This document shows, piece after piece, positions 1 to 39,009 of a DNA stretch of 39,009 nucleotides. A program made the translations under genes and the position numbers. This DNA comes from an uncultured Bacilli bacterium. Its GTDB lineage: Bacteria; Bacillota_I; Bacilli_A; RF39; UBA660. The stretch covers positions 1 through 39,009 of the forward strand of contig CANQOD010000001.1 of assembly GCA_947625395.1 (NCBI GenBank). The letters run 5' to 3'. Numbering within the stretch: the stretch's first letter is position 1; each line of letters starts with the position of its first letter. A model generated the notes under the pieces. The model worked only from the letters and a program-made list of their open reading frames with translations. It was not told where the DNA came from and ran no database searches.

Positions 1-2
1 CG

Positions 3-392
3 TATTTGAACTATATTATTTTTGGGTATTATGTTCCTTATAGTTTAATGTTCGATAGGCATTATATTGCTTTTCGCTTACGTCAACCAAGTAACAAGGA
101 GATTTATGCATATCACTTAAAATATTTGCTTCAAAAAAGCCATTTAACGATGAAGATTTTTAAAGTTCAAGGACGAGAAAGATTATGTGAGATTCTCAAA
201 CAAGCCCATGGTATGACGAGTGATGAAGCGAATGCGTTCCTTGATGAGTATGTTTATTTAGAAGATGTCATTCGTGAACTCACGCATCAAGTGAATTTAC
301 GAGAAGCAAAATACCAAGAAGTTGTTAATAGTCGCTCTTGGAAAGTCACAAAGCCTTTAAGAGATTTGAAAAAATGGAAACAAAAATTTTAG
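3..392 (+). CDS. 3' end of a CDS that starts upstream of the window; unknown glycan-locus protein with a charged, coiled-coil-like tail
   Basis: The frame is open from the window edge, with no stop before the TTG at 6, to TAG at 390-392. The tail reads ...LREAKYQEVVNSRSWKVTKPLRDLKKWKQKF. I recall S-W-[KR]-x-T-x-P-L-R tails from polysaccharide-assembly proteins, but this is unverified recollection. Confidence 0.5.
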   Translation, partial: YLNYIIFGYYVPYSLMFDRHYIAFRLRQPSNKEIYAYHLKYLLQKSHLTMKIFKVQGRERLCEILKQAHGMTSDEANAFLDEYVYLEDVIRELTHQVNLREAKYQEVVNSRSWKVTKPLRDLKKWKQKF

Positions 393-405
393 TTGACACT
401 CCTAT

Positions 406-435
406 TTTACAAATGCGTTTGTATCATGTTATAAT
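406..435 (+). promoter_or_regulatory. Sigma-A type promoter for the glycosyltransferase operon
   Basis: -35 TTTACA (406-411), 18-nt spacer, extended -10 TGtTATAAT (427-435). SD TAGGAGGG (449-456) precedes the ATG at 461. Confidence 0.6.
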
Positions 436-460
436 GAAAAATAGATACTAGGAGGGCTTT

Positions 461-1312
461 ATGAAAATATGCGGTATGGTTGTTCTTTTTCATGCGACCG
501 AGAAAGTATTACAAAATATCAATACTTATCTTCCATTTTTAGAAAGATTATATATCATTGATAACAGTCAAGAAGAAAACCCTCTTTTTTCCCATCTTCC
601 TAAAGTGAAGTATCAAATCAACCACGAAAATAAAGGCATCGCGACAGCCTTAAATCAAGGAGTGGCACTGGCTCAAAAAGATGGCTTTACGCATCTTTTA
701 ACCATGGACCAAGATAGTTATTTTCAAGGAAATGATTTTCAAAAGATGCTCCAGCTAGTAGAACAAAGACAAGAGATGGATGTCGGTATTTATAGTCCTC
801 TTCATCAGACAGAAAGTACCAAAATGAATCAGGCAATAGAAAAGGAAACGGAAGTGGTGATGACCTCTGGGAATCTCCTTGATTTAGCCATCTGTCAAAA
901 ACTAGGAGGCTTTAAAGATTGGCTTTTTATTGATGGTGTGGACCATGAATATTGTCTTCATCTTCGAAAAGAGGGCTATCGCATCAAGGTACTAAAAGAA
1001 ATTGTGCTTGTCCATTCACTCGGAAATGTTCAAGAGAAAGTCTTTTTAGGTCACCACTTTACCTTGACCAATCATTCCCCAATCCGCCGTTATTTTATTA
1101 CGAGAAATCGCTATTATATTGCCTCTCTTTATCAAGATACCTTTCCCAAATTTTGCCAACGAGAGCGTGCAAATCAACGGAAAGAAATTCTCAAAATTCT
1201 ATTGTTTGAAAAAGAAAAAATCGCTAAATTAAAGGCAATTTTACGAGGAAAACGGGACTTCAAGAAAAACAAAAAGGGAATCCCTCGAGATTTAAAGGAG
1301 AAATTGCAATGA
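461..1312 (+). CDS. Family 2 glycosyltransferase (rhamnosyltransferase-like subfamily)
   Basis: 283 aa with a strong SD. GT-A signatures are present: GMVVLFHA...LYIIDNS, NKGIATALNQG and TMDQDS (DxD-like). The stop overlaps the next start (ATGA at 1309-1312). Confidence 0.8.
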   Translation: MKICGMVVLFHATEKVLQNINTYLPFLERLYIIDNSQEENPLFSHLPKVKYQINHENKGIATALNQGVALAQKDGFTHLLTMDQDSYFQGNDFQKMLQLVEQRQEMDVGIYSPLHQTESTKMNQAIEKETEVVMTSGNLLDLAICQKLGGFKDWLFIDGVDHEYCLHLRKEGYRIKVLKEIVLVHSLGNVQEKVFLGHHFTLTNHSPIRRYFITRNRYYIASLYQDTFPKFCQRERANQRKEILKILLFEKEKIAKLKAILRGKRDFKKNKKGIPRDLKEKLQ

Positions 1313-3354
1313 AACATTACCATATTGATACCTATTTTTTTGATATTCAAAAGAAAATACTTTACATTAGAGGTTGGCTTTTTTTAAACGATTGCGAGAT
1401 TGTGATTACGATTGACCGACAAGAAATTTTAAGAGAAAAGCCCAATCAATACCGTTATGATATCTGTCAAAAATATAGTGATAAAAAAGATAAAACAAAT
1501 TATGGCTTTGAGTATGAGCTTCCTTTAGAAAAGGAATATAAGCACATTCAAATTCAGGCAGAAGCCAATCATCATCGGTATACCTTATTCAAAACAACTG
1601 TACCGACAACGATGCTTGAGAAGAAATGGGTGCAAGTCAAGCATCTCATCAAAAAAGGTTGCCGCTTAGTTTGGAAAAAAAATATTCGTCTTTTAAATCC
1701 ATTTTTAATTAAGAGTTACATTGACCAAGCAAGAGAAAATCAATCTTATCAAGAAGCAAAAAAGTACTATGTGAATCCCAATAATTCATTTCAATATCGG
1801 GCCTGGGCCATGGAAAAAGAAAAAAGAGAACAGCAGGTTCATGAACCCTTTTCTTATCAGCCTCTCATTTCCATCGTTGTCCCTGTTTACAATGTGGATA
1901 TTCCTTATTTGAAAGCTTGTATTGATTCTGTTTTAGCACAAACGTATCCACATTTTGAACTCTGTCTTGCGGATGATTGCTCGACAATGGAGGAAATTCA
2001 TTCCGTTCTTGAAGATTATCAAAAGAAAGATGAACGAATTAAAGTGCTTTATCGAAAAGAGAATGGCCACATTTCCAAGGCCAGTAATTCAGCGCTTTCC
2101 ATTGCGACGGGGGAATTTATCTCTCTCCTTGATAATGATGATGTTCTCACCACCAATGCGTTAGAAGAAGTGGTTCGCGCATTGAATCAAAATCCAAAAT
2201 ATGATTTGATTTATAGTGATGAAGATAAATTAGATATGGATAATCATTTGTGTTTTCCAACCTATAAACCGGATTGGTCCCGGGATTTATTCTTATGTCA
2301 TAACTATCTTTGTCACTTCACTACCATTCGCAAAAAACAAATTGACCGAATCAAAGGCTTTCGAGCTGGCTTTGAGGGTGCCCAAGATTATGATTTGTTT
2401 TTAAGAGTGATTGCCAATATCAAAGAAAAAAATATCTATCATATTCCTAAAATTTTATACCATTGGCGGATGATTGATGGGTCTACAGCAGCAGTGATGA
2501 GCAATAAAAACTACGCCTTTGAACGAGGAAGAAAAGCTCTTGAAGAGTATTTGAAAAACGAAAAAATTGCTTGTAAAGTAGAACGGGTAAAAGATTTCCC
2601 TTATTACAAGCCGAATTATAAAATCTCAAAAGCAACCAAAATCACTTTTATCGTGGAGGGAACTTTAAAAGAAGTGAAAAAGTGTTGTAAGACGATTCGA
2701 AAATATCATGAACTTCCAAAATATGAAATTTTAACGTCCCAAGAGGGAACTTTTGATGAATTGGTCAAGAAAGCGCAAGGAAAAGTGATTCTTTACCTCC
2801 AAGCGAAAGTCTTATTAAGCAAAACCTCTTCTGTTTCTAGTTTAGTCAAATATGCTTGTCAAAAGCATGTAGGAATTGTTGCACCAACACTTGATAGGAT
2901 AGGCAGCTATCAAAGAACAAGTGGGGTTGTTTTGATGGAAAATCATTACGAACCTGTGATTTATTCTCGTAGACATCGTTCCACTTTTGTAGAACCTAAG
3001 TTAATTATTCCGCATAATTATTTAGTCCCAAGTACTAAAATGATGGTTTTTGAAAAAGAAAAATATATACAAGTTTGTGGGAAGATGAAAATGAACGCCT
3101 TTCCAACTGTGCTCGAACGCATTCAAATTTGTTTAAAATTTTATCAAAAAGGGTATTTTAACCTTGGAGATGCTTCTAATATTTTTCTTTACCAAGGGGA
3201 ACTAGAAGAACAATATGAGCAACAAGAATATCGAAAATTACACATTGAAAGAGATCCGTTTTACAATCCAAATTTGAGTCAAAAATACTTATATCAGCTC
3301 GATTTATGGAAAGAGGAGGACGAAGATGCTACAAAAAATGAAACAAGTGGCTAA
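1309..3354 (+). CDS. Multidomain glycosyltransferase: N-terminal unknown domain, central GT2 domain, C-terminal degenerate GT-A-like region
   Basis: 681 aa. The central block reads ISIVVPVYNVDIPYLKACIDSVLAQTYPHFELCLADDCS ... SLLDNDDV (DxD). It is translationally coupled to the upstream gene. Confidence 0.8.
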   Translation: MKHYHIDTYFFDIQKKILYIRGWLFLNDCEIVITIDRQEILREKPNQYRYDICQKYSDKKDKTNYGFEYELPLEKEYKHIQIQAEANHHRYTLFKTTVPTTMLEKKWVQVKHLIKKGCRLVWKKNIRLLNPFLIKSYIDQARENQSYQEAKKYYVNPNNSFQYRAWAMEKEKREQQVHEPFSYQPLISIVVPVYNVDIPYLKACIDSVLAQTYPHFELCLADDCSTMEEIHSVLEDYQKKDERIKVLYRKENGHISKASNSALSIATGEFISLLDNDDVLTTNALEEVVRALNQNPKYDLIYSDEDKLDMDNHLCFPTYKPDWSRDLFLCHNYLCHFTTIRKKQIDRIKGFRAGFEGAQDYDLFLRVIANIKEKNIYHIPKILYHWRMIDGSTAAVMSNKNYAFERGRKALEEYLKNEKIACKVERVKDFPYYKPNYKISKATKITFIVEGTLKEVKKCCKTIRKYHELPKYEILTSQEGTFDELVKKAQGKVILYLQAKVLLSKTSSVSSLVKYACQKHVGIVAPTLDRIGSYQRTSGVVLMENHYEPVIYSRRHRSTFVEPKLIIPHNYLVPSTKMMVFEKEKYIQVCGKMKMNAFPTVLERIQICLKFYQKGYFNLGDASNIFLYQGELEEQYEQQEYRKLHIERDPFYNPNLSQKYLYQLDLWKEEDEDATKNETSG

Positions 3355-4528
3355 AAAATCAAAAACACTTTCGACGCTTTATCGGAAAATAAAAAAAAGA
3401 GAAAAGCTCGAAGATGTTATAGGAATTGTTTCTAACCGCTATCCAACACCAACAGGGAAAAAAATCATTTTAATTGGTCATAGTGGGGGACAGGGTGGTG
3501 CTGAAATTCTTTTAAAGAACATGATTGGAGAATTTTTAAAACAGCAACAGGAAGTGACAGTTTTGGTGCGCGGATTTGGTCCTATGATTGAAGAATACCA
3601 AAAACTGGCTCCGACTTTTGTCATAGACTCCCAAGAAAAAACAGCCTATGCGCTTACTGCTTTAAAGCAGCTTGGCTATCACAGTGCGATTTTAAATACG
3701 ACGGTCAATGGAGATTTGATTCCGCTTTTAAAAGAGAAAAATATCAAAACGATTCAGTTGATTCATGAACTTCCAGGTGTCATTCATCAGCTGGGCTTAG
3801 AAGAACGGGCTCAAATCATTGGAGAACAGGCAGATTTAGTCATTTTCCCCGCCCGATATGTCTATGAACAATTTCAAACCATTGCTCCTGTAAAAACAAA
3901 GTATCAAATTTTGCCACAAGGACTTTACATGGTGTATGACAAATGGAACCGGACCAAAGCAACACAAGTTTTAAATGAAAAATGGCAGATTCCAAAAACG
4001 GATTTTTTGGTCCTAAATGTTGGATTGGGCGAAAAAAGAAAGGGCTTGGATTTATTTGTTCAGGTTGCTTCTGCTTTCCAAGACGAAAAAGAGATTTCTT
4101 TTGTATGGTTAGGTGCCGTCAATGAAGCATTCAAAAAAGAATTAGAACCGCAAATCAAGCCACTTTCCAATCTTTATTTTCCAGGCTATATCAGTGAAAA
4201 AGAAGTGACCATGCTCTTTTTTGACCGCTGCGACTTGTTTCTGTTGACTTCTAGAGAAGATCCTTTTCCCTCAGTTGTCTTAGAAGCTTTTAATGCCAGC
4301 AAGCCAGTGATTGGTTTTGAAAATGCGGGTGGTTTTCAAGAAATTGTCCAAAATGAGAAGAGTGGTTATCTAGTGCCTTTTGAAGATACCAAGGCCATGG
4401 TTGACAAGATTCGAATGCTCAAAGAAAATCGTGAAATGTTAAAAAAACTTGGCAAGGGTGCAAAGAAAATTTGTGAAAAGCATCGCTTTTCTCAGTATGT
4501 AACAACGTTAATTCAAACATGTAAATAG
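3326..4528 (+). CDS. GT-B fold glycosyltransferase (GT4/GT1-like)
   Basis: 400 aa. SD GAGGAGG at 3312-3318 lies 7 nt before the ATG at 3326, and the gene overlaps the upstream gene by 29 nt. The C-terminal signature LLTSREDPFPSVVLEAFNASKPVIGFENAGGFQEIV resembles the EX7E region of retaining GT-B enzymes. Confidence 0.8.
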   Translation: MLQKMKQVAKKSKTLSTLYRKIKKREKLEDVIGIVSNRYPTPTGKKIILIGHSGGQGGAEILLKNMIGEFLKQQQEVTVLVRGFGPMIEEYQKLAPTFVIDSQEKTAYALTALKQLGYHSAILNTTVNGDLIPLLKEKNIKTIQLIHELPGVIHQLGLEERAQIIGEQADLVIFPARYVYEQFQTIAPVKTKYQILPQGLYMVYDKWNRTKATQVLNEKWQIPKTDFLVLNVGLGEKRKGLDLFVQVASAFQDEKEISFVWLGAVNEAFKKELEPQIKPLSNLYFPGYISEKEVTMLFFDRCDLFLLTSREDPFPSVVLEAFNASKPVIGFENAGGFQEIVQNEKSGYLVPFEDTKAMVDKIRMLKENREMLKKLGKGAKKICEKHRFSQYVTTLIQTCK

Positions 4529-4538
4529 AGGTGATAAA

Positions 4539-5366
4539 ATGGAAAATACCCTAAAAGTGAGTGTGATTATTCCCAATTATAATTATGCAAAATACTTAAA
4601 AAAAAGAGTGAAACAAATTGAAAAACAAACGTATCCCATTTGGGAATTAATTGTCCTCGATGATTGTTCGACGGACCAAAGCCGGAAAGTCATTGAAAAA
4701 TTAGCAAAAAAATATCCGATGAAAGTCCTTTATAATGAGAAAAATAGTGGTTCTGTTTTTCAGCAATGGCAAAAGGGAATTGAGAACGCAACGGGAGATT
4801 TAATTTGGATTGCAGAGGCAGATGACGAAGTCGATTGCCATTTTTTAGCTTCTTTAGTGCCAAAATTTGAAGATAAAGATTTGGTCATGGCCTATTCTGA
4901 TTCAATGCAGATAAACGAACGTGGTAGAGTCATTCGGAAAACGTATCGTGATTTAGCGGATGAGCGCCATGATGGACGCTATCAACAAGACTATGTCAAT
5001 GATGGTATCCAAGAATTGACAGAATATCTCATCGTTAAAAATTACATTTATAATGCGTCAGGAGTCGTGTTTCGAAAAGGAGATTATGCTCCAATTTTAG
5101 CAGAATGTACCAAGTTTCATCTCGCAGGAGATTGGTATTTTTATACAGAACTCTTAAAAAGAGGGAAGATTGCTTATGTTGCAAAGCCTCTGAATCGTCA
5201 TCGTATTCACACCAATAGTGTTACTAAAACGACCAAGAAGCAACTGCATTATGAGGAAGTCACTCGCATTCAAAATCAAATCAAAAAAGCGTATCCAATT
5301 TCCAAAGAAGTATGGCAACAAGTTGAGGAACAACGAAAGAAACTAAAGGAAGTCCTTGGATTATAG
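4539..5366 (+). CDS. Family 2 glycosyltransferase
   Basis: 275 aa with SD GAGGTGA. Motifs are VSVIIPNYNYAKYLKKRVKQIEKQTYPIWELIVLDDCSTDQS and AEADDE (DxD-like). Confidence 0.85.
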   Translation: MENTLKVSVIIPNYNYAKYLKKRVKQIEKQTYPIWELIVLDDCSTDQSRKVIEKLAKKYPMKVLYNEKNSGSVFQQWQKGIENATGDLIWIAEADDEVDCHFLASLVPKFEDKDLVMAYSDSMQINERGRVIRKTYRDLADERHDGRYQQDYVNDGIQELTEYLIVKNYIYNASGVVFRKGDYAPILAECTKFHLAGDWYFYTELLKRGKIAYVAKPLNRHRIHTNSVTKTTKKQLHYEEVTRIQNQIKKAYPISKEVWQQVEEQRKKLKEVLGL

Positions 5367-5385
5367 GGCCTCTTTCTAAAATTTT

Positions 5386-5414
5386 TTGATTGGAAAGAGA
5401 ATGTATGATATAAT
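5386..5414 (+). promoter_or_regulatory. Sigma-A type promoter for the ABC exporter / large membrane protein operon
   Basis: -35 TTGATT (5386-5391), 17-nt spacer, extended -10 TGaTATAAT (5406-5414). SD GAGGTG precedes the ATG at 5466. Confidence 0.6.
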
Positions 5415-5465
5415 CAAAACGGGAAACAAGATTATTGAAAGAAAAAAGGAAAATAGAGGTGTCAC

Positions 5466-6212
5466 ATGAAAAAACAAAAAGAAAACTTGCCAGCGATTAA
5501 AGTATCCCATGTAACCAAAACATTTAATGTCTATTATGATAAAGCCAATACTTTAAAAGAACGCATCATCTTTTTGAATCGAAATCAAAAAGAAGTGCGA
5601 AAAGTCCTTAAAGATATTGATTTGGAAATTCAAAAAGGGGAAACAGTGGCGTTAATTGGTGTCAATGGAAGTGGAAAGTCTACCTTATTAAAATTAATGA
5701 CAAAAATTATCTATCCAAACAGTGGAACCATTAAAATTAATGGTAAATTGACTTCCTTACTTGAATTGGGAGCTGGTTTTCATCCGGATTTTTCAGGAAG
5801 AGAAAACATTTATTTTAATGCTTCTATTTTTGGATTGACGAAAACACAAATCGACCAACGTTTAGATGATATTATTGCTTTTTCTGAGTTGGGAGATTTT
5901 ATCGACAATCCAATTCGAACATATTCCTCAGGAATGTATATGCGTCTTGCGTTTGCAGTGGCCATCAATGTGGATGCAGATATTCTCTTAATTGATGAAG
6001 TCTTAGCGGTTGGTGACCAACATTTTCAAGAGAAATGCTTAAAGAAAATGAAAGAGTTAAAAAAAGAGGGCAAGACGATGGTGTTTGTCAGTCATTCCAT
6101 GGAATCTGTCAAATTTTTATGTGATAGGGCTGTTTGGCTTTACAATGGCCAAATTCGTGAAGATGGTCCGACAGAACAAGTAGTCAAAGATTATCTAAAG
6201 GAATGTTCGTAA
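5466..6212 (+). CDS. Polysaccharide/teichoic-acid type ABC exporter, ATP-binding subunit (TagH/Wzt-like, short form without C-terminal carbohydrate-binding domain)
   Basis: 248 aa. Walker A GVNGSGKST, ABC signature YSSGMYMRLAFA, Walker B ILLIDEVLAVGD, H-loop VSHS. Confidence 0.9.
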   Translation: MKKQKENLPAIKVSHVTKTFNVYYDKANTLKERIIFLNRNQKEVRKVLKDIDLEIQKGETVALIGVNGSGKSTLLKLMTKIIYPNSGTIKINGKLTSLLELGAGFHPDFSGRENIYFNASIFGLTKTQIDQRLDDIIAFSELGDFIDNPIRTYSSGMYMRLAFAVAINVDADILLIDEVLAVGDQHFQEKCLKKMKELKKEGKTMVFVSHSMESVKFLCDRAVWLYNGQIREDGPTEQVVKDYLKECS

Positions 6213-6220
6213 GAGGTGAA

Positions 6221-6997
6221 ATGATGAAATTAGTACAAGAGTTATATCAATATAGAGAATTTTTAAAAACATCTATTCGCAAAGAATTTAGAGGAAAATA
6301 TAAGAAATCATTTTTAGGAGTGCTTTGGTCTTTTATTAATCCCTTGTTACAACTCCTTGTTTATGCCCTTGTTTTTCCTTTTATCATGCGGGTTCAAGTC
6401 GAAAATTATACGATGTTTTTGATTGTAGCTTTAATTCCTTGGACTTTTTTCAATAGTACCGTTTGTCAAAGTACATCTACGATTATTGCTTCTTCTGGGA
6501 TTATTAAAAAAGTGTATTTTCCAAGAGCGATTTTGCCAATTTCAAACGTGACGAGCAATTTCTTAAACTTTTTAATTTCCTGCATCATTATTGTCGTTGC
6601 CTTATTGATTAGTGGGATTGGCATTGGCGCAAGTATTGTCTTTTTACCACTTGTGATGTTCTTACAGTATGTCTTTTCATTGGCCATTTCTTTCATTTTG
6701 TCTTCCATAACGGTCTATATTCGCGATTTGGAATATTTTGTCAATGTTTTGATGATGTTATGGTTCTACTTGACGCCAATTGTCTATGAAGTGAGTATGA
6801 TTCCGGAAAGATTTAGAAATATTTTGAATCTCAATCCAATGGTGCATATTATTACTGCTTATCGGGATATTCTATATTACCAAAAAGCACCGGATTTAAC
6901 CGCTTTGGGAATTCTATTTTTAATTTGCTTCTTTCTTCTTTGGATTGGTTACCATATTTTCCATAAATGTGAGAAGCGTTTTGCAGAAGAATTATAG
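6221..6997 (+). CDS. ABC-2 type exporter permease (TagG/Wzm-like)
   Basis: Contains about six TM segments and an N-terminal amphipathic region YQYREFLKTSIRKEFRGKYKKSFLGVLWSFINPL typical of ABC-2 permeases. The start is chosen at ATG 6221 (or 6224) after SD AGAGG at 6212-6216; the track start 6203 has no spacing to any SD. Confidence 0.85.
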   Translation: MMKLVQELYQYREFLKTSIRKEFRGKYKKSFLGVLWSFINPLLQLLVYALVFPFIMRVQVENYTMFLIVALIPWTFFNSTVCQSTSTIIASSGIIKKVYFPRAILPISNVTSNFLNFLISCIIIVVALLISGIGIGASIVFLPLVMFLQYVFSLAISFILSSITVYIRDLEYFVNVLMMLWFYLTPIVYEVSMIPERFRNILNLNPMVHIITAYRDILYYQKAPDLTALGILFLICFFLLWIGYHIFHKCEKRFAEEL

Positions 6998-7014
6998 TTG
7001 AAATGGGGGATAGA

Positions 7015-9921
7015 ATGAAAGATTTTGTGCATGCGAAAAAATTGCGAATTTTATGTTTATTGCTATTAGGAGGATGCATTGCTTTTTGCTGTTGTTTTTT
7101 CTTTTTGAGTCAAAATCCGGAAACATTTCATGATATGATTGTTGAATTTGTTGCTTACACAAAGACAAATAAATCCGTGGAAATCAACTGCTTTTGGTTC
7201 GTGACAGGAGTGGGCGTTCTTCTTTTAGTACTTGATTTTCTAAGAGATTTGTATCGGAAGAAAAAAGAAGAAAAGGAGAAAGTAGTGACGCCTTTTTTTG
7301 CTGTTGTGGTAACGATGATAACGGTGTTAGTGGGACATTACATCTTTACGATGACAACGCTTCCATTTGTGTTACTTGCTTTATGTTTGCTACTCCTTGC
7401 CCATAAGTGCATTCCTGGCAAAGAAGCGCATACACTGGTTGCTTTTTGTTTTCTTTTTTATGCTTTCTATGGTGTCTTTGTTTTCATCAATCATTTTGTT
7501 GAAGTTGCTGTTCAAAAAGAGTTGCTTTTCATTGCTTCTTTTTTAGTTACATTATGGTGTGTTTGTAAAGAAGAGAAAAAGGATATTTTAAGAAAACTCA
7601 TTTTAGTTGCCCAAATTCCGATTTCTTTGCCATTTCTTAATTTTCTTGTCGACAAGTATCTTTATCAAGGCAAGATGATGACACTTCCTCAGCCTTTCTT
7701 TGCTGCCCTTGTTTTTTGGAGTATACTCCTTGGGGTGATGGTCTTTAATCTCGTTCACTTGTTCCGTACTTGGAAAAAGAAAGATGCAACTTTAGACCAG
7801 CTTATCGCACTTCCATCCATTTTGACTATTTTTATGCTCAATTCTATTCAGGGAACGATTTATGGTACCGCAAATCTGATTACGATTCCTGATTATCATC
7901 ATCCAGGAGAAAATATTCAAGCGTTCCATCAGATATTTTTAAAAGGACAAACGCCGTATCAAACTTATATTCCTGTTTCAGGACTCTTTTCTGTCGTTAT
8001 CGGTTTTCTCTTGGAGCTCTGTGGAGGGGTGATGACGCATTATAAAAGCGCACTTGTTCTATTTGAATTGTTTTTCTCATTGATTACCATTTGGCTTGTA
8101 AGCCGACATCTTTCTAAAACAGAGAGCCTTTTGTTCTCGATGCTTGTCTTACTTGTCAGTTATAATCGCATCAGTCTTATCATGGCCATTCTTTTGATTC
8201 TGTTGTTCCCTCGACTGATTGCCAATAAGAATTGTTGGTTAAAAGTTTGGTTATGGCTCTGCTTTTTAGGAGGACTTTATTATCCGCTCTATGGCGCCGC
8301 AGTTTTATTAGGAACGCTTCCTTTTGGCATTGGCCAGTTCATTGGTTATTTAAAGTCTACAGATTTTAAAAAGCAACGCAAGCAAGTTTCCTTTTATGTT
8401 TGGTGGGGAGTTACATTGCTTCCGATTGTCCTTTGTATTCCCTTGCTCATTCGCATGTTAAAGCATACCATGACCTATTCTGGTCAATCGCTTTTAGCAG
8501 ACAGTATTTCTGTCTTTACGCAAGAATTGCCTGAGGGATTCTTACAAATTTTAGGACCAGGCAAATTGCTTGCTCAATTGTGCTATTGGTGTCTTCGTTA
8601 TGTCATTCCGGCTGGTGCGATATGGTTATTTACGTTGCTGTTATTAGGCTTGTTCTCTTCTTGTAAGAGTAAAAAAGATGTTTGGCAAAAAATCCAAACA
8701 CCAGCATTCTTATTACTCCCCGCAGGTCTATTCATTTTAGCAGTTTCTTATACGTTTACATTGATGCGGGCAGATTATCAGATGCTGTTATCACGAACAG
8801 GCAATATTATCACCATTGTCTGTGGGATGATTTATCTCATTATTGTCTTTAAAAACTATCAGAAAAGTTTATTTTATCCGATTACCTTTGGCGTTGTTTT
8901 AAGTATTTTAATCCAACTTGGTTCGTCACCGCTGACAATGGAAAAATATCAACTTGTTCATCATTACAATGTTCCAAGTGACTATACTTATGTAGAAGAG
9001 GGGGATTTACCAAGAATTGGAACTGGTTTTGTTTCTACAAAAGTATCTTATTTAACTTCGAAAGATGGGGAAGAATATACCATCGAAAATATGAAGCAAT
9101 TACACGATACTGCCCAAAAATTATTGCAGTATGACCCTGATTTAAGTTTTGTTCTTTATGGGCCACTTGCCCTTTATTATATTTTAGATTTGAAAACAGT
9201 TTCGCAACCCTCCATTGCCGCAATCAAATCGAAAAAAACATCAGAGGAATTTATTGAAGTGGTGAAACGGGAAAAGCCTGTGATTGGAAGATATCTTGCC
9301 GATACGCTTGCCAATTATTATATTTATCATTATTTAATGACGACCGATGATTATCAATATTCGAGTGAATATGATGTCTTCTTACCAACGGAATTGTATC
9401 AAAAGATTGATGGACAAAAAGAGGGAGAATGGAAGTGTGCCTCTCAGATAAAAACGAATGATTTAGGAAAAGCACCTGCTTCTTTAGGAGAATCTTATCA
9501 AACATTGAAGAAAAATTTTAAAGAAGTGAAGATGCAATATCAAGTCAAGACAAATCGGGATGAAAAAACAGCATCTTATACGTATCAATTTACCACTCCT
9601 ATTCAAAAAGATGAGGTCGATTTTCTCTATCTAGAAGTGGATACGAATCGAGATTTTTACAATGAAAAATCGCTGCGCAATCGTTTACAAATTGACCTGA
9701 CCAATATGGACATTCCAGTGACTGTTTCCTGGGGTGGAGAAGAAAAAATAACGGCGCTATTGAGTCGTGGACGCCTCCTCATTGGCTTAGGAGTTGATTG
9801 TGACTGGTTACTTCAAAGTCATTCATCCTTACAAATTCAAATCGAGGGAATAGAACCACAATATCAAGTGGCGATAAAGAAAATGCAATTTTTGAAATTA
9901 AAAGAAGCAAAAGGGAAATAA
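7015..9921 (+). CDS. Large polytopic membrane protein with ~320-aa C-terminal non-membrane domain, paralog A (unknown family; possibly GT-C-like)
   Basis: 968 aa counted from the M at 7015, which aligns with the paralog B start MKxFVHxKK. It has many hydrophobic helices through roughly residue 640, then a hydrophilic C-terminal domain. It starts within ~20 nt of the permease stop. It is collinear with 9931-12810. Confidence 0.8.
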   Translation: MKDFVHAKKLRILCLLLLGGCIAFCCCFFFLSQNPETFHDMIVEFVAYTKTNKSVEINCFWFVTGVGVLLLVLDFLRDLYRKKKEEKEKVVTPFFAVVVTMITVLVGHYIFTMTTLPFVLLALCLLLLAHKCIPGKEAHTLVAFCFLFYAFYGVFVFINHFVEVAVQKELLFIASFLVTLWCVCKEEKKDILRKLILVAQIPISLPFLNFLVDKYLYQGKMMTLPQPFFAALVFWSILLGVMVFNLVHLFRTWKKKDATLDQLIALPSILTIFMLNSIQGTIYGTANLITIPDYHHPGENIQAFHQIFLKGQTPYQTYIPVSGLFSVVIGFLLELCGGVMTHYKSALVLFELFFSLITIWLVSRHLSKTESLLFSMLVLLVSYNRISLIMAILLILLFPRLIANKNCWLKVWLWLCFLGGLYYPLYGAAVLLGTLPFGIGQFIGYLKSTDFKKQRKQVSFYVWWGVTLLPIVLCIPLLIRMLKHTMTYSGQSLLADSISVFTQELPEGFLQILGPGKLLAQLCYWCLRYVIPAGAIWLFTLLLLGLFSSCKSKKDVWQKIQTPAFLLLPAGLFILAVSYTFTLMRADYQMLLSRTGNIITIVCGMIYLIIVFKNYQKSLFYPITFGVVLSILIQLGSSPLTMEKYQLVHHYNVPSDYTYVEEGDLPRIGTGFVSTKVSYLTSKDGEEYTIENMKQLHDTAQKLLQYDPDLSFVLYGPLALYYILDLKTVSQPSIAAIKSKKTSEEFIEVVKREKPVIGRYLADTLANYYIYHYLMTTDDYQYSSEYDVFLPTELYQKIDGQKEGEWKCASQIKTNDLGKAPASLGESYQTLKKNFKEVKMQYQVKTNRDEKTASYTYQFTTPIQKDEVDFLYLEVDTNRDFYNEKSLRNRLQIDLTNMDIPVTVSWGGEEKITALLSRGRLLIGLGVDCDWLLQSHSSLQIQIEGIEPQYQVAIKKMQFLKLKEAKGK

Positions 9922-9930
9922 GGAGGCCTT

Positions 9931-12810
9931 ATGAAAAGTTTTGTACACTTAAAAAAAATAAAAATATTGGGTGTTTTATTTGCCTTTGGGATGCTAGGAA
10001 TGGCTCTTTGTTTTTTACTTGCAGGCCAAACACCAGAAACGTTTCATGATATCATTGCTGAAGCCTTAGTGATTTTAAAAAATAATAAATCTATGGAGCT
10101 CAATTGCTTTTGGATAATTGTCTTCGTTGGCAGTTTCGTTTTACTGATAGATATGATTCGAACAAGGAAAAAGAGAAGAGAAGAGAAACAACCAGTTTTT
10201 TCTTCTTTCTCGCTGGTTCTTTTAGCACTTGCAACTGGAATGGTTCTCTATTATTTCTTGACGATGCATGTTCCTCTTTTCCTTTTAACCACTTTCTTTC
10301 TTTTATTACTATCGCACCACTTTCTGAAAGGAAAAGAAGCAAAAATTTGTCTGATAAATTGTTTTTTATTTTATTTCTTCTATGGTGGACTGAGCTTGCT
10401 TAATTTTTCTTTTCATGCGCTTTTTATTTCGAAAGAATTCTTATTGCTCCTTTCTTTCCTTATTACTTTATGTCTTTTGAAATTAGAGCAAAAGAAGCCT
10501 ATTTTAGAGAATTGTATTCTCTTGAGTCAAACTACAATTCCACTCATTCTTTTGAATTATTTAGTGGATTGTTATCAATATCAAGGGCAAGAAATCCATG
10601 TTCCACTTCCATTTTTTGCAAAGCTTTTCTTTGGAACCTTACTGCTTAGTTTTCTTGTTTACAATTTTTATTATCTTTATAAAAACTGGAGTCGAAAAGA
10701 AAAAAATATCAATCAACTTCTGTCATTTGCAACCATCATCACAATTTTTATCATCCATTCGGTTTCCATGAATACCAGTGCGATTTTACCAACTGATTTA
10801 CATCACACAGGTGAAAATATTCAGGCTTTTCATCAAATTTTTAGTAAAGGACAGATTCCTTATCAAAACTACATTCCTGTATCGGGTCTTTATTCCGTCT
10901 GCGTTGGTTTTATTTTAGAACTTTGTGGTGGCGTTATGATGCATTATAATGTTGCGGTTGCGATTTATACAACGATTTTTGCCATTCTTACCATTGTTTT
11001 AATTCACTGTCATTTAGACAAAAAAGCAACTTTATTATTGAGTCTATTGTTTCTTTTTGTAAACTATAACCGCGTTTATCTCATTTTAATCTCATTGCTG
11101 ATTTTATTATTACCTAAGCTACGAGCAAAAAAGAATTTGTGGTTAAAGGTTTGGATATGGTTATGCTTTTTAGGAGGACTTTATTATCCCGTTTATGGCG
11201 TGTCAGTTTTACTTGGAACTTTGCCATTTGCCCTTTATCAAATGATTAGTTTCATTCGTTCTAAAGATGGAAAAAGCAAGTTACATACTTTCCGGTTTTA
11301 TCTCGAATGGTTTGTTGTGCTTCTACCAATCTTCTTGGCAGTTCCTATCTTGTTGCACTTACTCAAACATCTTTTAGTCTACTCTTCACAATCCTTATTG
11401 GCAGAGGGTGCGTCTGTTTTTGCCCAAGAAGTGCCTGAGGGATTATTCCAAATTTTTGGTGGAGGACAATTTCTTGCCAAATTAGTCTATTATTGTTTAC
11501 GTTATATGATTCCTGCTTTAGCGATTTGGATTTTTGTTCTCTTACTCTTACAGTTTTTTCAAGATTGCAAGCACAAGAAAGATGTTTTTAAAATTTTTGC
11601 TCATCCGAAATTTTTCTTAGTTGTTTCAGGACTTCTCCTTTTATTAGTAGGGTATCATTTTACCCTTTTACGTGCTGATTCGGGACGATTATTATCACGA
11701 ACTGGCTATTTAATTGAAATTGTTTGTGGCATTTTGTTTTTCATGATTACAGTTCGATATGAGCGTCCGAATCCTTTCTCAGCCATTGTCCTTGGAATAA
11801 TGGTGGCCATCTTGGCTGTACTGGGTGATTCGCCTATTACATTTCCAAATTATACGCTTCAAGCCCATTATACGATTGAAGAGGACTATCAGTTGATTGA
11901 AAATAGTCCACTTCCAAGACTGGGAACTGGCTTTGTTTTGAAAGAAGATGCCTACTTTACCGTGTTATCCAAGAAAATTACCTTTCAAGAATTAAATACC
12001 TTATCTAACAATGCCCAAAAATTGCTTCAATATAATCCGGATTTAAAATTTGTTTTATATGGACCTTTGGCAGCTTACTATATTTTAGATTTAACAACAA
12101 CTGCACAGCCATCCATTTATGCGATTAAGAGTCAAGAAGCAAGCGAAGAGTTTTTAACGATAATTCAAAAAGAAAAGCCTGTTGTGGGTACGTTTATTGC
12201 GAATGCAGAACAGAGCTATTATATTTATCATTATTTAATGACAACGGATGATTATCTTTATGCAGAAGAATATGAGGCTTTTTTACCTAGAGAACTTTAT
12301 CAGAAGATTTATGGAAATACGGTAGGGAGTGATAAACGTCTTGCCAACTTCACCATTGCTGATTTAGGTGTTTCATCGTCTGTGTTTGGTAATTCTTATG
12401 AAGCTTTAAAAACAAGATTTACGAAAGTCCAACCAACAATGCAGTCTATTTGTACGCGACAAGATAAATTGTATACATGTACCTATACGTTTTCAAAAGC
12501 ACTTGCCAAAGAAGAGGTTGATTTTCTCTATTTGGAAGTTGATACCAATCGTGATTTGTACAATGAAAGGGCATTTGCAAATCTTTTGCGCATTGACTTT
12601 ACCAATTCAGATATCCCTGTGAAAGTCACGTGGGGGGGGGAAGAAATAAAATGTTTATTATTCCAAGGAAAACTTTTGATTGCACTTGGAGTGAATAGTG
12701 ATTGGTTGTTATCAGATAAAGAGAAGATTTCAATTCAAATCGAGGGAATCGAACCGCAATATCAAGTGGCGATTTCCAAAATCGAATTTTTAAAACTGAA
12801 AACAGCATAG
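9931..12810 (+). CDS. Large polytopic membrane protein, paralog B of 7015-9921 (unknown family)
   Basis: 959 aa with SD AGGAGG before the ATG at 9931. Blocks shared with paralog A include PETFHD, HH[PT]GENIQAFHQIF.KGQ.PYQ.YIPVSGL, LKVW.WLCFLGGLYYP.YG, YYIYHYLMTTDDY, EVDFLYLEVDTNRD and IQIEGIEPQYQVAI. Confidence 0.8.
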   Translation: MKSFVHLKKIKILGVLFAFGMLGMALCFLLAGQTPETFHDIIAEALVILKNNKSMELNCFWIIVFVGSFVLLIDMIRTRKKRREEKQPVFSSFSLVLLALATGMVLYYFLTMHVPLFLLTTFFLLLLSHHFLKGKEAKICLINCFLFYFFYGGLSLLNFSFHALFISKEFLLLLSFLITLCLLKLEQKKPILENCILLSQTTIPLILLNYLVDCYQYQGQEIHVPLPFFAKLFFGTLLLSFLVYNFYYLYKNWSRKEKNINQLLSFATIITIFIIHSVSMNTSAILPTDLHHTGENIQAFHQIFSKGQIPYQNYIPVSGLYSVCVGFILELCGGVMMHYNVAVAIYTTIFAILTIVLIHCHLDKKATLLLSLLFLFVNYNRVYLILISLLILLLPKLRAKKNLWLKVWIWLCFLGGLYYPVYGVSVLLGTLPFALYQMISFIRSKDGKSKLHTFRFYLEWFVVLLPIFLAVPILLHLLKHLLVYSSQSLLAEGASVFAQEVPEGLFQIFGGGQFLAKLVYYCLRYMIPALAIWIFVLLLLQFFQDCKHKKDVFKIFAHPKFFLVVSGLLLLLVGYHFTLLRADSGRLLSRTGYLIEIVCGILFFMITVRYERPNPFSAIVLGIMVAILAVLGDSPITFPNYTLQAHYTIEEDYQLIENSPLPRLGTGFVLKEDAYFTVLSKKITFQELNTLSNNAQKLLQYNPDLKFVLYGPLAAYYILDLTTTAQPSIYAIKSQEASEEFLTIIQKEKPVVGTFIANAEQSYYIYHYLMTTDDYLYAEEYEAFLPRELYQKIYGNTVGSDKRLANFTIADLGVSSSVFGNSYEALKTRFTKVQPTMQSICTRQDKLYTCTYTFSKALAKEEVDFLYLEVDTNRDLYNERAFANLLRIDFTNSDIPVKVTWGGEEIKCLLFQGKLLIALGVNSDWLLSDKEKISIQIEGIEPQYQVAISKIEFLKLKTA
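12632..12640 (+). repeat. G9 homopolymer inside the paralog B coding sequence (candidate slipped-strand contingency tract)
   Basis: Read directly: acg tgg ggg ggg gaa gaa, encoding T-W-G-G-E-E. Paralog A encodes the same residues as tgg ggt gga gaa gaa (9730-9744) with no long run. Confidence 0.9.
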
Positions 12811-12919
12811 AACGTCAAATTTTGTCAAGTGATTATAAAAAGAGAAAAGATATCAAAAATCTATCTCTTTTTCTTTTTATTTATTGTATAATAAAAGTAA
12901 GAATGTGGAGGGAAGATGT

Positions 12920-15900
12920 ATGAAAAATGCGAAAAAAATCATCCTATTTATCATCATAATGAGTTTCTTTTATCTTGCTCCAAAAAGCGTTTTTGCTTAT
13001 TCGAAATCAGACTATGCAGGAAGAGGACTTTGTGGGAATTTTGAAGTTGCTGGATTTCATAGTGATGGACAAATTGTGAAAGTTTCTTGTGCGAATACAT
13101 TCCAAGAAGCCAAAAATTATATGCAGTCAAATGGGGCAGACGATTTGGCTATTTTAACGAAAATAAATGGTGTGACAACAGTGATAGATGCCAATGTGGC
13201 TTTGGTAGAATTGCATCAAAATCCCATCCAGGATACGTTTGATATTTATACCCAGCCAACCCTTTCTTTTGCACATACTTACATGTCTACATCTTACTCC
13301 GGTGATGATGCAGTTTTATTAGATAGTTCTACTTCGCCCATGGGATATGTTGCGAAAATTTTAGTCAATGACCGAACGGGTTGGGTTTTAGAAGAGAATT
13401 ATGAGATTGTTCCAATTACTTGGGTCAAATCAAGTAGTTATTATCAAATCTCCAACGATTCTATCTATCACCACTATGTTTCCGATATGCATGCTTCGAA
13501 AGAGGGGACTTATGGAACGACGATTGGTCCAAAACCTACGATGCTTAGTAATGGCAAATATTATAGTTATGATGGACACTATTTTTATACGGATTTAACA
13601 ACTATGATTAAAGATAATAGAGCCGGTAATCACAATCATGCTGTCAATAAAAATGAAGCTTATTATAATTATTACATGTATTTATCCAATCACACGAAAT
13701 CCAATTATTCCAGTGTGAACATTGATGAATATGTAAGAGATAACATTGGAACTGCCGGTGATGTTTATGGCATGACAGCTTATAGTTTTACTTCAAGACT
13801 TTATGGTAAGGGGGCGTTCTTCTATTATGCCCAAGAAAAATATGGCGTGAATGCACTTTTAGCATTCAGTTTAAGTCGAAATGAAACAGGCAATGGAAAG
13901 AGTAACTTAGCCGTCAATAAAAACAATGGGTTTGGTTTAAACGCAGTCGATTCAAATCCTTATGCGAATGCCAACCGTTATGCAAACTTTGCAAGCAGTA
14001 TTTTAGGATTCGCAGAAGATTGGGTTACCTATGGCTTTGTTGATGCGGAGAATTGGCGTTATTATGGGCCACAATTTGGAAATAAATTAAGTGGAATGAA
14101 TGTAAAATATGCTTCCGATGTTTATTGGAGCGAAAAAATGGCCTCTAATTATTATTCTTTTGACAAAGCAAAAGGAATGCAAGATTATAATTATTATCAA
14201 TTAGGGGTGACAACCGATAAAATCGATGCGAGAAAAGCACCCGCTCTTGGCAACAATGTTGTCTATGAATATCCGGAAGCAGAAGATGCTGTTGTGATTA
14301 TCGGAGAAGTACAAGGAGAGAATGTAGGCGGTAGTACAACCTGGTATAAGGTTATGAGTGATATCAATATTGATAACCAGTTCAACCGCATTACTTCAGG
14401 TCCTTATAACTGGAATGCATTTGTTTATGTTCCAGCTGCTTATATTAAAAAAATCAACACTGCAAAAAAAGGTTATGTATCTCCTAATTCCGCAGCAAGA
14501 TTCCCTGACAGTGAATATACGTATAAATTATTGATTGAAAATGGCGTTGTGACTCCACAAGTTGCTCTTTCAACAAGAGATGCAAACTTCTATCGTGACC
14601 CCTCTTTAACCTCTTTAAGAGGACAAGTGATGAAAAAGGACCGCTTTGTCGTTGTTTATGCGATAGCTTATGATAAAAATGGAGCTCCTGTTTCTTATTT
14701 AGTCACATCCGATTATATTGCCGACCAAAAAGAATGGGTGCGGGCGGATAGTTTACAATTTGTAAAGAGTACCTATGGAAGAGTCAGTGTTTCAGCCCTT
14801 TCTAATAACAATAATCCTTATGTAAAAGTTTATAAAGAAAAAAGTACTTCTAGTGAAGAAATTAGTGGTCAATATAACTATTCGATTGTTCCTGTCTTCC
14901 GTCAAGAGTTTGTCGGCAATCAAGCTTGGTTCCTCGTTCAAGCAGACGTGACGGGGGAGAAGCCAGTGAATGGTTGGGTGCTTGCGGGAACGAGTAATTC
15001 CTCTATTTCACTGGATGTGACCAATGTGCTTAATAATGCTCCTGTGATTTTAGCAGAAAACAAAACGATTGTACAAGGAAGCAAGTGGAATGCCAAAGAG
15101 GGTGTTACAGCGAATGACCAGGAAGATGGTGACCTTACGAGTCGTCTTCAAGTCACCAGTGATGGCGTACAACCAAACGTCGTTGGCACTTATCAAGTCA
15201 CTTATCAAGTGAAAGATAACTATGGTCAAACAGTGACAAAGACAATTACGGTGACTGTCACCCAAAATCAAAAGCCAGTGATTACTGCAGAGAATCGTCG
15301 AATTGAAGTGAACAGCGCTTTTGAACCATTGGATGATGTCAAAGCGATGGACCAAGAAGATGGGGACATTACGGACCGAATTGAAGTGACCCAAAATACA
15401 GTAGAACCATCAAAAACAGGTACTTATCAAGTGACCTATCAAGTCCAAGATAGCTTTCATCAGACAGTGACGAAAACAATCAAAGTCGATGTCGTTGAAG
15501 ACATTGATGCGCCAGTTGAAGAAACAGGCAACTTCTATTTCGAGTATTTAAAAGAAGTAGATGGACAACTAGAGATAAAAGGATACCATGCGATTGATGG
15601 AGTCGTTCCAAAAGAAAAACAAAAAGTGACTTTTGAATTGCTTCTTGAAAATATTCTAACGGGTGAAATTACGAAACAGTCCCTTTCTCAAATCACTGAC
15701 CCTAAAGAGATGAGCGTTAAAGTTTATGCCAAAGACGGAAAAGATTATACGTATTCATGGTTCAAGGGTGCAATTGATATCGATGCTTTAGATGATGGGG
15801 ACTATCGGATGTATATTCAAACAACGATTGATAAAACATACGCAAAAACGCTTGTCAACAACTTGTTCTTTATGCCACAAGTGACCATGTATCAAGCAGA

Positions 15901-16444
15901 GAAATCAGTGACGACCCATAATGATTATTTAGATGATAATATTGCTTTAGAGTTGATTGTTCGTCAAGAAGCGATTGCTGAAAAAACAGCTGATAGTGTA
16001 AGAAATATGTATAATCAATTTAATCAACTTGAATTTGTGGATGGAAAACTCCGTATGCAAGGTCTTTCATATTCATATGGAATGAATCTTGCGAAAGAAC
16101 AACAAGTGAAAAGAGAGATTATCTTTGAAAATACGAAAACATATCAAAAATATCGCTTCAATGCGGGCAGCATTACGAATGGACCTTTTTCAATTGGAAA
16201 TACGTTAAAAGATAATTTGGATAAGACACGGTCTTGGTTTGATACAACAATTGATTTAAGCAAGCTTGAAAAAGGAAACTATGCGATTTACATTGCGACT
16301 GAAAGCAATATGAAAGACTATGATGAATTAACTGAGTTGCTTTTCCGTTCCGTTGACCATATTAAATGGGAGGGAGAAGAGAGAACTTATCAATTTGTCT
16401 TTGATAAAGACATTCGGTATCGCATTGAATTAAATGTACAATAA
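12920..16444 (+). CDS. Secreted multidomain cell-wall hydrolase-like protein: signal peptide, GH73-like N-acetylglucosaminidase domain, SH3b-like domains, 2 Ig-like repeats, 2 C-terminal repeat modules
   Basis: SD GGAGGG (12907-12912) lies 7 nt before the ATG at 12920. The signal peptide is MKNAKKIILFIIIMSFFYLAPKSVFA. GH73-type motifs are LAFSLSRNETGNGKSNLAVNKNNGFGLNAVD and NVKYASDVYWSEKM. SH3b-like segments include TTWYKVMSD...AFVYVPAAYIKKI. Confidence 0.8.
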   Translation: MKNAKKIILFIIIMSFFYLAPKSVFAYSKSDYAGRGLCGNFEVAGFHSDGQIVKVSCANTFQEAKNYMQSNGADDLAILTKINGVTTVIDANVALVELHQNPIQDTFDIYTQPTLSFAHTYMSTSYSGDDAVLLDSSTSPMGYVAKILVNDRTGWVLEENYEIVPITWVKSSSYYQISNDSIYHHYVSDMHASKEGTYGTTIGPKPTMLSNGKYYSYDGHYFYTDLTTMIKDNRAGNHNHAVNKNEAYYNYYMYLSNHTKSNYSSVNIDEYVRDNIGTAGDVYGMTAYSFTSRLYGKGAFFYYAQEKYGVNALLAFSLSRNETGNGKSNLAVNKNNGFGLNAVDSNPYANANRYANFASSILGFAEDWVTYGFVDAENWRYYGPQFGNKLSGMNVKYASDVYWSEKMASNYYSFDKAKGMQDYNYYQLGVTTDKIDARKAPALGNNVVYEYPEAEDAVVIIGEVQGENVGGSTTWYKVMSDINIDNQFNRITSGPYNWNAFVYVPAAYIKKINTAKKGYVSPNSAARFPDSEYTYKLLIENGVVTPQVALSTRDANFYRDPSLTSLRGQVMKKDRFVVVYAIAYDKNGAPVSYLVTSDYIADQKEWVRADSLQFVKSTYGRVSVSALSNNNNPYVKVYKEKSTSSEEISGQYNYSIVPVFRQEFVGNQAWFLVQADVTGEKPVNGWVLAGTSNSSISLDVTNVLNNAPVILAENKTIVQGSKWNAKEGVTANDQEDGDLTSRLQVTSDGVQPNVVGTYQVTYQVKDNYGQTVTKTITVTVTQNQKPVITAENRRIEVNSAFEPLDDVKAMDQEDGDITDRIEVTQNTVEPSKTGTYQVTYQVQDSFHQTVTKTIKVDVVEDIDAPVEETGNFYFEYLKEVDGQLEIKGYHAIDGVVPKEKQKVTFELLLENILTGEITKQSLSQITDPKEMSVKVYAKDGKDYTYSWFKGAIDIDALDDGDYRMYIQTTIDKTYAKTLVNNLFFMPQVTMYQAEKSVTTHNDYLDDNIALELIVRQEAIAEKTADSVRNMYNQFNQLEFVDGKLRMQGLSYSYGMNLAKEQQVKREIIFENTKTYQKYRFNAGSITNGPFSIGNTLKDNLDKTRSWFDTTIDLSKLEKGNYAIYIATESNMKDYDELTELLFRSVDHIKWEGEERTYQFVFDKDIRYRIELNVQ
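15038..15499 (+). repeat. Two tandem ~77-aa Ig-like (DUF5011-type) repeats within the secreted protein
   Basis: Repeat 1 is APVILAENKTIVQGSKWNAKEGVTANDQEDGDLTSRLQVTSDGVQPNVVGTYQVTYQVKDNYGQTVTKTITVTV. Repeat 2 is KPVITAENRRIEVNSAFEPLDDVKAMDQEDGDITDRIEVTQNTVEPSKTGTYQVTYQVQDSFHQTVTKTIKVDV. Confidence 0.85.
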
Positions 16445-16495
16445 AAGGAAGCAAGTTCACTTTGACGAGAACATACTTCCTTTGAAATTAGGAGA

Positions 16496-16528
16496 AAGAT
16501 TGATAGTTGGATATCAATCTTTTTTTTG
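16496..16528 (+). terminator. Rho-independent terminator after the secreted-protein gene
   Basis: A perfect 10-bp stem AAGATTGATA (16496-16505) / TATCAATCTT (16512-16521) with a 6-nt loop, followed by a T-run. Confidence 0.85.
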
Positions 16529-16608
16529 AAAAAAAATAAGAAAAAGTAAAAAGAAAAACATTTCAATAAAAAATCGTCGAATTTCCTCGAAAAAATTGCA
16601 AATTCCTA

Positions 16609-16640
16609 TTGACTTGGGGGGGGGTAGTTTATTGTATGAT
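16609..16640 (+). promoter_or_regulatory. Candidate promoter with a G9 tract (16616-16624) in the -35/-10 spacer
   Basis: -35 TTGACT (16609-16614) and -10 TATGAT (16635-16640). The spacer is 20 nt as sequenced and contains nine consecutive G. SD GAGGTG precedes the ATG at 16703. Confidence 0.5.
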
Positions 16641-16702
16641 GGATGCAAGGTGGGAAATACCCAAATAAAACAAGAAGAAAATGGATATGAGGTGTAATTG
16701 TA

Positions 16703-18160
16703 ATGAGAAAAAGGAAAGTCTTCTTTAAGAAACGATATTTACGCTATTGGATGCTATTTGTTATTGGGATGTTGTTGCTGCTTTGTCGTTCTCTTTACAG
16801 TTTAAAATATCCCTCTTTATATGCGGAAGATGGCACGTGGATTTCTCTTCTTTTAAAAGATGGCTTTCTTCATACCGCACTGCATGTACGATATGATTAT
16901 TTTGAATTTGTCATTGTTCTATTCCAACAACTTGCCTTGACATGTGCCCAGCTTTTTTGTAAAGGAGATTTAAGAACCATTCCTATTTTTATCACTGTTA
17001 TCTCTTGCGTCTATTATACTTTTGTGGCGATGTTACCAGCAATGACCATGGGCAATCGTTTGAATTGGCTTGCGAAAACTTTCTTGTTTTTTGCGATTTT
17101 ATGCTTACCACTTGGTCAGTCTTATACGGAAATACTTGGAAGAACTTTACAGTGTCATATGCTCGTTTGGGTGATTGTTTTTTGCTTCCTCGTCTATCGT
17201 TATGACCATAAAAACGACCCGACAAAAAAATGGAAAATCTTTTTGATTGACTTTCTCTTGATTTTTTTGATTCCCTCTTTTCCAGCTGCTATCATCGGAT
17301 ATGGAATTTATGGCATCATCGAACTCAAAGACATTCTTCAAGCCTATTTCATAGGTCCTCAAAAGAAGCTTTCGTTTTCTAGGATAAAAGAAATGCTAAA
17401 ACAAGAATGGAAAAAAAGTTCTATTCGTTCCTTGGTCGTGAGTGGTCTTATCATCGTTGTGATGGGATGCATTCTTTTCTTTCGAATCAAAGCAACAAAT
17501 CAAGGAATACCTCTTTCTCAGCAAGAACCTTTTCCATACCAAAAACTACCAGAAATTCTCTTACGTGTTTTCTGTTATCCACTTGTCTTTGGAATTTATC
17601 ATTCCATGAATCATTTGAAAGCTTTATTTATCGTGGGTCTGACAGTTGCTTTGTTTGTTTTCTTTTTCTTTCAACTTGCGAAAGAACATCGAAAATTTTA
17701 TCTTCTTACACTTCTTTCTTGGCTGCTTTCCGGCTTTGTTATCATCGTGACTAGAACCTCCATTTTTGGCTTTTTGAATCATTATCAGGTGAGTTATCCC
17801 GACCGGTATTATATGATTAGCAACGTCTGTCTCTTCTTTCCGATTGCCGTTCTTTTAAGTGAGAAAAAAGCGCTCTTTCAAATGGTTCGTGCCATTGTTA
17901 TTTTCTATTTTTGTTATTCCATTTTCGTTTATGGAGGTCGAATTTTCACCTTTTATAAAAATGAAAATGACATAGGTGGCATTCATGATGGAACTTGGCG
18001 GGAGGCCTTACAGAAGAGTTATGATGAAAATAAGAAGACCAAAGATGGCAAGTACTATCTTGTTGAGTTAGAACCTATCACCTGGTGGTGTGAAATTCCC
18101 GTTCAAAATGTAGAACGGTCCGTTGATAAAAAAAGGCATACAAGAAGCCTTTTGAAATAG
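16703..18160 (+). CDS. Polytopic membrane protein, unknown function (possible glycan-modifying GT-C-like or acyltransferase-like enzyme)
   Basis: 485 aa with roughly 11-12 hydrophobic helices. The first extracytoplasmic segment carries an acidic motif (PSLYAEDGTWISLL). The C-terminal ~70 aa are hydrophilic. Confidence 0.7.
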   Translation: MRKRKVFFKKRYLRYWMLFVIGMLLLLCRSLYSLKYPSLYAEDGTWISLLLKDGFLHTALHVRYDYFEFVIVLFQQLALTCAQLFCKGDLRTIPIFITVISCVYYTFVAMLPAMTMGNRLNWLAKTFLFFAILCLPLGQSYTEILGRTLQCHMLVWVIVFCFLVYRYDHKNDPTKKWKIFLIDFLLIFLIPSFPAAIIGYGIYGIIELKDILQAYFIGPQKKLSFSRIKEMLKQEWKKSSIRSLVVSGLIIVVMGCILFFRIKATNQGIPLSQQEPFPYQKLPEILLRVFCYPLVFGIYHSMNHLKALFIVGLTVALFVFFFFQLAKEHRKFYLLTLLSWLLSGFVIIVTRTSIFGFLNHYQVSYPDRYYMISNVCLFFPIAVLLSEKKALFQMVRAIVIFYFCYSIFVYGGRIFTFYKNENDIGGIHDGTWREALQKSYDENKKTKDGKYYLVELEPITWWCEIPVQNVERSVDKKRHTRSLLK

Positions 18161-18225
18161 GAAAGGGAAGTAGAAAAGAAACTTTATTTTTCATTACTTC
18201 CTTGAGGAAAAATACAAAAATTTAT

Positions 18226-18254
18226 TTGTCATTCTCTCTATTTATTGGTATACT
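18226..18254 (+). promoter_or_regulatory. Sigma-A type promoter for the gtrA-like operon
   Basis: -35 TTGTCA (18226-18231), 17-nt spacer, extended -10 TGgTATACT (18246-18254). A second TATAAT lies immediately downstream at 18255-18260. Confidence 0.55.
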
Positions 18255-18281
18255 TATAATAATTGAGAAGAAGGTTGTAAT

Positions 18282-18707
18282 ATGTCAGAAAAAATCATAA
18301 AACTTATCAAACAAGCTTTCCATTTTTTTGCTATTTCCGGTGTAGGATGGATTGTCGATATGTGTATCTATACGATTTTATCAAAATGGATACCGGTCAC
18401 AATAGCCAATATCATTAGTTCAACGACAGCAGTTACCTATGTGTACACTGTTTCAACGAAAAAGATATTTGAAAATAAAAGCAATATCAATATTCGAACC
18501 AAATACATTTTCTATATCATTTATCAGATGGCTTTGATTCTATTATCGAGTGTGGTCATTAGTGGTCTTTCTCATCTTTTACTCGTACATTTTCGAAAAG
18601 TTAAATTCATCACTAAATATGCGAAGATATGTGCTAAAATATTGATAACACCATTTACAATGGTGATGAATTTTCTTTTCATGAAGATATTAATTGAAAA
18701 AATTTAA
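18282..18707 (+). CDS. GtrA-family small membrane protein (putative polyprenyl-phosphate-sugar flippase)
   Basis: 141 aa with four TM helices. The N-terminus FHFFAISGVGWIVDMCIYTIL is typical of GtrA-like proteins, and the gene sits next to a GT2 gene. Confidence 0.75.
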   Translation: MSEKIIKLIKQAFHFFAISGVGWIVDMCIYTILSKWIPVTIANIISSTTAVTYVYTVSTKKIFENKSNINIRTKYIFYIIYQMALILLSSVVISGLSHLLLVHFRKVKFITKYAKICAKILITPFTMVMNFLFMKILIEKI

Positions 18708-18719
18708 GGAGTGTGACAT

Positions 18720-19514
18720 ATGGAGAAAATAATGGTATTTATACCCATGTATAATTGTGAAAAGCAAGTGACAAGAGTGCTAGAACAATTCGATAAGCAA
18801 GTTTGTAAGTATATCCAAGAAATTGTTGTCATCAACAATCGCAGTACTGATAACGGAGAAGAGAAAGTGCGTGCAGTCATCAAGGAGGGAAAAATACCTA
18901 CTCAGATAACTTTGCTAAGAAACGAAGAAAATTATGGGCTTGGTGGTTCTCATAAAGTTGCTTTTAATTATGCCCTTGAAAATGATTATGATTATGTGAT
19001 TGTTTTACATGGGGATGATCAGGGAAGTATTCGAGATGTTTTACCATACATCAAAAGCAAAGAATATCAAAAATATGATTGCATGTTAGGGGCTCGTTTT
19101 ATGAAAGGGTCAAAAATTGATGGATATTCTAAATTAAGAATTTTTGGAAACAAAGTATTCAATACTTTATTTTCCCTTGTTCTTCATGAAAAAGTGTATG
19201 ATTTAGGTTCTGGACTTAATATGTATAAAATGGAATCATTAAAGTCAAAGTACTATCTTCAATTGCCTGATACGCTTTATTTTAATGATGTTATGATTCT
19301 AATGCAAAAATATCGCAACATGAATGTAAAGTTTTTTCCAATCAGTTGGAGAGAAAAAGATCAAGTATCGAATAATAAATTAATGTCGTTTTCAATGAGT
19401 TTATTACAAATGTTGCGAAAGTATATTTTTTCTAAGAAAAAGTATCTCAATAGTGATATGAGAACAAAAATCATTGATGAATACAAGGCTGAAATAATTG
19501 AAAGGAGTAAATAA
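18720..19514 (+). CDS. Family 2 glycosyltransferase (DPM1/polyprenyl-phosphate GT-like catalytic domain, no C-terminal TM helices)
   Basis: 264 aa. SD AAGGAG lies 6 nt before the ATG. Motifs are MVFIPMYNCEKQV, VVINNRSTDNGEEK and VLHGDDQGS. Confidence 0.75.
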   Translation: MEKIMVFIPMYNCEKQVTRVLEQFDKQVCKYIQEIVVINNRSTDNGEEKVRAVIKEGKIPTQITLLRNEENYGLGGSHKVAFNYALENDYDYVIVLHGDDQGSIRDVLPYIKSKEYQKYDCMLGARFMKGSKIDGYSKLRIFGNKVFNTLFSLVLHEKVYDLGSGLNMYKMESLKSKYYLQLPDTLYFNDVMILMQKYRNMNVKFFPISWREKDQVSNNKLMSFSMSLLQMLRKYIFSKKKYLNSDMRTKIIDEYKAEIIERSK

Positions 19515-19515
19515 A

Positions 19516-20538
19516 ATGAAAATATTAATTACAGGAGCTGCAGGATTTATTGGGTCCCAATTGGCTCATAAACTTTATCAAGAGGGACATGAACTGATTT
19601 TGATTGATAATTTTTCTTATGGAAAGTGGGATAATTTAGAATTTGAAGATCACAGTTTTAAAGACGAAATTATCAAGATGGATATTCGTGATAAAGAGGG
19701 AATAGCAACCTTATTAAAAGCAGGAGATGTAGATTATATTTACAATATTGCTGGAATTGCTCCTCTTCCGGATTGTCAGACAGATCCAGTTGAAGCAATT
19801 TCAGTCAATACAGTTGGATTGGTGAACTTACTTGAAAATGCTAGAAAATATGGCGTTAAAAAGGTGATTCAAGCCTCTACCAATGCAATGTATGAAAATG
19901 AAACAGAATTTCCAACGAAAGAAGACCATTTTAAAGTACCTACTCTCATCTATCCAAATACAAAGTACTGTGCTGAAAGATTTGCCGAATCATTTGCAAA
20001 AACATATGGAATGAATATTACTTGTTTACGTTTTGCTAATGTTTATGGACCTCATATTGATTGCTTGCGTAAACAACCTCCATTTGTTGCCTATATGATT
20101 AGAGAACTTTATTATAATCGAACACCCATATTTCATTCTACAGGAGAGCAAAGAAGAGACTATATCTATGTAGATGATTTAATTGATTTGGCCATTAAAG
20201 TTCAACAAGGTGAAGGATTTGACTGTGTCAATGTTTCTTCGAATACAAATTATTCCGTTAATGAAATGTATCAAATTGCTGAGAAGATTATGCACAAAGA
20301 CATTCCAGCAAAGTATGCTGATAATACACATTATTGGGAAAAATATCCAGCTCTTTATGAGGGAAAATATGCAATTAAAGAGGAAATATTAGAACATGAA
20401 GTTAATAAATATTCTCTTTGTGATAATACATATGCCAAAGAAAAATATGGATGGGAACCCCAAATTTCGATGGAAGAAGGTCTTCGTAGAGTGATTGATG
20501 CAGAATGTGAAATGTTAACTAAAATAGGTGAAAAATAA
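19516..20538 (+). CDS. NAD(P)-dependent sugar epimerase/dehydratase (extended SDR)
   Basis: SD AAAGGAG (19501-19507) precedes the ATG at 19516. Rossmann motif ILITGAAGFIGS and catalytic YPNTKYCAE (YxxxK) are present. Confidence 0.85.
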   Translation: MKILITGAAGFIGSQLAHKLYQEGHELILIDNFSYGKWDNLEFEDHSFKDEIIKMDIRDKEGIATLLKAGDVDYIYNIAGIAPLPDCQTDPVEAISVNTVGLVNLLENARKYGVKKVIQASTNAMYENETEFPTKEDHFKVPTLIYPNTKYCAERFAESFAKTYGMNITCLRFANVYGPHIDCLRKQPPFVAYMIRELYYNRTPIFHSTGEQRRDYIYVDDLIDLAIKVQQGEGFDCVNVSSNTNYSVNEMYQIAEKIMHKDIPAKYADNTHYWEKYPALYEGKYAIKEEILEHEVNKYSLCDNTYAKEKYGWEPQISMEEGLRRVIDAECEMLTKIGEK

Positions 20539-20539
20539 A

Positions 20540-21274
20540 ATGAATCAAGTACATTTAATTATGCCAATGGGTGGCGTAGGTTCTCGCTTTAAAAACATGG
20601 GCTATCAGCTTCCAAAACCTTTGATTGAAATTCATGGAAAACCCTTTTTCTATTGGGCAACGCAATCCATTACCAAGTTTTTAGAAGTCGATATCACGTT
20701 TGTTGTATTACAAGAACATGTTTTGAAGTTTCAAATTGACCAAGAAATTAAAAAGTATTATCCAAATGCAAAGATTGTCATTATCAAAGAAGTATTAAAC
20801 GGAGCTGTTTTAACTTGTTTAGAGGGAATCAAAGAGATACATGACCAAAATCCAATTATCTTTAATGACTGTGACCATATGTTTATGGCAAAGGATTTTT
20901 ACGAGGCCGTGAAACAACAAACAGAATTAGATGGATTACTGTTGTCTTTTCCATCGCAAGAAAACAAATTCAGCTATTTAGAAGTGAATCAAGACAATCT
21001 TGTTGTCCGGACCGTTGAAAAAGAAGTGATTAGTCATCATGCTATTTGTGGCGTGTACTATTTTAAAAATAAAGATATTTTTGAAAAGGTAGTACAAACT
21101 TATTTAAAACAATGCAATTATCAAGAATATTTTATTAGTGGCGTTTATAATACTTTGATATCTTCCGGTGGCAGAGTAGGCTATTATGATGTTGATATGC
21201 ATGTTTCTTTTGGAACTCCGGAAGAATATGAAGAAGCTGTCAAAAGTCGTCATTTTGAGGATTTGATAGGATGA
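20540..21274 (+). CDS. Sugar-phosphate (or phospho-alcohol) nucleotidyltransferase
   Basis: The N-terminal motif IMPMGGVGSRFKNMGYQLPKPLIEIHGKPF is a GxGxR...K signature of the NTP_transferase fold. The ATG at 20540 directly follows the upstream TAA. Confidence 0.75.
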   Translation: MNQVHLIMPMGGVGSRFKNMGYQLPKPLIEIHGKPFFYWATQSITKFLEVDITFVVLQEHVLKFQIDQEIKKYYPNAKIVIIKEVLNGAVLTCLEGIKEIHDQNPIIFNDCDHMFMAKDFYEAVKQQTELDGLLLSFPSQENKFSYLEVNQDNLVVRTVEKEVISHHAICGVYYFKNKDIFEKVVQTYLKQCNYQEYFISGVYNTLISSGGRVGYYDVDMHVSFGTPEEYEEAVKSRHFEDLIG

Positions 21275-23187
21275 AATTTGTTCTTTTTATTATCTCCATT
21301 ATCACACTTATATTAGGACATTATTTTAAAGTCTATCGGCAACAACAGCTTATTGATATTTATGAAAAGTCAGATGAAAAAGTATTATTGCGTGCGCTTG
21401 CTTCTGCTTATTTTATTAATTCGATTGTTCCTTTTAAGGTCGGGGATTTATTTCGAGCATGGTATTCCGGAAAAAGAATGAAAAATGGCATTTCCTTTTC
21501 ACTTTCAACTGTGATTATCGATAGAATATTGGATATTATTTTTGTCGGATTCTTGTTTTGTTTCATCGGCATCATTGGTATTGAACGCGAAATGATAGGG
21601 GAGAGTATTCTCTTTTACGGTGTATTAAGCGTTTTATGTCTTTTATCGATTGTCTTTTTCTTCCGTCATAACAAGACCCTTAAAATCATTGTCAAAAAAT
21701 TTGCAGGTATTTTTAATGCGACCATTGAATATGCGATTTTAAAAGGATTTTGGTGTATTATTTCTTCATTTAAAGATATTTTTGAAAATGTCAGTAAGCG
21801 AAAACTCTTGTTGAACACCATTTGCATTTGGACGTTTTATTTACTGTCTTACTTTACGTTTGCCTTATCCATGAAACAATTTGGCTATTCTGTCAGTGTA
21901 GTCCATTTAATGCTGGGCTTCTTTTCTAAAAATACACTCGATGCCCCAACTTTTCATTTAACGCAAACGTTGACAGGGACTTTTTCATTCTATTTTCTCT
22001 TGTATCAGTGCATTCCACTAATTTCTTTATTTGTTATCTCTTTTCTTCCATATCGTATTTATCGAAGAAAACAGCCTTATGTTGATAATAAACATCTCGA
22101 ATTATTGCCTCATGTCAATCGCCAAGATAAACTGCTTTTTTTGGAAGCCTACTTTAGCGCTGAAAGCCGTAAATACTTTCAAAATTATTTAAAAATCAAC
22201 AGAGATATTTGTATTTTACAAGACTATTCAGCAGGAAGTAATGCCACAACCATGTTATGTACAGACAATACAAACACGTTTTTTCGAAAGTATTCCTTTG
22301 GCAAAGACAGTGAAAAGTTATATCAACAAATAGAATGGATTGAAGCCAATCAGAGTCATCTTTCTTTACCACAAGTTTTGAACGTCAAACATGGAGATGG
22401 TTATTGTAGTTACGATATGCCTTATATGAGTAGTTCCATTGTCTTCTTTAATTATATTCATTCACAACCATTACAAAAAAGTTGGCATATGTTAAAACAA
22501 GTTTTAGAAGATTTAGAAAAGCATTTATATCAAGTGACACAGTATGAGAAGCAAGGACAATCTCTCGAAGAATATCTTGATACCAAAGTGATAAAAAACA
22601 TTGAAAAAATTGAAAGTGGTTCTTATATCAAACCATTACTTAAATATGATTACTTATATATTAATGGCAAAAAATACAAGAATCTAAAGCTTTTAAAAAA
22701 GTATCTTCAAAAAGATTGCTTAATGAATATCTTCAAAACAGATACTTATAGTACAATTCATGGAGATTTAACGATTGAAAACATTATCTGTAATCTAGAA
22801 AAAAATGACTATTATATCATTGACCCCAATACAGGAAATCTACATGAAAGTGCGAATTTAGACTATGCCAAATTATTACAGTCCTTACATGGAAATTATG
22901 AGTTTTTCATGAATACCAAAAGTGTAGATGTCTATCAAAATCATATCAATTATTTGTTTACATCTTCCCATAATTATAAAGAAATGTATGAAAACTATCG
23001 TCAATACTTAGAAAATACGTTTTCTTATGAAAAGGTAAGAAGTATTTACTTCCATGAAATTGTGCATTGGTTACGATTGATGCCTTATAAAATAGAAAAG
23101 AACAAAGAAAGGTCCGTTCTTTTCTATGCAGGAATGTTGATTGTCATGAATGAAATTATAGAAAAATATGGGGAGGGGATTTTATGA
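21271..23187 (+). CDS. Fusion protein: N-terminal flippase-like / LPG-synthase-TM-type membrane domain plus C-terminal choline/aminoglycoside-kinase-like phosphotransferase domain
   Basis: 638 aa. Residues ~1-270 form about 8 TM helices containing PFKVGDLFRAWY. The C-terminal domain has a Brenner-type motif IHGDLTIENII (H497, D499, N504) followed by YYIIDPN (D518). The start shows ATGA coupling with the upstream gene. Confidence 0.7.
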   Translation: MKFVLFIISIITLILGHYFKVYRQQQLIDIYEKSDEKVLLRALASAYFINSIVPFKVGDLFRAWYSGKRMKNGISFSLSTVIIDRILDIIFVGFLFCFIGIIGIEREMIGESILFYGVLSVLCLLSIVFFFRHNKTLKIIVKKFAGIFNATIEYAILKGFWCIISSFKDIFENVSKRKLLLNTICIWTFYLLSYFTFALSMKQFGYSVSVVHLMLGFFSKNTLDAPTFHLTQTLTGTFSFYFLLYQCIPLISLFVISFLPYRIYRRKQPYVDNKHLELLPHVNRQDKLLFLEAYFSAESRKYFQNYLKINRDICILQDYSAGSNATTMLCTDNTNTFFRKYSFGKDSEKLYQQIEWIEANQSHLSLPQVLNVKHGDGYCSYDMPYMSSSIVFFNYIHSQPLQKSWHMLKQVLEDLEKHLYQVTQYEKQGQSLEEYLDTKVIKNIEKIESGSYIKPLLKYDYLYINGKKYKNLKLLKKYLQKDCLMNIFKTDTYSTIHGDLTIENIICNLEKNDYYIIDPNTGNLHESANLDYAKLLQSLHGNYEFFMNTKSVDVYQNHINYLFTSSHNYKEMYENYRQYLENTFSYEKVRSIYFHEIVHWLRLMPYKIEKNKERSVLFYAGMLIVMNEIIEKYGEGIL

Positions 23188-23735
23188 GTAAATTAGCTTT
23201 ATTTGATTTAGATGGAACCTTATTTAATACAGAGGATGTCAACTATCTTGCTTATAGTAAAGCCTTAAAAGAAGTTGGAAAAGAAATGGATTATCAGTAT
23301 TATTGTCAATATTGTAACGGAAGAAAATATACAGAATTTCTTCCCCAAATCCTTAGTAATGAACAAGAAATCCAACAAGTGCATCGCAAGAAAAAAGAGC
23401 TTTATGCTACATTTTTAGATGCGGCGAAAATCAATACCCATTTATTTCAATTGATTCAATCACTTCCAAAGGAATATAAAATCGTCATTGTCACAACGGC
23501 TTCCAAAAAGAATACCATGGATATCTTAGAACACTTTCAAGTCACACAACTCTTTGACGATATGATTACCCAAGAAGACATTGTGCATACCAAACCCAAT
23601 CCGGAGGGATTTTTAAAAGCGATGGAGAAATACCAGGCAAGCAAAGAAGAAACAATGATTTTCGAAGATTCTGAAGTAGGTATTCTTGCAGCCAAGAAAA
23701 CAGGAGCTACAGTGTTTAAAATAGAACAGTTCTAA
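23184..23735 (+). CDS. HAD-superfamily hydrolase, subfamily IA (beta-phosphoglucomutase/phosphatase-like)
   Basis: Motif I is LFDLDGTLFNT, motif II VIVTTAS, motif III K in HTKPNPEG, motif IV FEDSEVG. Confidence 0.85.
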   Translation: MSKLALFDLDGTLFNTEDVNYLAYSKALKEVGKEMDYQYYCQYCNGRKYTEFLPQILSNEQEIQQVHRKKKELYATFLDAAKINTHLFQLIQSLPKEYKIVIVTTASKKNTMDILEHFQVTQLFDDMITQEDIVHTKPNPEGFLKAMEKYQASKEETMIFEDSEVGILAAKKTGATVFKIEQF

Positions 23736-23758
23736 CACGAATCCTGTTCTTTTTTTTG
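23723..23758 (+). terminator. Probable Rho-independent terminator
   Basis: Stem AGAACAG (23723-23729) / CTGTTCT (23744-23750) with a 14-nt loop, followed by a T-run. It overlaps the stop codon of the HAD gene. Confidence 0.55.
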
Positions 23759-23793
23759 ATTCGACTAATTAGACTACACAAGTTTAAAAAATT

Positions 23794-23802
23794 TGGTATA
23801 AT
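23794..23802 (+). promoter_or_regulatory. Extended -10 promoter element upstream of the GtrB-like gene
   Basis: TGgTATAAT at 23794-23802, with no convincing -35. It lies 86 nt upstream of the ATG at 23889. Confidence 0.45.
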
Positions 23803-23888
23803 AAAAAAAGAAGAATCAAAAAGAAATGGTGGATGTAAGAAAAAAGATAGCCTATCGCTTACAAAAACTGTTTACGAGGAGTATAAAG

Positions 23889-24818
23889 ATGGAAAAAATA
23901 TCAATCATTGTTCCAAGTTATAATGAAGAACAAGCCCTACCTTTACTGTATAAAGAGGTCAAACAAGTGATGCAACAGATGAAAAAAGTGGATTTTGAAA
24001 TTTTATTGGTGGATGATGGAAGCAAAGATAAAACCTTGGAAGTTTGCCGGAAGTTATCTACTAAAGACCGTCATGTCAAATATCTTTCTTTTTCAAGAAA
24101 TTTTGGGAAAGAAGCAGCTATTTATGCTGGACTAGAAATGGCCACTGGTGATTATGTGACGTTAATGGATGCGGATTTACAAGACCCACCTGCTTTACTA
24201 AAAGAGATGTACCGTTTGATAAAAGAAGAGGGGTATGATTCTGTTGGAACAAGAAGAGTTTCGCGGAAAGGTGAACCACCCATTCGTAGTTTCTTTGCTC
24301 GTTGCTTTTACAAATTGATTCATAAAATCAGTCGAACAGAAATGGTTGATGGGGCAAGAGATTATCGGTTAATGACTAGACAAATGGTCGATGCAATTTT
24401 ATCATTGAAAGAATACAATCGTTATTCAAAAGGCCTCTTTAATTTTGTGGGATTTCGGACTAAATGGTTAGAATATGAGAATGTGGAACGCGTTGCTGGC
24501 GAGACAAAATGGAGTTTTTGGAAGCTTTTGATTTATGCAATGGATGGGATTATTGCTTTTTCTACGGCACCGCTTTGGATTGCTGTCTTTGTGGGGATTT
24601 TATTTTGTTTTATTTCCTTTATTGCCATTCTTGTCATCATTATTAAAACGCTCTGTTTTGGGGACCCCGTAGGAGGATGGCCCTCTCTTGTTTGTATCAT
24701 TTTTATGGTGAGTGGGATTCAACTCTTTTGTACAGGAATCATTGGAGCTTATTTATCAAAGACCTATTTAGAAACCAAGAAAAGACCCATTTATATTATT
24801 CAGGAACAAAGTCAGTAG
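23889..24818 (+). CDS. Polyprenyl-phosphate glycosyltransferase (GtrB/CsbB/ArnC-type GT2 with two C-terminal TM helices)
   Basis: SD GAGGAG precedes the ATG at 23889; the track start 23826 lacks an SD. Motifs are ISIIVPSYNEEQALP, LLVDDGSKDKT and LMDADLQDPP. C-terminal helices are LWIAVFVGILFCFISFIAILVIII and SLVCIIFMVSGIQLFCTGIIGAYL. Confidence 0.85.
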   Translation: MEKISIIVPSYNEEQALPLLYKEVKQVMQQMKKVDFEILLVDDGSKDKTLEVCRKLSTKDRHVKYLSFSRNFGKEAAIYAGLEMATGDYVTLMDADLQDPPALLKEMYRLIKEEGYDSVGTRRVSRKGEPPIRSFFARCFYKLIHKISRTEMVDGARDYRLMTRQMVDAILSLKEYNRYSKGLFNFVGFRTKWLEYENVERVAGETKWSFWKLLIYAMDGIIAFSTAPLWIAVFVGILFCFISFIAILVIIIKTLCFGDPVGGWPSLVCIIFMVSGIQLFCTGIIGAYLSKTYLETKKRPIYIIQEQSQ

Positions 24819-24826
24819 GAGGGCAT

Positions 24827-26527
24827 ATGAAAAAACAAAATGGACGACAAAAAATAGAAATTTTAAAATATTCAGGACTTTTCTTACTCTTGGTGTTGAG
24901 TGTGGCGCTTTTGCTTTCATCCTGTCTTTTTTATGCCCACATCTCTCTTACAAAAGCGCATATTTTAAGTAGTTTCTTCTTAAGTGGAATCCTCTTTTTT
25001 CTGTTTTTCAAAAAAGAAAAGAAAAGGAAAGACCTCTTTTGGAAGAGTGTGGGACTTGGCGTGCTTGTTTTTGCCATTTCTCTTTTGTCGATGAGTTTTA
25101 TTTATGACCGCTCCAGTGATGGAAATACGTACCATAAAGATGCGATAGGAAATCTCTATTTGGGTTGGAATCCTGTTTATGAAAGCAGTGAAAGCTTTGT
25201 TGCCAAGCATTTACAAACAGAAAAGATAGATATGGACCAATATGATATATGGAAAGACCACTATGCGAAAGCCAACTGGATTTTAGAAGCAAATCTCTAT
25301 CAGTTGACAGACCATATTGAATCAGGAAAAGCAGTCAATGTGATTTTGATGTATATTTTATTTGCTCTGACAGTTGCTTATTTTTATTCGATATTAGGGG
25401 TAAAAGCATTTTTACTGGCCCTGGTAGTCACTTTCAATCCGATTGCTTGTAACCAAGTCTTTACATTCTATAATGACCAATTAGGTGCTTCTTTGTTCTT
25501 TATTTTACTCCTTGCACTCCTCCAAATTGTTGCGCATCAAGAGAAGACGTCCACCTTGGAAAAATATGGCACTTTATTTCTTGTCTTTCCCATCATTTTG
25601 AATATCAAGTTTAATATCATGGGATATGCGATGATTTTCACTTGCTTTTTAATGCTCTATTATTTATTTGTCCAATATCAAGAAAAACGCTTCTTTCAAA
25701 CGTTCAAGAAACTCGTCCTTTATTATCTTGTCTTATTTGTGATGAGTTTTGGTGTAATTGGTTATCCTACTTATATCAAGAATTTTATCGACCATCAAAA
25801 CTTCTTTTATCCCATTTATGGAGAGGGAAAAGAAGATATTATTACGGCGCAGCAACCGAAAGATTTTGGCAAGAAAAATACACTTCAAAAATTTTTGATT
25901 GCGACATTTGCTAAGACCAATAACTTACAAACACAAAAAAATTATACGCTTAAAATTCCTTTTACAGTTTCTTTAGAGGAATGGAAAGAATCCATGAGTG
26001 TGGATACAAGGCTAAGTGGATATGGTGTCTTCTTTAGTGGCTTATTCTTGGTATCGATTGTCATTCTTGCCCTATACTTTTTTCGGTCGAAGCAAAGGCA
26101 AGAAAAAAGAATCCTCCTTTTACTATCAGCACTTACCATTGGCATTATCCTCCTCATTCAAGAGAGCTGGTGGGCAAGATACAATCCAACGACGTATCTG
26201 TTTTTACTCGCCGCCTTTTATCTTGTTTTAAGATATGGAAAAAACAAATGCTTCAAGGGGCTTTTTACCTTGTTGATTGCTTGTAATGCAGGGGTAATTT
26301 TCTTAGGCAATGCTTATTACAGTCTTTCTCAAAGTATCCAAATTCAAAAGACATTCCAGGCGTTACAAGGAAAAGAAGTGCTTCTTTCCACTTCGCAACC
26401 GCCTGTGGCTGGCATTCTCTATAATTTAAAAGATGCGAAGATTCACTATCAATTTACGAAACAACCACCCACCCAAGAAACATATTATCATTATTTACAT
26501 TACGAGGTGAAAGATGAAAACAAGTAA
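24827..26527 (+). CDS. Polytopic membrane protein, candidate GT-C-type glycosyltransferase partner of the GtrB-like enzyme
   Basis: 566 aa counted from the ATG at 24827, preceded by SD TAGGAGGG at 24816-24823. It has more than 10 TM helices and sits immediately downstream of the GtrB-like gene. The functional assignment is positional only. Confidence 0.6.
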   Translation: MKKQNGRQKIEILKYSGLFLLLVLSVALLLSSCLFYAHISLTKAHILSSFFLSGILFFLFFKKEKKRKDLFWKSVGLGVLVFAISLLSMSFIYDRSSDGNTYHKDAIGNLYLGWNPVYESSESFVAKHLQTEKIDMDQYDIWKDHYAKANWILEANLYQLTDHIESGKAVNVILMYILFALTVAYFYSILGVKAFLLALVVTFNPIACNQVFTFYNDQLGASLFFILLLALLQIVAHQEKTSTLEKYGTLFLVFPIILNIKFNIMGYAMIFTCFLMLYYLFVQYQEKRFFQTFKKLVLYYLVLFVMSFGVIGYPTYIKNFIDHQNFFYPIYGEGKEDIITAQQPKDFGKKNTLQKFLIATFAKTNNLQTQKNYTLKIPFTVSLEEWKESMSVDTRLSGYGVFFSGLFLVSIVILALYFFRSKQRQEKRILLLLSALTIGIILLIQESWWARYNPTTYLFLLAAFYLVLRYGKNKCFKGLFTLLIACNAGVIFLGNAYYSLSQSIQIQKTFQALQGKEVLLSTSQPPVAGILYNLKDAKIHYQFTKQPPTQETYYHYLHYEVKDENK

Positions 26528-27674
26528 ACGCGATGAAATCATTCTCATTCTTTATTTTCTTCTGCAACCCCTCTTAGATGTTTGTGCTTGCTTACTGCCG
26601 ACTTATTCGATTCATTTAGTCGTAAGAGGATTGTTTGCGCTATGGCTTATCATGAAAATATGGCAACTGCCCGAAAGACGTCTGCTTCTCGTTTTGCTTC
26701 TTCTTATTTGTGGTGGTTATGTGGGCTATCAAACATTCTTTTTAAAAGATGCGCTTATGGAAAGCGTCAGTGCTGTCTTTAAATGGGGTTACCTCTTGTT
26801 AGTGCTTCTTTACTTTTCCCAATTGAAGATGGATACGCTTACTCGATGGTTAAAAGTTGTTTTCTTTGAATATGTTGGCCTTTATTTATGTTCCTATCTG
26901 TTTCATTTTGGCTTTAATATTTATTTAAAAACAGATGGAAAAGAGGGATTTAGAGGTGTTTTCCAATCCATCAATGAATTGAGTGCCATTTTAGTGATTT
27001 TGTATTACTATCTTCTTCTTTCTTGGCGAAAAAAACCTCTTTTCATGGCCGTTGTTTCACTCCTCATGATTGCTGTATGTCTTCTTTCAGGAACCAAAGT
27101 GTTGTTTGGCTTTACGCTTTTGATTTTCTTTGGTGTTTTAGGAAGTTTGCTTCGCGAAAAATGGTCCCACTGGACCAAGCAAAAAAAGGGAGGACTGCTA
27201 CTTGCAATGGCTTTCGTAATGGTTGCTTGTATCCTTTTATTTTTTCAATCGAATGTTTATCATAATATGGTTGTTCAACAAGATTTTTTTCAAGTGAAAC
27301 ATCTTTTTTCCTTGGACTTCATCAATCGCGTTTTATTTAATAATCGCTTCACGTTTTTCTTTCGAAATATGACCTATATGAAAAGGCAATCTATTCTTTG
27401 TTGGCTTTTTGGTATTGGTGCTTCGAATCCTTTAAAATGGATTGAAATCGATTTCTTTGACCTTTTCATTCGCTTTGGTGCTTTTGGCCTTTTGTGGACT
27501 TGCTTTTTGTTTTTCTTCTTCATGAAACAAAGTCGGTTCAACAAGCTACAAATGCTTGCTTTCCTGATTTTAGGAATCATTAGTTTCACGAGTGGACACG
27601 TTTTATTATCTCCTGCAGTTTCCCTTTATTTCGGTGTGGTGTTTGCCTGTACGGACCCTAGAAGTCCTTTTTAA
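26514..27674 (+). CDS. O-antigen ligase / polymerase-like (Wzy_C-type) polytopic membrane protein
   Basis: 386 aa with about 10-12 TM helices. A segment IEIDFFDLFIRFGAFGLLW lies before the last helices and resembles the H/N-x-x-L-x-x-L-x-E-x-G-x-x-G region of O-antigen ligase-family proteins, though degenerate. It overlaps the upstream gene by 14 nt. Confidence 0.5.
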   Translation: MKTSKRDEIILILYFLLQPLLDVCACLLPTYSIHLVVRGLFALWLIMKIWQLPERRLLLVLLLLICGGYVGYQTFFLKDALMESVSAVFKWGYLLLVLLYFSQLKMDTLTRWLKVVFFEYVGLYLCSYLFHFGFNIYLKTDGKEGFRGVFQSINELSAILVILYYYLLLSWRKKPLFMAVVSLLMIAVCLLSGTKVLFGFTLLIFFGVLGSLLREKWSHWTKQKKGGLLLAMAFVMVACILLFFQSNVYHNMVVQQDFFQVKHLFSLDFINRVLFNNRFTFFFRNMTYMKRQSILCWLFGIGASNPLKWIEIDFFDLFIRFGAFGLLWTCFLFFFFMKQSRFNKLQMLAFLILGIISFTSGHVLLSPAVSLYFGVVFACTDPRSPF

Positions 27675-27772
27675 TTCTTGCATTGTCCTTTTAAAATGTG
27701 CACTTGTCTATTGGGAGAAAAATTTCTAAAATGCAATTCATTCGTTAATATTACTACAATCCAGATACTTTT

Positions 27773-28759
27773 TTATTTTGCTTTTGGCTTCTGCTTTTCA
27801 AAATATCTATTTATTTTTTCAAGTTCCATGATTCCGATTTTACTAGATAAAAGTTCTTCCGGGTACAAACGCCAATCACCATATTGTTCGAATATGAGCG
27901 TACACATTTTATCAGTGAGTTCCTGCTTCTTATTTTCTTCTATATTCCAAGAAAAAATTTCAGTGACTCTATATAGTGAATACGCGATTTGAATCCATCT
28001 TATATAATATTCATATTGTTCATATTTATGGGCTTCTTTTAGCTCTTTTTTTAAAAAATCATTTACTGCAAAAATATCGAATAAATGTGCATTAAATTGA
28101 TTATTTTGAGAGGAAACACCCTCATTTGTTCTACGACGATAAAAATAATCAGCATCATTTAATCTTAAGATTCTACTGGCTTTAAACAGCTTCGCATAAG
28201 TAAAAGCAACATCTTCCCACATTTTATCTTCAATAAAAGGACTGTTTTTCACCATATCACTTCTAAATAATTTATTACAAACGGATGGGGATTCATCTAA
28301 GAGGGCACTAGGATTATCAGCAACCTGAATAATACAACCATTCGTTTGTGCTATACCTTTAAAATTGTTTACTAAGTAGTCATTATTTTTAACAAAAACT
28401 AAGCCCGTTGTGACAACCTCAGGATTGTCATTCTTTTTTGCCATCTCATACATTTTCGCATACATATTAAAATTCACATAATCATCACTATCTAAAAAGC
28501 CAATATATTCACCATTAGCTAACTCAATGCCTTTATTCCTCGTAGCACCTTGTCCTAAATTGTTAGGATTCGAATAAACTTTTAGTTTATCAGGATATTT
28601 TGTCTCATAAGCTTTTAATATGGCCAAACTATTATCACTAGAAGCATCATTAATCGCAATGATTTCTATTTCTTTTAATGTTTGATGCACTAAAGAATCT
28701 AAGCAATCCTTTAAATATTTTTCTGAGTTATATACAGGAACAATAATACTTACTTTCAT
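27773..28759 (-). CDS. Family 2 glycosyltransferase
   Basis: 328 aa. Motifs are VSIIVPVYNSEKYLKDCLDSLVHQTLKEIEIIAINDASSDNS and GFLDSDDY (DxD). An AGGAG SD lies upstream on the minus strand. Confidence 0.9.
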   Translation of the reverse strand: MKVSIIVPVYNSEKYLKDCLDSLVHQTLKEIEIIAINDASSDNSLAILKAYETKYPDKLKVYSNPNNLGQGATRNKGIELANGEYIGFLDSDDYVNFNMYAKMYEMAKKNDNPEVVTTGLVFVKNNDYLVNNFKGIAQTNGCIIQVADNPSALLDESPSVCNKLFRSDMVKNSPFIEDKMWEDVAFTYAKLFKASRILRLNDADYFYRRRTNEGVSSQNNQFNAHLFDIFAVNDFLKKELKEAHKYEQYEYYIRWIQIAYSLYRVTEIFSWNIEENKKQELTDKMCTLIFEQYGDWRLYPEELLSSKIGIMELEKINRYFEKQKPKAK

Positions 28760-28824
28760 CTTTCTTCCAATTTCTCCTCGATAAAAAGAAAACTTTTCCT
28801 CTTTTTTTAAATGATTCTTAAATC

Positions 28825-28853
28825 ATTATAGCATGAAGAAAGATGCTTGTATA
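28825..28853 (-). promoter_or_regulatory. Candidate promoter for the reverse-strand GT2 gene
   Basis: Read on the minus strand: -35 TATACA (28848-28853), 17-nt spacer, extended -10 TGcTATAAT (28825-28833). A 7-bp inverted repeat AATGATT/AATCATT (28812-28829) overlaps the -10 and start region. Confidence 0.45.
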
Positions 28854-28967
28854 GGAGCACTCTTAAACGCTTGTATCACTTCGTAAAAAAAGTGCTTTTC
28901 TTTTTAAGTTTCACTGATAATTGATATATCTGTCATTAGAAGAGGGGAAAAACTTATCGAAAGAAGT

Positions 28968-28997
28968 AAAAAAAGTAAACACCTCGTTTGTGTCTAC
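28968..28997 (-). terminator. Probable Rho-independent terminator for the GspE/PilB-like gene
   Basis: The minus-strand RNA reads GUAGACAC-aaacgag-GUGUUUAC, an 8-bp stem that includes one G-U pair, followed by U7 (plus-strand A-run 28968-28974). The plus-strand version has an A-C mismatch, so the hairpin is better on the minus strand. Confidence 0.55.
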
Positions 28998-29115
28998 TTT
29001 TTTGTTTTCCTTTGGAACTTGATAATTCTATCGTTTGATAACCTTATTCTATAATCTTATCATTTTATAGCTTTATCACTTTGTCATTTTAGAAAATAGA
29101 GAAGAAAATGCATTT

Positions 29116-30507
29116 TTATTTTTCCGGAACGGTGCCAGGATAGGGCCGAGGGGATGAAACTACAAATGAATCAAGAGAGGGAATCGTAATTTGAGGTGGT
29201 TCTACATCCGTTGTTTTCTTTTGTTTTTCCTTTTTCTTGCTCGTCTTTACAATTGCATCTGTCGTTTCATCATGTAAATTTTTCCGGTCAATTTCTTCTT
29301 CAAACATTTCATCTAAGTCATCATCAATATCAATAATACGATAGACTTCATCGAAAGAAGTCGTTCCCTCTAAGACTTTGCCTAAAGCATCTTGAAGCAT
29401 CGTAATAACATCAGAATTGTATACCATTCTACGAATATCTTCACGCTCTAACTTCTCATTATTTAAAGCATCCCGAATCGTATCATTGATAACTAAAACT
29501 TCTTGAATTGCAATTCGTCCTCGATATCCATTGTTACATTGTTCACAACCGCCCTCTTTCGCCGCATAAATTTCATCAACATCTTGATTCATGGCGAGTT
29601 TAAATACTTTCTTTTGATAAGCATCCGTCTTTACTTTTTGACGACAGTGAGGACAAAGCATTTTCGCTAGTCTTTGAGAAATAATACCCGTTAAAGCCGT
29701 TGATAATAAGTAACGTTCTACATTCATATCCAAAAGACGCTCAATGGTACTTAAAGAGTTGTTGGTGTGGATGGTTGATAGGACAAGGTGTCCAGTAATG
29801 GAAGCACGAACGGCAATTTTCGCTGTTTCACTATCACGAATTTCTCCAATAAGAATAATGTTCGGGTCTTGACGTAAAATGGAACGGAGTACTGTCGCGA
29901 AATCGAGGCCAATTTCACTGTTGACTTGGACCTGATTGAGTCCCTCCAAATTCATTTCGATAGGGTCCTCGACTGTAATGATATTGGTTTCAGGCCGATT
30001 CAATTTTTGTAGAATCGAGTATACTGTTGTACTTTTACCGGAACCAGTAGCTCCAGTAATTAAGATAATACCATTGGGTACTGAAATCATTCGCTGTAAT
30101 TTTTCAAAGTTGGCTTTATTAAATCCTAAGGCTTCAAGGCCGGATAAACTTCTCGTATAATCGAGAATACGAATTACGCATTTTTCACCCTCGTTGGTTG
30201 GAAGCGTTGATACACGCATATCAAGGGCAAGTCCACCAATGACACCTTTAATGGCGCCATCTTGAGGCAGACGGTTCTCAGTAATATTCATATTGGAAAG
30301 GAGTTTAATACGGGTAATTAAATTCCGTTCATACACTTTAGGAATTCGTGTATAATCTCGTAAATCTCCATCAACACGAATCCGCACAAGTAGGTCACTT
30401 TCTCTTGGGTCAAAGTGAATATCAGAAGCACCACTCTTTGCTGCTTGAACGATAATATCATCGACAACTTTAATGACAGGAACTTTCGTAAAATCGTAAG
30501 CAACCAT
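29116..30507 (-). CDS. Type II secretion / type IV pilus assembly ATPase (GspE/PilB/ComGA family) with an unusual charged/Pro-rich C-terminal tail
   Basis: 463 aa with SD AGGAGG. Walker A is GATGSGKST, followed by an Asp box/Walker B region and His box LVLSTIHTN. A tetracysteine motif CPHC...CEQC is present. The tail runs ...KKKEKQKKTTDVEPPQITIPSLDSFVVSSPRPYPGTVPEK. Confidence 0.9.
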   Translation of the reverse strand: MVAYDFTKVPVIKVVDDIIVQAAKSGASDIHFDPRESDLLVRIRVDGDLRDYTRIPKVYERNLITRIKLLSNMNITENRLPQDGAIKGVIGGLALDMRVSTLPTNEGEKCVIRILDYTRSLSGLEALGFNKANFEKLQRMISVPNGIILITGATGSGKSTTVYSILQKLNRPETNIITVEDPIEMNLEGLNQVQVNSEIGLDFATVLRSILRQDPNIILIGEIRDSETAKIAVRASITGHLVLSTIHTNNSLSTIERLLDMNVERYLLSTALTGIISQRLAKMLCPHCRQKVKTDAYQKKVFKLAMNQDVDEIYAAKEGGCEQCNNGYRGRIAIQEVLVINDTIRDALNNEKLEREDIRRMVYNSDVITMLQDALGKVLEGTTSFDEVYRIIDIDDDLDEMFEEEIDRKNLHDETTDAIVKTSKKKEKQKKTTDVEPPQITIPSLDSFVVSSPRPYPGTVPEK

Positions 30508-30589
30508 AAAAGAGCCTCCTTTTTATTCTAGTATTTTATCTTAAACTATTATATAATATTTCTAGAAGATAGACAAGAGGTGAAGTGAA

Positions 30590-31093
30590 ATGAATTTAAA
30601 GAAACAAGGCTTTGTTCTTGTAGAAACATTGATTGTAAGTGTTTTTATGATGACCCTTTTATCGCTTCTTTATGCAAACATTGCACCGATTGTTGCTGAA
30701 TATAATCGTCGTAAGAATTATGATGATGTGACCACAAAATACGTAGCCCATTGGGCAAGAAAAATGATTTTAGACAAAGGACAAGCGGAAGTTTATACCT
30801 TTACCAATGGCTATTTAGATGTTACAGATTGCGATTATTATAGAGATGTCAACTTTTGTAATCAATTCAAAACAGTGAACCATATTCAAAAGATTTATTT
30901 GGCCGATTATGACTTAAAAGCATTCAAAGATTATGTCCAAACAAGTGACCGTTTTTCAAGAGGACTGATAGATTACCTCAATACTCTCCCTGAATATGAA
31001 ACGCAAGCAGGCGTCTATCGAGTGATTGTGGAAACACGCGATATTCATATTTCGGAAGAATCTAATTTTGGAACGATTGAGGTGAGAAGATGA
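30590..31093 (+). CDS. Prepilin-type (type IV pilin / pseudopilin-like) protein
   Basis: It has a class III signal peptide, MNLKKQG|FVLVETLIV, with G at -1, F at +1 and E at +5, followed by a hydrophobic helix. SD AGAGGTGA is present. Confidence 0.8.
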   Translation: MNLKKQGFVLVETLIVSVFMMTLLSLLYANIAPIVAEYNRRKNYDDVTTKYVAHWARKMILDKGQAEVYTFTNGYLDVTDCDYYRDVNFCNQFKTVNHIQKIYLADYDLKAFKDYVQTSDRFSRGLIDYLNTLPEYETQAGVYRVIVETRDIHISEESNFGTIEVRR

Positions 31094-31596
31094 AAAATCA
31101 AAAAGGATTTACATCCATTGAACTATTGGTTTCTTTTATCATTGTTTCTGCCATTGTCGTGGGGCTTTTTGATGTCATTTTAAATTATCGAAATACCCAG
31201 CAAATCGCATCTTATGAAATGACACTACAATCCTATATCAATGAGATGACCAAAATGATTCAGGATGATTTAGTGAAACGAAAAATCACGGCGGCAACGG
31301 TGACAGGAAAACAAGCCACTTTGACTTTTGATAAAGCAACAAGCGAAAACAGTAAGACAAGTACATTAGAAATTTATCAATCAGATGCCGCCTGTAATAC
31401 GGACTGTCATATCCAGTATGGACCAGTGGGCAATACAATCCGATATCCGATTCCGAATATTGCTGATTTGACCATTCAAAGCGCAAGTATTTCCATTCAA
31501 AATCAGTTTTTGGTCGTGCAAATTCTGTTTGACCATCCGAATTTTAAAGGAAAAAAACAAATCTATATCACCGCACCTATTAACTATACGGCATAA
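31090..31596 (+). CDS. Prepilin-type (type IV pilin / pseudopilin-like) protein
   Basis: It has a class III signal peptide, MKNQKG|FTSIELLVSFIIV, with G at -1, F at +1 and E at +5. It is ATGA-coupled to the upstream pilin-like gene. Confidence 0.8.
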   Translation: MKNQKGFTSIELLVSFIIVSAIVVGLFDVILNYRNTQQIASYEMTLQSYINEMTKMIQDDLVKRKITAATVTGKQATLTFDKATSENSKTSTLEIYQSDAACNTDCHIQYGPVGNTIRYPIPNIADLTIQSASISIQNQFLVVQILFDHPNFKGKKQIYITAPINYTA

Positions 31597-32528
31597 AAAA
31601 GAAGAAAGAGGACGAGGGCAAGACAAGAGGCAAGAATTCGTCCTTTTAAAAAGGCTCTATATGAAAGTGGTTGGTCTTTTAAAACATTTAAAACTTGTAA
31701 GTGCACGGAACAACCGCCAAAGCTAAGGAAAAGTGTGGCTAAGAAACCTTTAAGAAAAAGGGAGATGCTTTCTGTTTCCAGTAAGGCAATACCACTAGTC
31801 ATATCCAATAGGCCAGTGACGAGTATTTTTAAAAAAGAAGTCGTAGCGAATGCTTGTAAAAAGTGGGCTAGTAACATAAAAAAAGTAATGGAGCCTAGCA
31901 TAAAAAGCATCGTTTGCATGGTGCTTTGTAAAATATCTAAAACGGTCAAGTAGTTTGTTGAAAATTGGGCAACTTGCGTATCAAAAATCGTCTTGAATGC
32001 TGTTTTTTTCTGTTTTGTCTTAGAAGCAGTGCCTCTTGTTAAGAACAACAAAAGAAAATTCGCAGCAAAATGGGCCCCAAAAAGACAGAAAGTTACTTTT
32101 GGTTGGCCAAGAACCAATAAAACAGTGCCTAAAATAAAAAGAGGATTGGAAAAATGGCATACCATCAGTAAACGATTTGCTTCCTCAAGGGTGATATCTT
32201 GCTTTTGAAAAAGACGAACCGTATATTTAGGACCACTAGGAAAGCCTGAAATCATACTCATGAGAAGCACAAAAGAAGCTTGTCCTCGTAAATGAAAAAG
32301 GAAAGCAAAAGGGGTATCTAGCAAGTAGGATAAATAGGAGGGGACTCCGAGTAGAATCAACGTTTCTCCAAGAACGAGAAAGGGAAAAAGAGAGGGGAAA
32401 AGTTTCTCCCTCCACAGTGCTAAAGCTTCTTGTGCAATGTGTATGGTTGCATTGGTATTCCCAAAAATTTGTAAGAGGACAAAAAGAAGCAAGCATAAAA
32501 TTGTCAAATAAAGTAGTTTCTTTTTCAT
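31584..32528 (-). CDS. ylbJ: YlbJ-like integral membrane protein (nucleoside-recognition / Gate domain family)
   Basis: 314 aa. Motifs match my recollection of the YlbJ family: LWREKLFPSLFPFLVLGE and SGFPSGPKYTVRLFQKQDITLEEANRLLMVCHFSNPLFILG. Its neighbour is a ylbL-like gene, as in Bacillus. Confidence 0.65.
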   Translation of the reverse strand: MKKKLLYLTILCLLLFVLLQIFGNTNATIHIAQEALALWREKLFPSLFPFLVLGETLILLGVPSYLSYLLDTPFAFLFHLRGQASFVLLMSMISGFPSGPKYTVRLFQKQDITLEEANRLLMVCHFSNPLFILGTVLLVLGQPKVTFCLFGAHFAANFLLLFLTRGTASKTKQKKTAFKTIFDTQVAQFSTNYLTVLDILQSTMQTMLFMLGSITFFMLLAHFLQAFATTSFLKILVTGLLDMTSGIALLETESISLFLKGFLATLFLSFGGCSVHLQVLNVLKDQPLSYRAFLKGRILASCLALVLFLLFYAV

Positions 32529-32552
32529 CTATACAGTTCCTTTTGTTATAAT
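32524..32552 (+). promoter_or_regulatory. Candidate promoter for the ylbL-like gene
   Basis: Extended -10 TGtTATAAT (32544-32552) with a weak -35 TTCATC (32524-32529) at 17-nt spacing. Confidence 0.45.
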
Positions 32553-32583
32553 AGAATAGAAAAAAGAAAGAAGGTCGTTATGT

Positions 32584-33600
32584 TTGAAAAAAATGTTCCA
32601 GGAAATTAAACTGTATTGCAAAGAAAATAGCAAGTTTCTTCTTTTTTTAGTGGCGCTTTATCTGTTTTTGACCTTTCCTCTTCCATATTATATTTATACA
32701 GGGGGAGGAATTATTCCTGTCAACAAGCGAATTCAATTTGAAGAAAAATACACGGAAAAAGGAAGTTTCAATCTTGCTTATGTCAGTGAATGGAGAGGAA
32801 CGATTGCGACAATGTTGTTGTCGAAAGTGCACAGTGACTGGGAAGTGGTTCCCAAAGAAGAATATGCGCTTTCTACGGATGACAGCGAAGAAGATATCTT
32901 TTTTCGGGAGAAAATTGCTTTAGAAGAAGCCAACCAAAATGCGCTTTTACTGGCGTATCAAAAAGCAGGTAAAAAATACCAGGTGAAAAAGAAAAACTTC
33001 TATGTACTTTATGTTGAAGAGAAAGAAAAAGCCCCTTTAAAAGTGGGAGATATCATCAGAAAAGTGGAGGGGGTTTCCCTAGAAAGTATCGCGGATTACC
33101 GAAAAGTAATTGCCGAAAAAGCCGTGGGTGAATCCATCACTCTCACGATTGAACGAGAGGGAAAAGAACAAGAAGTCAGTGTGGAAGTTTTTACCAAAGA
33201 GAACCAAAAGCTGACGGGCTTATCTATCAAAGAAATTGACGAAATAAAGACAGAACCTCCCATGAAAATCCAATTTAAAGCCACGGAAAATGGGCCATCA
33301 GGGGGCTTGATGACCGCCCTTGCAGTCTATAATCGTATTACGAAAAAAGATTTGACGAATGGAAAAACGATTGTTGGAACCGGCACCATTGACCAAGAGG
33401 GAAATGTAGGAGAAATCGGTGGTGTTATTTATAAACTACAAGGAGCCGTCAAAGCCAAAGCAGATATTTTTTTGGTTCCCCAAGGCGATAATTATCGAGA
33501 TTGTCAAAAACAAATCAAAGAGAAACACTATCCAATTCAATTGATTGCAGTCAGTACCTTTGATGAAGCCATTGCCAAATTAGAGAAAATGATTTCTTAA
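32584..33600 (+). CDS. ylbL: Membrane-anchored PDZ + Lon-protease-C-terminal-domain serine protease (YlbL/SepM family)
   Basis: It has an N-terminal TM helix and a PDZ-like region (LKVGDIIRKVEGVSL). The Lon S16 catalytic motifs are GPSGGLMTALAVYN (Ser) and GEIGGVIYKLQGAVKAKADIFLVP (Lys). The start is uncertain: TTG at 32584 or ATG at 32593. Confidence 0.85.
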   Translation: MKKMFQEIKLYCKENSKFLLFLVALYLFLTFPLPYYIYTGGGIIPVNKRIQFEEKYTEKGSFNLAYVSEWRGTIATMLLSKVHSDWEVVPKEEYALSTDDSEEDIFFREKIALEEANQNALLLAYQKAGKKYQVKKKNFYVLYVEEKEKAPLKVGDIIRKVEGVSLESIADYRKVIAEKAVGESITLTIEREGKEQEVSVEVFTKENQKLTGLSIKEIDEIKTEPPMKIQFKATENGPSGGLMTALAVYNRITKKDLTNGKTIVGTGTIDQEGNVGEIGGVIYKLQGAVKAKADIFLVPQGDNYRDCQKQIKEKHYPIQLIAVSTFDEAIAKLEKMIS

Positions 33601-33626
33601 AATCTTGCAAAGACCACTTTCTTTGC

Positions 33627-33655
33627 TTGCGAAAGAAGAAAAATTTTAATACAAT
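33627..33655 (+). promoter_or_regulatory. Candidate promoter for mutS
   Basis: -35 TTGCGA (33627-33632), 17-nt spacer, -10 TACAAT (33650-33655). Confidence 0.45.
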
Positions 33656-33685
33656 AGAAAAGTGAAGAAAAGAGAAGTATGAAGT

Positions 33686-36241
33686 ATGAAACGTAGTGAA
33701 GTAGACCGTCAAAAATTAAGTCCAATGATGCAACAGTATCTTGACATTAAAGAACAATATGAAGATAGTATTTTGTTCTTTCGTATTGGCGATTTTTATG
33801 AAATGTTCTTTGAAGATGCCCTGCTTGCATCACGAGAGTTAGAGTTAACTTTAACAGGAAAACAAGCAGGAATTGGCGAAAAGGTGCCCATGTGTGGCGT
33901 TCCATTTAAAGCTTACAGTGGCTATTTAGATAAGTTGATTGAAAAAGGTTATAAAGTGGCCATTTGTGAACAATTAGAGGACCCGAAATCAACCAAAGAA
34001 ATGGTCAAGCGGGATGTCATTCAAGTCGTGACCAAAGGCACGCGCCTTGATAGAACGATTGATGCGAAAGAAAATAATTTCATTGGTAGTATTTATGATT
34101 TTGAGTATTGTTATGTGTTGTCTTATGCGGATATTTCTACGGGTGAATTTTATAGTATGCTCTTGAATGATGATGAGGCAATTGTCTTACGAGAAATTAC
34201 AAGACTCTCTTTAAAAGAAGTGATTGTCAATAGTAAATTTGACCGGACTTTGCTGTTGAAATTGCGTCAAAATTATCAACTGATGGTGACCATTACGGAT
34301 GATTTATATCAAGAAGAAGACTATGCCGCCATTTATAAAAAGATGAAAGATATTCGCATTGTAACAGGCGTGGAACATCTTCTTTACTATCTTTTAGATA
34401 CCAAGAAAGGAGATTTATCACATTTACAAGAAGTTGTTTTACTACAAGAAAAAGAGCATCTGATTTTAAGTGGCAATACCATGTATAATCTAGAACTTGT
34501 AGAAACAATGCGTACGAGAGAAAGACAGAATAGTTTGTTGTGGTTTTTAGATAAGAATAAAACAGCCATGGGGAGTCGTTTCTTAAAACAAGCCATTGAA
34601 AGTCCGTTGACCAATCGGGAAGCGATTGAAAGACGTTATCGTTTTGTGGATACTTTAAGAGTTCAGTTTATTTTACGGGACGATTTACGCGAAGCACTAG
34701 ACCGTGTCTACGACTTAGAACGATTGTCAGGCCGAGTGGCTTATGGAAACTTGAATGCAAGAGATTTATTACAGTTAAAGACTTCCTTGAAAGCGTTACC
34801 TGAAATTCAAAGAATCTTAGAAGAGTTATCTTATGACCGTGCCATTGAAACTTTTGATGAGCTTTATGCACTCTTAGAAAAATCGATTTGTGAAGAAGCA
34901 CCGATTTCAATCAAAGAGGGTTCTTTAATTAAGGAGGGCTATCATGAAGAGCTCGATTCGTTGCGGCATATTCGAAGTGGTTCTAAAGATTTCTTACTGC
35001 AATTTGAACAAGAAGAAAAAGATAGGACAGGCATTCGAACGTTAAAAGTTGGATACAATAAAATATTTGGCTATTATATTGAAGTGAGCAAAGGACAAAT
35101 TCCACTTATTAAGGAGGAGTTTGGCTATGAAAGACGACAAACCCTTGCCAATTGTGAACGGTTCACAACCCCTCTTTTAAAAGAAAAAGAAAATATTATT
35201 TTAGGGGCAGAAGAGAAAATTATCCAATTAGAATATCAATTGTTCATGGAAATCAGAGAGGTTGTAAAACGGTACATTGCTCCTTTACAAAAGACAGCGA
35301 AAATTTTAGCAGAGGTGGATATGCTCCAGGCATTTTCCCAAATTGCAGATGATTATCATTTCGTTCGTCCTGAATTAACCGAGAAAAAAGAGATTCGTAT
35401 GATAGAAAGTAGGCATCCAGTGATTGAAAAGGTGATGCAAGACAAGTATGTTTCGAATGATATTGTGATGGATGAAAATACAGATATTCTGTTAATCACA
35501 GGACCGAATATGGCTGGGAAGTCCACTTATATGCGCCAGCTAGCCATTATTGTTATCTTAGCGCAAATTGGTTCTTTTGTTCCTTGTACTTCTTGTAAAA
35601 TGCCTATCTTTGATAAGATTTTCACGCGAATTGGAGCGAGTGATGATTTGGTAAGTGGTGAATCTACTTTTATGGTAGAAATGAAAGAGGCCAATGAGGC
35701 ATTACAGGAAGCAACTGAGAAGAGCTTGATTCTGTTTGATGAATTAGGTCGAGGAACCGCAACGTATGATGGAATGAGTCTTGCTCAAGCGATTTTAGAA
35801 TACATTCATGATAAAGTTCACTGCAAAACTTTATTCTCTACGCACTACCATGAATTGACTACTTTGGAAGAAGCACTTCCTCATCTTAAAAATGTACATG
35901 TTTCTGCGCAAGAAGAAGAGGGCAAATTGATTTTTCTTCACAAAGTCAAAAAAGGTGCTGTCGATAAGAGCTATGGAATCAATGTGGCTTCACTTGCACT
36001 TTTACCAACAAGTTTAATTCAACGAGCCAAAGAAATTCTCTCGATTTATGAAACACAAGAGCAACATGAAAAAGTCTTTACGCAAACGAGTTTGTTTTCT
36101 TTAGAAGAAGAGTCCGTGAAAGAAGAAAAGAATCCGTTAAAAGAACGTTTACAAGAAGTAAATCCACTTGAAATGACGCCGATTGAAGCTTTAAACTTTC
36201 TATATACTTTAAAAGAAGAAAGCAAAAAAGATGCAGAATAA
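33686..36241 (+). CDS. mutS: DNA mismatch repair protein MutS
   Basis: 851 aa. The N-terminus reads LSPMMQQYLDIKEQYEDSILFFRIGDFYEMFFEDA. Walker A is GPNMAGKSTYMRQ, followed by STFMVEM and DELGRGT. Confidence 0.97.
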   Translation: MKRSEVDRQKLSPMMQQYLDIKEQYEDSILFFRIGDFYEMFFEDALLASRELELTLTGKQAGIGEKVPMCGVPFKAYSGYLDKLIEKGYKVAICEQLEDPKSTKEMVKRDVIQVVTKGTRLDRTIDAKENNFIGSIYDFEYCYVLSYADISTGEFYSMLLNDDEAIVLREITRLSLKEVIVNSKFDRTLLLKLRQNYQLMVTITDDLYQEEDYAAIYKKMKDIRIVTGVEHLLYYLLDTKKGDLSHLQEVVLLQEKEHLILSGNTMYNLELVETMRTRERQNSLLWFLDKNKTAMGSRFLKQAIESPLTNREAIERRYRFVDTLRVQFILRDDLREALDRVYDLERLSGRVAYGNLNARDLLQLKTSLKALPEIQRILEELSYDRAIETFDELYALLEKSICEEAPISIKEGSLIKEGYHEELDSLRHIRSGSKDFLLQFEQEEKDRTGIRTLKVGYNKIFGYYIEVSKGQIPLIKEEFGYERRQTLANCERFTTPLLKEKENIILGAEEKIIQLEYQLFMEIREVVKRYIAPLQKTAKILAEVDMLQAFSQIADDYHFVRPELTEKKEIRMIESRHPVIEKVMQDKYVSNDIVMDENTDILLITGPNMAGKSTYMRQLAIIVILAQIGSFVPCTSCKMPIFDKIFTRIGASDDLVSGESTFMVEMKEANEALQEATEKSLILFDELGRGTATYDGMSLAQAILEYIHDKVHCKTLFSTHYHELTTLEEALPHLKNVHVSAQEEEGKLIFLHKVKKGAVDKSYGINVASLALLPTSLIQRAKEILSIYETQEQHEKVFTQTSLFSLEEESVKEEKNPLKERLQEVNPLEMTPIEALNFLYTLKEESKKDAE

Positions 36242-36292
36242 GTTTGTCTTTGCAAGAAAGTTAAAATTTGATATGATAAGAAAGGTGAGAGC

Positions 36293-36703
36293 ATGAAAAA
36301 TAGAAGTGAACTAAGAAATAGTATTATCAAAATTTTATACCAAATTTTTATTTATGAAGAGATTAAAACACCTTATCAGGTAGAGGATATTATTCAAGAA
36401 GAACTGGAAATTGAAAATGATTTTGTCAAGGAAATGGTTCATGGTATTTTAGAAAAGCAAGAAGAAATTAAACAGCTGGCCAATCAATATTTGGTCGACT
36501 GGGAATATCGACGCTTATCAAAAGTCGACCAAGCGATTTTAGCTCTTGGCATTTATGAACTAAAGTATACGGATACGCCAAGTATTGTTGCGATTAATGA
36601 AGCAGTGGAGTTATCGAAATCTTATAGTGATGAAAAGGTGACAAAAATGATAAATGGGGTATTAGATACGATTTATCATAGTGAAGAGGGAAGAGAGGAA
36701 TGA
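36293..36703 (+). CDS. nusB: Transcription antitermination factor NusB
   Basis: 136 aa with SD AAAGGTGA. Conserved NusB core: RRLSKVDQAILALGIYELKYTDTPSIVAINEAVELSKSYSDEKVTKMINGVLD. Confidence 0.92.
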   Translation: MKNRSELRNSIIKILYQIFIYEEIKTPYQVEDIIQEELEIENDFVKEMVHGILEKQEEIKQLANQYLVDWEYRRLSKVDQAILALGIYELKYTDTPSIVAINEAVELSKSYSDEKVTKMINGVLDTIYHSEEGREE

Positions 36704-37953
36704 AAGAAGAATACTTAACTGTCAGTCAATTGAATCGTTATATTAAATATCGTTTGGATAATGATGAGAATTTACAAGAAGTTTACTTGCGGGGTGAGAT
36801 TTCTAATTTTAAGGCGCATACAAGAGGACATTTTTACTTCACTTTAAAAGATGAAAATTCGAGAATCAATGCGATTATGTTTGCTTCTAACACAACGAAA
36901 GTCAAGTTTACGCCACAAGATGGCATGAAAGTTTTAGTCACAGGTAAAATTAATGTCTATGAAGCGAGTGGTGCTTATCAGATTTATGTCAATACGATGC
37001 AGGAAGATGGGATTGGAAATTTATATATTGCCTTTGAACAACTCAAGAAAAAATTAAAAGCAGAGGGCTTGTTTGATGAAAGTCACAAACAAAAAATTCC
37101 AAGAATTCCCAAACGTATTGGTGTTATTACAGCGCCTACAGGTGCGGCGATTAGAGATATTTTATCAACGATTAAAAGACGTTTTCCTCTTGCGGAAGTT
37201 TTATTGCTTCCTGCGCTTGTACAAGGAGAGGCAGCTAGTTTAGACATTGCTTCACAAATAAAGAATGCCGAAAAATATGATTTAGATGTGCTGATTGTGG
37301 GCCGTGGAGGAGGAAGTATTGAAGACCTTTGGGCCTTTAATGAAGAAGTGGTTGCCCGGGCGATTTATGATTGTCCGATTCCAGTGATTAGTGCTGTTGG
37401 CCATGAAATTGATTATACAATTGCGGACTTTGTGGCAGATTTAAGAGCGCCTACACCAACAGGTGCGGCAGAACTGGCGGTTCCGAATCGACAAGATGTC
37501 CTGAATTATATTGCACAGTTGACGATTCGTTCTAAAAAAGCGATGCTTACCAAGTTGAATTATCAAAAGCAACAATTGTCACAAGTTTTATCAAGACCTG
37601 TTTTGAAACAACCACTTCGACTTTATGAAGCCAAAGAACAAAAATTTGATTTGCTTTATGAAAAACTATTGAAAGCGATGCAGAATAAAATTGATAGAAA
37701 ACAACATCAATTTGACTTGATTTGTCAAGCACCTGTTTTTAAAACACCGATGGAAGTGTTGGAAAAGCCAAAACGAAATTATCTTATCCTTTTAGAAAAA
37801 TTGGAATTATTAAATCCTTTGTTGACAATTAAGCGAGGATATTCTGTTATCAAAAAAGAGGAAAAGGTTATTACTTCTGTACATCAGCTCAAAAAAAAGG
37901 ATGAAATTGAATTGGAATTACAAGATGGCAAATTAAATGCCCAAATTATATAG
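36700..37953 (+). CDS. xseA: Exodeoxyribonuclease VII large subunit
   Basis: 417 aa. The N-terminal OB fold reads LTVSQLNRYIKYRLDNDENLQEVYLRGEISNFKAHTRGHFYFTLKD. The catalytic core reads IGVITAPTGAAIRDIL ... GRGGGSIEDLWAFNEE. It is ATGA-coupled to nusB. Confidence 0.95.
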   Translation: MKEEYLTVSQLNRYIKYRLDNDENLQEVYLRGEISNFKAHTRGHFYFTLKDENSRINAIMFASNTTKVKFTPQDGMKVLVTGKINVYEASGAYQIYVNTMQEDGIGNLYIAFEQLKKKLKAEGLFDESHKQKIPRIPKRIGVITAPTGAAIRDILSTIKRRFPLAEVLLLPALVQGEAASLDIASQIKNAEKYDLDVLIVGRGGGSIEDLWAFNEEVVARAIYDCPIPVISAVGHEIDYTIADFVADLRAPTPTGAAELAVPNRQDVLNYIAQLTIRSKKAMLTKLNYQKQQLSQVLSRPVLKQPLRLYEAKEQKFDLLYEKLLKAMQNKIDRKQHQFDLICQAPVFKTPMEVLEKPKRNYLILLEKLELLNPLLTIKRGYSVIKKEEKVITSVHQLKKKDEIELELQDGKLNAQII

Positions 37954-37961
37954 GAGGATTT

Positions 37962-38192
37962 ATGGAAAAAAAAGAAAAAACATTTGAAGAAAATTTAGAA
38001 GCTTTAGAAGCTTTGGTTAAAAAACTAGAAAGTGGGGAAACACCTCTTGACCATGCGATTGAAGACTTTAATGAAGCCATGAAACTGGCAAAACTTTGTG
38101 ATGAGAAATTAAAAAAGTCAGAAACAATGCTTTCTAAAATTGTAAAAGAAGATGGTACAACAGAAAACTTTGAAATTGAAGAAGAGAAATAA
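37962..38192 (+). CDS. xseB: Exodeoxyribonuclease VII small subunit
   Basis: 76 aa, FEENLEALEALVKKLESGETPLDHAIEDFNEAMKLAKLCDEKL, with SD AGGAGG. It immediately follows xseA. Confidence 0.92.
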   Translation: MEKKEKTFEENLEALEALVKKLESGETPLDHAIEDFNEAMKLAKLCDEKLKKSETMLSKIVKEDGTTENFEIEEEK

Positions 38193-38200
38193 TTTATTAA

Positions 38201-38887
38201 ATGGACGATATTACTAAGATTTTTGTATTTTGCTATGCAGTGATTGTACTTTTCCTCTTTTTTTTGCTAGAAAAAAATAAGAAAGAATTCCTTGAAGAAA
38301 TTTTAAGAAGAATTGGAACTTTATGGCTTGAACTCTCTATTTTTAATATTGTTATCTCCATTGGGTTTGGTTCACTGATGAAAATATCAGTAGAATCACG
38401 ATACCAACTGGTATGGATATTTAATGAATATATTCTCTTTTTTCTTTATTTTCTTGCTTTTAATTTTCTTATTTTTCAAGAAAATACGATTCGACATCAA
38501 ATAAAAAAATTTATAGAAGCTGCGATTAAAACAATAGAAAATCATTTTTTGTTTCATCTTTTATTTTTGTTATTAGCTATTTTTTTCTATACAGTTTATA
38601 AAGATTTATTTATTGCTTTAGTGGCTTCCTATATTTTTTATTTTTTAACAGAAATGACTCGGGAATATGAAAAGAATAGAGGAAAAGAGTCAAATAAGTT
38701 ATTTTTAGGGCAGATAGTCATCAATCTAATTTACCTTATAATACTGGCAGCTGTGTTTCAGATGAAGCGTTTTTCTTTAGTGAAAATTAGCTTGTCTTTT
38801 GGATTTTTTGTTTGCGCTCTTCTTATCTTTTATTTTGTAGTCAGCCATTGTAATAAAAAAATTGATAGAGGAAAACATCTCAAATGA
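38201..38887 (+). CDS. Hypothetical polytopic membrane protein
   Basis: 228 aa with about 6 hydrophobic helices and no recognisable motif. The SD is weak, so the start is uncertain. Confidence 0.55.
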   Translation: MDDITKIFVFCYAVIVLFLFFLLEKNKKEFLEEILRRIGTLWLELSIFNIVISIGFGSLMKISVESRYQLVWIFNEYILFFLYFLAFNFLIFQENTIRHQIKKFIEAAIKTIENHFLFHLLFLLLAIFFYTVYKDLFIALVASYIFYFLTEMTREYEKNRGKESNKLFLGQIVINLIYLIILAAVFQMKRFSLVKISLSFGFFVCALLIFYFVVSHCNKKIDRGKHLK

Positions 38888-38908
38888 TGTTTGAGATGTT
38901 TTCTTTTA
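38872..38908. terminator. Bidirectional Rho-independent terminator shared by convergent genes
   Basis: A 13-bp perfect stem AAAACATCTCAAA (38872-38884) / TTTGAGATGTTTT (38890-38902) with a 5-nt loop. It is T-rich downstream on the plus strand and A-rich upstream. It spans the TGA of the plus gene and abuts the stop of the minus gene. Confidence 0.8.
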
Positions 38909-39009
38909 GTTTTGACTTTCTTCTAGCATTTTGGTAATAAAGATTCCATATCCTTTTTTTGCATCATTGACAATCACATGTGTCACTGCACCGATGATTT
39001 TATTATTTT
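38906..39009 (-). CDS. 3' end of a minus-strand CDS that starts beyond the window (unknown product)
   Basis: The reverse-complement frame reads ...NNKIIGAVTHVIVNDAKKGYGIFITKMLEESQN* and is open to the window edge. The stop is complementary to 38906-38908, directly next to the shared terminator. Confidence 0.4.
   Translation of the reverse strand, partial: NNKIIGAVTHVIVNDAKKGYGIFITKMLEESQN

What the first reader, a model, noticed from the sequence alone, without database searches (positions are those of the whole stretch)
12632..12640. G9 homopolymer inside paralog B, while paralog A encodes the same residues without a run - candidate translational phase-variation switch
The sequence acg tgg ggg ggg gaa gaa encodes T-W-G-G-E-E. 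Paralog A encodes W-G-G-E-E as tgg ggt gga gaa gaa (9730-9744), so the run in B arises purely from synonymous codon choice. This window is visibly AT-rich, and by eye I found no other G or C run longer than 5 apart from the second G9 at 16616-16624. Under a composition-only model with G at roughly one sixth of bases (my rough estimate), a G9 is expected around 1e-7 per position, far below one per 39 kb. Two occurrences are therefore not plausibly chance. I read the consequences directly from the sequence. Loss of one G gives tgg ggg ggg aag aaa taa, a stop two codons later. Gain of one G runs into tag after about 20 codons. Either slip removes the last ~55 residues, including the most conserved C-terminal block IQIEGIEPQYQVAI. 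This is the classic architecture of a contingency locus controlling a surface-glycan modifier.
Basis: partly seen in the sequence, partly recalled or inferred. Interest (0 to 1): 0.72.

Follow-up and report, generated by a model that had tools for sequence, protein, structure and literature searches.

The report
Poly-G slippage tracts in a cell-wall sugar locus
A run of nine G's near the end of a large membrane-protein gene, with a second run of nine G's in a neighbouring promoter, probably lets an uncultured gut bacterium randomly switch parts of its cell-wall sugar machinery, a well-known bacterial trick that could not be confirmed here because no second copy of this organism's DNA exists in public data.

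Summary
G9 lies at 12632-12640 inside a 959-aa ORF (paralog B), spelling W901-G902-G903-E904. Paralog A spells the same residues as tgg ggt gga gaa. G8 gives a 905-aa product and G10 a 922-aa product. Two G9 runs with no run of 6-8 is still unlikely (P about 1e-5 to 3e-3).

The second G9 (16616-16624) lies between a TTGACT and a TATGAT hexamer, after a terminator and ahead of a 485-aa membrane-protein gene. Two related gut-Bacilli assemblies carry G9 or G10 in the same promoter-spacer position, one directly upstream of a paralog-B homologue.

The tract is 94% of the way into the gene. A confident model puts it in a hairpin turn of a carbohydrate-binding-like beta-sandwich, so a frameshift removes four of nine strands and the domain's most conserved motif.

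Best reading: slipped-strand phase variation of the C-terminal class, paired with a promoter-spacer switch. Tract-length polymorphism could not be tested, because no second copy exists in any collection. The protein family is undescribed, and GT-C membership was not supported. This is a new member of a known kind.

The parts
12632..12640 (+). G9 homopolymer in codons 901-904 (W-G-G-E) of paralog B; candidate slipped-strand switch
   Evidence: G8 gives 905 aa and G10 gives 922 aa. It sits in a beta-hairpin turn between strands 896-901 and 904-909 of the AF2 model.
9931..12810 (+). Paralog B: a 959-aa polytopic membrane protein (helical to about residue 630) with a soluble region of about 320 residues ending in a beta-sandwich; undescribed family
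   Evidence: AF2 pLDDT 92.3, pTM 0.92. No Pfam, NCBIfam or PDB sequence match. The beta-sandwich resembles CBM or galactose-binding-like modules.
12641..12810 (+). The 55 codons lost after any +1 or -1 slip: strands 904-909, 914-917, 930-938 and 946-956, plus the family's most conserved soluble-domain motif
   Evidence: truncations; strands; W925 invariant; L915, L916, P918, G920 at 90% or more across 50 homologues.
7003..9921 (+). Paralog A (972 aa, 51% identical), immediately upstream in the same operon; the equivalent W-G-G-E-E site at 9730-9744 is interrupted (tgg ggt gga gaa gaa)
16616..16624 (+). Second G9, intergenic, inside a promoter-like spacer
   Evidence: iid expectation of a G9 or C9 in the window's 1846 nt of intergenic DNA is 2e-4.
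16609..16640 (+). Promoter-like element: TTGACT (16609-16614), T, G9, TAGTTTATTG, TATGAT (16635-16640). The spacer is 20 nt at G9, or 15 nt to the alternative TATTGT at 16630-16635.
   Evidence: Not reported by the 16-18 nt scanner because the spacer is out of range at G9. Same layout as L001 and L008.
16488..16529 (+). Terminator-like hairpin with a U-run after the upstream gene, so the next gene needs its own promoter
   Evidence: MFE -29.7 kcal/mol for 16440-16545, z = -5.75.
16703..18160 (+). 485-aa membrane protein with about 10 TM segments, unknown family; the gene downstream of the G9 promoter
   Evidence: Its homologues sit between an ABC exporter and MBOAT+AlgX genes.
18282..19514 (+). 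[quoted passage not shown]
   Evidence: The same pair flanks homologues of paralog B in other organisms.
5466..6997 (+). ABC-2 type polysaccharide exporter (ATPase and permease) immediately upstream of paralogs A and B
33686..36241 (+). Intact mutS (851 aa) followed by nusB and xseA, not mutL; relevant to homopolymer stability

Best explanation
The G9 at 12632-12640 is a hypermutable homopolymer. Slipped-strand mispairing during replication changes its length by one base at a rate far above the point-mutation rate.

At G9 (or any length that keeps the frame) paralog B is made full length. At G8 or G10 it is made as a 905- or 922-residue protein. That product keeps the whole membrane domain but lacks four of the nine strands of its C-terminal, probably extracytoplasmic, carbohydrate-binding-like beta-sandwich. 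This is 'C-terminal phase variation'. The likely consequence is loss of, or a change in, recognition of the cell-wall polysaccharide acceptor. The constitutive paralog A, which has no tract, stays active.

A second G9, 4 kb downstream, sits in the spacer of the promoter of a 485-aa membrane-protein gene in the same locus. It would change the -35/-10 spacing, which is transcriptional phase variation. Together the two switches would produce mixed populations with different cell-wall glycan decoration, a hedge against phages and host immunity.

Shown: the tracts, their positions, the reading-frame consequences, their statistical excess, the structural location, the recurrence of promoter tracts in relatives, and the gene context.

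Inferred: actual length variation, the effect of truncation on function, promoter activity at each tract length, the enzymatic role of the proteins, and the selective benefit.
For: - Tract and frameshift consequences are verified.
- The only two G/C runs of 6 or more in 39 kb are both G9. The spectrum is bimodal (9 runs of 5, none of 6-8, 2 of 9), with 0.011 expected runs of 9 or more. Markov P(2 or more) is 1e-5 to 3e-3. The codon-aware P for the coding tract is 0.044.
- About 1.0 Mb of related low-GC sequence has only two runs of 9 or more. One of them, L008, is again a promoter-spacer tract: TTGCAA-9 nt-G10-TATAAT, ahead of an anchored 320-aa protein.
- L001 (25% GC) has a single G/C run of 6 or more in 22.8 kb. 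It is a G9 in cTTGT-G9-TTACTTTATGC-TATAAT, 41 nt upstream of the probable start of the 44%-identical homologue of paralog B. The same gene family is therefore tied to a G9 in a second organism through a different mechanism.
- The second window tract lies between TTGACT and TATGAT, after a terminator.
- The region removed by a slip holds the invariant W925 and the GKLLIPLG-like motif, and four strands of a confidently modelled beta-sandwich that resembles CBMs.
- The context is a cell-wall polysaccharide locus with a GtrA and GT2 pair. That pair is conserved next to the family elsewhere.
- Precedents: C-terminal poly-G variation (PMC2823697, PMC5320596); promoter-spacer tracts such as fetA and porA (PMC5320596); homopolymer switching in a Firmicute, inlA (PMC2831843); extracytoplasmic CBMs on GT-C enzymes (PMC8035078).
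Against: - No length polymorphism was observed. The locus exists once in all collections.
- The coding tract alone is only modestly improbable (P about 0.04).
- It lies at 94% of the ORF, so the truncated protein may keep its activity.
- Homologues at 32-44% identity have no long run at this site, and most of their loci have none at all.
- mutS is intact, so mismatch repair may damp slippage.
- At G9 neither candidate -10 gives a 16-18 nt spacer, so the promoter assignment is consensus-based only.
- The protein's function is unknown, and the GT-C fold was not confirmed.
Confidence: 0.55

Rival explanations
1. The tract is incidental. GGG GGG arose by drift at a W-G-G-E hairpin turn. It may be somewhat mutable, but it is not maintained by selection as a switch, and frameshifted cells are simply purged.
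For: - Codon-aware chance is about 1.5% at this site and about 4.4% window-wide, which is not negligible across a genome.
- A homologue has G6 at the same site (TGG GGG GAT), showing the site drifts toward G runs.
- The tract is far from the 5' end.
- No polymorphism data exist.
Against: - Runs of 6-8 are depleted in the window and in relatives (0 observed against about 2 expected in the window; 3 against 8.5 and 15 against 35 in background sets). Long G runs are therefore normally purged, yet a G9 persists in a conserved domain.
- A second G9 lies 4 kb away in a promoter spacer.
- G9 and G10 promoter tracts recur in relatives, including one upstream of the homologous gene.
Confidence: 0.25
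2. The tract varies, but the result is a change of isoform rather than ON/OFF. The truncated protein keeps its membrane-domain activity and only loses or alters binding of the acceptor glycan, so the switch tunes specificity or processivity.
For: - 904 of 959 residues, including every transmembrane helix and all invariant membrane-domain residues (E56, Q200, R381, the YYP motif), lie upstream of the tract.
- This is how the C-terminal class is described in Helicobacter and Neisseria (PMC2823697, PMC5320596).
- CBM-like domains on GT-C enzymes are proposed to bind the acceptor (PMC8035078).
Against: Removing four of nine strands of a beta-sandwich usually unfolds the domain, and the misfolded protein may be degraded, which amounts to OFF. 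No experimental data exist either way.
Confidence: 0.2
3. Assembly or consensus error. The true sequence has a different length or an interruption, and the run reflects homopolymer miscalling or a poly-G chemistry artefact.
For: - The record is a single draft contig, and its sequencing platform is unknown.
- A contig-end C15/C9 artefact does occur in a related assembly (L086).
Against: - The run is internal and keeps a 959-codon frame.
- It aligns residue-for-residue with paralog A through the C-terminus.
- Independent assemblies show the same G9 and G10 promoter tracts.
Confidence: 0.05
4. Slippage at the RNA or ribosome level rather than the DNA level. RNA polymerase or the ribosome slips on the G9, so one genotype makes both full-length and truncated protein at a fixed ratio.
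For: Homopolymers of 9 or more are known sites of transcriptional slippage (own knowledge). Both alternative frames terminate quickly, giving defined short isoforms.
Against: - Efficient transcriptional slippage is documented mainly for A and T runs (own knowledge).
- No stimulatory structure or alternative-frame ORF of any length follows the tract.
- This idea does not explain the promoter tracts.
Confidence: 0.05

Closest known systems
C-terminal phase variation by 3'-located poly-G tracts (Helicobacter canadensis, Neisseria gonorrhoeae; PMC2823697, PMC5320596)
   Same: A poly-G run in the last fifth of an ORF. Length changes switch the C-terminal sequence or length rather than blocking translation early. 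These tracts cluster in glycan-related loci and co-occur with promoter and 5' tracts.
   Different: In those species, tract-length variation was seen in reads or between strains; here it was not testable. Those are Gram-negative Proteobacteria and Campylobacterota; this is an uncultured low-GC gut Bacilli. Here 55 residues and half a folded domain are lost, more than the few residues typical there.
Poly-G contingency genes of Campylobacter jejuni and Neisseria glycan loci (e.g. pgtA, PMC2193922; lgt genes; C. jejuni capsule and LOS genes, own knowledge)
   Same: A low-GC genome in which G runs of 8 or more are rare and concentrated in surface-glycan loci. Intragenic tracts cause ON/OFF frameshifts. 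A paralogous gene lacks the tract.
   Different: The classic cases place the tract early or mid-gene in identified glycosyltransferases. Here the tract is late, the protein family is undescribed, and mutS is present (C. jejuni lacks mutS/mutL-type repair; own knowledge).
Transcriptional phase variation by homopolymers in promoter spacers (Neisseria fetA poly-C and porA poly-G, PMC5320596; Mycoplasma hyorhinis vlp poly-A, own knowledge)
   Same: The second G9, and the L001 and L008 tracts, lie between -35-like and -10-like hexamers, so a length change alters the spacing.
   Different: The promoter elements here are consensus matches only. At G9 the spacer is 20 nt (or 15 nt), which predicts low activity in the sequenced state. 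No expression data exist.
Phase-variable gtr (GtrA/GtrB/GtrC) O-antigen glycosylation operons of Salmonella and its phages (PMC2909390)
   Same: Stochastic ON/OFF control of a GtrA plus GT2 plus polytopic membrane protein system that decorates a surface polysaccharide outside the membrane.
   Different: The mechanism there is epigenetic (Dam/OxyR), not repeat slippage. The hosts are Gram-negative, and GtrC proteins are recognisable GT-C enzymes.
Multi-component transmembrane glycosylation systems of Gram-positive cell-wall polymers (CsbB/YfhO/GtcA, GtlA/GtlB, Gac/Csd systems; PMC8035078)
   Same: Gene context (a GT2 and GtrA pair next to a large polytopic membrane protein). An extracytoplasmic carbohydrate-binding-like domain, as proposed for AftD and YfhO. 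Location within a cell-wall polysaccharide locus with an ABC-2 exporter.
   Different: No sequence or significant structural similarity to YfhO, PMT_2, AftD, PglB or any other GT-C enzyme was found. No phase variation by repeats is described for these systems in the papers I read.

Membership tests
Simple-sequence-repeat contingency locus (translational phase variation) | Uninterrupted homopolymer of about 8 nt or more inside an ORF | tested here: met
   G9 at 12632-12640 in ORF 9931-12810.
Simple-sequence-repeat contingency locus (translational phase variation) | A +1 or -1 length change causes premature termination | tested here: met
   G8 gives 905 aa and G10 gives 922 aa, against 959 aa.
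Simple-sequence-repeat contingency locus (translational phase variation) | Tract more frequent than composition and codon usage predict | tested here: met
   Codon shuffle P = 0.044 for the coding tract. For two G9: Markov P(2 or more) 1e-5 to 3e-3, and empirical background P = 0.003. The coding tract is only modestly significant on its own.
Simple-sequence-repeat contingency locus (translational phase variation) | Tract length varies within populations or between strains, including ON and OFF lengths | not testable with these tools
   The cluster has one member. There is no homologue above 51% identity, and there were no hits in the genome or metagenome scans. No read data are available.
Simple-sequence-repeat contingency locus (translational phase variation) | Tract near the 5' end, so that the OFF state is a null | tested here: not met
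   The tract starts at codon 901 of 959, which is 94% of the ORF.
C-terminal phase variation (Snyder et al. 2010 class) | Repeat in the last fifth of the ORF; the alternative frames give different, short C-termini while most of the protein is still made | tested here: met
   The three frames give 959, 905 and 922 aa, and all membrane helices lie upstream of the tract. The class is defined in PMC2823697 and PMC5320596.
Transcriptional phase variation by a promoter-spacer homopolymer (second G9) | Tract located between -35 and -10 elements of the promoter of a downstream gene | tested here: inconclusive
   TTGACT-T-G9-10 nt-TATGAT lies after a terminator and 63 nt before the ATG. L001 and L008 have the same layout. 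The hexamers are consensus matches only, and the spacer is 20 nt at G9.
Transcriptional phase variation by a promoter-spacer homopolymer (second G9) | Expression level depends on tract length | not testable with these tools
   Needs reporter fusions or RNA data.
[quoted passage not shown] | Polytopic membrane protein with an extracytoplasmic domain, encoded next to a GT2 (Und-P-sugar synthase type) and a GtrA-type flippase | tested here: met
   About 17 hydrophobic segments and a soluble C-terminal region of about 320 residues. GT2 and GtrA lie within 6 kb in the window and next to or near the homologues in L001, L002, L085, L088, L093 and L094. The outside location of the domain is inferred from the positive-inside rule only.
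[quoted passage not shown] | Structural or sequence similarity of the membrane domain to known GT-C enzymes | tested here: not met
   No Pfam or NCBIfam hit in any of the 50 members. The PDB profile search was empty. Foldseek's best GT-C hits were AftD (TM 0.25) and PglB (TM 0.22, probability 0.23), and no hit had E of 1e-3 or better.
[quoted passage not shown] | Conserved acidic residue in the first extracytoplasmic loop | tested here: inconclusive
   D40 (90% or more) and E56 (invariant) lie in or next to the loop between helices 5-31 and 53-79. This is suggestive but not specific.

The most novel reading that the evidence does not exclude
A lineage of uncultured, small-genome, Mollicutes-like gut Bacilli runs a poly-G 'phasome'. 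G9-G10 tracts are placed either in promoter spacers or late in coding regions. They stochastically switch an undescribed family of about 960-residue membrane proteins, whose membrane fold has no solved relative and which carry a carbohydrate-binding C-terminal domain. These proteins decorate the cell-wall polysaccharide. A mismatch-repair arrangement in which mutS is never followed by mutL may help. If so, gut commensals known only from metagenomes would diversify their surface the way Campylobacter and Neisseria do, and MAG consensus sequences would hide that heterogeneity.
Probability: 0.3. Interest if true: 0.6.

Novelty: new member of a known kind. Interest (0 to 1): 0.42.

Why it matters
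If the tracts do vary, an uncultured gut Bacilli would be using homopolymer slippage to diversify its cell-wall polysaccharide. Slippage switches of this kind are documented mainly in Gram-negative mucosal pathogens and mycoplasmas. That bears on phage-host dynamics and immune recognition in the gut. It also bears on how metagenome-assembled genomes are read, because a single consensus tract length hides ON and OFF subpopulations, and OFF states get annotated as pseudogenes. The finding also flags an undescribed, confidently foldable family of membrane proteins in cell-wall glycan loci of Clostridia and Bacilli as a target for functional work. The mechanism itself is not new.

Tried and rejected
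- **Strain-level polymorphism.** A protein search found nothing above 51% identity other than the window itself. The exact-sequence clusters of paralog B, the 485-aa protein and MutS each have one member. The window's contig is not indexed for context look-up. The GTDB species scan with paralog B gave no relative. Metagenome scans with variable-length G patterns gave zero hits for the window's coding tract and for the L001 promoter tract.
- **A possible frameshift difference between samples.** The neighbour of P0010 is called as 475 aa in L085/L086 and 531 aa in L087. The DNA is identical, so this is only a start-codon calling difference.
- **Function of paralogs A and B.** Pfam at relaxed thresholds, Pfam on all 50 members, NCBIfam and a PDB profile search gave nothing meaningful. 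Foldseek on the full model and on a separate membrane-domain model gave no significant global hit, so GT-C membership was dropped.
- **The 485-aa protein.** It is not related to the 482-aa and 478-aa neighbours in L001. Its few homologues have no upstream tract.
- **Riboswitch or other RNA in the intergenic region.** No Rfam match in the window.
- **Other repeat classes in the window.** Only short, low-score tandem repeats.
- **Sequencing artefact.** Rejected because the tract is internal, in frame and aligned with the paralog. Contrast the contig-end C15/C9 in L086.
- **A brute-force Markov simulation** timed out. I replaced it with analytic expectations.
Full report
**1. The observation**

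The sequence at 12626-12646 reads tcacg tgg ggg ggg gaa gaa ata, with nine G's at 12632-12640. A regex scan of the 39,009-base window (34.7% G+C) finds only two G or C runs of six or more. Both are G9, and the other is at 16616-16624.

The tract lies in ORF 9931-12810 (959 aa, 'paralog B'). It starts at the second base of codon 901 and spells W901-G902-G903-E904. ORF 7003-9921 ('paralog A', 972 aa) is 51% identical over its whole length. It spells the same residues as tgg ggt gga gaa gaa at 9730-9744.

Editing the tract in silico gives WGGKK-stop (905 aa) for G8 and a 922-aa product with a 20-residue foreign tail for G10. Both lose the last 55 residues.

**2. Is it more than chance?**

Markov models of order 1-4 predict 0.015-0.08 runs of 9 or more per window, or 0.005-0.019 once the two tracts are masked. 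It is the wrong null for a coding site, though.

- GGG makes up 12.1% of the window's glycine codons, so a W-G-G-E peptide becomes G9 about 1.5% of the time.
- Shuffling synonymous codons within each gene produced at least one G/C run of 9 or more somewhere in the window's coding sequence in 4.4% of 5000 trials. The coding tract alone is unusual but not extraordinary.

The pair of tracts is significant.

- P(2 or more) is 1e-5 to 3e-3 under the Markov models.
- The run-length spectrum is bimodal: 285, 53, 9, 0, 0, 0, 2 for lengths 3 to 9. Extrapolating the decay gives 0.011 expected runs of 9 or more.
- As an empirical background I used 1.0 Mb of low-GC sequence around mutS from 53 related Firmicutes. 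It holds only two runs of 9 or more, giving P = 0.003 for the window.
- Runs of 6-8 are under-represented in all data sets. Long G/C runs therefore seem to be purged normally, which makes the survivors more notable.

**3. The setting**

The window is a whole NCBI contig. MutS is at best 70% identical to MutS of uncultured gut 'Bacilli', 'Tenericutes' and 'Mycoplasma sp.' MAGs from humans, rabbits and ruminants. The organism is therefore an uncultured, low-GC gut Bacilli with no close sequenced relative.

Bases 1-27,700 form a cell-wall polysaccharide locus:
- several GT2 genes and a GT4;
- an ABC-2 exporter (5466-6997);
- paralogs A and B, 9 nt apart, with B preceded by AAGGAGG;
- a 1186-aa glucosaminidase with Ig-like repeats;
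- a 485-aa protein with about 10 TM segments;
- GtrA, a GT2, an epimerase, a nucleotidyltransferase, an LPG_synthase_TM-type protein, a HAD phosphatase, another GT2 and an O-antigen-ligase-like protein.

**4. The protein carrying the tract**

Paralogs A and B belong to a family of about 960-residue proteins found mainly in gut Clostridia and Bacilli metagenomes. All are annotated as hypothetical, and the nearest non-self relative is 44% identical. None of 50 members hits any Pfam model, NCBIfam has nothing, and a PDB profile search is empty.

An AlphaFold2 model built on 50 homologues is very confident (pLDDT 92.3, pTM 0.92). It has a helical membrane domain to about residue 630. A soluble region follows, ending in a nine-strand beta-sandwich (strands 830-833, 837-844, 847-858, 865-872, 896-901, 904-909, 914-917, 930-938, 946-956).

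Foldseek against the PDB finds no significant global match. The local matches all fall on the beta-sandwich and are carbohydrate-binding or galactose-binding-like modules: CBM86, accessory domains of endo-beta-N-acetylglucosaminidases, a GH29 fucosidase and APC10. A separate model of the membrane domain (pLDDT 90.1) has no significant relative either. The best GT-C hits are PglB at TM 0.22 and AftD at TM 0.25.

I therefore do not file the protein as a GT-C glycosyltransferase. [quoted passage not shown]
- a conserved association with a GT2 and GtrA pair (L001, L002, L085, L088, L093, L094);
- conserved acidic residues near the first outward loop (D40, E56);
- the CBM-like domain.

Basic residues cluster in loops 80-91 and 545-558 and at the N-terminus. 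By the positive-inside rule this puts the C-terminal domain outside the cell. That placement is an inference from the sequence.

**5. What a slip would do**

The W-G-G of the tract is the turn of the hairpin between strands 896-901 and 904-909. A frameshift removes strands 904-909, 914-917, 930-938 and 946-956, which is four of nine. It also removes the best conserved motif of the soluble domain across the family: W925 is invariant, and L915, L916, P918 and G920 are at 90% or more. The whole membrane domain is retained.

This is not the classic 5'-proximal ON/OFF design. It matches the 'C-terminal phase variation' class described for poly-G tracts in Helicobacter canadensis and Neisseria gonorrhoeae (PMC2823697, PMC5320596). 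Whether the truncated protein is inactive, unstable or merely altered cannot be decided here.

**6. The second tract and the relatives**

The second G9 lies in the 258-nt gap between the glucosaminidase gene and the 485-aa ORF. Two hairpins follow the upstream stop codon, the second with a U-run (z = -5.75), so the 485-aa gene needs its own promoter.

The tract lies in TTGACT(16609-14)-T-G9-TAGTTTATTG-TATGAT(16635-40). At G9 the spacer is 20 nt, or 15 nt to an alternative TATTGT. That is why the 16-18 nt scanner missed the site. It also suggests the promoter is in a low state in the sequenced genome, which is an inference.

The same design recurs in relatives.
- **L001.** This is the locus of the 44%-identical homologue, from a 25%-GC MAG. 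It has exactly one G/C run of 6 or more in 22.8 kb, a G9 in cTTGT-G9-TTACTTTATGC-TATAAT with a TGn-extended -10. The -10 ends 41 nt upstream of the probable start (ATG 9935) of the homologue, whose N-terminus then aligns with paralog B.
- **L008.** This rabbit-gut MAG of the same lineage has TTGCAA-9 nt-G10-TATAAT ahead of an anchored 320-aa protein next to mutS.

So G9 and G10 tracts in promoter spacers recur in this lineage. The paralog-B family is linked to a G9 in two organisms by two different routes, promoter and coding. This is the strongest comparative support for function.

Against it, homologues at 32-36% identity and the homologues of the 485-aa protein have no long tracts. The equivalent site reads SWKEK in P0003 and SWGD (G6) in P0005.

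**7. What could not be shown**

The defining property of a contingency locus is tract-length variation, and it is untested. Paralog B, the 485-aa protein and MutS each form one-member clusters among 15 billion proteins. The contig is not indexed for context look-up. Four collection scans found no second copy of the locus or of either promoter tract. An apparent frameshift difference between samples near a distant homologue turned out to be a start-codon calling difference.

**8. Mismatch repair**

mutS is intact, which argues against a Campylobacter-like repair-less background. But mutS is followed by nusB and xseA. None of the 23 loci of this lineage has mutL within the fetched flanks of mutS, whereas 56 of the other loci in the set do. 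Whether mutL is elsewhere or missing is unknown.

**9. Verdict**

The most likely explanation (about 0.55) is that both G9 tracts are slipped-strand switches. One is a C-terminal, translational switch on paralog B. The other is a promoter-spacer switch on the neighbouring membrane-protein gene. Together they would diversify cell-wall glycan decoration.

The main rival (about 0.25) is an incidental, unselected run. A fifth-level possibility is that the switch changes isoform rather than turning the gene off. Assembly error and RNA-level slippage are unlikely.

The mechanism is well known, so this is a new member of a known kind in an unstudied lineage, attached to an undescribed protein family. 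Interest is moderate.

Noticed in passing
window 16609-16640: The second G9 (16616-16624) sits in a promoter-like spacer, TTGACT-T-G9-10 nt-TATGAT. It follows a terminator and lies 63 nt before the ATG of a 485-aa membrane protein of unknown family. At G9 the spacer is 20 nt, which predicts low promoter activity in the sequenced state.
   Followed up: yes
L001 9864-9893 (GCA_947623665.1, contig CANQHJ010000013.1): The only G/C run of 6 or more in 22.8 kb of 25%-GC DNA is a G9 in a promoter spacer with a TGn-extended TATAAT. The -10 ends 41 nt upstream of the probable true start (ATG 9935, not the called 10001) of the 44%-identical homologue of paralog B.
   Followed up: yes
L008 105-136 (rabbit-gut 'uncultured Bacilli' MAG, CANRBB010000075.1): TTGCAA-9 nt-G10-TATAAT lies upstream of a 320-aa protein with a hydrophobic N-terminal anchor, next to mutS. 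This is a third promoter-spacer poly-G tract in the lineage.
   Followed up: partly
window 7003-12810; alignment A1: Paralogs A and B belong to an undescribed family of about 960-residue membrane proteins (76 clusters found, mostly gut Clostridia and Bacilli metagenomes). No Pfam or NCBIfam model matches. The AlphaFold models are very confident, yet the membrane domain has no significant structural relative in the PDB. Conserved residues include D40, E56, a D289-x-H291-H292-x-x-E295 motif, R381, and a Y418-Y419-P420 motif.
   Followed up: partly
window 33686-37953; L005-L024, L036, L076: mutS is followed by nusB and xseA. None of the 23 loci of this lineage has mutL within the flanks of mutS, whereas 56 of the other loci in the set do. 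mutL may be elsewhere or absent, which would affect homopolymer stability.
   Followed up: partly
window and loci L005-L084: G/C runs of 6-8 are about 2- to 3-fold rarer than a geometric decay from lengths 3-5 predicts (window 0 against about 2; lineage loci 3 against 8.5; other low-GC loci 15 against 35). This suggests general purging of mutable G/C runs.
   Followed up: partly
L002, L085, L088, L093, L094: A conserved gene module surrounds the family in other organisms: GT2 (~262 aa), LPG_synthase_TM (~286 aa), a ~480-aa gene, a ~131-aa HAD/PNKP-like gene, a ~529-aa gene, the ~965-aa family member, a ~241-aa gene, then GtrA. The window holds the same parts in a different order, with the LPG_synthase_TM domain in a 638-aa protein (21271-23187).
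   Followed up: no
L086 17495-17520: C15 and C9 runs at the very end of a metagenome contig look like a two-colour-chemistry poly-G read artefact. They are a useful contrast to the internal, in-frame tract of the window.
   Followed up: no
L059 13078-13086: A C9 run in a Tissierellia MAG near mutS. Its context was not examined.
   Followed up: no
window 23826-26527: ORF 24677-26527 (616 aa, no family) overlaps the preceding GT2 ORF (23826-24818) by about 140 nt as listed. The real start is probably further downstream.
   Followed up: no

Follow-up and report, generated by a model that had tools for sequence, protein, structure and literature searches.

Switches operated by repeat slippage have been described chiefly in Neisseria, Haemophilus, Campylobacter, Treponema, Mycoplasma and other pathogens, and the heritable surface variation of gut commensals has been studied mostly as invertible promoters. 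In Mycoplasma hyorhinis, a Mollicute, a poly-A tract in the −35/−10 spacer of the vlp genes controls surface variation. Other arrangements are also found: the tract of opc overlaps the −35 element, the poly-C tract of Bordetella fim acts together with BvgA, and the tract of Treponema pallidum tprE/G/J acts together with a CRP homolog. In the low-GC genomes of Campylobacter jejuni and Helicobacter, rare tracts of G8–G13 are concentrated in surface-glycan loci, including glycosyltransferase genes, where they are mostly intragenic and act by frameshifting. The gtr operons of Salmonella are phase-variable as well, but their variation is epigenetic (Dam/OxyR) and not repeat-based.

The closest described systems have a G or C tract between the −35 and −10 elements. 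In Neisseria, a poly-G tract in porA and a poly-C tract in fetA occupy this position and control the promoter (PMC5320596). In tp0126 of T. pallidum, poly-G is likewise located between −35 and −10, and tracts of 7–11 G vary in vivo (PMC7864442). A Gram-positive case is the poly-T tract in the Spy1336/R28-Spy1337 intergenic region of Streptococcus pyogenes M28, in which one-nucleotide indels shift promoter spacing and transcript level (PMC7098570). Separately from these switches, multi-component glycosylation systems consisting of GtrA, GT-A and GT-C proteins are known to decorate cell-wall polymers of Gram-positive bacteria (PMC8035078).

The window, by which we mean the whole stretch of DNA analysed, is a complete NCBI contig of 39,009 bp with a GC content of 34.7%. 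It harbors a tract of nine Gs (G9) inside the promoter-like spacer in front of a gene for a 485-aa membrane protein (Table 1). The likeness to porA, fetA and tp0126 is a G/C tract in the −35/−10 spacer of a surface-related gene, with an optimum of about 17 nt (PMC7864442, PMC5320596), and the tract lengths of those systems, 7–14, include the G9 of the window. They come, however, from Gram-negative or spirochaete pathogens, have porins or receptors as cargo and are backed by proven length variation and reporter data, whereas the window belongs to uncultured low-GC gut Bacilli, and has a glycosyltransferase as cargo and two ON windows predicted from overlapping alternative hexamers. The S. pyogenes tract is similar in being a Gram-positive intergenic homopolymer that alters promoter spacing (PMC7098570), but it is poly-T, lies between divergent genes, and has an adhesin and a regulator as cargo. 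The M. hyorhinis vlp tract also differs, being poly-A with lipoprotein cargo in a wall-less organism, while the organism of the window clearly makes wall polymers; a link between the two is that some records assign relatives of the window MutS to Tenericutes or Mycoplasma. A switch in the window would belong to a known kind, in an unusual host and on an unannotated GT-C family.

Table 1. Features of the window discussed in the text.
Feature	Position	Strand	Details
Coding G9 in paralog B (9931–12810)	12632–12640	+	TGG GGG GGG GAA
First hairpin, immediately 3′ of the stop of the upstream gene (1186-aa surface protein)	16444–16483	+	RNA fold, inverted repeat I1
Intrinsic terminator	16488–16529	+	18-bp stem into T8 (16520–16527); RNA fold
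A/T-rich stretch 5′ of the −35	16529–16608	+	holds AATTTCCT and AAATTCCT
−35-like hexamer TTGACT	16609–16614	+	5/6 matches; direct read, relaxed scan
Alternative, weaker −35-like TTGGGG	16614–16619	+	overlaps the start of the tract
T between TTGACT and the tract	16615	+	direct read
G9 tract between TTGACT and TATGAT	16616–16624	+	proposed slippage-prone element
Alternative −10-like TATTGT	16630–16635	+	15 nt from TTGACT at G9
−10-like hexamer TATGAT	16635–16640	+	5/6 matches
Shine-Dalgarno GAGGTG	16689–16694	+	8 nt 5′ of ATG 16703
485-aa polytopic membrane protein gene	16703–18160	+	GT-C-fold model, uncharacterised family
GtrA-type flippase gene	18282–18707	+	Pfam GtrA_DPMS_TM
GT2 gene	18720–19514	+	Pfam
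PgfS-like GT2 gene	23826–24818		NCBIfam
Promoter-like pair of gene start 461			TTTACA, spacer 18, TATAAT
Promoter-like pair of gene start 5466			TTGATT, spacer 17, TATAAT
Promoter-like pair of gene start 18282	18226–18254	+	TTGTCA, spacer 17, TATACT, with TGn
Promoter-like pair of gene start 33686			TTGCGA, spacer 17, TACAAT
Promoter-like pair of gene start 36293			TTGCAA, spacer 16, TATGAT

A first-pass annotation of this DNA had placed TTGACT, the G9 tract and TATGAT at these positions with a spacer of 20 nt, and direct reading confirmed both the positions and the spacer, nine nucleotides of which are G. No promoter pair is found in the 258-nt gap 5′ of the 485-aa gene by a standard scan with spacers of 16–18 nt. 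In a relaxed scan of positions 16445–16702 (spacers of 14–22 nt), TTGACT-20-TATGAT is the top-ranked pair with 10 of 12 matches, which agrees with the earlier view of the two hexamers as the only good promoter-like elements before the ATG; in silico, it is placed 63 nt before the start codon and 3′ of a terminator. The excess of its spacer above 17 nt is confined to the G run. The five other promoter-like pairs read in intergenic gaps of the window have spacers of 16–18 nt, many of them with a TGn extension, so that the 485-aa gene is the only one among the pairs read with a spacer out of range. Furthermore, when the promoters of the upstream gene for a 1186-aa surface protein and of the downstream gtrA-like gene are aligned with that of the 485-aa gene, the gap falls exactly at the G tract. 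The A/T-rich stretch preceding the −35 may serve as an UP-like element. The context of TATGAT, TTTATTGTATGAT, recurs in the promoter that precedes the 1186-aa gene, and a sequence TTTATTG(G)TATNNT surrounds the −10 in three consecutive promoters of the locus (12877–12892, 16625–16640 and 18238–18254); it could represent an extended −10 context peculiar to this lineage, or the promoters could have a common origin. As for the 1186-aa ORF, its listed TTG start lies within its own promoter (12884–12931), and the likely start is ATG 12920 (MKNAKKIILFIII..., signal-peptide-like), located 3′ of TATAAT at 12887–12892.

The gap also begins with two hairpins. The stem of the terminator has a perfect core of 11 bp (16495–16505 / 16512–16522; inverted repeat I4, 100% complementary), and a segment of 106 nt carrying both hairpins (16440–16545) folds with a dG of −29.7 kcal/mol and a z score of −5.75, a stability reached by none of 200 shuffles. 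RNA folding thus bears out the strong terminator that had been noticed 5′ of the promoter; a consensus terminator scan missed it because the A/T-rich stem has few G-C pairs. Since this terminator and the promoter-like pair of the downstream gene bracket the 485-aa gene, the latter is probably a single-gene unit. Its ORF is intact and is provided with a good ribosome-binding site.

The tract itself is exceptional in its surroundings. Runs of G with lengths of 1–5 number 4717, 944, 171, 39 and 9 in the window, those of 6–8 are absent, and there are two of length 9, which are the only G runs longer than five and are both located in a cell-wall polysaccharide cluster; the longest C run is at most 4. 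A G8 pattern has four matches, two per G9, versus 0.16 expected, and none of 100 shuffles reaches four. A 9-mer lying wholly inside the spacer of a pair with at least 10 of 12 matches is found at 1.1% of plus-strand positions. The G9 tract is therefore statistically anomalous and not a chance feature. Being uninterrupted and longer than about 7 nt, it falls within the lengths at which slippage is expected. A tandem-repeat scan of the window gave no other candidates for repeat-type contingency loci, and the composition profile gave no sign that the 485-aa gene is a recent foreign insertion.

The second G9 is located in a coding region. Paralogs A and B are tandem genes (7003–12810) for polytopic membrane proteins of about 960–970 aa that are 51% identical and contain no known domain; their homologs are widespread in polysaccharide loci of gut Bacilli and Lachnospiraceae, usually beside GT2, GtrA and LPG_synthase_TM genes. 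At the site of the paralog B tract, paralog A reads TGG GGT GGA GAA and keeps the WGGEE motif. Of 33 Gly-Gly pairs, only the one in the paralog B tract is written GGG-GGG, and GGG accounts for 12% of Gly codons. Because it sits 57 codons 5′ of the stop, a frameshift of +1 or −1 alters only the last 57 residues, giving a product of 905–922 aa in place of 959 aa. For this reason, the idea that the two tracts together generate four combinatorial surface states is regarded here as speculative.

A parallel case was reached through a homolog search with paralog B, followed by fetching the contig. L097 (GCA_947623665.1, CANQHJ010000013.1) is a MAG contig of a related uncultured Bacilli lineage with 24.9% GC, and its only G or C run of six or longer in 22.8 kb is a G9 at 9868–9876, against 0.0006 expected. 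This G9 follows a terminator-like hairpin, lies 11 nt 5′ of an extended −10, TGcTATAAT, and is about 60 nt 5′ of the probable start of a gene for a 942-aa homolog of paralogs A and B (44% identity), which is followed by GT2, GtrA and LPG-synthase-like genes. A related lineage thus offers an independent parallel of a poly-G tract in a promoter. In addition, the same protein family is associated with a coding G9 in the window and with a promoter G9 in L097, which counts toward a switch. The L097 promoter pair is TTGTGG-18-TATAAT, in which the G9 overlaps the only −35-like element; spacing is in range at G7–9 and out of range at G10 or more. Its dependence on spacing is less certain than that of the window promoter because of the extended −10 and the poor −35.

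Elsewhere such tracts are scarce. An internal G or C run of eight or longer is found in one of 13 non-redundant relatives' loci (167 kb in total), namely L097, so the device is sporadic and not universal. Twelve loci of distant GT-C homologs from metagenomes have no homopolymer upstream. A G7 in one relative (L003) was discarded as just a synonymous change of Gly-Gly codons. The end of another contig (L102, 17495–17520) carries C15 and C9 and looks like a terminal poly-G/C artefact, unlike the internal G9s. The window MutS is at most 70% identical to those of gut MAGs labelled uncultured Bacilli, Tenericutes or Mycoplasma. An exact look-up of the 485-aa protein returned no record. In cluster look-ups of eight window proteins, two had no exact record, and the NCBI records of the other six all lie on this contig; the ExoVII cluster also includes three near-identical proteins, which come from short contigs of Logan/ENA. 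Among about 15 billion proteins the locus has no second copy, a scan of metagenome contigs with a DNA pattern across the tract (gap of 3–20) gave no matches, a scan of one genome per species with the GT-C alignment returned no relatives of the 485-aa protein, and megablast of positions 16400–18200 against plasmids gave no match.

What would be switched is a surface-related enzyme. The 485-aa protein has no match in Pfam or NCBIfam, and a profile search of PDB sequences with its family gave no matches. Close homologs are very few, while a profile search collects about 400 representative relatives at 50% identity. An early structure model from four sequences was too poor for use (pLDDT 52.9), but an AlphaFold2 model from a 42-sequence alignment reached a pLDDT of 91.6 and a pTM of 0.92. 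The best 25 Foldseek matches of this model in the PDB are all GT-C enzymes (probability 0.97–1.0, TM 0.33–0.51), with AglB, PglB, STT3, Pmt, ALG9 and ALG12 among the matches. Two acidic residues just past the first transmembrane helix, E42 and D43 of a YAEDG motif, show at least 90% conservation across the 42 family members, and the positive-inside rule applied to the Lys/Arg-rich N-terminus would place their loop on the extracytoplasmic side. Judging from the model, the product is probably a GT-C-fold membrane glycosyltransferase that modifies a surface glycan; as far as sequence comparison goes, it represents an unannotated GT-C family. Such a surface-glycan-modifying product is typical cargo of contingency loci, which counts toward the switch reading. 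In some family members the N-terminus is extended by about 200 aa, and in one member of 1350 aa the stretch immediately preceding the family domain matches the C-terminal end of the Pfam YfhO model.

The surroundings are in line with this prediction. The window cluster includes several GT2 genes, one GT4 gene, a TagGH-like ABC transporter, sugar-nucleotide enzymes, an O-antigen-ligase-like protein and the 1186-aa protein mentioned above, which is a glucosaminidase/Ig surface protein. The GT2 gene next to the flippase gene gives NCBIfam matches to AglJ and to a dolichyl-phosphate hexose transferase, although these are weak and far below the curated cut-offs. By analogy, the predicted GT-C enzyme together with the GtrA and GT2 proteins fits multi-component transmembrane glycosylation of Gram-positive wall polymers, the likeness being a GT-C enzyme beside a GtrA flippase and a GT2 in a wall polysaccharide cluster (PMC8035078). 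A difference from the known multi-component systems is that the sequence of the 485-aa protein places it in no described GT-C family. In other genomes, its homologs are situated inside an operon, after an ABC transporter and before MBOAT/AlgX, and have no promoter of their own.

Taken together, these observations make it somewhat probable, with a likelihood a little above even, that the G9 is the homopolymer spacer of a phase-variable sigma-A-type promoter of the porA/fetA/tp0126 type, driving a single-gene unit for a GT-C glycosyltransferase. A phase-variation switch had already been proposed in the first-pass annotation; its architecture, the anomalous tract, the surface-glycan cargo and the parallel in L097 stand in its favor, while neither the activator repeats attached to it (see below) nor the four surface states are supported. 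Points against the switch are that homologs of the 485-aa gene elsewhere are embedded in operons or lack an upstream tract, and that such tracts are sporadic among the relatives' loci. Replication slippage would add or remove Gs, which would change the distance and the rotational phasing between −35 and −10, and RNA polymerase would use the promoter better or worse depending on the spacing. Within a clonal population, expression of the 485-aa enzyme would then be switched in a heritable but reversible way, and with it one of the decorations on the cell-wall polysaccharide. The benefit may be surface variation, e.g., against phages or host immunity. In other words, we infer that the hexamers are a real promoter, that tract length varies and controls transcription, and that surface variation is what is gained.

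The relation between tract length and spacing can be written out for each pair. The distance between TTGACT and TATGAT is 16–18 nt at G5–7, no pair is in range at G8–9, and the weaker pairs TTGACT/TATTGT and TTGGGG/TATGAT come to 16–18 nt at G10–12. The promoter is accordingly predicted to be low, weak or off at the assembled G9 with its 20-nt spacer. That shortening to G6–G7 restores the spacing, as had been suggested, holds within the broader range of G5–7, but it is not the only route, because overlapping pairs come into range at G10–12. Since G9 lies between two predicted ON windows, a single slip of +1 could already raise expression. On the other hand, the strong configuration needs a loss of two or three Gs from G9, so there is no simple one-step toggle unless the weaker elements at G10–12 work.

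The rate of slippage is a related question. S. pyogenes encodes mismatch repair genes, and, unlike Campylobacter and Helicobacter, genera that lack MutS1/MutL, the window encodes an intact MutS (33686–36292), with which slippage rates may be modest or moderate rather than very high. The genes next to mutS on its 3′ side are nusB and xseA instead of mutL. A motif of the MutL N-terminus was found neither on the window contig nor within about 1 kb 3′ of mutS in 22 relatives; it was found 3′ of mutS in both Bacillus loci searched (L025, L026), and whether mutL exists in this lineage bears on homopolymer stability. An unlisted ORF of 76 codons (37962–38192, MEKKEKTFEENLEALEALVKKLESGE...), located 3′ of the gene for the exonuclease VII large subunit, is probably the small subunit XseB.

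Several other readings of the region were rejected. The two octamers AATTTCCT (16580–16587) and AAATTCCT (16600–16607) can be read directly, and they had been put forward as the direct repeats of a response-regulator or activator site abutting the −35. At least one equivalent pair of 8-mers with one mismatch is found, however, in 83% of dinucleotide shuffles of 16529–16640, so that the repeats do not exceed chance and the operator was dropped; the motif AAWTTCCT has seven occurrences in the window on both strands. An inverton was rejected as well: the only pair of inverted repeats flanking the promoter is 15 nt long, 80% complementary and A/T-rich (16591–16605 / 16904–16918), and it extends into the coding region. 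No recombinase family is found in the window. A sigma-54 promoter (GG...TTGC), judged by eye, has a spacing off by one and TTGT as its −12 element.

Among the rival explanations, the one with the most weight, though still unlikely, is that the tract is static. The G9 would then be no switch but an accident or a sign of decay toward gene loss, and low constitutive transcription would come from a poorly spaced promoter, from read-through or from an unrecognised promoter. This would be consistent with the fact that no length variation was observed in the protein look-ups and the metagenome-contig scan, that the assembled G9 gives a 20-nt spacer beyond the functional range, and that elsewhere the homologs do without a dedicated promoter. 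A neutral origin would, however, have to account for two G9 tracts in 39 kb with nothing between G5 and G9, and for a third G9 at the equivalent promoter position in a relative of 25% GC, where 0.0006 is expected; the intact 485-aa ORF with its good ribosome-binding site and the strong upstream terminator also speak against a static tract. Or the tract may be phase-variable through an activator, by setting the distance or the face between an upstream regulator site and the −10, or by overlapping the −35 as in opc. The tract of L097 indeed overlaps the only −35-like element of a promoter relying on an extended −10, another TTG (16614) runs directly into the tract of the window, and CRP modulation is reported to operate together with poly-G length (PMC7864442). 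This mechanism is nevertheless improbable for the window, which offers a good TTGACT, whose candidate regulator repeats do not exceed chance, and in which no regulator gene adjoins the unit.

The remaining explanations deny the tract itself or move its function to RNA, and both are very improbable. A sequencing or assembly artefact, such as poly-G from two-colour Illumina reads or a wrongly called homopolymer length, would have to be considered as the window contig probably comes from a MAG, the nearest relatives are all MAGs, and the L102 contig ends in C15 and C9. Both tracts of the window are internal, though, and at 9 nt are shorter than any assembly k-mer; the coding G9 is in frame within WGGEE, a motif conserved in paralog A; the G9 of L097, likewise internal, was sequenced in another project; and a length call off by one leaves the conclusion unchanged. 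It is just as hard to credit that the tract is transcribed from an upstream start and acts as a G-rich Shine-Dalgarno of a 10-codon leader ORF (ATG 16636, MMDARWEIPK) or as part of a 5′ UTR structure. The short ORF does start 11 nt 3′ of the tract, but there is no promoter-like pair between the terminator and the tract, for which reason a leader-peptide Shine-Dalgarno was rejected; a C-rich pairing partner is missing, with C runs of at most 4 in the window; no Rfam family was matched in the window; and the tract of L097 has no such ORF downstream. The phase-variable promoter spacer is thus retained as the preferred reading.

A wider interpretation is tentative and, taken as a whole, rather doubtful. 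Some uncultured low-GC gut Bacilli, whose relatives are MAGs labelled Bacilli, Tenericutes or Mycoplasma, might use rare G9 tracts as contingency loci that arose separately in the promoters and in the coding regions of membrane proteins modifying wall glycans, with the tract of the window being strongly ON at G5–7, OFF at G8–9 and weakly ON at G10–12 and thereby varying one decoration made by an undescribed GT-C family, plausibly as a defence against phages whose receptors are wall polysaccharides.

If the switch is real, the strategy of the poly-G promoter would extend to walled gut Firmicutes. The trait varied would be a decoration of the wall polysaccharide, with a bearing on phage receptors and host recognition, and metagenomic reads could be searched for heterogeneous tract lengths as a sign of switches of this sort.
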